The notes beneath the pieces were generated by a model. The model searched no databases. It saw nothing but the letters and a program-made list of their open reading frames with translations, and had not been told where the DNA came from. A stretch of DNA of 24,000 nucleotides. It comes from an uncultured Alcaligenaceae bacterium. Lineage in GTDB: Bacteria > Planctomycetota > Planctomycetia > Gemmatales > Gemmataceae. Shown here piece by piece: positions 1-24,000 of the stretch; within the stretch, counting starts at the first letter, position 1, and every line of letters begins with the position of its first letter. The DNA lies in contig CAYVRB010000019.1 in assembly GCA_964453375.1 (NCBI GenBank), forward strand, positions 536 to 24,535. Reading direction: 5' to 3'. The position numbers were made by a program, and so were the translations under genes.

Positions 1-735
1 GTCCGGCTTGTTGTACCGGCCGACGTAGGTGAGGACGTACTCCTTCGATTGCGAGGTCTTGCCGGTCGCCTGGCCGAGGCGGCCGGGCGAACCGATGACG
101 CTCTGCTCCGCGAGCGCCTTCATCACGTCCTCGGTGGACACCTTGTACCGCCGCATGGCGTCGGGATTCAGCCAGACCCGCATCGCGTAGGCCCGGTTGC
201 CGAGGTTGACCGGTCGGCCCATCCCCTGGATCCGCTTGATCCGCGGCATCACGTTGACGTTCGCGAAGTTGTAGAGGAACTTCTGATCCACCCCCTCGGC
301 CGTGCTGTAGATGTTCAGCTTCATCAACATGCTCGGCACGACCTGGCTGACCAGGATGCCCTCGCGCACCACCAGCGGCGGGAGCCGGTTGAGCATGATG
401 TTGACGCGGTTCTGGACGTTCACCACCGCGAGGTCGGGGTCGGTGCCCGGCTCGAAGAAGATGCGGATCGTGGCCTCGCCGGCGCTCGTCGCGTCGGACG
501 CGATGTAGCGCATCCCCTGCACGCCGTTGATGGATTGCTCCAACGGGATGAGCACGGAATCGACGAGCACGTTCGCGCTCGCGCCGGGATACGCGACCGC
601 GACTTCGACCGTCGGCGGCGTGATGTCCGGGAACTGCGACACCGGCAGCGTGAAGACGCCGAGCGCGCCGAGGAACAGCAGGAGGATCGAGAGGACGATC
701 GCCAGCGCGGGACGATGGAGGATCTTCGTGAACAT
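1..735 (-). CDS. RND efflux permease (AcrB/HAE1-type inner-membrane pump), N-terminal 245 codons; gene runs off the left edge
   Basis: Own translation of the minus strand from ATG 735..733 gives MFTKILHRPALAIVLSILLLFLGALGVFTLPVSQFPDITPPTVEVAVAYPGASANVLVDSVLIPLEQSINGVQGMRYI..., the canonical RND TM1 plus start of the first periplasmic loop. It is open to position 1 and starts 42 nt after the adaptor gene stop. It is absent from the ORF track because no stop lies in the window. Confidence 0.85.
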   Translation of the reverse strand, partial: MFTKILHRPALAIVLSILLLFLGALGVFTLPVSQFPDITPPTVEVAVAYPGASANVLVDSVLIPLEQSINGVQGMRYIASDATSAGEATIRIFFEPGTDPDLAVVNVQNRVNIMLNRLPPLVVREGILVSQVVPSMLMKLNIYSTAEGVDQKFLYNFANVNVMPRIKRIQGMGRPVNLGNRAYAMRVWLNPDAMRRYKVSTEDVMKALAEQSVIGSPGRLGQATGKTSQSKEYVLTYVGRYNKPD

Positions 736-777
736 GGGTCCGAGTGTCGCGAGGGTGGGGGCGGATCGACGGCGACG

Positions 778-1935
778 CTACTCGGCCCGGTGCTTCTGGT
801 GGGCCAGGACTTTGTCCACCTTCTCGAACTCGAATTCCACCGTTTCGCCATCGTGGACCTGGCGGACCCCCTCGAGGATCACCTTGTCCTTGACGGTCAG
901 GCCGCTCTTGACGACGAAGATGTCGTCGAGTTCGTTCTGCACGACGATCTCGCGCTGACGCGCGACGCGGTCCTCGCCCACGACGAAGACGTACCGCTTG
1001 TCGAGGATCTCGAAGGTCGTCCGCTGGGGAATGACGATGGCGCCGTGCAGCGTCTTGTGAATCAGGACGTTGCCGGTCTGGCCGTGGCGGAGCAGGCGCT
1101 TCGGGTTCGGAAAATCGGCCCGGAACGGGATGTTCCCGGTCTCGTTGTTGAACTTCGCCTCGATGGCGCCGATCGCGCCCGTTTCGGGAAACGTGCTTCC
1201 GTCCGCGAGGACCAGCTCGATGCGCCGCGTCTCGCCCGGCGATTCCTTGCCGTCGGTCTTCGGCGCGAGGAGCTTGTCCTGCCCCGCCTGGTATTCGAGG
1301 TAGCGGGCCTCGGGCACGTTGAAATACACCCACATCACGCTGTTGTCGGAGAGCGTGGTGAGCACGTCGCCCTCCTTGATGAGGCTTCCCTGCTGCACCT
1401 GGAGGCGATCGACGATGCCGTCGAACGGGGCGCGCACGGTGGTGAGGTTCAATTCGGCCTCGGCCAATTTGGCCCGGGCCTTGGCCTTCGACAGCCGCGC
1501 CTGCTGGAGCGCCAGTTCGTTCGGGGAAACGACGTTCTGCTTGACCAGCCGTTCGGTGTTGTTGAATTCGAGTTGCGCGAGTTCGACTTCGGCCAGTTCG
1601 GCGTCGAGCTTCGCCTGGTAGAGCGTCGGGAGGATCTTGTACATCACGTCCCCCTTCTTTACCGTCTGGCCTTCCTTCAGCGTGATCGCTTCGAGGAAGC
1701 CGTTGTCCATGGCGCAGACTTCGATGTGCCGCTGCGAGCGGATCTGGCAGACGTATTGCTGCGTGACGATCACATCCTGGACGCTGGGGCTGGTGGCGAC
1801 GATCTTGTGGTGTTCGTGGTGTTCGTGCGGTTCCTCGTGCGGGCTGCAAGCCGGCAACGTGAGACACAACAGCGCGGCGAGCGCGGAGGAGAGCGTTTTG
1901 GCGAATCGGGCGGGCGGGCTTGGCGAGTGGTACAT
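778..1935 (-). CDS. RND efflux periplasmic adaptor (membrane fusion protein, HlyD/AcrA family), lipoprotein
   Basis: Track ORF 778..1998. It has the MFP-typical coiled-coil hairpin (LDAELAEVELAQLEFNNTERLVKQNVVSPNELALQQARLSKAKARAKLAEAELNL) and beta-barrel regions. The likely start is Met22 (ATG 1935..1933), which gives a signal peptide and lipobox LTLPAC. The ATG at 1998 lies inside the predicted sigma-54 promoter. The gene lies directly upstream of the RND pump. Confidence 0.85.
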   Translation of the reverse strand: MYHSPSPPARFAKTLSSALAALLCLTLPACSPHEEPHEHHEHHKIVATSPSVQDVIVTQQYVCQIRSQRHIEVCAMDNGFLEAITLKEGQTVKKGDVMYKILPTLYQAKLDAELAEVELAQLEFNNTERLVKQNVVSPNELALQQARLSKAKARAKLAEAELNLTTVRAPFDGIVDRLQVQQGSLIKEGDVLTTLSDNSVMWVYFNVPEARYLEYQAGQDKLLAPKTDGKESPGETRRIELVLADGSTFPETGAIGAIEAKFNNETGNIPFRADFPNPKRLLRHGQTGNVLIHKTLHGAIVIPQRTTFEILDKRYVFVVGEDRVARQREIVVQNELDDIFVVKSGLTVKDKVILEGVRQVHDGETVEFEFEKVDKVLAHQKHRAE

Positions 1936-1994
1936 GACGGCCACGATGCAGGGGTATCGACGGCCCCGAGCGGTCGGGGGTCGCCTGTCGTCAC

Positions 1995-2009
1995 GCAACT
2001 CATGTGCCA
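1995..2009 (-). promoter_or_regulatory. sigma-54 (RpoN) -24/-12 promoter upstream of the RND efflux operon
   Basis: The minus strand 2009->1995 reads TGGCACatgagTTGC, an exact match to the TGGCAC-N5-TTGC core. It lies about 60 nt upstream of the adaptor ATG at 1935. Confidence 0.6.
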
Positions 2010-2109
2010 GCGTGGTCTACCGAACCGGAGATGCCCATCGAGTATGAATTGGTCGGTGAAAATCAGGCGAAACCCCGCGCGAGGGTGGTTCCGCGGCAGT
2101 CAGGCTGAT

Positions 2110-2297
2110 TCGCGGGGAGCCACATCGTATGGCAGGCCGGCCGCGATCCGGGACCGAAGCGCGGCGTCTATTCTTGGAGCGAGTTCCTCACGAGACACAC
2201 GGAGATCTTGTGGGCCAGCGATTTCCTCACCGTGAGAACGTGGACCACGCGCGGGATCATCGGGCTGATCCGGCACTTCCACCGCTCCGCGGCCTGA
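2110..2297 (+). pseudogene. rve (integrase-core) transposase remnant lacking the N-terminus and the DDE core
   Basis: The frame reads [59 protein letters not shown]. The intact-core copy reads [48 protein letters not shown][156 codons]-GLIRHYHRSAA*. An in-frame TGA lies just upstream at about 2105. Confidence 0.75.
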
Positions 2298-2503
2298 AGC
2301 CGATCAAGAGCGCGGGCGGATCGCACAATGTTCCGATCGATTGGTTCGCGTCGAAGGACCGTGCCGGTTCGCAATTCGTGCCGATTACGTAATCGCCTGT
2401 CCACTCAATGCTTCCGGATTTCGGGTTGCGCTCGTCATGAACGGAGTGCAATTTCGTCTGGAAATCGCAATCGAAATGACAGGACAAGGTTTTTCCAGGA
2501 CGG
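2110..2503 (+). mobile_element. Decayed copy of the rve-integrase IS also present at 17705..18891 (5'-truncated, internally deleted, with the conserved non-coding right end)
   Basis: Collinear nucleotide similarity to 18040..18190 plus 18659..18891. The roughly 200-nt tail after the stop aligns with one 11-nt indel. Both copies end ...CCAGGACGG (2495..2503 and 18883..18891), after which the flanks diverge. Confidence 0.7.
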
Positions 2504-2567
2504 GTGGCGATTTCGATGCGGACATCCATGGCTTATCGCTAGACCGCCATGGATCTCGATCGTGATC

Positions 2568-3284
2568 TTAACGCGAGGGTCGGATTGATCCAATTTTGAG
2601 AACTGGCCAGCCGCGGCCGGTCACGAGTTGGCCCGTGACGGTGACAGGCTCGCCGACGAACTCGAAGTGGTCTTCGCCGAGGGGCCGGCCGTGCGAGTCG
2701 GTGGCGAGATCATAGCGGACCCCGCCGTCGGTCTTCGACACGAACAGCGGGGGGATGCCGCCACGCAGGCAGAGGATCGCGCAGCCCTTGTGCGTCTTGC
2801 CGCCGCCGGGCTTCATCGCGCCGAGGTAGCACTTCGCATCGACGATCTCGCCCGCCAATGTCACGGGCGTGGCGACTTCTTCCATCGCGCGCTCGGCTTT
2901 CCAGTCGATGGCCTGCAAGGCGGCGTCGCCGTCGCCGAGTTCGAGCATCTTCCTGCCGTCACGCTCGATCAGCGTGCCGGTCGCACGAACGCCTTGACCG
3001 TCGAACGGCCGGAGCCGATCCTGCGCGCCGAACTTGCCGGCCTCCACGAGCAGAATCGTTTCGGTCGGCGTGCGGAGCATCGCGTAGGGTTCAGCGACGG
3101 CGATGCCGTCGAAGGAGACTTCGCGGGCGTCGTCCCAGCGGCCGGGGCCGGCGGGTCGCTGCGAGGAGGAGAGGCCGGCGGCGAGCGCGAGGCCGGCGAG
3201 GACGACGCCGACCGCGAGCGGCCGCAGGAACCGCGCGAGGGCGGGCGGCATCGGGAACCAGCCGATGTAGTGTGGATCGTTCAC
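2568..3284 (-). CDS. Hypothetical membrane-anchored/exported protein with a C-terminal Cys cluster (CYLGAMKPGGGKTHKGCAILC)
   Basis: Track ORF of 238 aa. Its GTG start overlaps the stop of the upstream gene (GTGA at 3284..3281). An alternative ATG at 3251 gives MPPALARFLRPLAVGVVLAGLALAAG, a signal or anchor sequence. No family was recognised. Confidence 0.6.
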   Translation of the reverse strand: MNDPHYIGWFPMPPALARFLRPLAVGVVLAGLALAAGLSSSQRPAGPGRWDDAREVSFDGIAVAEPYAMLRTPTETILLVEAGKFGAQDRLRPFDGQGVRATGTLIERDGRKMLELGDGDAALQAIDWKAERAMEEVATPVTLAGEIVDAKCYLGAMKPGGGKTHKGCAILCLRGGIPPLFVSKTDGGVRYDLATDSHGRPLGEDHFEFVGEPVTVTGQLVTGRGWPVLKIGSIRPSR

Positions 3285-4330
3285 GGTTTCGCTCCGGGAA
3301 GGCGGACGGGTGGGACGGGCGTGCCGGGGGGCAGCGGTTCCGGATTCAGGAAGACGCGGCGGCCCTCGAGCCGGAGGCGGAAGGTGGCGATCCGCTCGTG
3401 GAAGGGCGGCGGCGAGCAGCCGTCTTCGGGGCGGTATTCCCAGCCGTGCCAGGGGCAGCTGATGCAGCCGTCGACGATCTTGCCTTCGCCGAGGGGGCCG
3501 CGTTGGTGGGCGCAGACGTTGGTGACGGCGGAGAGACCGCCGGCGTGGCGGAAGATGGCGACGCGCTCGCCGCCCGGCGTCGCGATCACCTTGGCGCGGT
3601 CCATCGGGATGTCGTTTGCGTTCCCAACGTCGATCCAGGCGACGTCGAGCGCGACGCGCCGATCGCGGCTCCGTTCGCGCCGGCCGACGGCGAGGTGCAG
3701 CCCGGCGACGGTCGCGAAGCCGGCGACGAGGAGGATCGGGTAGATCGCCTGCGTCTCGGATTGCAGCGCCCCGAGCGCGACGTGGAGCACAATCAGCCCG
3801 TAGGCCGGGTACGCGAGCATGTGCAGCGATTTCCAGGCGCTCGGCCCGAGGGTCTTCTGCCAGAAGTCGTGGCTGGTCGCGGCCATCAGGAAGAGGATCG
3901 CGAGGGCGAGAAGCCCCAGGATTTCAAAGGGGAACGCCACGAGCGAGGAATAATTCGCGTTCGCGGTGAGCAGCGAGAGGATCGGGTTGACGAGTCCAAA
4001 TCCGTGGTAGTAGCCGAGGGCGACGGCGGCGTGGCCGAGCGCGAGGAGGAACGTGGCGACGCCGAGGTGCCGGCGGTTGTAGAGGACGGGCAGGAAGCGG
4101 CGGTCGAGCCGCGCGAGCGGGCCGATGGCGAGGGCGACGTGCAGGAGGACGAACGCCGCCGTGCCGAGGGCGCGCAAGAGCAGGATCGGGAAGCCGATGG
4201 CGTCTTCGTCGAACAGCAGGGTGCCGACGGCGAGGAAGACGGCGAGGTAGCCGGCGATGCCCGCGGCGAGGATCGCGTCGTAGACGCGCTTGTTGCGGTT
4301 CCACTTCACGGGCCGATACGTCACGCTCAT
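3281..4330 (-). CDS. Ferric-reductase-like transmembrane (di-heme b type) domain fused to a C-terminal Rieske [2Fe-2S] domain
   Basis: The N-terminal ~200 aa contain six hydrophobic helices with paired His residues (LLHVALAIGPL, RRHLGVATFLLALGHA, WKSLHMLAYPAYGLIVLHV). The C-terminus has the Rieske motif CAHQRGPLGEGKIVDGCISCPWHGW (CxH...CxxH). Confidence 0.85.
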   Translation of the reverse strand: MSVTYRPVKWNRNKRVYDAILAAGIAGYLAVFLAVGTLLFDEDAIGFPILLLRALGTAAFVLLHVALAIGPLARLDRRFLPVLYNRRHLGVATFLLALGHAAVALGYYHGFGLVNPILSLLTANANYSSLVAFPFEILGLLALAILFLMAATSHDFWQKTLGPSAWKSLHMLAYPAYGLIVLHVALGALQSETQAIYPILLVAGFATVAGLHLAVGRRERSRDRRVALDVAWIDVGNANDIPMDRAKVIATPGGERVAIFRHAGGLSAVTNVCAHQRGPLGEGKIVDGCISCPWHGWEYRPEDGCSPPPFHERIATFRLRLEGRRVFLNPEPLPPGTPVPPVRLPGAKP

Positions 4331-4419
4331 CGCGGCAACCCCCGCAGGAGAATCAGGACCACGACGGGAACGAGTGCGAACCAGAGTCGAAGGTGCCAGC
4401 GGCGGTGCGACGCGGTCAC
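4327..4419 (-). CDS. 30-aa single-TM micro-protein (not in the ORF track)
   Basis: Own translation gives GTG-ACC...: MTASHRRWHLRLWFALVPVVVLILLRGLPR*. The GTG overlaps the upstream stop (GTGA 4419..4416) and its TGA overlaps the downstream ATG (ATGA 4330..4327). 25 of 30 codons end in G/C, as in neighbouring genes. Confidence 0.4.
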   Translation of the reverse strand: MTASHRRWHLRLWFALVPVVVLILLRGLPR

Positions 4420-4622
4420 GGCGAACCTCCGATCCACTTGCGGGCGAGGACCGGCCAGAGCGCGATCGTGCCGGGCAGGATCGCGAGTCGGAAGGCGAGC
4501 GACGTTCCCCGCGCGGCCGGATCGAGGCGCGTCACGCCGCGAGCGAGGAACGGCCCGGCGAACAGCAGGCCGAGGAGCGCATAGCCTGCGATGATCGCGA
4601 GGATGGCTTCGGCGACGATCAT
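4416..4622 (-). CDS. Small (68 aa) two-helix membrane protein, function unknown
   Basis: Track ORF MIVAEAILAIIAGYALLGLLFAGPFLARG...LAILPGTIALWPVLARKW. The ATG lies 12 nt after the SDR stop and is preceded by GGAGGA. Confidence 0.6.
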   Translation of the reverse strand: MIVAEAILAIIAGYALLGLLFAGPFLARGVTRLDPAARGTSLAFRLAILPGTIALWPVLARKWIGGSP

Positions 4623-4634
4623 GGTGGATCCTCC

Positions 4635-5414
4635 TCAGTCCGGCGCGTAGACGGTGCGGCCGCCATCCACGGGTAGCAGCACGCCGGTGACGAAATCGTT
4701 GTCCAGGAACGACAGCACCGCCTGCGCGATGTTGTGCGGGCTGCCCTCGCGCTTCACGAGCGTGGCGCCGATCGCCTGGCGTTTCTCCTCCTCCGGCAGG
4801 TCCGGCGGCAGCATCACCGGGCCGGGCAGGATCGCGTTCACGCGCACGTTCGGATTTCGGCTCGCCAGCTCGACCGCGAGGCAGCGCGTGATGGCCGAGA
4901 CCGCCCCCTTGCTAGGGAAATACGCGGCGTAGTGCAGGTACGGCCGCACCTCCGCCCAGTCGCCGATGTTGACGATCAGCCCGCCTTCGGGTTGCTTCGC
5001 CATGGCGAGGCCGGCGTGCTGGCCGCAGAGGAACGTGCCGAGCGCGTTCGTGTCGAAGTGCATCCGCACGTCGTCGGCGGTGACGTCTTCGAGTTTCTTG
5101 GACTGCCAGACGGCGGCGCAGTTGACGAGCGTGTCGAGGCGTCCGAAGTCGCGGAGGACGGCGGCGACCATGGTGCGAACGGCCGTCTCGTCGGCGAGGT
5201 CGGCGCGGTACGCCCTCGCGTCGACGCCGTGCTTGCGAAGTTCGACGACGGTCTCCTCGGCCTCCGCGCCGGAGCTGCGGTAGTGGACGGCGATGGCATA
5301 GCCGCGCTGCGCGAGCGCCTCGGCCACGACCGACCCGACGCGCTTCTTGCCGCTGCCCGTCACGAGGGCGACGCGATTCGATGTCATGGTTCCTTCTCCG
5401 GGAGTGTGCGTCAT
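4635..5414 (-). CDS. Short-chain dehydrogenase/reductase (SDR), pteridine-reductase/FolM-like glycine motif
   Basis: It carries VALVTGSGKKRVG (TGxxxxxG with the KR typical of the pteridine reductase subgroup), NxAA (VNCAAV) and YxxxK (YFPSK). The likelier start is the ATG at 5387 (MTSNRVALVTG), preceded by GGAGAAGGA. Confidence 0.85.
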   Translation of the reverse strand: MTHTPGEGTMTSNRVALVTGSGKKRVGSVVAEALAQRGYAIAVHYRSSGAEAEETVVELRKHGVDARAYRADLADETAVRTMVAAVLRDFGRLDTLVNCAAVWQSKKLEDVTADDVRMHFDTNALGTFLCGQHAGLAMAKQPEGGLIVNIGDWAEVRPYLHYAAYFPSKGAVSAITRCLAVELASRNPNVRVNAILPGPVMLPPDLPEEEKRQAIGATLVKREGSPHNIAQAVLSFLDNDFVTGVLLPVDGGRTVYAPD

Positions 5415-5469
5415 AATCGTTGGTGGAGCATGTGTCGACTCCGTCGGTTCCTCTTCAGTCCGAAGGACT

Positions 5470-5663
5470 GGGAGTGCTTAGCCCAGGGCGAGCCGCTGCG
5501 GCGACGCCCTGGGAGACGGTGAATAACGCGAGGCAGTCCGAAGGACTGCGACAGATTCCGTTCCGTCGAACGTCTTTGTCTCAGCCTTTCAGGCTGGGCG
5601 TATTATGGCACCGCAACCCAGGGCGTCGTCGCCGAGCCTCCTCGCCCTGGGCTAAGCACTCCC
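5470..5663. repeat. Long inverted repeat enclosing a multi-hairpin core (MITE/REP-like element or structured RNA)
   Basis: 5470..5492 GGGAGTGCTTAGCCCAGGGCGAG is the perfect reverse complement of 5641..5663. A second perfect 12-bp pair is 5502..5513 CGACGCCCTGGG with 5617..5628. Internal hairpins lie at 5533..5549, 5559..5572 and 5582..5596. Confidence 0.7.
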
Positions 5664-5770
5664 GGGCCTTCGGCCTGAAGACCGAAGCAACCCGGGCCTT
5701 CGGCCTGAAGACCGAAGCAACCAGGCCTTCGGCCTGAAGACCGAAGCAACCAGGCCTTCGGCCTGAAGAC
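5661..5770. repeat. Tandem array, 3.7 copies of a 29-30 nt hairpin-forming unit
   Basis: The unit CCCGGGCCTTCGGCCTGAAGACCGAAGCAA occurs at 5661..5690 and 5691..5720 (identical). A copy at 5721..5749 has CCAGG at its 5' end (29 nt), and 5750..5770 is truncated. Each unit contains (C)AGGCC-TTC-GGCCT(G) and the competing CTTCGG-N8-CCGAAG stem. Confidence 0.9.
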
Positions 5771-5859
5771 AATTGATCTGAACAAATATCCCACACGTAT
5801 TTTGCGACGCGCACCCATTCTTCGCGATTGAAGGATTCGATGTCGAGGATGGGATTCGG

Positions 5860-6417
5860 TTACAGGCTCGCGGCGATCGGTTCCAGGATTTCCCGGAGGG
5901 CGTGGCGGGCGCGGTGCAGGCGCGTCTTGACGACGGACTCGGACGTGCCGAGTTTCGCCGCCGTCTCCGAGGTGTCCAACCCTTGCAGGTCGCGCAATTC
6001 GAGGATCGTGCGAAACGCCGACGGTAATCGTTCGAGGCTTTCGCGAACGCGGATCGCGGTCTCGCCCCGTTCGAGCGGTTCGGGTTCACACGGCGCGCTC
6101 CGGTCGCATCCCGCGTCGAGCGGCACGGTCCGGCGGCGGCGGTCGCTGCGCAGTTTCATCAGGCAGGCGTTCACGGCGATACGGTGCAGCCAGGTGCCGA
6201 GTCGGGCGGTCGCGTGGAACGTGCCGATCGCGCGGAAGGCCGCGAGGAACGTATCCTGCGCCGCGTCGGCGGCGCGGTCGGTATCGCCCAGATATTTGCG
6301 GGCGACGGCCATCACGGCCGGGACGTGCGCGCGGAAGAATTCGTCCTGGGCGGCGAGTTCGCCGGCGCGGAGCCGGGCGAGCAGTTCGACTTCCGAATCG
6401 AGTTCGAGGGCACACAT
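5860..6417 (-). CDS. ECF-type RNA polymerase sigma factor (sigma-70 family regions 2 and 4)
   Basis: Region 2 reads FFRAHVPAVMAVARKYLGDTDRAADAAQDTFLAAFRAIGTF...LGTWLHRIAVNACL. Region 4 reads ELRDLQGLDTSETAAKLGTSESVVKTRLHRARHALRE. The track starts at TTG 6459; ATG 6417 is preferred because the promoter-like element overlaps 6459. Confidence 0.85.
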   Translation of the reverse strand: MCALELDSEVELLARLRAGELAAQDEFFRAHVPAVMAVARKYLGDTDRAADAAQDTFLAAFRAIGTFHATARLGTWLHRIAVNACLMKLRSDRRRRTVPLDAGCDRSAPCEPEPLERGETAIRVRESLERLPSAFRTILELRDLQGLDTSETAAKLGTSESVVKTRLHRARHALREILEPIAASL

Positions 6418-6460
6418 GGTCGTCGGTTCCGGTGGGGTGAGGCGGATACTTCCCACCAAA

Positions 6461-6476
6461 GCGAGACCCGTGCCGG
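6461..6476 (-). promoter_or_regulatory. Candidate sigma-54 promoter upstream of the ECF sigma gene
   Basis: The minus strand 6476->6461 reads CGGCACGGGTCTCGCT, with correct GG-N10-GC spacing, GGCACG at -24 and TCGCT at -12 (consensus TGGCACG-N4-TTGCW, two deviations). It lies about 45 nt upstream of ATG 6417. Confidence 0.4.
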
Positions 6477-6573
6477 AGACGGCGATTTTCGCTCGATTCG
6501 ATGAATACCCTTAAAAAATAGGGGAATAGAGCGATGCACTCTGGAATCGGTTGCGAGGGAAGGCCACCGTCCC

Positions 6574-6592
6574 CCACGATATTTCGTGGCCG

Positions 6593-6608
<16 letters not shown>
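6574..6608. promoter_or_regulatory. Candidate enhancer (UAS) sites: palindrome CCACGA-TATT-TCGTGG plus a third TTCGTGG half-site
   Basis: The palindrome lies at 6574..6589, and TTCGTGG recurs at 6602..6608. They sit about 100-130 nt upstream (minus-strand sense) of the -24 element. An AT-rich tract (6501..6530) unusual for this sequence lies between them. Confidence 0.3.
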
Positions 6609-8491
<1,883 letters not shown>

Positions 8492-8540
8492 CGTACCTCC
8501 ATCGACTTCTCAATTCGAGGTCGAAACGGGGAGTCGACGC

Positions 8541-9074
8541 ATGATCGCGAACGGACTGCCGCCCGCCGTCGGGCCGCTGGTGGCGGTGCTGGAGCAGTTG
8601 GACGAGTTGCTGGCCGGCCTCGCGGACGATCAGTACGTCGCGACGCCGGGCGGCCTCGTGACCAGCGGTATCGGCGGGCACGTCCGGCACAACCTCGACC
8701 ACGTCGAGGCCCTGCTCCGCGCCGCCGAGACCGGCGAACTCGACTACGACCTCCGCGAACGCGGCACCGGGATCGAACGCGACCGCGGGGCGGCCCGGTC
8801 CGCGATTCGCCAGCTCAGTTGTCAACTCCTCGATTTCGACTGGGCCGACGCGCCCGCGTCCCTCGCGATGCGGGCGATCGTCGCGCCCGACGCGCCGGCC
8901 GTCACGATGGAAACCTCGATCGACCGCGAGATCGCGTTCGTGCTGAGCCACACCATCCACCACAACGCGCTGATCGCGCTCCTGGCCAAACTGCAAGGCG
9001 CGCCCCTGCCGCCCGAGTTCGGCTATGCCCCGTCCACGCTCGCCCATCGCCGGAGCCGGCCATGTGCACGATGA
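8541..9074 (+). CDS. DinB-family (DinB_2/YfiT-like) metal-dependent four-helix-bundle protein
   Basis: ATG 8541 (MIANGLPPAVGPLVAVLEQLDELLAGL...). His-rich motifs GGHVRHNLDHVEALL and SHTIHHNALIALL are typical of DinB-fold proteins. The 3' end overlaps the next gene by 13 nt. Confidence 0.7.
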   Translation: MIANGLPPAVGPLVAVLEQLDELLAGLADDQYVATPGGLVTSGIGGHVRHNLDHVEALLRAAETGELDYDLRERGTGIERDRGAARSAIRQLSCQLLDFDWADAPASLAMRAIVAPDAPAVTMETSIDREIAFVLSHTIHHNALIALLAKLQGAPLPPEFGYAPSTLAHRRSRPCAR

Positions 9075-9790
9075 CGATCCTCCCGCTCGGTACCGATCGC
9101 GTGCGCGTCGCTTTCAACCGCGACGAGAACCGGTGCCGACCCGCGGCCCGTCCGCCCGTGCGCCGCCGATTCGGCCGGCGCGAGGCGATCTTGCCCATCG
9201 ATCCCGTGTCCGACGGCACCTGGATCGGCGCGAACGATGCCGGACTGATCCTCGCCCTGTTGAACGGCAATCCGCCGCGGCCCGTCGGCGCGAAGGCCGT
9301 GCGAAGCCGCGGCCAGATCGTGCCGGCGCTCCTCGGCTGCGATTCGCCCGCCGACGCGCTGGATCGCTTCGAACGGTCGTTGCGGCCGACCGATTTCGCG
9401 CCGTTCCGCCTCGTCGTGGTGGGTCGCGGCGTCATCGCCGACCTCCGCTGGGACGGCCGCCAGTCGATGGTCAGCAGCCGGCTGCTCGGCGGTTCGCCGG
9501 TGCTGTTCACGTCGTCCGGACTCGGCGACCACCTCGTCGAGAAGCCCCGACGGGAGCTGTTTGAACTCGTGTTCGAGACCGCGTTGGATCCCGATGCGGC
9601 GCAGGACGCCTTCCACGCCCATCGCTGGCCGGGCCGCGAACACCTGAGCGTGAACATGGAGCGAGTCGACGCCCGCACCGTCAGCCGCGCCGTCGTCGCG
9701 CGCGACGACGGCGCGATACAGTTCGACTACTTCGCGGATGGCGATTCGACGGTTCGCGAATCGCTGAGCCTTTCGGGGGCGCGGTCATGA
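9062..9790 (+). CDS. NRDE-family protein (TANGO2/DUF833-like, N-terminal Met-Cys)
   Basis: It starts MCTMTILPLGTDRVRVAFNRDENR, with Cys2 and the eponymous NRDE motif. Its stop overlaps the next start (ATGA at 9787..9790). Confidence 0.8.
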   Translation: MCTMTILPLGTDRVRVAFNRDENRCRPAARPPVRRRFGRREAILPIDPVSDGTWIGANDAGLILALLNGNPPRPVGAKAVRSRGQIVPALLGCDSPADALDRFERSLRPTDFAPFRLVVVGRGVIADLRWDGRQSMVSSRLLGGSPVLFTSSGLGDHLVEKPRRELFELVFETALDPDAAQDAFHAHRWPGREHLSVNMERVDARTVSRAVVARDDGAIQFDYFADGDSTVRESLSLSGARS

Positions 9791-11376
9791 TCCCGTTCGA
9801 CATCGGCCTCGCCGCCGGGCCGTGGGCCGTCGTCTTCGGCCTGATCGCGGCCTCGTTCGTGAACGAAGACCTCGCCTGCATCGCCGCCGGGCTGCTCCTC
9901 GCGGCCGGGAAGATCGACTGGCCGCCCGCGCTCGCCGGCTGCTTCCTCGGCATCGTCCTCGGCGATTTCGGCGTCTGGCTCCTCGGCCGCGCCGCCGGCA
10001 CCCGCGCCCTGCGCTGGCACTGGGTCCGCAAGCTCCTCACGCCCGAACGGTTCGCGAAACTCTCCGCGCAGCTCTGCGAACGCGGCGGCCGCACCGCCTT
10101 CGTCGCGCGTGGCCTCCCCGGCACGCGCGTGCCCCTCTTCCTCGCCGCCGGCATCCTCGGCGTTTGCCCCGCCCGCTTCCTCGCCTGGACGCTGCTCGCC
10201 GCCGCCGTTTGGACGCCGTCCCTCATCTTCGCCGTCGTCCTCGCCGGCGACTCGATCCTCGACCGCGGCTGGCCCGCCCTCGCCGCCCTCGGCCTCGGAT
10301 CCATCGTCGTCCCGAAGCTCGTCTCCCCGATCGGCCGGGCCAAGCTCATTGCGCGGCTCTCCAAACTCTGGCGCTGGGAGTTCTGGCCCGCGTGGCTCTT
10401 CTACCTGCCCCTCGTCCCGTGGTATCTCGTCCTCGCCCTCCGGTACCGCGGCGCCACCGTCTGGACCGCCGCGAACCCCGGCATCGTCCCCGCCGGCGGC
10501 GTGGTCGGCGAATCGAAGGCCGACATCCTCGCTCGGCTTCCGGCCGACCGGATCGTTCCCACGCGGCTCATCCCGCCCGGCGATGTCGCCGACCGACTGC
10601 GGCTCGTGCAAGAAACCGATTGGGAGTTCCCCCTCATCCTGAAGCCGAACGTCGGCGAACGCGGGACCGGCGTGCGCAAGCTGCACGACCTCGTGGACGT
10701 GGAAAAATACCTGATCGAAAACCCCGACGCGGTCGTCGCCCAACCGTTCCACCCCGGCCCGTTCGAGGCCGGTGTCTTCTACTATCGCCTGCCCGACGAA
10801 GATCGCGGCCACATCTTCTCGATCACGGATAAAGTCTTCCCGGTCGCGATCGGCGACGGCCGGTCCACGCTCGAAGAGCTCATCTGGTCCCACCCGCGCC
10901 ACCGGATGCAGGCGAAGGTCTTCCTGACGCGGCACGCGGAGCAACTTGGGCGCGTGCTCGACGTCGGAGAGCGATTCGCCCTCGCCACCGCGGGGAACCA
11001 CTGCCAGGGCACGCTGTTCCGCGACGGGAGCGATCTCCGGACGCCCGAAATGGAAGCCGCATTCGACGCCCTCGCCCGCCGCTTCGATGGATTCTTCATC
11101 GGCCGATTCGACGTTCGCTACTCCGATGAAACCGAGTTCCGCGCCGGCCACGGGTTCGCAATCGTGGAGTTGAACGGCGTGGCATCCGAATCGACCAACC
11201 TCTACGACCCGTCCTGGTCCCTGGGGCGCGCGTACCGAACGTTGTTCCGCCAGTGGGCGCTATTGTTCCGCATCGGCGCCGCGAACCGCCGACGCGAGCA
11301 CCGGCCGGCAACCGTCCGCGAACTGTTCGGACTCCTGCGGGAGCATCGCCGCCGACAAAATCCCGGACCGGCGTAA
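9787..11376 (+). CDS. Fusion protein: N-terminal DedA/VTT-type membrane domain plus C-terminal ATP-grasp ligase-like domain
   Basis: The N-terminal ~200 aa are polytopic, with the DedA-like FVNEDLACIAAGLL...FLGIVLGDFGVWLLGR...ARGLPGTRVPLFLAAG. The C-terminus is ATP-grasp-like: FPLILKPNVGERGTGVRKL...VVAQPF...GRFDVRY...AIVELNGVASESTNLYDP. Confidence 0.75.
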   Translation: MIPFDIGLAAGPWAVVFGLIAASFVNEDLACIAAGLLLAAGKIDWPPALAGCFLGIVLGDFGVWLLGRAAGTRALRWHWVRKLLTPERFAKLSAQLCERGGRTAFVARGLPGTRVPLFLAAGILGVCPARFLAWTLLAAAVWTPSLIFAVVLAGDSILDRGWPALAALGLGSIVVPKLVSPIGRAKLIARLSKLWRWEFWPAWLFYLPLVPWYLVLALRYRGATVWTAANPGIVPAGGVVGESKADILARLPADRIVPTRLIPPGDVADRLRLVQETDWEFPLILKPNVGERGTGVRKLHDLVDVEKYLIENPDAVVAQPFHPGPFEAGVFYYRLPDEDRGHIFSITDKVFPVAIGDGRSTLEELIWSHPRHRMQAKVFLTRHAEQLGRVLDVGERFALATAGNHCQGTLFRDGSDLRTPEMEAAFDALARRFDGFFIGRFDVRYSDETEFRAGHGFAIVELNGVASESTNLYDPSWSLGRAYRTLFRQWALLFRIGAANRRREHRPATVRELFGLLREHRRRQNPGPA

Positions 11377-11406
11377 CCCCGGCCGGTCGCCGAGCATCCA
11401 ACCACA

Positions 11407-11431
11407 AACGCGGACCGAATCCGTCCGCGTT
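11407..11431 (+). terminator. Perfect 9-bp stem-loop after the ATP-grasp gene (possible terminator/attenuator, no U-tract)
   Basis: The sequence is AACGCGGAC-cgaatcc-GTCCGCGTT. It is followed by GAGGAGG (11436..11442) and the ATG at 11452. Confidence 0.35.
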
Positions 11432-11451
11432 CCCCGAGGAGGTATTCCAGC

Positions 11452-12033
11452 ATGTTCGGCCGATCCCTGTTCGCCCTGACCTTCGCCGCCGCGTTCGCCG
11501 TGGTGGCACTCGCCGCCGACCCGCCCACCCCGGCCGCCGCCAAGATCGGCCCGAAGGTCGGCGACGAAGCGAAGGACTTCGAGCTGTCCGCCCTCGACGG
11601 CGAGAAGGTGAAGCTGTCGAAGCTGACGGCCGACGGGCCGGTGGTCCTGGTCGTCCTGCGGGGCTACCCCGGCTACCAGTGCCCGATCTGCACCAAGCAG
11701 TTCGCCGAGTTCCGAACGCAGGCCGACGCCTTCAAGGCGGCTGACGCGCGCGTCCTATTTGTCTACCCCGGCCCGGCCAAGGGGTTGAAGGATCGCGCGG
11801 ACGAATTCGTGAAGGGGAAGGACTACCCGGCCCACTTCACGATCCTCCTCGACCCCGACTACGCGTTCACGACCGCCTACGGGCTGCGGTGGAACGCGAA
11901 GAACGAGACCGCCTACCCGTCCACGTTCGTGATCGACCGCAAGCGAACGGTGACGTTCGCGAAGGTCAGCACCACGCACGGCGACCGGGCGAAGGTCAAG
12001 GACTTGCTCGCGAAGGTCGGTGGGAAAAAATAG
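11452..12033 (+). CDS. Secreted thioredoxin-fold peroxiredoxin (AhpC/TSA-redoxin family, Bcp-like)
   Basis: The signal peptide is MFGRSLFALTFAAAFAVVALAA. The redoxin core FELSALDGEKVKLSKLTADGPVVLVVLRGYPGYQCPICTKQFAEF contains a CPxC centre. Confidence 0.8.
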   Translation: MFGRSLFALTFAAAFAVVALAADPPTPAAAKIGPKVGDEAKDFELSALDGEKVKLSKLTADGPVVLVVLRGYPGYQCPICTKQFAEFRTQADAFKAADARVLFVYPGPAKGLKDRADEFVKGKDYPAHFTILLDPDYAFTTAYGLRWNAKNETAYPSTFVIDRKRTVTFAKVSTTHGDRAKVKDLLAKVGGKK

Positions 12034-12357
12034 GACGCGCCGCATGTCGGCCCATCGAGAGCAAACCCGGTACCGCCCGCCAGATTGATCGGCCGGGGGG
12101 TGGCCGGTACTCACGCGCTTCCGTCCCGTCGCGAGTGAGCGCCGGCCGTTCGTACCATCGCCAGGATTCCGATGCGAAGGGCCTCCGGCAGACTTGTCCA
12201 AGAGTCGATGAGCGAGAGCACTTCGGGATCGAAGACGGCCGGTGCGCCGGATTCTACGCCGCCGGACTCGAAATGCGGCGATTTCCCCATAAGTTCGACG
12301 AGGGTTCCAATCCCTCCCGCTCCGCTGTCATTTCTCGGCGTATGGGGATCTTCCGCC

Positions 12358-15300
12358 ATGCCCGCGCGCGAACCTGAGAAAGCCCCGGTCAGTCAAACCG
12401 GCCCGTGGACGCCGCAGACGGTCGTTTCGGCCGACGATTCGACCGGTGCCGCCGGAACCGAAGCCGCGTGGGACGGTCCGTCGCCCGTCATGCCCGGCTA
12501 CGAAATCCTCGGCCTCCTCGGCCGCGGCGGCATGGGCGTCGTCTATCGCGCCCGGCAGAGGCCGCTGAATCGCATCGTCGCCCTCAAGATGATCCTGTCC
12601 GACCGGGACCGCGCGGACCGGAAGGAACTGATTCGCTTTCTCGCCGAGGCCGAGGCCGTCGCGGCCGTGAAACACCCGCACGTCGTGCAGGTGTTTGAAT
12701 ACGGCGATAGCGAAGGCCGGCCGTTCCTCGCGCTCGAATACCTCGCCGGCGGCAGCCTCGCGGACCGTCTCAAGTTCCGCGGCCGACTCGAACCGAAACC
12801 GGCCGCGCGACTCGTGGCGCAGCTCGCGCAGGGGGTTCAGGCCATTCACGATCGCGGCATCGTCCACCGCGATCTCAAGCCGGGCAACGTTCTCTTCGAC
12901 GAATCCGGCGAGCCGAAGATTTCGGACTTCGGCCTGGCCAAGCGCGACGACCGCAACGACCTGACGGCGCGGCAAGCCATCATGGGCACGCCGGCGTACA
13001 TGTCGCCGGAGCAGGCCACGGGCGGCACCAAGTTCGTCGGCCCCGCCGCGGACGTGTATTCCCTCGGCGTGATCCTCTACGTCTGCCTGACCGGTACGAA
13101 ACCGTTCGAGGACGACGACCCGATCAGTCTGTTGCGGAAGGTTGCGGAAGAGGAACCGGAGCGCCCGCGCCGGCGTGTGCCGGGCTTGCCGCGCGATGTG
13201 GAATTGATCTGTTTGAAGTGCCTGGCGAAGGCGCCGCACGATCGCTACGCGACCGCGCAGGCGCTGGCGGACGACCTGGCGCGATTCGCGGCGGACGAAC
13301 CGGTGAGCGTTCGGCCGGCGGGCGCGATCGAACGCGCGGTGAAGTGGTCGCGACGCAAGCCCGCGCTGGCGACGGCGTACGGGCTGGCATTTTTCTCGGT
13401 CATGATCATCCTGTTCGGGGGCGGAGCGTTTGCGTTGTGGAGGACTCGCAAACAGGATGAAGCGAATCTGAAAAATGATCACGCCCGCGAGCGGGCCCGA
13501 AACTTGCTCGCGCTCGCTGCCGACGCCCGTAAGGATTATCGGTACGCTGCGGCGGAGCAAAATCTGTCGGAAGCGGGTGAACTCGCAGCGACGTTCGCCC
13601 CGGACCTCGACGCGGCTGTGAATCAAGCGAAGGCGGACCTCTCGTTCGTCCGTGAACTCGACGAGATTCGGATGGAACGTTCGACATGGCTTCCCGGTAT
13701 CGATGGTGGCGATGGACATTTTGAATCGGAACAAGCACCAAGGAAGTATCGAGACGCATTCCTGACACGAAAACACGATGTGGTTGCGAACCCCGAAGCG
13801 ACCGGAGCCACGGTGACCCAATCGGCGATTCGGATCGATCTCTTGGCCGCATTGAACGATTGGGCAATTTTGGAACCCGATGCGTTCATTCGAGACAGAG
13901 TCTTATCGGCCGTCGGTCGAGCGGACCCGAATTCCCCGGCAGCGCCCTTTCGTGATCCCGCCATTTGGCAAGACAGTAGCCAACTCTTGGCTTTGGTGGC
14001 AAAAATCGAAAAGACGCAGCTCTCGTCCGGCGATGCGATTGCCATCGCGTCAATCATGACAAAGCAAGGTTTGGACGCCGCACCGCTCTTACGTCGTACC
14101 ATGGCGCTCAATCCGCGCGATTTCCTGCCGCCATATACGCTGGGGATGATACTTCCGGCAGGTCCCGCCAAGAATCCCGAACGGGTCGGGGCGTTCCGGG
14201 CAAGTCGGGCCATCCGACCGGACAACGCCGCGGTGCTCGCCGCATTGGGGCACGCCCTCCACGGAATGGGCGACATTCCCGGCGCTCTCGCGGTATGGAA
14301 GGAAGCCGCAAGGGTCGATCCTCGCCACGCCCTCATTCACACGCAATTGGGTATCGGTTTGAAGGATTCCGGAGATTTGCCGGCCGCGATCGCGTCCTAT
14401 AAGGAAGCTGTACGACTGGATGCGAAATATTTTTTGGCCCACTACAATCTCTCGATCGCCTTGAAGGCATCGGGAGATCTCCCCGGCGCCGTCGCGTCCA
14501 TCCAAGAAGCCATTCGCCTCAAACCCGAGAGCGCCTTCTCTCACAACAACCTCGGGACTTATTACTGGGCCCAAGACCGCGACGGCGAGGCGATCGCCGC
14601 ATTCAAAGAAGCGATTCGACTCAATCCCAAGTACTTGTATCCACGGAATAATCTCGGAGGCGTGTATTCCCGTCAGAAGAAGCACGTCGAGGCGATTGCG
14701 GAGTTCAAGGAAGCGATCCGGCTCGATCCCAAATACGTTTCGCCCCACATCGGTCTCGGACACGCGTACTTGGATCTGGAGCAATATACGGAGGCGATCG
14801 CGACATTCAAAGTCGCGAATCGGTTGGATCCCAAATCAACTCTACCACTGATCGGTTTAGGCTCGGTCTATCACAAGCAGGAAAAGTACGCGGAAGCAAT
14901 TGCCGCGCACAGAGTCGCCATTGGCATCGACACCAATAGCGCTGCTGCCTACTCGTGTCTCGGAGATTCTCTGAGAGCCAGTGGGGAATTGGATGAAGCG
15001 ATACTTGCATATCGAGATGCGATTCGTCTCAAGCCGATGAAAGCCGAGTATCATGCCGAATTGGGGGATGCGCTGGCCGACGCGGCGCTCTGGGCGGACG
15101 CGGTCGCGAACTATGCCAACGCAGTCGATCTCGATCCCCAACTCGCGTCCGTTCACAATAGTTTGGCGTGGCTCTTGTCGACGGGACCTACCGAGATTCG
15201 CAATGGAAAACGGGCCGTCGAACACGCGGAAAAGGCCGTGAGATTGACCGAAGGAAACAAGGCGATTTATATTGATACTCAGGCGGCCGCGTTTGCGGAA

Positions 15301-17430
15301 TCGGGTGATTTCGCCAAGGCGATTGAATCCCAGAAGCGAGCGCTCGCCGTACCGGAATATGTACGAGAACTCGGTACCGAAGGTCGGAAACGGCTGGCGC
15401 TCTATCTGCGAAATCAACCGTATCGCGATACGATCATGCAAGCCCGAGGACACTATCACCGTGGTATGTCATTTCGGAATCGTGGCGATTTCGAGAACGC
15501 GATCGCACAACTCCAGGCATCGATCCAACTTGCGCCAAACGATCTCGCCACCCGCAAGACGCTGGAACATCTGTTGAAAGATAAGGCCGAAGCTGGCCTG
15601 ACCTTGCTGGAACATACTTCCGCAACGCGGGCACTCGGATTCAGTTCCGATGGATCCATGATCGTCACGAGCGACTCGAAACTCGTCCGGATCTGGAATG
15701 CGAAAACGGGAAATACATCGTTCAAACTGGAATCGCCAAGTCCCGTCGCACGCGTGCAGTACGGACCGAATGGACGAGTCCTTTCCGTATGCAATTTAGA
15801 ATCCGTCGTCCGACTGCACGATTCCGCCACGGGAAAATTGAAAGGCCTTGTGCGTTCGCCCAAGGGCATTTTGATCGATGCCATCTTCGGAGCGGCAGGC
15901 AATCGAATCGTCGCGTTGAGCGCCGGCGGCTCCTTCTTCGTGATGGAACCCGACGGAATGCTCGTCAAATCCTTTCCCGCGTTCGAGGGAAAACTTTCGG
16001 TCACCAGAATGGCTGTCAGTCCCGATGGGAATCGTGTATGCGTGGGTCTCGGTATCGGCTCCGAATGGAGCGGAAAAATATGGGATCTCTCTTCGGGGAC
16101 GCCGGTCGCCTCGTGGAAGGCCGGGGTCATCTATTCGGTGGCATGGAGCCCGGATGGCAAGTCGATTGCTTCGGCGGAAGCGGACCGCCAATTGTTCATT
16201 CGTGATGCCGCGACGGGGCTCCCTCGAACGGTGATTCCTGTCAACCAATCGTCCTCTACGACGGCGTCGGCCGTTGCGTATGGTCGCGATTCCAACACGG
16301 TGGCGATCGTGTGCTTCAACGGCACCGTGGAAGTGTGGGACCTCGGCGCGAAGAAAATCGTATTCGCACGCAAGTTGGATCCGACCGAGATCGGCCCCGG
16401 AGCTGCAACATTCAGCCCTGATGGCAAGAGGCTCGCGGCCAGCGCTCCGGGAATCGTCCGGATTTGGGATCTGCCGTCCTCCATCGTACTTCCAAGACCG
16501 AACGCGATGTCCGGTGAAATCGCCGTTCCAAGTTCGCTACGTCAAATCATCCCACAGACCGGTTCCGTCCTCGCCTTGGGTTTCAGTCCGGACAGTGCTC
16601 GCCTCGTCGTTGGGGACACGAAGGTCGTCCGCGTTTGGGATGCGCGAACCGCGCGTGAAGTGTTTACGCTCAACGTGCCGGGGAATCAGTTTCGCGCGTC
16701 GTATAGTACTGCCGGGCATATTCTCTCTTTGAGCAATTCGGAATTCACCGTTCGCCTTTGGGACGCCGCGACCGGCAAGCCACTGCCGGCATTGCCGACA
16801 CTCCAAGGCGCCGTGCGTGAAGCCGTATTCTCGCCGGACGGAAAGCGCGTCGTCTGTGCCGATGCTACGGGGGCTTTCTCGGTGCTGGACCTTCCAAGCA
16901 ATAAGCTTACGCGTAGTGCCGTCGCATTCGACCCTAAACATATCCTCAACGGATTCGCAATCAGCCCCGACGGTCGAAAAGTTTGTTTTGGTACGGGCAA
17001 ATCGCCCGATTGGTCGGTAAAGGTCTGGGACCTCGAGCAAAACAAAGTGGTTCTTTCCACGCCGTCCCAGGAAAAACCCGTCTGGAGTGTCGCCTGGAGC
17101 GCGGACGGGAAGTGGATCGCCTCCGGCGGGGTCGATCAATCGGTGAAGGTCTGGCACGCCGACACTGGCAAACTTCACAAGACCCTCGCCGGCGCGACGA
17201 AGACCGTCGCGCGCGTCGCCATCCATCCCGACAACCACCGCATCGCGGCCACCTGCTTCGACGGCGTCGTTCGCGTCTGGGAGGTCGGGACGGGACAAGT
17301 GGTCGAATCCTTCACGTTTGAGAATCCCGGCATCGGCAACGTCGTCTTCAGTCCGGACGGCCAGAGGCTCGCCGCCAGCGCTCCGGGCGCGGTCAAGATT
17401 TGGGAATTGTCGGGCGCGAAGCGGCCCTGA
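12358..17430 (+). CDS. Ser/Thr protein kinase - TM helix - TPR array - two tandem WD40 beta-propellers (1690 aa from ATG 12358)
   Basis: Hanks kinase motifs are GRGGMGVVYRA, VALK, HRDLKPGNVLF, DFGLA and GTPAYMSPEQ. The TM helix is ALATAYGLAFFSVMIILFGGGAFALW. More than 12 34-aa TPR units follow (AIAxFKEAIRLDPKY...), then WD repeats (FSPDG...VRIWD) to the stop. The track ORF begins at 12172, but the ATG at 12358 gives the usual short leader before the PGYEILG kinase start. Confidence 0.9.
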   Translation: MPAREPEKAPVSQTGPWTPQTVVSADDSTGAAGTEAAWDGPSPVMPGYEILGLLGRGGMGVVYRARQRPLNRIVALKMILSDRDRADRKELIRFLAEAEAVAAVKHPHVVQVFEYGDSEGRPFLALEYLAGGSLADRLKFRGRLEPKPAARLVAQLAQGVQAIHDRGIVHRDLKPGNVLFDESGEPKISDFGLAKRDDRNDLTARQAIMGTPAYMSPEQATGGTKFVGPAADVYSLGVILYVCLTGTKPFEDDDPISLLRKVAEEEPERPRRRVPGLPRDVELICLKCLAKAPHDRYATAQALADDLARFAADEPVSVRPAGAIERAVKWSRRKPALATAYGLAFFSVMIILFGGGAFALWRTRKQDEANLKNDHARERARNLLALAADARKDYRYAAAEQNLSEAGELAATFAPDLDAAVNQAKADLSFVRELDEIRMERSTWLPGIDGGDGHFESEQAPRKYRDAFLTRKHDVVANPEATGATVTQSAIRIDLLAALNDWAILEPDAFIRDRVLSAVGRADPNSPAAPFRDPAIWQDSSQLLALVAKIEKTQLSSGDAIAIASIMTKQGLDAAPLLRRTMALNPRDFLPPYTLGMILPAGPAKNPERVGAFRASRAIRPDNAAVLAALGHALHGMGDIPGALAVWKEAARVDPRHALIHTQLGIGLKDSGDLPAAIASYKEAVRLDAKYFLAHYNLSIALKASGDLPGAVASIQEAIRLKPESAFSHNNLGTYYWAQDRDGEAIAAFKEAIRLNPKYLYPRNNLGGVYSRQKKHVEAIAEFKEAIRLDPKYVSPHIGLGHAYLDLEQYTEAIATFKVANRLDPKSTLPLIGLGSVYHKQEKYAEAIAAHRVAIGIDTNSAAAYSCLGDSLRASGELDEAILAYRDAIRLKPMKAEYHAELGDALADAALWADAVANYANAVDLDPQLASVHNSLAWLLSTGPTEIRNGKRAVEHAEKAVRLTEGNKAIYIDTQAAAFAESGDFAKAIESQKRALAVPEYVRELGTEGRKRLALYLRNQPYRDTIMQARGHYHRGMSFRNRGDFENAIAQLQASIQLAPNDLATRKTLEHLLKDKAEAGLTLLEHTSATRALGFSSDGSMIVTSDSKLVRIWNAKTGNTSFKLESPSPVARVQYGPNGRVLSVCNLESVVRLHDSATGKLKGLVRSPKGILIDAIFGAAGNRIVALSAGGSFFVMEPDGMLVKSFPAFEGKLSVTRMAVSPDGNRVCVGLGIGSEWSGKIWDLSSGTPVASWKAGVIYSVAWSPDGKSIASAEADRQLFIRDAATGLPRTVIPVNQSSSTTASAVAYGRDSNTVAIVCFNGTVEVWDLGAKKIVFARKLDPTEIGPGAATFSPDGKRLAASAPGIVRIWDLPSSIVLPRPNAMSGEIAVPSSLRQIIPQTGSVLALGFSPDSARLVVGDTKVVRVWDARTAREVFTLNVPGNQFRASYSTAGHILSLSNSEFTVRLWDAATGKPLPALPTLQGAVREAVFSPDGKRVVCADATGAFSVLDLPSNKLTRSAVAFDPKHILNGFAISPDGRKVCFGTGKSPDWSVKVWDLEQNKVVLSTPSQEKPVWSVAWSADGKWIASGGVDQSVKVWHADTGKLHKTLAGATKTVARVAIHPDNHRIAATCFDGVVRVWEVGTGQVVESFTFENPGIGNVVFSPDGQRLAASAPGAVKIWELSGAKRP

Positions 17431-17478
17431 CGCCGGCACGAACGATTCCCGGAGATTCGGAATTCCCATCGCGCCCCT

Positions 17479-17700
17479 CCCGTCCTGGACAACCTGCAAA
17501 CCCACAAGGTCCAGGCCGCCGTCGACGCGGTGCACGCCGTCGGCGCCCGCGTGCTGTACCTGCCGCCCTACAGCCCCGACTTCAATCCGATCGAACAAGT
17601 CTTCTCCAAGATCAAGAACGAGTTGCGACGCCGCGAACTCCGCACCATCCCCGAACTGGAAAACGCCTTCGGCGAATCGCTCGATTGGATCACTCGCAAG
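17479..17700 (+). pseudogene. IS630/Tc1-mariner-type DDE transposase, C-terminal fragment only
   Basis: The frame reads PVLDNLQTHKVQAAVDAVHAVGARVLYLPPYSPDFNPIEQVFSKIKNELRRRELRTIPELENAFGESLDWI. This carries the family signature LDN..HK ... LPPYSP-x-xNPIE. No upstream part and no start are present, and it is broken at about 17700 by the rve sequence. Confidence 0.7.
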
Positions 17701-17704
17701 GAGC

Positions 17705-18694
17705 GTCGAGTTCCTTCGCGAGGAGAACCGCATCCTCCGCAGCAAGCTGCCGGAACGGATCGAGATCACGCCGCGCGAGCGATCCCGGCTGTTGAGGTTT
17801 GGACGGAAGCTTGGCAAGGCCATCGGCGGCGTCATCACCATCGTCTCGCCGCGGACCTTTGCCCGGTGGCTCGCCGGCGAGAAGAAACGGCCGAAGCGAA
17901 GCAGCCGCAAGCCGGGCCGGCCACGGACGGAGGAAAGCGTTCGCGATCTCGTATTGCAGTTGGCCCGCGAGACGGGCTGGGGATACTCGCGCTTTCTCGG
18001 CGAGTTGAAGAAACTCGGCATCGGCACCGTGAGTCGCTCGACGGTGATCAACATCTTGCGCGTGGCCGGTCTCGATCCCGGGCCGAAGCGCGGCGTCGGA
18101 TCGTGGAGCGACTTCCTGACGCGGCACGCGGAAACCTTGTGGGCCAGCGACTTTCTCACCGTGAAGACCTGGACCACGCGCGGGATCGTCGATCTGTCAG
18201 TGCTGTTCTTCATCCACCCCGGCACGCGGAAGGTGTTCATCGGCGGCGTCAGCGCGAACCCGGACGCGGCTTGGATGAAACAGCAAGCCCGCAACGCGAC
18301 GATGCGGATGGAGGAGATGGGGCACCCGGTCTCGCACCTGATCATCGATCACGACGGGAAGTACGCGAAGGAGTTTGATGCAATCTTCGAGGCCGAGGAT
18401 GCGAAGGTGCAGCGTGTCGGGCCGAGGGCCCCAAACTTGAACGCCCATGCGGAGCGGTTCGTCCAATCGCTCCGGAACGAGTGTTTGGATCACTTCGTTT
18501 TCTGCGGCGAGAAGCATGTGCGGCACGTTTTGACGGATTATTTGGCCCACTATAACTCGGAGCGGCCGCACCAGGGGATCGGCAACGTGCCGCTGTCGGA
18601 CGGTGCCAAGGCCGTGAAGCCCACGAAGGGCCGGATCAATTGCCGCAAGCGACTCGGCGGGCTGATCCGGCACTACCACCGCTCCGCGGCGTGA
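17705..18694 (+). pseudogene. rve (integrase-core, DDE) transposase lacking its 5' end and start codon
   Basis: The frame reads VEFLREENRILRSKLPERIEITPRERSRLLRFG...GRPRTEESVRDLVLQLARETGWGYSRFLGELKKLGIGTVSRSTVINIL (HTH region). The DDE core follows: LWASDFLTV..., HLIIDHDGKY and NLNAHAERFVQSLRNECL. The 129 aa preceding it in track ORF 17318..18694 are out-of-frame readthrough of the kinase and IS630 sequence. Confidence 0.8.
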
Positions 18695-18898
18695 AGCCGA
18701 TCGAGATTGCGGGCGGTTCCGATCGATCTGATCGCGTCGAAGGTCCGCGCTCGCTCGCAAATCGCCCCGTTTCTGTAAACGCATGTCCACCAAACGTTGC
18801 TCGAATTTGGACATCCCTTGTCCTGCTCCGGTTGCGGTTTCGTCTGGAAATTGCAGCGCGAACGATTGGACAGAGTTTTTGACCAGGACGGACGCACA

Positions 18899-19252
18899 CT
18901 ACCGGCTTTCGTATTTAATTAATTGGCTCATGTACTCATGAAATGCTTCGTCAATCTTTTTGTGGCATACAGATTCCCATATGAATAGCAACTGATCTAA
19001 TGGCCCCTCATGAGGCACCATGTCTCCGCCAAAACCAATACAGTTATCGGCTCGAACGACGCCATCTGCACCCGAGTATGCGATTTCGTTCTCCGCTGTT
19101 GTAAACGCAAGATTCGGACATCGCTGCCCCGAAACCCCGGCAGTGAAACAATGCAAACTAGGCATTGAACGTCCATCGCTGCAAATGCAGGCTACATCCT
19201 TTTCGCCTTCGGAATCACGAAGACAATATATCTCTAATATAATGTGCCTCAT
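18899..19252 (-). CDS. Hypothetical 117-aa Cys-rich protein; candidate immunity protein for the orphan RHS toxin
   Basis: Track ORF MRHIILEIYCLRDSEGEKDVACICSDG.... It is same-strand, 87 nt downstream of the RHS stop, and shares the low G+C of the toxin tip. No family was recognised. The call rests on position only. Confidence 0.45.
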   Translation of the reverse strand: MRHIILEIYCLRDSEGEKDVACICSDGRSMPSLHCFTAGVSGQRCPNLAFTTAENEIAYSGADGVVRADNCIGFGGDMVPHEGPLDQLLFIWESVCHKKIDEAFHEYMSQLIKYESR

Positions 19253-19339
19253 CAGTCACCTTGGCAAGCTGTCAGTGTTACACCGGAGCAGTAGAATAAC
19301 AATGTATAATAACTGCCTGAAATACCAAAATAATAGATG

Positions 19340-22300
19340 TTAGTGGTAATCAACAATTTCAATTACATTGATTGTATCATCGGTGATGGTATAGACTATT
19401 CTCATTCGGCCTCTGCCTCCACCTGAGCCGGGTAAGTCTGCGGCAAATTGTCCCTTTCTGTCGCCAGTTAGCGGATGCTGGTTTCGCCCGGCCTTTCCCA
19501 AGGTTAAGTCATTGACAATCTCGTCATGGGCTTTCTTCTGCTGATCCGTCAGCTTGTCATAATCCTTTTGCGCTTTCTGTGATTGCTTGATACCCTTCTG
19601 CTTAACAGGAAGTTTTCTTAGTTCTGCCGCTGATGGTATCTCAATATTTTGATCCCACAGTTGCTTGGCAAGCTCCGGATTCTTAAGATCCGCCTTGTCC
19701 TCATCGCAAGGATTCTTCAGTCTTTTCTTGATTTCAGTGCGCAGATCATCTGCTTCTTTAGTTGATTTTGCGAGCTTTAGCCTATTAACAAGATTGCAAA
19801 GTCGTTCATTGTGCACCCAGATCGCGAAGTCCCAGCCCGCACCGCCCACGAAGAACGTGTGGTACTCGCCGACCTCAATGTTATACACGACTTCGGGCAC
19901 ATCGGACTGCTCGATAGCGTCGATTGTGCGGTAGTCGCCATCCTTGCCGCGGACCTCCACGCCCGCGTTCAGCTCATGCAGTGGCTGCCAGCCCCGGCCA
20001 CGCACGTAGAGCGGGTGGCCTGATGTCATCCGCAATGTCTGACCGCCGATCCGCACTGTCCACGCCGGTGCGACGCTCCGAATCGCCTGTTGAATGACCT
20101 GGACGCCGACCGTGCAATCTGGATCGTCCTCGCACGCAGAATAGACGAGGTCGCCGGGTTGCAAGTCTTCAATTGGTCTAGGGCCGTTTGGGGTCAAGAT
20201 CGGCGTGCCCGCAACGAAGCAGCCCGTAAGAGCTTCAGCAAGCGACGATCCCAATGCGGCCTGTCCGTTCGTGCGTTCGATATCGTCGAGTGCTCTGTTG
20301 ATCTTCTCCAACTGTTTGGGATCGGTCGTCTTGCCGGCCGCTTCCGCCAGATCCATTGCCGCCTGCTCGGCTATCGGTCCGGCGTTTCCAGCCTTGAGCT
20401 TCTTGAGTATCTTGGCAGCCTTCGCCTTCATCAGGGTCTTAACGGCGCTCATGACTTTGCCGGCGCCACTCCCGCACAAGACGCTTAAGCCGGCTTTGAT
20501 GAATGCTTTGCTTGGATTTTCTTTCCAGTCCTTCAAAAACTCGTTTTTCATCGCCTCTCGCACTCGCTCGTCAGTCGCAAGCAAGTAGATGGCCTCGGCA
20601 AGTTCTAACGCGAATTTCTTTGGATCTGTAATGATCTTGCCGACCAGTTCAGCCGTCTCGTTCACCATTTCCTTTACAGCTTGTCCAAAGTTTTCGAAAC
20701 CTTCACCTAAGCCTTCTTTGGCATTGTCGATAAATCCCTTCGGATCATTCCAGGCATACTCAATAATCATCTTTTGTTCATCGATGAAGCCTTTGCCAAA
20801 ACGGATTGCCCGCTCAGCGGTATCTGAAGCCACAGCCTCGGTCTCATCAAAAAATTGATCGATAGCGTTCGGACCGGTGATTCCCTGTTCGCGATCCACT
20901 GTCGCCATCCAATAATCTACATACCTGGTCCCAATATTGTCATATCGCCTTTGAACCAATCCTCCTCGTGGATTCCCTCCTGCGAATAAATGATGCGTAC
21001 TGCGATTATCGATTGCGGCGTCGAGGATTTCATTGACTGCGTCTTCAGAATAGTACTGCAACAGCGCCTGACGTAATTTCTCTCGATGATTCGGATTGAT
21101 CCAGAGAAATTGGCCGCGGCTATCACCGACCCAACCGTGTTGAATACCATTGGCATTCAAAAAATCAGCAAAGTTCTGGTAATCACCGGGTCGATCGACG
21201 ATCCAGTAATTCCCGCTCGGATCCACCCCGTTCGTCGCCCCGTTGCCAACGTAGCGGTACAGATTCGGGTCTTCTCCTGCCTGCCGGATGCCGTCCTCGC
21301 CCATCCAGCGGCCCGTCGACGGGTCGTACATCCGCGCCCGGCTGTACTGCAAACCCAGCGTTTCGTCCCATTCTCTTCCCGTGAACGCGTAGCGATCGAC
21401 CGGCACGCCGCCAAGGAAGCCGCCGAAGGCGTCGTAGTCCGTTTCGCCGCTCGTCGCGCCCGAATTGTCAAAGACCTGGCGGACCGAACCCAGCCGATCC
21501 GTTGCATACCACGATACATCCCCGCCCGCGTCCTGGCGAGCCACGACCTCGTCGAAGCCCGCCCCGAACACCCGGCGATCCGTCACGGCGCCCGTGCCGT
21601 CCAGATCGAGAATCGTATCGAAGTTCTCCGTCCCGATCGCGCTCGGTTTCGTCGTGTCCCACCCATCGACGACGTACTGGGCTTCGATCGTGGTGGTGCC
21701 GTCCGTTTCTGTACGGCCGATGCGGTTGCCAAACGCATCATACGCATACGTTACCGTCGTCGTGCCATCAGTCGCTTCCGTCATCTGCCCGCGCAGGTCG
21801 TATTCGTACGTCCATGCTTCCCCGGTCTTCGATTTGCCGACTACGTTGCCATCGAGATCGTGCGCGTATGTCCAAGTCCCGTCTTCCGTCATTCGATTGC
21901 CGTCGGCGGTGACATAACCACTGAGCGTGCGATTCCCCGTCGCATCGTACGAAATCGTCGAACTGTTCCGGGCCGTCACCTGCCCGATGGCATCGTAGCT
22001 GTAAGTCGTGGTGACGCTGTCTTCCACTTTCTCCGTGAGCCGGTTGGCAAGATCGTACTCGTAGGCGTAGTCGGCGATGAGCGTGCCGGCCCCGGAGCCG
22101 GTGCGGTGCTCGATGTCGACGAGCCGGCCGCCGTCGTCGTAGGCGTAGCTGGACTTTCCTTCCTGTGTGGTGCCGGTCAGGTCGCTGAACCGCGTGACCG
22201 TGGCGAGCTCGTCGCGGTCGGTGTAGTTGTAATCGAAGCGCAGGTCGCCGGACGGACCGTCGAGCTTCCGGCTGGTCAGCCGGTTGGCGAGGTCGAAGGT

Positions 22301-22723
22301 GCTGGTCTGCGTACCGCCCTTGGAGTCGGCGACGGACGTGCGGTTGCCGGCCCCGTCGTAGGCGAAGGTGAGCGTCACGCCGGAGGGGGTTTCGACTTCC
22401 TCGGCCCGGTTCAGCTCGTCGCGGACGATCGTGTAGTCGCCGTCCGGGTCGGTCGCCGAGACGAGGAAGCCCGCGTCATCGTAGCCGAAGGTCTGCGTCT
22501 GGAGCAGCGAGTTGCCGGCCGAGTACCAGGCTTCCGATGTCCGGCGGTTGGCGTCGTCGTAGCCGAAGACCCGCTCGCGGCCCTCCCGGTCGACGATCGA
22601 GACGAGCCGCCCGGCATCGTCGTAATCGTAGACGATCGACTCGGAGTAGGCGTCGGTCTCGGAGGTCAGCCGGTTCAGCTTGTCGTAGGCGAAGGTGTGT
22701 TTGTTGGCGGAGGCGTCCTCCAT
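19340..22723 (-). CDS. RHS/YD-repeat polymorphic toxin, 5'-truncated (orphan) copy, with a HINT domain and a YoeB/RelE-like C-terminal domain
   Basis: YD repeats run throughout the N-terminal ~500 aa (FAYDKLNRLTSETDAYSESIVYDYDDAGRLVSIVDREGRERVFGYDDANRRT...). The core-terminal motif is YSRARMYDPSTGRWMGEDG...YRYVGNGATNGVDPSGNY. The reading frame with YD repeats stays open upstream of the first ATG to about 22885 (THFYDDADRIVTVIDPLDYETAYEFDELDRVV...) with no start codon. Confidence 0.85.
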   Translation of the reverse strand: MEDASANKHTFAYDKLNRLTSETDAYSESIVYDYDDAGRLVSIVDREGRERVFGYDDANRRTSEAWYSAGNSLLQTQTFGYDDAGFLVSATDPDGDYTIVRDELNRAEEVETPSGVTLTFAYDGAGNRTSVADSKGGTQTSTFDLANRLTSRKLDGPSGDLRFDYNYTDRDELATVTRFSDLTGTTQEGKSSYAYDDGGRLVDIEHRTGSGAGTLIADYAYEYDLANRLTEKVEDSVTTTYSYDAIGQVTARNSSTISYDATGNRTLSGYVTADGNRMTEDGTWTYAHDLDGNVVGKSKTGEAWTYEYDLRGQMTEATDGTTTVTYAYDAFGNRIGRTETDGTTTIEAQYVVDGWDTTKPSAIGTENFDTILDLDGTGAVTDRRVFGAGFDEVVARQDAGGDVSWYATDRLGSVRQVFDNSGATSGETDYDAFGGFLGGVPVDRYAFTGREWDETLGLQYSRARMYDPSTGRWMGEDGIRQAGEDPNLYRYVGNGATNGVDPSGNYWIVDRPGDYQNFADFLNANGIQHGWVGDSRGQFLWINPNHREKLRQALLQYYSEDAVNEILDAAIDNRSTHHLFAGGNPRGGLVQRRYDNIGTRYVDYWMATVDREQGITGPNAIDQFFDETEAVASDTAERAIRFGKGFIDEQKMIIEYAWNDPKGFIDNAKEGLGEGFENFGQAVKEMVNETAELVGKIITDPKKFALELAEAIYLLATDERVREAMKNEFLKDWKENPSKAFIKAGLSVLCGSGAGKVMSAVKTLMKAKAAKILKKLKAGNAGPIAEQAAMDLAEAAGKTTDPKQLEKINRALDDIERTNGQAALGSSLAEALTGCFVAGTPILTPNGPRPIEDLQPGDLVYSACEDDPDCTVGVQVIQQAIRSVAPAWTVRIGGQTLRMTSGHPLYVRGRGWQPLHELNAGVEVRGKDGDYRTIDAIEQSDVPEVVYNIEVGEYHTFFVGGAGWDFAIWVHNERLCNLVNRLKLAKSTKEADDLRTEIKKRLKNPCDEDKADLKNPELAKQLWDQNIEIPSAAELRKLPVKQKGIKQSQKAQKDYDKLTDQQKKAHDEIVNDLTLGKAGRNQHPLTGDRKGQFAADLPGSGGGRGRMRIVYTITDDTINVIEIVDYH
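19343..19600 (-). other. YoeB/RelE-superfamily mRNA-interferase-like toxin domain at the extreme C-terminus of the RHS protein
   Basis: Hand alignment to E. coli YoeB as I recall it. KGIKQSQKAQKDYDKLTDQQKKAHDEIVNDL aligns with KLIWSEESWDDYLYWQETDKRIVKKINELIKDT. HPLTGDRKGQFAADL aligns with EPLKHNLSGFWSRRI. RIVYTITDDTINVIEIVDYH aligns with RLVYAVTDDSLLIAACRYHY. Confidence 0.55.
19808..20221 (-). other. HINT (Hedgehog/intein-like, pre-toxin HINT/BIL-type) self-cleaving domain inside the RHS C-terminal region
   Basis: The 138-aa domain starts CFVAGTPILTPNGPRPIEDLQPGDLVYS and ends VYNIEVGEYHTFFVGGAGWDFAIWVHN. The next residue is Glu, not Cys/Ser/Thr, so cleavage rather than splicing is expected. 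Confidence 0.75.
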
Positions 22724-22923
22724 CCAGGTCCGGTTGCCGTTGGCGTCGTAGCCGAAGGTCGTGTCGTTGTCGAGCGCGTCGGTGACGACGACGACGCGGT
22801 CGAGCTCGTCGAACTCGTAGGCCGTCTCGTAATCGAGCGGATCGATGACGGTGACGATCCGGTCGGCGTCGTCGTAGAAGTGAGTAGCGTCTCCTATCCT
22901 TTCCCGTCCCTTTTTTAATCCAC

Positions 22924-23565
22924 CTATCCAATACCGCTTTTATCCAAGTACTTACGAAATTCAAGAAGGCCGAAATCATTGCGATCTACCAAGAAAGCCA
23001 ATTTAATATTGGACAATTTTTGGGCAGCTTCTTCGCCGTTCGCTATTAACGCCATAGCCACAGCTCGCTTAGCTCTTTCGCCATGAAGCGGCGAATGAAG
23101 CCAGGAAGCTGGGCCATCTCCACTTAGAACTTCCAATGCTTTCTGCGGATCGGAGTATGTTTCAATATAGGGAATACCAATCTTTGCAAATGCTTCTAAC
23201 ACTGATTCCGCGACTCCTAGAATATCATCTGAACATGCCAAAGTCCATCTCCTTTGTCGGCCTTCGCTAAGGTTGCCCAACTCGCAACCCAAAGTAAAAG
23301 TGTTCGTCTTCTCAGACTTTGTAAGCAATGGATCGTTCATATAGCGACTGATCAGTTCCTCTACCTGATCAAACCGAATAGCAACATCTGCAGTGACATC
23401 AAAATCATTGTCGTGTTTAATAAATGCCAAGTGGAATGAGGCACGGCCAAAAGGGCAGCTTTTTAGAAACGATTGCCCCTTAGGTCGATTGTCAAAACCG
23501 AACTTCTGAAGACCCTGGCCGACTGCTAACAAGAGTTTGTCTTGCCATATTTTAAAATTTTTCAT
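22924..23565 (-). CDS. Hypothetical 213-aa protein; candidate immunity protein for the upstream nuclease-type toxin
   Basis: Track ORF MKNFKIWQDKLLLAVGQGLQKFGFDNRPKGQSF.... Its ATG overlaps the toxin stop by one base (TAATG, 23567..23563), and it has low G+C. No family was recognised with confidence. Confidence 0.5.
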   Translation of the reverse strand: MKNFKIWQDKLLLAVGQGLQKFGFDNRPKGQSFLKSCPFGRASFHLAFIKHDNDFDVTADVAIRFDQVEELISRYMNDPLLTKSEKTNTFTLGCELGNLSEGRQRRWTLACSDDILGVAESVLEAFAKIGIPYIETYSDPQKALEVLSGDGPASWLHSPLHGERAKRAVAMALIANGEEAAQKLSNIKLAFLVDRNDFGLLEFRKYLDKSGIG

Positions 23566-24000
23566 TAAGGCACCCTTCGCTCGATTGTAGGTATGGTGAC
23601 TCGTGTACCTTCAAGACCAGTGGGAGCGTTCTTCCCCACTATTACTCCTCCTTCGGTTGCTATCGCATTATCCTTTGCAATTTGTGTTGCATCACGAACC
23701 GCGCCACCAGATTTTACTTCAACAGCGACTATTCTGCCGTCAGGCGTTCGGATCAGGTGATCTACAACACGATTACCTTGTGAAGTACGAATAGTGACTT
23801 GGCTGCCAAGAATCGTGTTGCCTTCACTTTCAAGTTGTTTTGCCACAGTGATTTCCGCTGCCTTGCCAGCTGCTCGATTAGTCGCCAAAATCTCTGCTTT
23901 AGTCCTAGCTGCCTTCGGAGGCGCCGGACAGTCCGTCTTGCCGAGATTTTTTGAAGAAGCGGACAATTCATCGTCGAATTCCTTGCCCGCTTTCTTGAGG
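23565..24000 (-). CDS. 3' end of a larger toxin gene entering from the right edge; C-terminal PD-(D/E)xK (restriction-endonuclease-fold) nuclease-like domain
   Basis: The track starts it at TTG 23966, but the frame is open to position 24000 (LKKAGKEFDDELSASSKNLGK...). The tip AAEITVAKQLESEGNTILGSQVTIRTSQGNRVVDHLIRTPDGRIVAVEVKSGGAVRDATQ shows the E...D...E-x-K...Q arrangement of REase-fold toxin domains. Confidence 0.65.
   Translation of the reverse strand, partial: LKKAGKEFDDELSASSKNLGKTDCPAPPKAARTKAEILATNRAAGKAAEITVAKQLESEGNTILGSQVTIRTSQGNRVVDHLIRTPDGRIVAVEVKSGGAVRDATQIAKDNAIATEGGVIVGKNAPTGLEGTRVTIPTIERRVP

Follow-up and report, generated by a model that had tools for sequence, protein, structure and literature searches.

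Positions 5402-5816 of the window, that is, of the whole 24,000-nucleotide stretch of DNA analysed, very probably represent a single copy of a gene-less mobile element built of two layers, whose insertion point lies 14 nt upstream of the start codon of an SDR gene. As a type of DNA, this 415-nt element devoid of a transposase gene is ordinary selfish DNA, but the combination of its layers is unusual. The new point is its chimeric nature, a REPIN core being enclosed in ISKra4-type ends and moving with them as a single unit; no precedent for a REPIN located within DDE-transposon ends and moved as one unit was found in the literature searched. An earlier note on this DNA had placed a composite palindromic element at 5452-5770. 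The repeats are indeed found there, but the true extent of the element is 5402-5816, since an additional inverted-repeat layer (5402-5451 / 5771-5816), visible only by comparing other copies, had been missed. The features of the element and of its surroundings are the following, G001 designating one of the congeners:

4638-5387, minus strand: SDR gene, first of the downstream operon (Pfam adh_short_C2, 144.8 bits).
5393-5400, unstranded: left copy of a decayed target-site duplication, CTTCTCCG (empty site in G001).
5402-5451, plus strand: left outer arm, terminal inverted repeat of putative ISKra4-type IS origin, starting with GAGTGTGCGTCATAATCGTTGGTGG (kept in most copies).
5452-5681, unstranded: REPIN-like core, in which two REP modules in inverted orientation enclose two central hairpins (multicopy; its halves flank Y1 genes in congeners).
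5456-5513, minus strand: left REP module, Acido-Lenti-1-like, with terminal hairpin 5456-5470, linker 5471-5481 and hairpin 5482-5513 (RF01687, compensatory changes).
5533-5549, unstranded: central hairpin GCAGTCC-GAA-GGACTGC (helix 3), immediately next to the transposase gene, on its 5' side, in the copies that carry one.
5582-5596, unstranded: central hairpin CAGCCT-TTC-AGGCTG (helix 4), which follows the transposase stop codon in gene-bearing copies.
5617-5681, plus strand: right REP module, mirror of the left one, with hairpin 5617-5651, linker 5652-5662, terminal hairpin 5663-5677 and an AAGA tail.
5661-5770, plus strand: tandem array of the right terminal hairpin, AAGA and CCGAAGCAAC, 29-30 nt repeated 3.6 times (TRF).
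5771-5816, minus strand: right outer arm, a decayed terminal inverted repeat ending in GCGACGCGCACCC (aligns with the right-arm consensus of the family).
5817-5824, unstranded: right copy of the decayed target-site duplication, ATTCTTCG (duplication test across the family and empty sites).
5863-6459, minus strand: ECF sigma factor gene, located upstream of the SDR gene and sharing its strand (Pfam Sigma70_r2, Sigma70_r4_2 and Sigma70_ECF).

That the element is an insertion is proven by two empty sites. At the orthologous site of G001 (C35), only 45 nt lie between the start of the SDR gene and the stop of the ECF gene, with one single ATCTCCCG present, and a contig of the metagenome run X3 fuses position 5401 directly to position 5826, thereby providing a second empty site with its joint at 5401. 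In the window, the two copies of the duplication, CTTCTCCG and ATTCTTCG, agree at six of eight positions and are thus decayed. The insertion divided the 45-nt junction separating the ECF sigma gene from the SDR operon; the location of the repeats between these two genes, as given in the earlier note, is confirmed by Pfam for both of them. Besides, the RNA fold of 5402-5816 reaches -238.6 kcal/mol, with a z-score of -10.7 compared to shuffles, which, along with the existence of a multicopy family, places the repeat features far beyond chance. The possibility of mere local duplication noise, in the form of a single-copy, unconserved sequence of invariable copy number, is ruled out by the copy number, the target duplications and the empty sites, the sequence being multicopy and its array comprising 3.6 units in the window versus 4.7 in the copy on C80.

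The distribution of the family is both multicopy and patchy. The search of the whole genome for copies, as recommended in the earlier note, identified eight full-length copies of about 228 nt each, plus fragments, in the genome to which the window belongs (G000, a 6.18-Mb Gemmataceae MAG of 499 contigs), the closest paralogue of the window copy being C80, with 90% identity. About 20 full copies are present in each of the congeners G001 and G002, divergent or partial copies in the congeners G004 and G009, and fragments in a genome from another family (G035); no family copies were found in the seven other genomes of the same genus that were searched. All 14 copies whose flanks were checked are intergenic, and the only runs in which the element sequence occurs are DNA metagenomes of biofilter, sludge and wastewater.

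In an alignment of 36 copies, the outer layer extends for about 50 nt beyond the palindrome, and the layout of the family can be written as GGGTGWGCGTCA...GTCGAC.../TCTTCAG ... CTGAAGA/...GAAC...TGACGCACACCC, the slashes marking the borders between arms and palindrome; in the window, the tandem array separates the right arm (5771-5816) from the palindrome. Over its first 25 nt, the arm consensus is identical to the terminal inverted repeats (TIRs) of 1860-bp (1.86-kb) ISs of the ISKra4 family, compared to which the window arms are decayed, with about 20 of the 25 positions retained on the left and fewer on the right. Scanning metagenomes with the 21-nt tip of the arm retrieved nine contigs, three of them with complete 1860-bp ISs, and the REP core follows the arm tip in none of the nine. 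These 1860-bp ISs encode ISKra4-family transposases (NF033572, 306-340 bits for a cut-off of 205), and one of them (L208) is accompanied by a 9-bp duplication, GTAGTCCGG. The ISKra4 group has been described as Mutator-superfamily DDE elements (p-MULT 4) with inverted repeats of 18-39 bp ending in C, direct repeats of 8 or 9 bp, and Planctomycetes among the host phyla (Guerillot et al. 2014, PMC3942029). Among the 12 two-armed copies of the family, the flanks match at 6 or more of 8 positions in 11 cases, at 7 or more in 6 and perfectly in 2, the corresponding values for mismatched-pair controls being 17%, 4.5% and none.

The outer arms are very probably the terminal inverted repeats of an insertion sequence of the ISKra4 family. 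An ISKra4-type transposase provided in trans would have pasted the whole 415-nt unit, array included, as a MITE, and this pasting would leave a duplication of 8-9 bp. The non-autonomous MITE listed among the options of the earlier note is the right description for the unit as a whole, given its outer arms of ISKra4 type and its target duplications of 8-9 bp. No homologue of the ISKra4 transposase was detected in G000, G001 and G002 (MAGs, 93-97% complete); G004 contains one, 32% identical. Neither a 'naked' MITE made of the arms alone nor an autonomous parent was found in G000, G001, G002 and G004. An IS66 origin of the arms, prompted by their GTGAGCG tip and the 8-bp duplication, was also considered and was replaced by the ISKra4-type ISs with their identical 25-nt tip; the sole intact IS66 of the genome (C9:7335-9618, TIR GTAAGCGGTCAG...) has only about 11 nt in common with the arm.

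The inner core would be a REPIN-like doublet composed of two mirror-image REP modules and two central hairpins, each module combining a 9-bp GC stem, an 11-nt linker and a 6-bp GAA/TTC hairpin. The individual repeats reported in the earlier note were recovered: the perfect inverted repeat of 23 bp (5470-5492 / 5641-5663) and that of 12 bp (5502-5513 / 5617-5628) are present, the hairpin CAGTCC-GAA-GGACTG occurs at 5456-5470 and again within 5533-5549, and the symmetry does extend beyond the inner repeats, the 55-nt arms 5452-5506 and 5627-5681 being 85% complementary. The modules resemble the Acido-Lenti-1 motif (RF01687), with 30.7 bits (E = 8.8e-5) for the left module on the minus strand and a weak 13.8 bits for the right one on the plus strand (5645-5677). 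By score, both remain under the 37-bit gathering threshold, due to an insertion of 16-17 nt in their first hairpin. In the same genome, 15 other sites pass this threshold, always as inverted pairs about 125 nt apart, and these pairs represent a second subfamily of identical architecture, while modules of a third subfamily bracket a Y1 transposase gene on contig C81. The tetranucleotide beside the long stem is TTAG in the window, while subfamily C has ATAG and subfamily A either TTTG or TTAG; these tags resemble GTAG without being identical to it. Finally, four core-only copies of G000 (C236, C314, C2 and C277), examined by inspection, show no flanking direct repeat.

The link between this core and Y1 transposases comes from the congeners, in which a 148-aa Y1 gene lies exactly between both halves of the window's own subfamily (G002:C1, G004:C33, G004:C105 and G001:C6). 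The order within this cassette is terminal hairpin, linker, long hairpin, GCAGYC-GAA-GRCTGC hairpin, gene, and the mirror image thereof, and the outer arms are absent from the gene-bearing copies. The core in the window would be the emptied form of the cassette that houses this HUH/Y1 gene, IS200-like and of RAYT/TIRYT type, in congeners, and the REP/BIME-like option of the earlier note is thereby correct for the core, a REP doublet with its two halves found on either side of the Y1 gene in these congeners. In the transposase alignment (A1), the HUH motif (H55, H57) and Y113-I114-x-x-Q117 are invariant, and the genes flanked by modules of this subtype score 76.8-90.7 bits with Pfam Y1_Tnp. The transposase reaches 55.5 bits with the NCBIfam IS200/IS605 model NF033573 (cut-off 55) versus 20.7 bits with the RAYT model NF047646 REP_Tyr_transpos, whose cut-off of 80 is not attained, and the nearest PDB sequence is 2fyx, an IS200-like protein (E = 0.002).

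As an independent test, 20 loci of homologous transposases in other species of Planctomycetota, Verrucomicrobiota and Bacteroidota were scanned with all 4,227 Rfam models, and every one of the 24 hits at E ≤ 0.01 was RF01687. In the clearest of these loci, RF01687 is located on the minus strand just upstream and on the plus strand just downstream of the transposase gene. As judged from such sequence associations, the Acido-Lenti-1 motif behaves here as transposon-associated DNA. The present element adds an insertion-proven example in favour of reading the so-called sRNA as a hairpin module of REP/REPIN-type DNA, tied to IS200-like Y1 transposases in Planctomycetota, Verrucomicrobiota, Acidobacteriota and Bacteroidota. 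In the window's own assembly (93% complete), no intact Y1 transposase of this subtype was found by tblastn, which returned only the C81 paralogue (49-51% identical); on C310, a remnant of the last codons of the transposase gene persists beside a right half-element.

The pairing of the core was further evaluated in an alignment of 36 family copies, in the line of the covariance analysis advised by the earlier note, and the local hairpins turned out to retain their pairing by compensatory changes. More precisely, 98.3% of the cells are paired in the local hairpins, with compensatory changes in 10 pairs (42 cells), and 94.5% in the long-range palindrome, with compensatory changes in 9 pairs (27 cells), values that none of 500 shuffles attains in either case; related copies can inflate such compensatory counts, and, for the local hairpins, a slid-partner control in which relatedness is kept falls to 27-47% paired. 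Pairing reaches 99.6% in the first central hairpin (helix 3), where 2 pairs show compensatory changes; in the second one (helix 4), 4 pairs out of 6 do so. At the diagnostic stem position, the local pairing is T-A in 23 copies, G-C in 12 and C-G in one, with zero broken, whereas the long-range pairing is broken in 6 copies, including that of the window. The long-range palindrome is therefore a poorer fit than the local hairpins as the conserved structure. By analogy with TnpA of IS608 and TnpA-REP of E. coli, the Y1 enzyme would recognize the hairpins in single-stranded DNA, from which both the maintenance of the hairpins by compensatory changes and the core-only copies lacking a target duplication would follow. 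Hairpin conservation is what a single-stranded DNA transposase would require, and does not by itself indicate an RNA.

The tandem array announced in the earlier note is confirmed by TRF, which delimits it at 5665-5770 with a period of 29 nt, 3.6 copies, 97% matches and a score of 196. The final CTGAAGA of the array (5770) is the exact point at which homology with the copy on C80 is interrupted, to restart in the right arm, the array being thereby internal to the mobile unit. It consists of the right terminal hairpin of the core plus 10 nt, reiterated most likely through slippage at hairpins or repeated processing of the ends. The Logan contigs break within the repeats, and none of them covers the whole array. 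Independent arrays adjoin either end of the element at no less than nine other loci of the family (at least nine), with periods of 15, 29-34, 45, 55 and 77 nt. Arrays also adjoin the transposase genes, as a 37-nt unit repeated four times upstream of the gene in G001, and as a 77-nt unit repeated 6 times together with five consecutive CTGAAGA in G002. Terminal reiteration is thus a recurrent trait of the family.

REP/REPIN-RAYT systems, REPtrons and TIRtrons are established, and GTAG-type repeats of Planctomycetes and Verrucomicrobia are among the known REP-type systems (Bertels and Rainey 2011, PMC3116915; Nunvar 2010, PMC2817692; PMC3733652). As in REPIN/RAYT systems, the present family is made of multicopy extragenic palindromes of two inverted hairpin modules, which flank, in inverted orientation, one small HUH/Y1 transposase gene (here in congeners). 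Several module subfamilies coexist per genome, each with its own transposase, and they form clusters and tandem groupings; core-only copies seem to lack a target duplication (four copies here, by inspection), and a TAG-type tag, only GTAG-like, stands beside the long stem as TTAG or ATAG instead of GTAG. On the other hand, the module is a two-hairpin one of about 60 nt, whereas typical REPs measure 20-40 nt, and the doublet of about 230 nt comprises two extra central hairpins. The transposase, moreover, is assigned by its scores to IS200/IS605 rather than to the RAYT equivalog of NCBIfam, that of this subtype is missing from the window's own assembly, and the window copy bears foreign DDE-transposon ends along with a target duplication.

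With regard to RF01687, the two-hairpin architecture, the conserved linker starting with CUA and the UUCG-like terminal loop are shared with the described motif (PMC2864571), and other subfamilies of the same genome pass its gathering score; the window modules differ by the 16-17-nt insertion in the first hairpin and by their scores (30.7 and 13.8 bits versus 37). Acido-Lenti-1 is classed by Rfam as an sRNA, and a 2026 preprint (10.64898/2026.10.21.760802) refers to it as a family of unknown function. Compared to ISKra4-group MITEs (PMC3942029), the element has the identical 25-nt tip, the terminal C and the 8-9-bp duplications, is small and transposase-less, and has empty sites in relatives, but instead of a deleted IS it encloses an entire REPIN doublet, which belongs to an unrelated mobilisation system (HUH/Y1), together with a tandem array, and the search of the host genomes revealed no parent IS. 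A MITE of Porphyromonas gingivalis with an internal minisatellite (PMC4596501) is likewise reported to hold a variable tandem array between its inverted repeats. The IS family is another one in that case; in the present family, the repeated unit is a REP module's terminal hairpin, and both ends of family members independently bear arrays of this sort.

The combination of the two layers has a bearing on how REPIN populations can persist or spread without their RAYT. The usual description of such populations is one of vertical inheritance and of dependence on a single RAYT. A tentative proposal, which we regard as possible but not as the probable outcome, is that a REPIN doublet captured between ISKra4-type DDE ends became a chimeric MITE movable by two unrelated transposition systems, and that this capture may let the REPIN lineage keep spreading, leaving target duplications behind, in genomes lacking its own Y1 transposase. 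The window genome might be such a case: its youngest pair of copies (C19 and C80, 90% identical) is chimeric, and all that subsists of the cognate Y1 gene is a remnant.

Two other readings concern the nature of the layers themselves. The hairpin modules could be genes of a structured small RNA, the Acido-Lenti-1 sRNA, the element being then a cluster of RNA genes, and the RF01687 matches at 5456-5513 (minus strand, 30.7 bits) and 5645-5677 (plus strand), the compensatory changes in the hairpins, and the grading of the motif as 'probably RNA' on covariation by Weinberg et al. 2010 (PMC2864571), who gave it no function beyond that, all point in this direction. Yet both window modules lie under the Rfam threshold, and the covariation is equally expected if a single-stranded DNA transposase recognizes the hairpins. 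The RF01687 matches always come as inverted pairs on opposite strands and bracket a transposase gene across phyla, the element itself carries transposon ends and target duplications and is lacking at an orthologous site, and no promoter or terminator was associated with it in the sequence scan. An RNA gene cluster is accordingly highly improbable, and an sRNA function is unneeded to explain the element. Hardly better placed, and still quite improbable, is the idea that the outer arms would be an extra palindrome layer of REP type moved by the Y1 transposase, the flanking direct repeats being coincidental. It would account for the arms always occurring with the core in G000, G001 and G002, three genomes in which the search for an ISKra4 transposase was negative, and Y1 genes surrounded by double-palindromic TIRs are indeed known in Acidobacteria (Di Nocera et al. 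2013, PMC3733652). Against it, the gene-bearing copies are devoid of outer arms, the 25-nt tip is identical to the TIRs of ISKra4 ISs that have no REP core, and the duplications are enriched over the controls and of the length reported for the ISKra4 group. Y1 transposases (IS200/IS605) are not known to generate target duplications.

The remaining alternative bears on function, as the element might have been co-opted as a regulator or insulator between the ECF sigma gene and the SDR operon, acting as a terminator, an attenuator, an mRNA-stability stack or a processing site. REP/BIME elements serve as such regulatory and stability devices in E. coli mRNAs. The element lies on the transcribed strand between same-strand genes that are just 45 nt apart in G001, its RNA fold is very stable (the above-mentioned -238.6 kcal/mol), and it ends 14 nt from the SDR start with the ribosome-binding site GGAGAAGG kept. 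Nevertheless, other copies are found in unrelated contexts, and since the site is empty in G001 and in the metagenome relative, any role would be recent and incidental. Besides, the element contains no T-tract terminator in the transcribed direction, the array hairpins having no T runs behind them, and no ECF-type promoter motif (GGAAC-N14-19-CGT) within its limits; the terminator scan yielded a weak site at 5559-5572 (plus strand) and another one at 5813-5792, counted outside the element. Co-option is for these reasons unlikely, and a terminator or stability role is not required to account for the element. A candidate outward sigma-70 promoter in the left arm, TCGACA-N17-TATGAC directed toward the SDR gene, fails the consensus scan, its -10 box lacking the final T.

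Finally, the insertion of this two-layer element leads to a corrected annotation of the neighbouring gene. The ORF list had the SDR gene start at an upstream ATG (5414), which falls within the insert; translation starts in reality at 5387, where the homology with the G001 orthologue ends, and the ribosome-binding site of the gene was retained despite the insertion. The SDR operon therefore starts at 5387 and was located, before the insertion, 45 nt downstream of the ECF sigma gene, and this spacing bears on the sigma-cascade reading proposed for the neighbouring genes.

In the congener G001, whose site is empty, the ECF sigma factor gene and the SDR operon lie on the same strand with 45 nt between them (L112, G001:C35:55464-55482, versus window 5388-5862 here), and because of this short same-strand spacing the two were probably parts of a single transcription unit before the element was inserted. 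This probable shared unit touches the reading in which the neighbouring operon is 'switched on' by the sigma factor. Besides, the most upstream ATG of the SDR reading frame, at 5414, is located inside the inserted element (window 5385-5414), and both the G001 orthologue and the ribosome-binding site GGAGAAGG point to position 5387 as the real SDR start. The operon extent had been given as 2568-5414; the operon starts at 5387. A sigma-70-like site, TCGACA-18-AAGAAT (window 5817-5846, minus strand), directly adjoins the element on its right side and is directed into it; this site is not conserved at the empty site of G001.

The insertion in the window is absent from G001, unlike the copies found at G001:C22 (L036) and G002:C30 (L041), which occupy an orthologous site adjoining the same 459-aa gene. 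Occupation of this site in both congeners indicates that some insertions predate the split of the G001 and G002 species. In G002:C12:247607-248614 (L047 / L061), three full elements form a tandem series that repeats roughly every 390 nt, with short terminal-hairpin arrays between its members.

Within the window's own genome, contig C310 carries two right half-elements in direct orientation, each followed by CACGGGGA (L018:414-1539, G000:C310:3460-4585). The pair encloses an ORF with a PIN domain (Pfam PIN, 28 bits; L018:594-1073), which overlaps another of 80 aa. Just ahead of the second half-element stands what is left of the 3' end of the Y1 transposase (..GVEWDERSVWD). A toxin-antitoxin-like cassette may have taken the place of the transposase gene. 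The sole intact Y1 transposase of this clade in the genome (153 aa, 576-1037) is on C81 (L028:1-1150), where a third hairpin subfamily (GCCCCAACGGGGCGACCGACAATAGCCAGGGG...) flanks it and a short tandem array, about 2.5 copies of CCAAAACTCGACCAACGGGAAAGCTCGCCGAG, lies upstream.

Regarding other insertion sequences, an intact IS66-family element at G000:C9:7335-9618 (L202), with 26-bp TIRs beginning GTAAGCGGTCAG and a 7-8-bp duplication, CTATGGC, has no relation to the palindromic element. In ISKra4-type insertion sequences from metagenomes, the transposase gene is preceded by a DUF6788 ORF of 136-149 aa:

L207:1359-1766, minus strand, DUF6788 ORF of a metagenome ISKra4-type insertion sequence
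L209:1413-1862, minus strand, DUF6788 ORF of a metagenome ISKra4-type insertion sequence

Follow-up and report, generated by a model that had tools for sequence, protein, structure and literature searches.

A translationally coupled DinB, NRDE/TANGO2 and DedA/VTT::ATP-grasp operon in a member of the Gemmataceae as a candidate module for modification of amino-acid-containing membrane lipids

Analysis of a 24,000-nucleotide stretch of DNA (the window) from an uncultured bacterium of the Gemmataceae points to an operon whose products may form a membrane-bound module acting on amino-acid-containing membrane lipids, in which an amine is ligated onto the head groups and the head groups are remodelled. 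We hold this reading with about even confidence. The observations behind it are the gene structure, the protein folds, the intact catalytic residues, the co-conservation of the genes, their fusions, and a genomic link to aminolipid synthases. Three plus-strand genes make up the operon: a DinB-like gene (8541-9074, 177 aa), which is the first, an NRDE/TANGO2 gene (9062-9790, 242 aa, N-terminus MCT) and a DedA/VTT::ATP-grasp fusion gene (9787-11376, 529 aa). Direct reading of the sequence confirmed the overlaps described in an earlier, sequence-only reading of this DNA: the first two genes share 13 nt (ATG at 9062, TGA at 9072-9074), and the stop of the second and the start of the third share the ATGA at 9787-9790. 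The view that the three genes constitute one translationally coupled unit is supported, and the domain assignments of that reading also proved right by Pfam, family profiles and AF2 models. We found no paper in the literature on such a cassette.

The fusion protein begins with a polytopic DedA/VTT membrane domain (9787-10371, aa 1-195), which scored 48.3 bits against Pfam VTT_dom (cut-off 33.9; aa 35-150) and contains about five hydrophobic segments. It carries the acidic and basic residues conserved in the loops of the DedA transporters (UptA/PopT for undecaprenyl-phosphate, PetA for phosphatidylethanolamine), its conserved positions being E27, D28, G59, D60, R108, P111, G112 and R114, but it scores far below every curated subfamily cut-off; the closest family, the undecaprenyl-phosphate transporter UptA, gave 27 bits, where the cut-off is 250. 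A fusion to ATP-grasp is absent from the known DedA fusions listed in PMC10127716.

The remainder of the protein is a carboxylate-amine ligase domain (10369-11376, aa 195-529). No Pfam ATP-grasp model matches these C-terminal 335 aa, which are a true ATP-grasp domain. The family profile matches the cyanophycin synthetase G-domain (E 1e-8) and CphA2 (2e-7), and the AF2 model of the domain (pLDDT 95.6) has as its top Foldseek matches CphA1 (7wae), GshAB (3ln6), CphA2 (7ta5) and Ddl, with E values of 2e-10 to 1e-7. Residues K286, E327, D442, E461 and N463 are invariant, and the ATP-binding Lys and the Mg ligands, which are common to the cassette ligase and these enzymes, are intact. All of these relatives phosphorylate an α-carboxylate and add an amine, and the closest solved ones activate the α-carboxylates of amino acids or peptides. 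The cassette ligase differs from them in its low identity (approximately 13-22% in Foldseek alignments, with TM about 0.5), in its fusion to a DedA domain, and in that a membrane helix plus a short segment (TAANPGIPxGGxVGESK) stands where such enzymes usually have an N-terminal pre-ATP-grasp domain. The aromatic helix (RWEFWPxWxFYxP, aa 195-220) opens the ligase domain and is kept in stand-alone homologues as well; it is part of the ligase domain itself. The assignment to a characterised unrelated family such as RimK, which the sequence-only reading had named as an outcome that would count against it, was rejected; among solved structures the cyanophycin synthetase G-domain, GshAB and Ddl, and not RimK, come nearest to the domain.

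The NRDE protein matches Pfam TANGO2 (35.4 bits, cut-off 22.6), and its family profile matches structures 9bwa and 8sv7 of TANGO2, a human disease protein, although the resemblance is weak and confined to the N-terminal half (35 bits, aa 16-120; E 7e-6). Among 89 sequences, Cys2 is conserved in 94%, N19-R20-D21-E22 in 96-97%, N68 in 99% and R83-G84 in 100%. These residues are the counterparts of the catalytic set proposed for human TANGO2, itself suggested to be a Cys-Ntn hydrolase acting on fatty-acid derivatives (PMC13044924). With its conserved N-terminal Cys, NRDE motif and Asn68, the protein has its closest known counterparts in TANGO2 and in Cys-Ntn amidases such as acid ceramidase, NAAA, bile-salt hydrolase and isopenicillin-N acyltransferase, and we predict that it is a Cys N-terminal-nucleophile amidase or acyltransferase. 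The DinB-like protein scored slightly below the Pfam DinB_2 cut-off (23.6 bits against 24.8), but its AF2 model (pLDDT 91.8) confirmed a predicted DinB fold by its resemblance to the DinB/YfiT-like structures 3dka, 2f22 and 6iz2 (TM 0.6). Across 77 cassette homologues of this predicted metalloprotein, eight residues (H47, H50, H54, H137, H140, H141, R129 and E130) show little or no variation. A complex prediction for the ligase with the NRDE and DinB proteins lent no support to an assembly (score 0.00), an outcome that according to the tool is not evidence against binding.

The survey of gene neighbourhoods showed that the trio is co-conserved, as the sequence-only reading had proposed to check. 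The ligase is accompanied by DinB and NRDE in 36 of 44 non-redundant loci with adequate flanks, across several phyla and in two gene orders, a recurrence beyond chance. Where the cassette occurs as split genes, the order is unchanged. In two homologues (P0127 and P0132), NRDE, an α/β-hydrolase, VTT and ATP-grasp domains are joined in a single polypeptide. NRDE lies at the very N-terminus of P0127, which starts MCT, and this placement fits what an N-terminal nucleophile requires; P0132 starts MLCNRDE.

The second line of evidence is the association with the ornithine-lipid pathways (OlsB/OlsA, OlsF, OlsH/OlsI and OlsG). An OlsF/OlsB-type synthase lies 15-1800 bp from the cassette in 16 of 90 loci; olsI-olsH directly follows the ligase gene in two others (L009 and L050) and partially so in L036 and L038, and in L023 OlsH/OlsI-like genes are divergent and upstream of the cassette. 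Taking both types together, which are non-homologous, a synthase adjoins the cassette in 21 of 90 loci, and in 11 of the 40 that are flanked by 2 kb or more on each side. Among 150 genomes sampled from the phylum, a PF13444 or OlsH-like gene was present in all 17 cassette carriers and in 33 of 133 non-carriers (Fisher p 9e-10, a value overstated by the relatedness of the sampled genomes), and 8 of the 17 carriers have an OlsB-type gene within 5 kb of the ligase gene. No cassette protein is homologous to an Ols enzyme, and the fused α/β-hydrolase domains, when compared with OlsI, were not OlsI-like. Because the cassette is restricted, among the sampled genomes, to those that make aminolipids, and often lies beside the genes responsible, we favor aminolipid modification over a small thiol. 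Of the two pathways that the sequence-only reading had offered, lipid modification gains support from the DedA fusion, the ligase's own membrane helix, the two unrelated types of adjacent synthase and the strict co-occurrence, and the small-thiol pathway gains none. Several observations count against the aminolipid reading, among them the lack of OlsI likeness in the fused hydrolase domains and the redox-type neighbours described below. Approximately three quarters of the loci lack an adjoining synthase; the nearest curated DedA family is, weakly, UptA; and in the window's own genome the cassette and olsI-olsG-olsH are on different contigs, the latter on C401 (OlsI at 431 bits, exceeding its cut-off of 385; OlsG; OlsH 617 bits, cut-off 620).

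From these data we infer a substrate, a reaction, a direction of transport and roles for the NRDE and DinB proteins. The substrates in this organism would be ornithine lipids produced by olsI-olsG-olsH. The ATP-grasp domain would phosphorylate a carboxylate at the cytoplasmic face, most likely the free α-carboxylate of the aminolipid head group, which resembles chemically the peptide C-termini used by cyanophycin synthetase, GshAB and Ddl; once activated, this carboxylate would be joined to an amine or an amino acid, leaving the head group amidated or peptide-extended. The DedA/VTT domain and the membrane helix might present the lipid and probably carry it across the bilayer. The N-terminal Cys of the NRDE/TANGO2 protein may catalyse hydrolysis or transfer of an amide, either fatty-acyl or in the head group, as an editing, reversal or remodelling step, and the DinB-like protein may contribute a metal-dependent accessory step. 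MprF is an aminoacyl-phosphatidylglycerol synthase fused to a flippase; it uses aminoacyl-tRNA, has a GNAT-like (DUF2156) domain and forms ester bonds. By analogy, the cassette would have a similar architecture, with a cytoplasmic head-group-modifying enzyme, a polytopic lipid-translocating domain and sometimes a partner hydrolase, but its folds and chemistry are unrelated to those of MprF. ATP-dependent transfer of taurine to the ornithine-lipid carboxyl is known from cerilipin, the responsible gene being unassigned, and peptide aminolipids (Ser-Gly and Orn-Ser-Gly) exist (PMC12971839). The reaction that we propose for the cassette would be like the cerilipin step in forming an amide at the head-group carboxylate at the expense of ATP.

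One could envision instead that the ATP-grasp enzyme itself makes aminolipids or N-acyl amino acids, as a fourth type of synthase, converting a free membrane fatty acid to an acyl phosphate and passing it to an amino acid, with NRDE supplying the corresponding N-acyl amidase or transferase activity. The membrane-embedded ligase would suit such a role, OlsH analogously makes lyso-ornithine lipid straight from fatty acid and ATP (PMC12493201), and the Cys-Ntn relatives acid ceramidase, NAAA and bile-salt hydrolase use fatty-acyl amides (PMC13044924). We consider this unlikely, however: every carrier examined already has another synthase, which a modifying enzyme fits better than a redundant synthase does, and the carboxylates used by the closest solved relatives are not those of fatty acids.

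A redox flavour near the cassette is real. A redoxin gene of the AhpC/TSA fold (11452-12033, plus strand, 193 aa) begins 75 bp 3′ of the fusion gene; its product scored 88.3 bits against Pfam AhpC-TSA (cut-off 26) and 79 bits against Redoxin, and its best NCBIfam match was 'SelL-related redox protein' (55 bits, cut-off 120). The sequence-only reading called it a secreted peroxiredoxin. The hydrophobic, signal-peptide-like N-terminus agrees with the first part of that description, but the protein looks more like a thiol-disulfide oxidoreductase, because it has a CxxC (CPIC) and lacks the usual Thr/Ser three residues ahead of the reactive Cys. The redoxin gene is immediately 3′ of the cassette in nine Gemmata-like loci, the clade to which this direct arrangement is limited among the loci surveyed, and relatives lie within 3 kb in five others. 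Among 31 well-flanked loci, DoxX was found in 13, a YHS (seleno)protein in 12, a redoxin in 12 and an MsrQ-like::Rieske protein in 10, so that redox-type neighbours are as common as aminolipid synthases and are left unexplained by the aminolipid reading. In the window, minus-strand genes at 2568-5414, identified by Pfam/NCBIfam, form a recurrent accessory set. They encode an SDR (4635-5414), an MsrQ-like membrane domain of the haem-b type joined to a Rieske domain (3281-4330), and a DUF5818-like protein that is rich in Cys and anchored in the membrane (2568-3284). The last, like the Rieske fusion, occurs in 10 of the 31 loci, and in some loci one or the other is on the same strand immediately 3′ of NRDE.

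These neighbours raise the possibility that the module is part of a redox or oxidative-stress system of the envelope. It would then make a compound, redox-active or protective, that stays anchored in the membrane, and its partners would be the secreted redoxin, DoxX, the YHS (seleno)protein and the MsrQ-like::Rieske protein. In one locus (L033), the YHS, DoxX, DinB, NRDE, VTT and ligase genes overlap or nearly abut in one run, the order in G. obscuriglobus is DoxX-DinB-NRDE-fusion-redoxin, and ECF sigma or sigma-54 regulators are close by. In the window, a sigma-54 enhancer-binding protein (PAS-AAA+-HTH; 6593-8491, minus strand; Pfam Sigma54_activat 251 bits) is divergent from the operon; full-length orthologues of 65-92% identity occupy the same position in Gemmata-like loci, including that of cultured G. 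obscuriglobus, and relatives of 50-57% identity adjoin the cassette in four loci of other gene order. It is likely the regulator of the operon, which would probably be under its control, although our search for a −24/−12 promoter of the operon gave no convincing candidate. We nonetheless regard the redox system, its set of partners included, as improbable: no core enzyme is redox by fold, the redox neighbours differ in kind, position and strand and are absent from many loci, and such a role is compatible with, and does not exclude, aminolipid modification.

Another scenario is that the substrate of the module is an envelope precursor linked to polyprenyl phosphate, the module amidating or extending, for instance, the peptide of lipid II or a sugar acid carried on a lipid, with DedA flipping the carrier. 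Of the curated families, UptA matches the VTT domain best, COG0586-type DedA proteins are proposed undecaprenyl-phosphate flippases (PMC10127716), and Ddl-like enzymes are among the structural neighbours of the ligase. We think that this is quite unlikely, since the UptA match is so far beneath its cut-off, cell-wall or glycan synthesis genes do not recur in the neighbourhoods surveyed, and the phyletic and positional association is with aminolipid synthases instead.

The other proposal of the sequence-only reading, in which the operon would serve to make or use a soluble low-molecular-weight thiol akin to glutathione, bacillithiol or mycothiol, is very doubtful. The GshAB ATP-grasp domain among the top structural matches, the existence of thiol S-transferases within the DinB fold and the redoxin 3′ of the operon speak for it. 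Such a thiol, however, would need no membrane-embedded ligase, let alone one fused to a lipid-transporter domain; uncharacterised DinB-like proteins outrank mycothiol S-transferase (rank 19, TM 0.46) and BstA (rank 29) in structural comparisons of the DinB protein, which no NCBIfam thiol-transferase model matches; a cysteine-adding or cysteine-ligase-type enzyme is absent from the conserved neighbours; and the distribution of the cassette follows aminolipid synthases. Finally, we give almost no credence to the idea that NRDE is a haem-trafficking protein and that the cassette delivers haem or another cofactor to membrane redox proteins, even though such a role has been assigned to the bacterial TANGO2 homologue HtpA of Shewanella, for which haem binding and a contribution to cytochrome c maturation were reported (PMC10470608), and haem-b-type MsrQ-like::Rieske and HbpS-like proteins recur near the cassette, because there is dispute over a haem role for TANGO2 (PMC12782551, PMC13044924), the ATP-grasp ligase and DedA domain would be left without a role, and the near-invariant Cys2 and NRDE motif point to catalysis.

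The DinB-like gene (8541-9074, 177 aa), the NRDE/TANGO2 gene (9062-9790, 242 aa) and the gene for the DedA/VTT::ATP-grasp fusion protein (9787-11376, 529 aa), here called the cassette, lie on the plus strand and are followed on that strand by a redoxin gene (11452-12033, 193 aa). Re-read gene by gene, the coordinates and overlaps of the four genes in the sequence-only reading proved correct. The NRDE gene starts 13 nt ahead of the DinB gene stop, its start codon being fixed because the Met-Cys-Thr N-terminus of the family is near-invariant, and the fusion gene opens at an ATGA overlap with the NRDE gene. No convincing terminator was seen in the 75 bp between the fusion and redoxin genes, and inside the operon we found neither a sigma-70-like promoter nor a convincing terminator. 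A PAS-containing sigma-54 activator, which occupies a conserved divergent position upstream of the operon in the Gemmata-like clade and has relatives that adjoin the cassette in other clades, is the likely regulator of the operon. Scans for sigma-54 promoters upstream of the operon, in the window and in G. obscuriglobus, stayed at chance level, with no outstanding −24/−12 site. A perfect match to the sigma-54 −24/−12 consensus (TGGCACATGAGTTGC) is located at 1995-2009 on the minus strand, downstream of the sigma-54 activator and redox genes; it either overlaps the start of an ORF on that strand (778-1998) or lies immediately upstream of it.

The fusion protein has more than 3000 database relatives, and its ligase domain (aa 195-529) falls into 2821 clusters at 50% identity. 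We gathered 113 loci from genomes and metagenomes, reduced to 90 once near-duplicates had been dropped, and scored them with HMMs built for the survey. Among the 44 adequately flanked loci, the DinB gene was present in 37, the NRDE gene in 36 and both in 36, which bears out the co-conservation that the sequence-only reading had proposed as a check on its operon. The genes occur in two orders, DinB-NRDE-fusion, as in the window, and DinB-fusion-NRDE. VTT and ligase are also found as split genes with their order unchanged, as alpha/beta-hydrolase::VTT::ligase fusions and as NRDE::hydrolase::VTT::ligase fusions in which NRDE occupies the extreme N-terminus; the fused hydrolase domains are generic Abhydrolase_1 types. 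Two candidates were rejected: the N-terminal extensions of homologues P0126 and P0233 are not DinB, and BLASTP gave no confirmation of a putative NRDE gene in one locus (L025). The proteins carry database names such as "VTT domain-containing protein", "DedA with SNARE-associated domain" and "carboxylate--amine ligase", and our search of the literature returned no description of the cassette. What is new is the assembly, together with the DedA-coupled ligation of lipid head groups that we propose below; all of the folds are already known.

Judged by record titles and cluster names, the carriers belong to Planctomycetota, Verrucomicrobiota, Acidobacteriota, Pseudomonadota, Chloroflexota and Leptospira. 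Their distribution is uneven. Of 150 other genomes sampled from the phylum, 17 carry the cassette; 40 other genera were sampled from the window's family, and it was found in none of them; within the window's genus, one of 11 other species has it and a second retains a 100-residue remnant. The locus is bordered by transposase, integrase and RHS genes both in the window and in the cultured carrier G. obscuriglobus (around GobsT_10620; CP042911.1, 1289898-1311499). The cassette resembles an accessory trait passed from genome to genome. In locus L118, from a genome of the same genus (G192), and at 8001-8330 of locus L027, all that is left of the ligase domain is a piece of some 100 residues (aa 405-502, 66% identity by tblastn), and the DinB, NRDE and redoxin genes were not found in the 3.2 kb examined of L118; the fragment looks like the remnant of a decayed cassette in a close relative. 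Two loci titled "uncultured Alcaligenaceae" (L005 and L011) carry the whole Gemmata-like locus at 62-63% identity, with the same sigma-54 activator, and are probably mislabelled or mis-binned. Mis-binning of the window's own contig was rejected, its GC content and tetranucleotide profile fitting the genome.

The cassette is genomically tied to aminolipid synthesis. In 16 of the 90 loci, a gene for an OlsF/OlsB-type N-acyltransferase is found at a distance of 15-1800 bp, in every case on the strand opposite to the cassette, and the OlsF-like gene of locus L031 gave a full-length match to the curated OlsF model (408 bits). In that locus, a TMEM164-family gene (7436-8209) adjoins the OlsF-like gene and a four-domain fusion; the TMEM164 protein of eukaryotes is an acyltransferase. 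Planctomycetes have a third, unrelated route to ornithine lipids, which uses OlsH (GH3-like) and OlsI (an alpha/beta-hydrolase) and is the subject of a paper of 2025 and a review of 2026 (PMC12493201, PMC12971839). Genes of this pathway also border the cassette: olsI and olsH directly follow the ligase gene on the same strand in L009 and L050, the sequence ends inside olsI at the same position in L036 and L038, and an olsI/olsH pair lies divergently upstream in L023. The stand-alone alpha/beta-hydrolase genes downstream in the first four of these loci are OlsI. Neither the proteins of the cassette nor the hydrolase domains of the fusions matched OlsI or OlsH, and they were rejected as homologues of either. 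The cassette thus abuts two non-homologous types of synthase, in 21 of the 90 loci and in 11 of the 40 that are flanked by 2 kb or more on each side. In the phylum sample, all 17 carriers have a synthase marker without exception (PF13444 in 12 genomes, an OlsH-like gene in the other 5), as compared with 33 of the 133 non-carriers that have PF13444 or an OlsH-like gene; the nominal p of 9e-10 for this co-occurrence is overstated, the genomes being related to one another.

HMM searches of the window's genome detected no OlsF/OlsB-type synthase and only one marginal PF13444 match, which by itself seemed to speak against the aminolipid link. This lack is explained by a complete olsI-olsG-olsH operon (944-1807, 1824-2459 and 2528-4123) on another contig of the genome (C401, locus L124), which encodes the GH3-type pathway together with an N-methyltransferase; the products scored 431 bits for OlsI (cut-off 385), 230 bits for OlsG and 617 bits for OlsH (cut-off 620). 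The contig is only 4.3 kb long, and the cassette and the ols operon are on separate contigs. Given this operon, the organism probably makes ornithine lipids as well as their methylated forms.

No Pfam ATP-grasp model matches the C-terminal 335 residues of the fusion protein; among Pfam and NCBIfam models, none reaches E 0.1 except PRK12767 (E 0.048), and the sequence of the ligase domain by itself found nothing among PDB sequences. A profile of 54 homologues matched the cyanophycin synthetase G-domain best (E 1e-8), followed in order by CphA2, CPSase, Ddl, RimK-related proteins and GshAB. The AF2 model of the domain (pLDDT 95.6) has the ATP-grasp fold, matching CphA1, GshAB, CphA2 and Ddl at a Foldseek probability of 1.0 (E 2e-10 to 1e-7), and the Foldseek ranking agrees with that of the profile. 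Residues K286, E327, D442, E461 and N463 are invariant among 54 diverse homologues and align with the CphA1 motifs KP..G, D and ExN; K286 is the ATP-binding lysine and D442, E461 and N463 are Mg ligands. The domain opens with a conserved aromatic helix (RWEFWPxWxFYxP) that stand-alone homologues also keep, and membrane contact is therefore a property of the ligase itself. A complex prediction for the ligase domain with NRDE and DinB scored 0.00, which gives no support for a complex and, according to the tool, no evidence against one.

The N-terminal part of the fusion protein belongs to the DedA/VTT family. Pfam VTT_dom matches aa 35-150 with 48.3 bits (cut-off 33.9), and residues E27, D28, G59, D60, R108, P111, G112 and R114 are conserved; the equivalog model for UptA-type undecaprenyl-phosphate transporters gave 27 bits against a cut-off of 250. 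Substrates of the DedA family are only now being worked out, and the cassette adds a new kind of DedA fusion, that of an enzyme with a transporter domain. The second protein is a member of the NRDE/TANGO2 family (Pfam TANGO2, 35.4 bits; cut-off 22.6), with Cys directly after the initiator Met, and the family profile matches TANGO2 structures. Of 89 sequences, 94% have Cys2 and 96-97% the N-R-D-E motif; Asn68 and Arg83-Gly84 are conserved as well. The role of human TANGO2 is disputed, haem trafficking and lipid metabolism both having been put forward. The conserved residues correspond to the catalytic set put forward for human TANGO2 in a proposal that makes it a Cys-Ntn hydrolase acting on fatty-acid derivatives (PMC13044924). 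Here a bacterial TANGO2 relative with its predicted catalytic Cys intact is obligately partnered with, and sometimes covalently fused to, a lipid-directed ligase, and the cassette offers a tractable way to the biochemical function of this human disease protein. The DinB-like protein (AF2 model, pLDDT 91.8) is a four-helix bundle matching 3dka, 2f22, 6iz2 and 1rxq at TM 0.56-0.64; Pfam DinB_2 scores 23.6 bits, just under its cut-off of 24.8. The DinB fold and its His metal triad place the protein in the DinB superfamily, and H47/H50/H54, H137/H140/H141 and an Arg-Glu pair vary little or not at all in the family. The cassette thus comprises an active-looking, membrane-anchored ligase fused to a lipid-transporter-type domain, and its obligate partners carry a Cys-Ntn catalytic set and a metal-binding DinB fold.

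We tentatively put forward a more novel explanation that we rate as rather unlikely, namely that the DedA::ATP-grasp proteins are an unassigned ATP-dependent class that amidates or peptide-extends the head-group carboxyl of aminolipids and hands the product to its own flippase domain, and that NRDE/TANGO2 is an N-acyl-amide lipid hydrolase or transferase. The products would be of the kind formed by cerilipin-type taurine transfer (cerilipin is made by Gluconobacter/Gluconacetobacter cerinus), or Ser-Gly or Orn-Ser-Gly peptide lipids. Were this more novel explanation true, TANGO2, whose role is disputed, would gain a defined biochemical activity. In the reading that we prefer, and rate as about as likely as not, the ligase would act on an ornithine-type lipid, phosphorylating its free alpha-carboxylate before adding an amine; we infer activation at this position because the nearest relatives of the ligase all activate alpha-carboxylates of amino acids or peptides. 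ATP-dependent taurine transfer to exactly this carboxylate is known biochemically, with its gene unassigned, and aminolipids with peptide head groups exist too (PMC12971839). Presentation or flipping of the lipid would fall to the DedA domain, and NRDE is predicted to act on an acyl or head-group amide, by hydrolysis or by transfer. Under stress and phosphate limitation, many environmental bacteria replace their phospholipids by aminolipids. To our knowledge, some of their head-group modifications have no assigned gene, including an ATP-dependent amidation first described in the 1970s, and the cassette is a specific and widely distributed candidate for such a modification. In a bolder variant of the more novel explanation, the added amine would contain sulfur and provide a membrane-anchored thiol or sulfonate for neighbouring periplasmic redox proteins.

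One could also envision a redox-related function, either as a partial rival or as a complement to aminolipid modification, and we keep this alternative alive. Redox-type neighbours recur about as often as aminolipid synthases do, and aminolipid modification gives them no explanation: of 31 well-flanked loci, 13 have DoxX, 12 have a YHS (seleno)protein, 12 a redoxin, 10 an MsrQ-like::Rieske fusion and 10 a Cys-rich protein with a membrane anchor. In locus L033, genes for YHS, DoxX, DinB, NRDE, VTT and ligase form an overlapping or near-abutting run. On the minus strand at 2568-5414, the window encodes an SDR, a protein that joins an MsrQ-like haem-b membrane domain to a Rieske 2Fe-2S domain, and a Cys-rich DUF5818-like protein with a membrane anchor; this set is found again beside the cassette in other lineages. 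A plus-strand frame at 2858-4594 is a shadow ORF, the true genes being on the minus strand. The fourth gene had been called a secreted peroxiredoxin. Its AhpC/TSA fold (88.3 bits; Pfam AhpC-TSA/Redoxin) and signal-peptide-like N-terminus hold, but the peroxidatic motif is lacking: peroxiredoxins have a PxxxT/SxxC motif around the peroxidatic Cys, whereas the sequence here, YPGYQCPIC, has the CxxC (CPIC) and no Thr or Ser three residues before the Cys. All peroxiredoxin equivalogs scored far under their cut-offs, and the best NCBIfam match, also under cut-off, was a SelL-related redox protein. The product is better called a secreted CxxC redoxin of AhpC/TSA fold.

A role in small-thiol biosynthesis, which the sequence-only reading had derived in part from the DinB fold of bacillithiol and mycothiol S-transferases, found no positive support. 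Those enzymes share the fold, and yet MST (8f5v, rank 19, TM 0.46), BstA (5wk0, rank 29) and YfiT (1rxq, rank 9, TM 0.56) all rank behind uncharacterised DinB-like proteins, and no MST or NCBIfam transferase model matches the DinB protein. Assignment of the ligase to the RimK-type glutamate ligases, the case named beforehand as contrary to a new pathway, found no support either: some ligase homologues match the RimK model weakly, but RimK is only at rank 35 in Foldseek, its profile match is E 0.0013 or weaker, and the neighbourhood has no RimK-type partners.

Directly after the redoxin gene lies a gene for a 1752-aa Ser/Thr kinase with TPR and WD40 repeats (12172-17430, plus strand); a kinase is also found downstream of the cassette in G. 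obscuriglobus (L126, 15334-19149). Between 14500 and 24000 the GC content is lower (47-60% versus 66.5% for the genome). This region resembles a mobile or polymorphic-toxin island: it encodes an rve_3/HTH_32 transposase (17318-18694) and, on the minus strand, an RHS-repeat protein of 1127 aa that has a PT-HINT pretoxin domain (19340-22723).

Follow-up and report, generated by a model that had tools for sequence, protein, structure and literature searches.

Polymorphic toxins carry the HINT domain at the boundary of their conserved and variable parts, and a HINT domain just before the toxin has been described as a releasing peptidase, never in company with T6SS (Zhang et al. 2012, PMC3482391). 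In Table 1 of the same paper the entry for Tox-RelE already reads "Proteases: HINT; Repeats: RHS"; the claim, made in the original prediction for the DNA described here, that such a stack was unknown was therefore not upheld. Of the Rhs proteins, P. laumondii Rhs1 undergoes cleavage behind its second DPLGL motif, which D1338N abolishes, and besides the plugs its shell requires approximately 1085 aa (PMC8636562). Bacterial intein-like (BIL) domains of type A end in His-Asn and lack a +1 nucleophile; splicing is possible in them, and cleavage products are dominant (PMC4031507). Orphan rhs-CT/immunity modules are known as well, and the recombination route has been shown in Salmonella (Poole 2011, PMC3150448; Koskiniemi 2014, PMC3967940). 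In HigB, His54, Asp90, Tyr91, and His92 are critical catalytic residues (PMC5027501).

Organization of the rhs locus

The window, i.e. the whole stretch of 24,000 nt that was analysed, contained, in this order along the minus strand, a main rhs gene, a gene for 213 aa, an orphan rhs fragment with its variable C-terminal end (CT), an ORF for 117 aa, and insertion-sequence (IS) debris. The features are as follows.

23565..24000, minus strand: 3′ end of the main rhs gene, with a NERD/restriction-endonuclease-like tip (PF08378 NERD, E 3e-6), running off the window
22924..23565, minus strand: 213-aa gene, presumably for immunity to the main Rhs toxin (from its position; GC3 0.41; no family match)
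21209..22894, minus strand: 5′-truncated Rhs core fragment with RHS/YD repeats (Pfam RHS_repeat, frame analysis, colinearity with the main Rhs)
21212..21436, minus strand: Rhs-associated core domain (C-terminal plug/aspartyl protease), residues 430–504 (TIGR03696)
21209..21223, minus strand: DPSGN, residues 501–505, second DPxG motif (from the sequence; cleavage after Asn505 predicted by analogy)
20792..21205, minus strand: sub-module A, residues 507–644, post-cleavage-site domain (similarity to four Rhs relatives)
20255..20740, minus strand: sub-module B, residues 662–823, helical Lys/Glu/Ala-rich pre-HINT domain (similarity to relatives P0001 and P0002)
19808..20221, minus strand: PT-HINT/type-A bacterial intein-like domain, Cys835..Asn972, 138 aa (PF07591, 2lwy)
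19631..19807, minus strand: Lys/Glu/Asp-rich linker, residues 973–1031, K 15% (composition)
19343..19630, minus strand: HigB/RelE-like toxin domain, residues 1032–1127, stop codon 19340..19342 (AF2, Foldseek, HMMs, motifs)
18899..19252, minus strand: candidate immunity gene, 117 aa (87 nt past the toxin stop, same strand)
17318..18694, plus strand: IS debris beside the rhs locus (integrase core rve_3 at E 3e-15, with a DDE_3 fragment in a different frame)

The minus-strand ORF 19340..22723 encodes 1127 aa, and its ATG at 22723 is merely the first start codon found by the ORF lister. The orphan frame is open to 22939, RHS-repeat sequence is present from near 22894, and frame analysis showed that repeat coding extends approximately 170 nt 5′ of this ATG without a start codon. 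The stop codon of the 213-aa gene is followed directly by the repeats, no start codon precedes them, and no Shine-Dalgarno-like sequence was seen 5′ of ATG 22723. Consensus promoter and terminator scans returned nothing usable. The gene is a start-less, 5′-truncated orphan rhs, and the region considered here is its CT (622 aa, 69 kDa). The intact frame comprises 1199 codons, including approximately 1.4 kb of low-GC sequence (GC3 0.45–0.55); by segment, GC3 was 0.84 in the core, 0.46 in A, 0.63 in B, 0.75 in HINT, 0.45 in the tail, and 0.45 in the 117-aa ORF.

In locus L001 the main rhs gene continues to a length of 1305 aa; it has 16 RHS repeats, and its core ends in DPSGN. The orphan core was colinear to residues 409–987 of the partial main Rhs, with 50% amino acid identity, and the similarity stopped at DPSGN. 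At the DNA level the two cores were 66% identical over 1534 nt, with a longest exact match of 23 nt, so recombination of the orphan onto the main gene is now unlikely.

The 117-aa ORF has AAGGTG 4 nt before its ATG and the same GC3 as the toxin tail, and it may encode the immunity protein. It had no family match, and no gene with its product is on record, including in two Logan contigs covering the locus. The DNA sequencing runs SRR13608701 and SRR13608702 contain the locus. Pfam comparison of the 8 ORFs between 18639 and 19343 gave no significant match, to Imm54 and other immunity families or otherwise, the best being Med15_N (E 0.0099, under its cut-off).

Rhs core and predicted cleavage site

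The RHS repeats of the orphan were matched by PF05593 (E 1e-30, 6 stretches) and TIGR01643 (E 5e-29). The core ends where it had been predicted to end, in DPSGNY (residues 501–506, with the Tyr506 codon at 21208..21206), and the lengths of 328, 138, and 155 aa claimed for the three segments downstream were exact. TIGR03696 covered residues 430–504 (E 2.2e-16, 60.1 bits versus a cut-off of 32.5); together with DPSGN, this supports, at the level of motifs, the aspartyl autoproteolysis site proposed for this position. The first DPxG motif is degenerate (EDGIR), with the Asp retained.

A complete shell with N-terminal plug and secretion domain was not found, approximately 560 aa of core being left. 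With this length of core, no start codon, and no N-terminal part, a closed shell and secretion are impossible for the orphan as encoded.

Relatives and mosaic structure of the CT

Only six relatives of the 328-aa region were found among 1.84 billion representatives searched. Neither this region alone nor the tail alone had a match at E ≤ 1e-3 in a word-indexed search of 5.8 billion clusters, and no relatives were obtained from genome contigs (two scans, with B patterns and A patterns) or metagenome contigs (two scans, with tail patterns and B patterns). A chimeric-row profile retaining the A and B columns had P0005 as its sole match.

Identity to P0001 was 71% in the core, 22% in A, 48% in B, and 58% in HINT. 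For P0002, the core was 61% identical, A had no counterpart, B and HINT were 44% and 40% identical, and a barnase-type toxin followed. P0003 was 48% identical in the core and 38% in A, with B and HINT absent; it is the sole full-length relative and has N-terminal FG-GAP/Calx-beta domains, and no T6SS-associated family was listed for it in a Pfam scan. Degenerate relatives are frequent: P0001 stops 8 aa past HINT, and the HINT of P0005 is truncated.

Segment-by-segment comparison located three recombination junctions, one at DPSG, one between A and B, and one at the HINT His-Asn or immediately past it, which supports these as functional module borders. The mosaic CT is built of four units that are shuffled separately, namely A, B, HINT, and tail. 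Another locus, L004, was considered as a syntenic "main + immunity + orphan" arrangement and rejected, because its 198-aa and 101-aa ORFs carry RHS repeats and are parts of one rhs gene broken by frameshifts.

The HINT domain

A 138-aa HINT domain followed by Glu was present as predicted. PF07591 (PT-HINT) matched residues 842–973 with 47.7 bits (cut-off 27.7); the codon of Cys1 (Cys835) lies at 20219..20221, those of His971-Asn972 at 19808..19813, and Glu973 is the +1 residue. The best PDB sequence match was the bacterial intein-like domain of Clostridium thermocellum (2lwy, E 7.5e-14), to whose T-F-D-H the block-B TxxH, kept as TSGH, was aligned. All residues for the N-S acyl shift and Asn cyclisation are present, and the +1 nucleophile is absent; this position holds Glu in the orphan, Asp in P0001, and Ala in P0002, none of them a nucleophile. 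A canonical intein was rejected because there is neither a +1 nucleophile nor an endonuclease insert. That the Glu predicts cleavage without splicing was mostly right, with the reservation that type A BIL domains can splice without a +1 nucleophile. Judged from these motifs and the DPSGN site, double self-processing of the payload is plausible.

Sub-modules A and B

The 328-aa region, in which no motif had been recognised, gave no significant Pfam or NCBIfam match. Taken originally for a single module, it is by the sequence comparisons two pieces, A and B, shuffled independently. The description "helical, Lys/Glu/Ala-rich" holds for the second half (residues 662–823: K 13.6%, E 9.9%, A 16%) but not for the first 138 aa, with K 1.4% and an opening unit predicted as alpha-beta-beta-alpha-alpha.

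Sub-module A was 29–38% identical to the stretch right after DPSG in P0003, P0004, P0005, and P0006, in each of which the payload downstream of A differs. The A profile gave no significant match to the post-DPSG region of P0001 (hhalign, E 0.12), and profile-profile comparison with the CT of the main Rhs gave a weak match (E 0.042) that serves as a lead only. Sub-module B was 44–48% identical to P0001 and P0002, in both of which it lies directly upstream of PT-HINT; no sequence similarity of B to PDB or Pfam entries was detected. The RNases behind B and HINT are of different kinds, predicted HigB-like here and barnase-like in P0002.

The AF2 model of the 328-aa region from the single sequence was poor (pLDDT 50). 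B was all-helical in the AF2 model, with confidence limited to its last 70 aa or so. Foldseek PDB matches of the 328-aa model were designed helical proteins only (E > 0.5) and were taken as meaningless. Rhomboid_N (E 0.002, under its cut-off) and DUF2538 on A, and the weak family matches GlgE_dom_N_S, DUF4836, and "B domain" on B, were taken as chance. PT-TG (PF14449) was rejected as the identity of B, which it did not match even at E ≤ 10; this domain occurs in P0004 and P0006, downstream of A rather than replacing it.

By their position and shuffling pattern, the most likely role of A and B is a non-catalytic one, as pre-toxin delivery/adaptor modules. They are the sole new parts of the cassette: rare, unnamed spacer modules.

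Linker and toxin domain of the tail

The Lys-rich linker expected past HINT was found as 59 aa (residues 973–1031), and its start, ERLCNLVN, resembles the 8 post-HINT residues of P0001 (DELCDLLA, then stop). The AF2 model of the last 96 aa (single sequence) had a pLDDT of 76 and a pTM of 0.61, with the order beta-alpha-alpha followed by four beta-strands. In Foldseek against the PDB, RelE/ParE structures occupied ranks 1–8, 10, and 13 (best E 7.4e-5, TM 0.55–0.71), the top ones being Mtb RelE1 and RelE2, HP0892/HP0894, YoeB/ParE, and HigB2. RelE/ParE-type HMM matches were all below the curated cut-offs, yet spanned nearly the whole profile: ParE_toxin with 15.5–17.6 bits versus 23, YoeB_toxin with 11.9–14 versus 27, and TIGR02385 with 15.9 versus 27.9.

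The tail and P. vulgaris HigB have in common HPLxGDRxG and a C-terminal DYH. In a weak alignment (E 1.3), HigB His54, Asp90, Tyr91, and His92 fall on H1083, D1125, Y1126, and H1127. The modelled fold and these kept catalytic residues agree with the RNase-like tip that had been proposed, and the domain behind the linker is probably a HigB/RelE-like ribosome-dependent mRNA endonuclease.

Proposed mechanism and alternative explanations

We consider it probable that the locus holds an orphan cassette with a mosaic A-B-HINT-HigB/RelE-like CT, in which A and B are delivery modules and release takes two cuts. The mechanism would operate only with the CT attached to a complete Rhs shell. The Rhs aspartyl protease would then cut after DPSGN505, leaving A at the new N-terminus of the freed CT as a handle for entry or retention; B, a helical domain travelling with HINT, would serve as a spacer presenting HINT and the toxin. 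HINT would fold after delivery, and cyclisation of Asn972 would release a basic toxin of 17.5 kDa; hydrolysis of the Cys835 thioester could detach A-B too. The freed toxin would cut mRNA in the ribosomal A site, and the producer would be guarded by an immunity protein.

The size of the cargo bears on its storage. At 1.21 Å3 per Da, the 69-kDa CT has a volume of approximately 83,000 Å3, versus approximately 28,000 Å3 for the cavity of P. laumondii Rhs1, so full encapsulation is doubtful. A more specific reading, which we regard as tentative and rather unlikely in full, takes A and B as new pre-toxin domains, B + HINT as a portable release cassette, A as a shared handle, and HINT as a post-ejection trigger; the cargo, exceeding the standard cocoon size, would be kept either unfolded or in part outside the shell. 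If this is true, folding-dependent self-cleavage of HINT would free the RNase only after delivery.

The cassette might also be a dead remnant, that is, a decaying, never-deployed pseudogene fragment whose motifs are relics of a former toxin. The absent start codon and N-terminal domain, the IS debris downstream, the divergence of the core from the main core (66% nucleotide identity, 23-nt longest exact match), the lack of an immunity gene on record at the locus, and the truncated relatives all point this way; we nevertheless judge it unlikely, as the 1199-codon frame is intact even through the low-GC sequence, where stops arise quickly, and DPxG, HINT, and the HigB-like catalytic residues are all kept. 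It is less likely still that the 1127-aa ORF is expressed as is from ATG 22723 and acts as a toxin on its own, with no complete Rhs shell, and we give this very little weight. The ORF is long and intact with an in-frame ATG, and NCBI and Logan records include a gene call for its protein, but the repeat coding 5′ of that ATG and the lack of a Shine-Dalgarno-like sequence argue against a start there, a secretion or plug domain is absent, and a core of 505 aa is too short to close a cocoon, given the length of the Rhs1 shell (PMC8636562).

As to the second cut, HINT could splice instead of cleaving: the amine from Asn cyclisation would attack the Cys835 thioester, HINT would be excised, and A-B-linker-RelE of approximately 54 kDa would be left. 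The closest solved relative being a BIL domain (2lwy), and type A BILs with a C-terminal His-Asn still being able to splice, such a course is conceivable. It is, however, improbable in our view, since cleavage products dominate in type A BILs (PMC4031507), the location of HINT at the conserved/variable boundary in polymorphic toxins fits a release function (PMC3482391), and the +1 residue varies among the relatives.

The orphan cassette is a further example, probably non-T6SS, of the architecture with Rhs, HINT, and RelE-type toxin that was predicted in 2012, and this example occurs so far only in metagenome-type assemblies. None of these findings overturns current understanding. To our knowledge, HINT-mediated toxin release has had hardly any experimental testing in this architecture. 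A and B are candidate delivery modules in Rhs toxins that enter target cells without an injection apparatus, and the oversized cargo poses the question of payload packaging.

Comparison with known systems

CdiA-CT and colicin toxins are reportedly bipartite, with an N-terminal entry domain and a C-terminal nuclease. They resemble the present CT by analogy only, without homology, in that a non-catalytic N-terminal part (here A) is shuffled independently of the C-terminal toxin.

With the Clostridium thermocellum BIL domain (2lwy), the HINT domain shares a mini-HINT size of approximately 138 aa, Cys1, TxxH, the C-terminal His-Asn, and the absence of a +1 nucleophile. Streptomyces UmbC (PDB 8w20) is similar in carrying HINT and toxin at the end of a helical stalk. 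Unlike in BIL domains and UmbC, the host protein here is an Rhs.

The toxin domain resembles P. vulgaris HigB and RelE-family mRNases (PMC5027501) in fold, in HPLxGDRxG with the His54 equivalent, and in the C-terminal Asp-Tyr-His (D90-Y91-H92). It differs from HigB in not belonging to a type II toxin-antitoxin pair and in being fused behind HINT in a secreted-toxin scaffold; it also contains a Gly-rich insert of 8 residues (PGSGGGRG), and its sequence similarity falls under the family thresholds.

As in orphan rhs-CT modules (PMC3150448, PMC3967940), the cassette follows a main rhs gene and its putative immunity gene, has a different toxin tip, and keeps part of the core while the start codon and N-terminal domains are absent. 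Unlike in the Salmonella modules, the core DNA is only 66% identical to that of the main gene, and its own immunity gene is a candidate.

The closest likeness in architecture is to the Rhs/PT-HINT/Tox-RelE systems of Zhang et al. (2012), with RHS repeats, HINT directly before the toxin, an extreme C-terminal toxin of the BECR/RelE fold, and a non-T6SS context. Unlike in those systems, an Imm54-type immunity gene was not detected here and the copy is 5′-truncated; a 59-aa Lys-rich linker separates HINT from the RelE domain, and approximately 330 aa of unannotated sequence (A + B) stands between the Rhs cleavage site and HINT.

Architecture of the Rhs fragment

The minus-strand ORF at 19340..22723 (1127 aa) encodes a fragment of an Rhs protein, as indicated by a Pfam RHS_repeat match (E = 1e-30) and by the Rhs-associated core domain TIGR03696 at residues 430–504 (60.1 bits; cut-off 32.5). 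Direct indexing placed DPSGNY at residues 501–506, with the Tyr506 codon at 21208..21206. This indexing, together with TIGR03696 and PF07591, confirmed the original prediction of an RHS core end followed by a three-part C-terminal region, and the borders of the three segments were exact:

20222..21205, minus strand: unassigned segment between DPSGNY and the HINT domain, 328 aa
19808..20221, minus strand: HINT domain, 138 aa
19343..19807, minus strand: C-terminal tail, 155 aa

Two sub-modules in the 328-aa segment

With the 328-aa segment as query, HMMER run exhaustively over 1.84 billion representatives returned only six relatives (P0001 to P0006), each covering part of the query, with separate sets for two sub-modules:

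Module residues 1–138 (ORF 507–644), minus strand: sub-module A, matching P0003, P0004, P0005, and P0006
Module residues 156–317 (ORF 662–823), minus strand: sub-module B, matching P0001 and P0002

In all four of its matches, A directly follows the Rhs DPSG motif, and the payloads downstream differ: a C-terminal domain of ~130 aa in P0003, PT-TG in P0004 and P0006, and a Pro-rich linker with a truncated HINT in P0005. B lies directly upstream of PT-HINT in both of its matches; P0002 carries a barnase-type Ribonuclease domain (PF00545) at its end, and P0001 stops 8 residues past the His-Asn (WVHNDELCDLLA, then stop).

Identities of three relatives to the ORF, by module
P0001: core 71%, A 22%, B 48%, HINT 58%; tip lost (stop 8 aa after HN)
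P0002: core 61%, A none, B 44%, HINT 40%; tip barnase-type
P0003: core 48%, A 38%, B none, HINT none; tip a different domain

Judged by these relatives, the segment, originally taken for a single module, is a composite of two, A and B. GC3 was 0.84 in the core, 0.46 in A, 0.63 in B, 0.75 in HINT, and 0.45 in both the tail and a 117-aa downstream ORF; its steps within 19343..22723 (minus strand) match the homology-based module borders and are an independent sign of mosaic assembly. The Lys/Glu/Ala-rich helical character ascribed to the whole segment applies to B (K 13.6%, E 9.9%, A 16%) but not to A (K 1.4%). Pfam, NCBIfam, and PDB sequence searches with A and B gave no match above noise. The single-sequence AF2 model of the segment was poor overall (pLDDT 50); it predicts that A opens with a small alpha-beta-beta-alpha-alpha unit and that B is helical throughout. 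Foldseek with this model was uninformative.

The only full-length relative is P0003 (L005, 8001..16655; 2884 aa), which has N-terminal FG-GAP and Calx-beta domains; its Pfam scan listed no T6SS-associated families. By eye, Cys…His…Asp in its C-terminal domain after A (GYFCYEW, THFWLVI, IYIDDG) hints at a toxin of papain-like or transglutaminase-like type, and a phage-type integrase and a TIR-domain gene lie nearby. On a related Logan contig, L004 (1..5641), three same-strand ORFs (576, 198, and 101 aa), all with RHS repeats, precede the P0001 gene, which carries an A'-B-HINT region; this looks like one long rhs gene that frameshifts (or assembly errors) have split and whose toxin tip is gone. 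P0005 (L003, 1110..2615) is another 5'-truncated Rhs fragment, with the order core end, A, Pro-rich linker, and only the first ~30 aa of HINT; a gene for a 188-aa TPR protein precedes it, and P0005 has the look of a degenerate orphan.

HINT domain and RelE-like tip

The HINT domain starts at Cys835 (CFVAGTP; codon 20221..20219) and closes at Asn972 (WVHN; codon 19810..19808), followed by Glu973. It matched PT-HINT PF07591 with 47.7 bits (cut-off 27.7), its top PDB match was the C. thermocellum bacterial intein-like (BIL) domain 2lwy (E = 7.5e-14), and comparison with 2lwy showed block B TxxH kept as T-S-G-H. The HINT domain first proposed is borne out, and its assignment is secure. Type A BIL domains end in His-Asn without a +1 nucleophile; they yield mainly cleavage products, yet can splice (PMC4031507). 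In polymorphic toxins, HINT lies just upstream of the toxin, is taken to be the peptidase that releases it, and does not occur together with T6SS (PMC3482391).

Sequence-profile matches of the tail were all sub-threshold, yet whole-profile and at the extreme C-terminus: ParE_toxin (E = 0.006–0.026, positions 1–82 of 89), YoeB_toxin (positions 4–76 of 80), and TIGR02385 RelE/StbE (E = 0.014). The single-sequence AF2 model of the last 96 aa (pLDDT 76, pTM 0.61) has the order beta-alpha-alpha-beta-beta-beta-beta. Foldseek against the PDB placed the RelE/ParE superfamily at ranks 1–8, 10, and 13; among these matches were M. tuberculosis RelE1 (E = 7.4e-5) and RelE2, H. pylori HP0892/HP0894, A. tumefaciens YoeB/ParE, the RelE domain of Cami1, HigB2, and ParE2. 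The phmmer alignment with P. vulgaris HigB, not significant alone (E = 1.3), has HPLxGDRxG in common and an identical C-terminal Asp-Tyr-His; His54, Asp90, Tyr91, and His92, critical for HigB activity (PMC5027501), correspond in it to H1083, D1125, Y1126, and H1127. We conclude that the tip, originally described as RNase-like, resembles HigB/RelE toxins and is a putative RelE-superfamily mRNase, probably ribosome-dependent. The 59-aa linker upstream of this domain contains 15% Lys.

An orphan rhs locus

The reading frame stays open as far as 22939, and RHS-repeat sequence (…GDATHFYDDADRIVTVIDPLDYETAYEFDELDR…) begins near 22894, directly past the stop of a 213-aa gene (22924..23565); no ATG, GTG, or TTG occurs in this frame upstream of the ATG at 22723. 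On sequence grounds, the ORF is a 5'-truncated orphan rhs, which the original prediction had not noted; the 213-aa gene and a main rhs lie upstream.

23565..24000, minus strand: 3' end of main rhs, running off the window, with a NERD/restriction-endonuclease-like tip
17318..18694, plus strand: IS debris, overlapping transposase remnants in different frames (rve_3 integrase core with HTH_32; DDE_3 C-terminal fragment)

Logan contig L001, 100% identical to the window, extends the main rhs ORF to 1305 aa (partial), with 16 RHS-repeat stretches and the core end …NERDPSGN. The orphan core is colinear with its residues 409–987 (50% identity), and similarity ends at DPSGN.

In the stretch 22924..24000 (minus strand, extended by L001 1..4560), the main rhs gene has a D…EVK motif in its nuclease-like end and is followed by the 213-aa gene, which is of low GC, had no family match, and presumably encodes the immunity protein of the main Rhs. 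In the main Rhs, too, ~200 aa of unannotated pre-toxin sequence lie between DPSGN and the nuclease. Residues ~1114–1165 of the 1305-aa partial product, beyond the window end (FIDRYSDAAQIRFVAFLAKKGWNIVRDRAGKILRATPP…), weakly resemble the N-terminal motif of A, IVDRPGDYQNFADFLNANGIQHGWVGDSRGQFLWINP (hhalign E = 0.042, very low probability); if real, this likeness would make the small A1 unit a pre-toxin element that recurs within this Rhs clade.

The IS debris bounds the rhs locus, and GC falls from ~0.63 to ~0.45 near 18800. Elsewhere the window has ordinary chromosomal genes, none of them for a T6SS. ARAGORN placed a tRNA-Ser(CGA) at 12236..12325 (plus strand), within the 5' end of a mechanically listed 1752-aa ORF (12172..17430; Ser/Thr kinase, TPR, and WD40); its true start is therefore probably downstream of the tRNA.

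Predicted processing and immunity

In Rhs proteins, a C-terminal aspartyl-protease plug makes the cut behind the second DPxGL motif, whose Asp is essential (PMC8636562). In a C-terminal region (CT) attached to a complete shell, and only there, cleavage would follow Asn505, Asn972 cyclisation would free a 17.5-kDa toxin (pI 9.2), Cys835 thioester hydrolysis would optionally detach A-B, and mRNA would be cut on the ribosome. Position and shuffling favour a reading of A and B as pre-toxin modules without catalytic activity, in which A would form a constant handle at the N-terminus of the freed CT and B a spacer tied to HINT. The original interpretation is partly supported: the motifs and the RNase-like tip hold up, and the two cleavages are predictions. 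The CT of 69 kDa would occupy ~83,000 Å^3 (at 1.21 Å^3 per Da) versus ~28,000 Å^3 for the Rhs1 cavity, so it is doubtful that a shell simply encloses the whole CT, unless shells in this clade are much larger or the CT sits partly outside.

The 117-aa ORF (18899..19252) is a positional candidate for the immunity gene: AAGGTG lies 4 nt upstream of its ATG, and its GC3 matches that of the tail; a family search gave no match, and no called gene is on record for it. That the whole cassette is a decayed relic seems unlikely; this reading stays because the cassette is an orphan and its relatives are frequently degenerate.

Comparison with known systems

As far as searched, A and B are rare, unannotated pre-toxin pieces with no description found. 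Polymorphic toxins often contain unannotated spacers of this kind, which makes the two of modest interest. The locus matches the classic arrangement, a main rhs followed by an immunity gene and an orphan rhs-CT (PMC3150448, PMC3967940). It is atypical in the IS debris downstream of the orphan and in that the two cores are only 66% identical in DNA and share no exact match longer than 23 nt; recombination of the orphan onto the main gene is improbable today. The stack regarded as unfamiliar in the original prediction is of a known kind, because Zhang et al. 2012 explicitly list RHS + HINT + Tox-RelE in their Table 1 (PMC3482391), and Streptomyces UmbC also has HINT-plus-toxin tips on helical stalks.

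Follow-up and report, generated by a model that had tools for sequence, protein, structure and literature searches.

A probable stored, 5'-truncated Rhs cassette with a RelE-superfamily tip and a cysteine-rich candidate immunity protein

The window analysed here, a stretch of 24,000 nucleotides, carries at its far end the 3' part of a long rhs gene, followed on the same strand by a second, shorter Rhs reading frame and by small ORFs, with IS/transposase fragments bounding the island. The second frame is an ORF of 1127 amino acids (19340..22723, minus strand) that is open back to 22939 and whose C-terminal sequence is ...GRMRIVYTITDDTINVIEIVDYH*. The features of the island are the following:

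23565..24000, minus strand: 3' end of the main rhs gene, a 1968-aa ORF extending past the window (RHS_repeat, E 3e-83)
within 23565..24000, minus strand: C-terminal domain of the main Rhs protein, NERD / PD-(D/E)xK-like (NERD, E 1e-4 to 3e-6)
22924..23565, minus strand: 213-aa ORF, candidate immunity protein of the main toxin (G+C 0.44)
21209..22939, minus strand: orphan RHS core fragment with YD repeats, Rhs-associated core and DPSGN
20222..21208, minus strand: module of ~330 aa between the Rhs core and HINT (G+C 0.50)
19808..20221, minus strand: pretoxin HINT autoprotease domain (PF07591, E 2.5e-12; Hint_2, E 1.8e-7)
19595..19807, minus strand: Lys/Glu-rich linker, E973-K1043 (G+C 0.42)
19343..19594, minus strand: predicted RNase toxin domain of the RelE superfamily (HigB-like), residues 1044-1127, 84 residues (profiles, Foldseek, hhalign)
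18899..19252, minus strand: 117-aa Cys-rich ORF (P0002) with 7 Cys, candidate cognate immunity protein
17318..18890, plus strand: IS/transposase fragments bounding the island (rve_3, HTH_32, DDE_3)

The 213-aa ORF lies directly behind the main toxin, its start overlapping the main rhs stop, and profile searches gave no family match for it. The RHS core that comes next is recognised by RHS_repeat (E 1e-30) and by Rhs_assc_core (E 2e-16, residues 430-504), ends at the DPSGN motif (21209-21223, residues 501-505) and is collinear with residues 1072-1650 of the main Rhs protein at 50% amino acid and 66% nucleotide identity, the longest exact run of DNA shared with the main rhs gene being 23 nt. Its YD repeats set in abruptly behind an in-frame stop; the frame then stays open for 1199 codons, and upstream of 22723 it contains neither ATG, GTG nor TTG. 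Compared with the main gene, the orphan fragment has no full-length shell, N-terminal trafficking or secretion domain, or start codon, and is short of ~1070 residues of shell plus any trafficking domain. The toxin, the linker, the candidate immunity gene and the ~330-aa module have a G+C of 0.42-0.50, as against 0.665 for the genome.

Between the core and the tip, the ~330-aa module has no match in Pfam or NCBIfam, while the HINT domain clears the PF07591 threshold (47.7 bits versus 27.7) and its catalytic motifs can be read as C835, T900-xx-H903 and H971-N972, followed by E973. With Glu at the +1 position, the domain is expected to cleave and not to splice. The Lys/Glu-rich linker is missing in most members of the toxin family, in which the tip stands 10-20 residues past ..VHN.

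RelE-type toxins are textbook components of intracellular toxin-antitoxin systems, and the analysis confirmed that a domain of this superfamily forms the C-terminus of the RHS protein. As a single sequence the tip matched TIGR02385 RelE_StbE (E 3e-4, profile positions 2-81 of 88), ParE_toxin (E 0.005-0.007, positions 1-82 of 89), YoeB_toxin (PF06769, E 0.06-0.08, positions 4-76 of 80; 13.4-13.8 bits, cut-off 27) and TIGR02116 (YoeB/Txe, 15.6 bits, cut-off 51.8), all such matches to curated RelE, ParE, YoeB and HigB models lying under the gathering cut-offs. PF05015 (HigB-like) was absent among the hmmscan matches of the tail, and a PF05015 search of the window's whole genome gave zero matches at E <= 1e-5; in the same genome the tail profile picked up a single, weakly matching classical RelE/ParE gene (E 0.39). 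When a 48-member profile of the tip family was compared by hhalign with alignments of genomic family members, the HigB-like family was matched at 97.1% (E 6.7e-11, 68 columns), RelE_StbE at 96.7% (70 columns), YoeB at 88.0% over only 37 columns and ParE_toxin members at 51.6% over 23 columns, the controls, known families against each other, giving 89-95%. Searched against the PDB, the tip-family profile had HigB, YoeB, RelE and YafQ as its top 8. A single-sequence AF2 model of the tip (pLDDT 73) has the topology beta-alpha-alpha-beta4, with elements E18-20, H22-29, H33-47, E55-57, E65-70, E79-87 and E90-99, and Foldseek placed only RelE-superfamily structures at ranks 1-8 (Mtb RelE1, RelE2, HP0892, HigB, HP0894 and Cami1; probability 0.96-1.0), at TM-scores of only 0.5-0.65. 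A Foldseek search of viral structures was uninformative.

The preliminary description had delimited the tail at 19343-19600 (residues 1042-1127), had read it by eye as a type II toxin-antitoxin fold of the YoeB kind and had named a search for the RelE superfamily as the check. The profiles and Foldseek ranks 1-8 bear out the fold; the likeness to YoeB holds at the level of the superfamily, since the tip has its Arg strand (RxVY) and its C-terminal His/Tyr in common with YoeB, RelE/StbE and YafQ, but the closest relatives, as judged from sequence profiles, are HigB-like and RelE/StbE-YafQ-type toxins and not YoeB, to which hhalign extends over so few columns and whose YefM/Phd partner is missing here.

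The best PDB sequence-profile match is P. vulgaris HigB of the HigBA system (PDB 4px8, 4mct; Schureck et al. 2016, PMC5027501), which has the same beta-alpha-alpha-beta4 arrangement and with which the tip can be aligned at the HPL-GDR-G strand, at the Arg strand and at the terminal D-Y-H, the C-terminus being the catalytic His. The corresponding features of the tip are the following:

19475..19477, minus strand: His1083, invariant in the family, aligned with HigB His54 (proposed general base)
19412..19429, minus strand: family-specific Gly-rich loop insertion GSGGGR, 6 residues relative to HigB, RelE and YoeB
19400..19402, minus strand: Arg1108, invariant in the family, aligned with HigB Arg73 (scissile-phosphate contact)
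19343..19351, minus strand: Asp1125-Tyr1126-His1127 at the extreme C-terminus, aligned with HigB Asp90-Tyr91-His92

Mutagenesis and 70S structures have shown that H54, R73, D90, Y91 and H92 of HigB are critical (PMC5027501), and all five of these proposed catalytic residues of the Proteus toxin are matched in the tip, by H1083, R1108, D1125, Y1126 and H1127; across 48 tips the alignment positions H44, R69 and H88 are invariant. The C-terminal segment, taken earlier for a YoeB-type catalytic site, does align through its D-Y-H, but the complete set is the H...R...D-Y-H of HigB, not that of YoeB. The Gly-rich insertion noted by eye is likewise real, its size being 6 residues (GSGGGR) and not 4-5. 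It lies in the hairpin preceding the Arg strand, belongs to a nearly invariant GSGxGRG motif (19409-19429) and forms the lowest pLDDT block of the domain in the AF2 model; being conserved beside the active-site Arg, it could alter the substrate. The tip differs from HigB in this insertion, in falling under the PF05015 cut-off and in being fused behind Rhs and HINT, whereas HigB is free-standing. No HigA (HTH-XRE) partner in a bicistronic toxin-antitoxin operon was found, the downstream 117-aa ORF having no HTH or antitoxin match, and, unlike in HigBA, neither autoregulation nor a labile antidote is in evidence at the tip locus.

On a complete Rhs carrier, this C-terminal region would be enclosed by the Rhs shell, which would cut at the core motif, and cyclisation of HINT Asn972 would then release E973-H1127. 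Once in the cytosol of the target cell, the tip would move into the A site of the ribosome and cleave the mRNA there, with His1083 as the general base, Arg1108 as the stabiliser of the transition state and, as the general acid, Tyr1126 kept in place by Asp1125 and His1127, as in HigB; in the producer, binding of the 117-aa protein would block the toxin. It has been reported in recent surveys that RelE-type toxins are mainly intracellular (PMC11980606; 2026 BECR survey), and the latter found exported BECR toxins mostly in non-RelE groups. What the BECR survey notes, together with the nearly invariant GSGxGRG insertion beside the catalytic Arg and the HP0892 / HP0894-type relatives among the structural matches, speak for an alternative in which the fold has been kept and the target has changed: the tip would be an RNase that needs no ribosome and acts on tRNA, rRNA or free mRNA, as most secreted BECR-fold toxins do, and its Gly/Arg-rich loop would be a new substrate-binding element. 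We regard this as rather unlikely, because the complete HigB catalytic set has been kept, down to the C-terminal D-Y-H with its contacts to A-site mRNA, and because the profiles nearest to the tip are those of HigB-like and RelE/StbE toxins, among which the members studied by experiment, such as P. vulgaris HigB, E. coli RelE and YafQ, depend on the ribosome.

With regard to immunity, the ORF behind the toxin was confirmed as a protein of 117 aa with seven Cys. Its start is 87 nt from the toxin stop codon, and AAGGTGA stands 4 nt before its ATG. It has no match in Pfam or NCBIfam, and none to Phd/YefM, HTH or antitoxin families, so that its earlier description as a neighbour unlike an antitoxin stands; nor did it match any curated immunity profile in the Pfam copy searched (Imm/SUKH/SMI1 and similar). 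That the neighbour is unlike an antitoxin is no surprise, since the immunity proteins of polymorphic toxins do not as a rule look like antitoxins. The real oddity is that the candidate immunity protein of this clade differs from that of the rest of the toxin family. In a scan for related loci, with a 7-sequence toxin alignment as query, a WNYRV protein of 63-100 aa was found directly behind the toxin in 11/11 loci, and a six-frame search of the window's genome (hmmsearch --max) gave no ORF of this type. The idea, reached by eye, that the 117-aa protein is a WNYRV protein with a Cys-rich insert was rejected: hhalign of P0002 and its homolog against the WNYRV family gave a probability of 0.4%, and hmmsearch scores were negative. 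At E <= 1, neither protein matched anything in Pfam or NCBIfam beyond noise.

The closest relative of the toxin (P0003), 64% identical and encoded on an independent, diverged contig, is followed after 20 nt by the start of a homolog of P0002 (P0098; 47% identity, E 6e-32), in which Cys10, 22, 24, 35, 45 and 96, His34 and the N-terminus from residue 2 are conserved. By gene adjacency, an ORF of this type is paired with this toxin clade in 2/2 known cases, and because the homolog recurs beside the closest toxin relative, the 117-aa Cys-rich ORF is probably an alternative immunity protein. A word-indexed protein search and the 400 genomes of the phylum that were searched gave no homolog of it, three matches at E~0.007 in the latter being noise, as they contain stops or are short; no sequence relatives were found in the PDB, and AF2 with two sequences reached a pLDDT of 43.

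On the other hand, the occurrence of a WNYRV-type ORF behind every related toxin and its lack in this genome, the IS fragments that abut the 117-aa ORF and the scarcity of P0002 homologs would all fit a scenario in which the true WNYRV-type gene was lost, for instance with IS insertions, leaving an ORF that is not an immunity gene and a toxin that is a dead relic. This scenario is improbable: the only homolog of P0002 is placed equally, with its N-terminus and six Cys conserved, behind the closest toxin relative on the independent contig, and the 87 nt between toxin stop and P0002 hold neither room for nor a remnant of a WNYRV ORF. Whether one family of RelE/HigB-type secreted toxins meets at least two structurally unrelated neutralisers, a widespread 65-aa WNYRV protein and, in this clade, a 117-aa protein with a conserved CxC...HC...C...C set that may bind zinc, is a proposal to which we give an even chance. 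If true, nature would here have exchanged the immunity protein of a ribosome-dependent mRNase passed between cells, and the ways in which HigA, YefM and RelB antitoxins and two immunity folds block one active site could be compared directly.

The orphan gene itself is quite likely a stored, 5'-truncated Rhs C-terminal toxin/immunity cassette with a HigB/RelE-type tip. Being start-less and 5'-truncated, and preceded by a complete rhs gene with its own immunity ORF, it is undeliverable as it stands, so the locus does not contain the secreted toxin of the preliminary description in working form: the cassette is a reservoir or a relic, and the direct biological weight of this instance is small. 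Its immunity gene could still shield the producer from neighbours bearing an identical toxin. Orphan rhs-CT/immunity modules are reportedly found downstream of main rhs genes (Poole et al. 2011; Koskiniemi et al. 2014, in Salmonella). The present locus resembles them in having a start-less core fragment with a different toxin and immunity gene that directly follows a complete rhs gene and the immunity gene of the latter, and in its low G+C; it differs in that activating recombination of the Salmonella type is unlikely here, since a core of 66% DNA identity whose longest run of identity is 23 nt makes recombinational re-activation doubtful. It could also be supposed, given the intact frame of 1199 codons and the in-frame ATG at 22723, that the orphan is expressed as it is from that ATG, as a 1127-aa toxin or a module resembling a toxin-antitoxin system without the full Rhs shell. 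This is very unlikely: the YD repeats run 72 codons further upstream to a stop with no possible start, the missing part, relative to the main gene, is most of the shell (~1070 residues) and any trafficking domain, and promoter-like matches are few (6 in 18600-23700 versus 2.8 +/- 1.5 in shuffles), with none upstream of 22723. A gyrase poison of the ParE type in place of an RNase is scarcely credible for the tip: ParE_toxin is the best Pfam match by name, in a model that also covers E. coli RelE (Gerdes 2025, PMC11980606), but hhalign matched its members over 23 columns only, and the invariant His, Arg and His together with the Tyr fit the RNase members, ParE toxins having no such catalytic residues (PMC11980606).

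The idea of a RelE-tipped Rhs toxin is not new, as Tox-RelE with HINT and RHS was catalogued computationally in 2012 (Zhang, de Souza, Anantharaman, Iyer and Aravind, Biol Direct 7:18; PMC3482391), with a single classical RelE instance from Paenibacillus elgii, [KR]/R active-site residues and Imm54. The two have in common a RelE (BECR-fold) C-terminal warhead, a HINT releasing protease, RHS repeats and an adjacent immunity gene that is not an antitoxin; on the description given in that paper, the present family is set apart by its ~92 clusters, the H/R/D-Y-H set, the GSGxGRG insertion and two unrelated, unnamed immunity families. Neither the tip family nor its immunity proteins have been given a name, and their functions are predicted from sequence.

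A word-indexed homolog search with the tail found almost nothing, namely P0003 only, while exhaustive phmmer gave the ~92 clusters, in which 90/92 representatives have the domain at the extreme C-terminus and 18/92 have it directly after ..VHN. All long members are RHS proteins, some with PT-HINT and some lacking it. The family falls under no Pfam model, spans several phyla and is annotated only as "RHS repeat-associated core domain-containing protein" or "hypothetical protein"; Pfam-style models for the toxin and the two immunity families would improve annotation. Viral contigs scanned for the toxin tip and for P0002 contained neither, and a DNA search of E. coli with the Gilliamella tip returned nothing. 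One carrier of the tip is a T6SS Rhs effector of E. coli strain S10 (WP_073535618.1, with WP_001542649.1, both with generic annotation only), and a metagenome locus among those collected (L008) turned out to be E. coli. The S10 effector shares the toxin family with the window, its tip being 47% identical and likewise at the extreme C-terminus, but it is full-length, T6SS-linked and without HINT, and its immunity protein is of the 65-aa WNYRV type, the genes standing in the order vgrG-EagR-Rhs(tip)-65-aa ORF.

The C-terminal tip of the orphan Rhs ORF P0001 (1127 aa) had been described in a preliminary description as a YoeB/RelE-like domain at the end of an RHS protein. Placement in the RelE superfamily is borne out by profile scans, by Foldseek and by hhalign, and the superfamily membership of the tip family is solid. 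Single-sequence scans gave weak, full-length matches to TIGR02385 RelE_StbE (E 3e-4, positions 2-81 of 88), ParE_toxin (E 0.005-0.007, positions 1-82 of 89), Txe_YoeB (E 0.013) and YoeB_toxin (E 0.06-0.08), every one below curated cut-offs. When the structure model of the tip was compared with the PDB by Foldseek, ranks 1-8 were held by M. tuberculosis RelE1 and RelE2, HP0892, HigB, HP0894 and Cami1, with probabilities of 0.96-1.0 and TM-scores of 0.5-0.66. A family profile run against PDB sequences placed Proteus HigB at the top (E 0.014-0.09), followed by S. aureus YoeB, Mtb RelE1 and a YafQ. For subfamily comparison, genomic members of four families were extracted from same-phylum genomes, aligned and compared with the tip family by hhalign.

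hhalign comparison of the tip family with four known families
PF05015 HigB-like, 26 members: 97.1%, E 6.7e-11, 68 columns
TIGR02385 RelE_StbE, 7 members: 96.7%, E 4e-10, 70 columns
PF06769 YoeB, 16 members: 88.0%, E 3.2e-6, 37 columns
PF05016 ParE_toxin, 30 members: 51.6%, E 1.5e-4, 23 columns

Controls among the four known families mostly gave 89-95%, HigB versus ParE being the exception at 12%, so HigB and RelE/StbE stand no further from the tip family than from each other. On these alignments the nearest branch to the tip family is HigB or RelE-StbE/YafQ and not YoeB, so that the superfamily part of the original assignment stands and YoeB as closest relative does not.

It has been demonstrated that His54, Asp90, Tyr91 and His92 of Proteus HigB are critical in vivo and that Arg73 touches the scissile phosphate, the proposed roles being general base for His54, transition-state stabiliser for Arg73 and general acid for Tyr91, which Asp90 and His92 back (Schureck et al. 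2016, PMC5027501). His54, Arg73, Asp90, Tyr91 and His92 align on H1083, R1108, D1125, Y1126 and H1127 of P0001 (the HigB chain index in the profile-PDB alignment is one off from the published numbering); H1083, R1108 and H1127 are invariant across the toxin family, and P0001 stops exactly at ...DYH, like many PF05015 members. Unlike HigB, RelE/StbE and YoeB, the tip family has GSGxGR inserted into the hairpin that precedes the Arg strand; this Gly-rich stretch had been noticed previously, at a length of 4-5 residues (GSGGG) where 6 are found. The insertion is the hallmark of the family and the lowest-confidence part of the tip structure model, and is the chief argument for still considering that the substrate may have changed.

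An exhaustive phmmer search with the tip against 1.84 billion representatives returned 95 proteins with E <= 1e-3, among which 21 reach E <= 1e-10; removal of three repetitive false positives leaves 92. The domain lies <=8 residues from the C-terminus in 90 of the 92, with >60 residues upstream of it in 59 and a HINT-type ..VHN just upstream in 18; DYH is the ending in 38 and HxY in 39. The long members are of RHS type, in many cases with PT-HINT, and one combines SpvB, FG-GAP, RHS and HINT. In an alignment of 48 tips, numbered along the 88-residue tail (tail residue n being P0001 residue 1039+n), H44, L46, G66, R69 and H88 are invariant and G40, G52, A55, D57, G62, G64 and R65 nearly so. That the P0001 tip is a member of a large, uncurated toxin family is new.

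P0001 runs from 22723 to 19340 on the minus strand. Read from stop to stop, its frame is open as far back as 22939, and bona fide YD repeats precede the first ATG (22939-22723), among which no ATG, GTG or TTG occurs. The working secreted RHS toxin proposed earlier is not borne out, P0001 being an orphan without a start before 22723. Pfam and NCBIfam scans gave the following order.

Domains of P0001 and its neighbour, with G+C (whole genome 0.665)
Residues 12 to about 430: RHS/YD repeats
Residues 430-504: Rhs-associated core, terminal motif DPSGN (501-505); Rhs core fragment 0.64
20222-21208, minus strand: about 330 residues after the core, without Pfam or NCBIfam family; 0.50
Residues 842-973 (Pfam match, E 2.5e-12), domain read as C835-N972: pretoxin-HINT; 0.62
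Between HINT and tip: Lys/Glu-rich linker; 0.42
Last 84 residues: RelE-superfamily tip; 0.47
18899-19252, minus strand: 117-aa ORF P0002; 0.46

The HINT motifs are Cys835, T900-xx-H903 and H971-N972, the next residue being Glu973. Mosaic G+C within one ORF (19343-22939) suggests separate recombination joints at the core end and the HINT end. The module of about 330 residues between DPSGN and HINT is absent from most toxin-family members.

In all 11 related loci the toxin is directly followed by an ORF for a protein of 63-100 aa that shows the pattern WNYRV..YEVYYDDdG.V.G....PV.P...S.E.L; the loci derive from Gilliamella apis, Pyrinomonadaceae, Thermoanaerobaculia, Chitinimonas, Planctomycetaceae and six metagenome contigs. 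This WNYRV protein is spread over at least five phyla and is also present in E. coli (WP_001542649.1; L111, 8480-8677), the 100-aa planctomycete form being a divergent member (20 bits); Pfam, NCBIfam and the PDB yielded no relative, and the window's genome, searched in all frames, no gene of this type. One of the metagenome loci is E. coli, where the full tip and the 65-aa ORF occur together in 8 of 5426 complete genomes. In E. coli S10 the order is vgrG, DcrB-related (EagR), Rhs (1473 aa), 65-aa ORF and SMI1/KNR4, with generic annotation only, so this toxin family is in use on a bona fide T6SS effector.

P0002 has seven Cys, AAGGTGA 4 nt 5' of its ATG and a stop codon two codons upstream of that ATG. 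Its membership of the WNYRV family was ruled out by hhalign (0.4%) and negative profile scores. The nearest relative of the toxin, P0003 (64% identity), is encoded on an independent ENA contig of 602 bp; 20 nt after P0003 comes an ORF that shares 47% identity with P0002 across 97 residues (E 6e-32), in which the N-terminus, Cys10, 22, 24, 35, 45 and 96 and His34 are kept, so the P0001-tip clade has its own conserved partner. From these two cases of gene adjacency P0002 is most simply a candidate alternative immunity protein; such a second, Cys-rich candidate is new. The remark that the neighbour is unlike an antitoxin holds in that searches of Pfam, NCBIfam and PDB sequences found no relative of P0002, but not as a surprise, since a non-antitoxin neighbour is normal. 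AF2 with the two-sequence alignment reached pLDDT 43. P0003 (L014, 2-292) has an in-frame stop 24 codons ahead of its first Met and 27 ahead of the aligned core, which gives it, too, the look of an orphan or free-standing cassette.

A RelE fold on an RHS toxin is not novel, the concept having been in print since 2012, when Tox-RelE was listed with BECR fold, HINT, RHS and Imm54 and the classical RelE domain was reported in a polymorphic toxin in "only a single instance" (Zhang et al. 2012, PMC3482391). A survey of mono- and multidomain RelE/ParE toxins leaves Rhs unmentioned (Gerdes 2025, PMC11980606), a 2026 BECR preprint describes RelE-like proteins as predominantly intracellular, and our literature search turned up no paper reporting experiments with an Rhs-RelE toxin. 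The preliminary interpretation is right in kind and needs four corrections: HigB-like, orphan, normal neighbour and 2012 concept.

The arrangement of the locus is classical, an orphan rhs-CT/immunity cassette coming after a main rhs gene and its immunity gene.

Features around the cassette
23565-24000, minus strand: 3' end of the main rhs ORF
22924-23565, minus strand: 213-aa ORF directly behind it, presumably its immunity gene
17318-18890: transposase fragments
12172-17430, plus strand: 1752-aa Ser/Thr kinase with TPR and WD40 domains

Over the rest of the contig, the product of the main rhs ORF is an RHS protein of 1968 aa whose tip is a NERD / PD-(D/E)xK-like nuclease domain. The orphan core is collinear with its residues 1072-1650 (50% amino-acid, 66% nucleotide identity; longest identical run 23 nt). 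The genome holds two strong TssC (T6SS sheath) genes (C10:5310-6209 and C65:2018-2917) and two further PT-HINT proteins (on C120 and C414), and therefore runs other polymorphic toxin systems; P0001 itself is without a carrier. The 213-aa ORF is low in G+C and without family match. A 1975-aa ORF with FG-GAP repeats (L002, 4764-10691, minus strand) shares 1.2 kb with the 5' end of the main RHS ORF (L002:101-6007, minus strand) in another frame; this could be a single giant gene broken by a frameshift, a pair of genes, or a long ORF that arose spuriously in high-G+C DNA. The kinase gene adjoins the toxin island, with the nested transposase fragments (rve_3 with HTH_32, plus a DDE_3 piece) between them.
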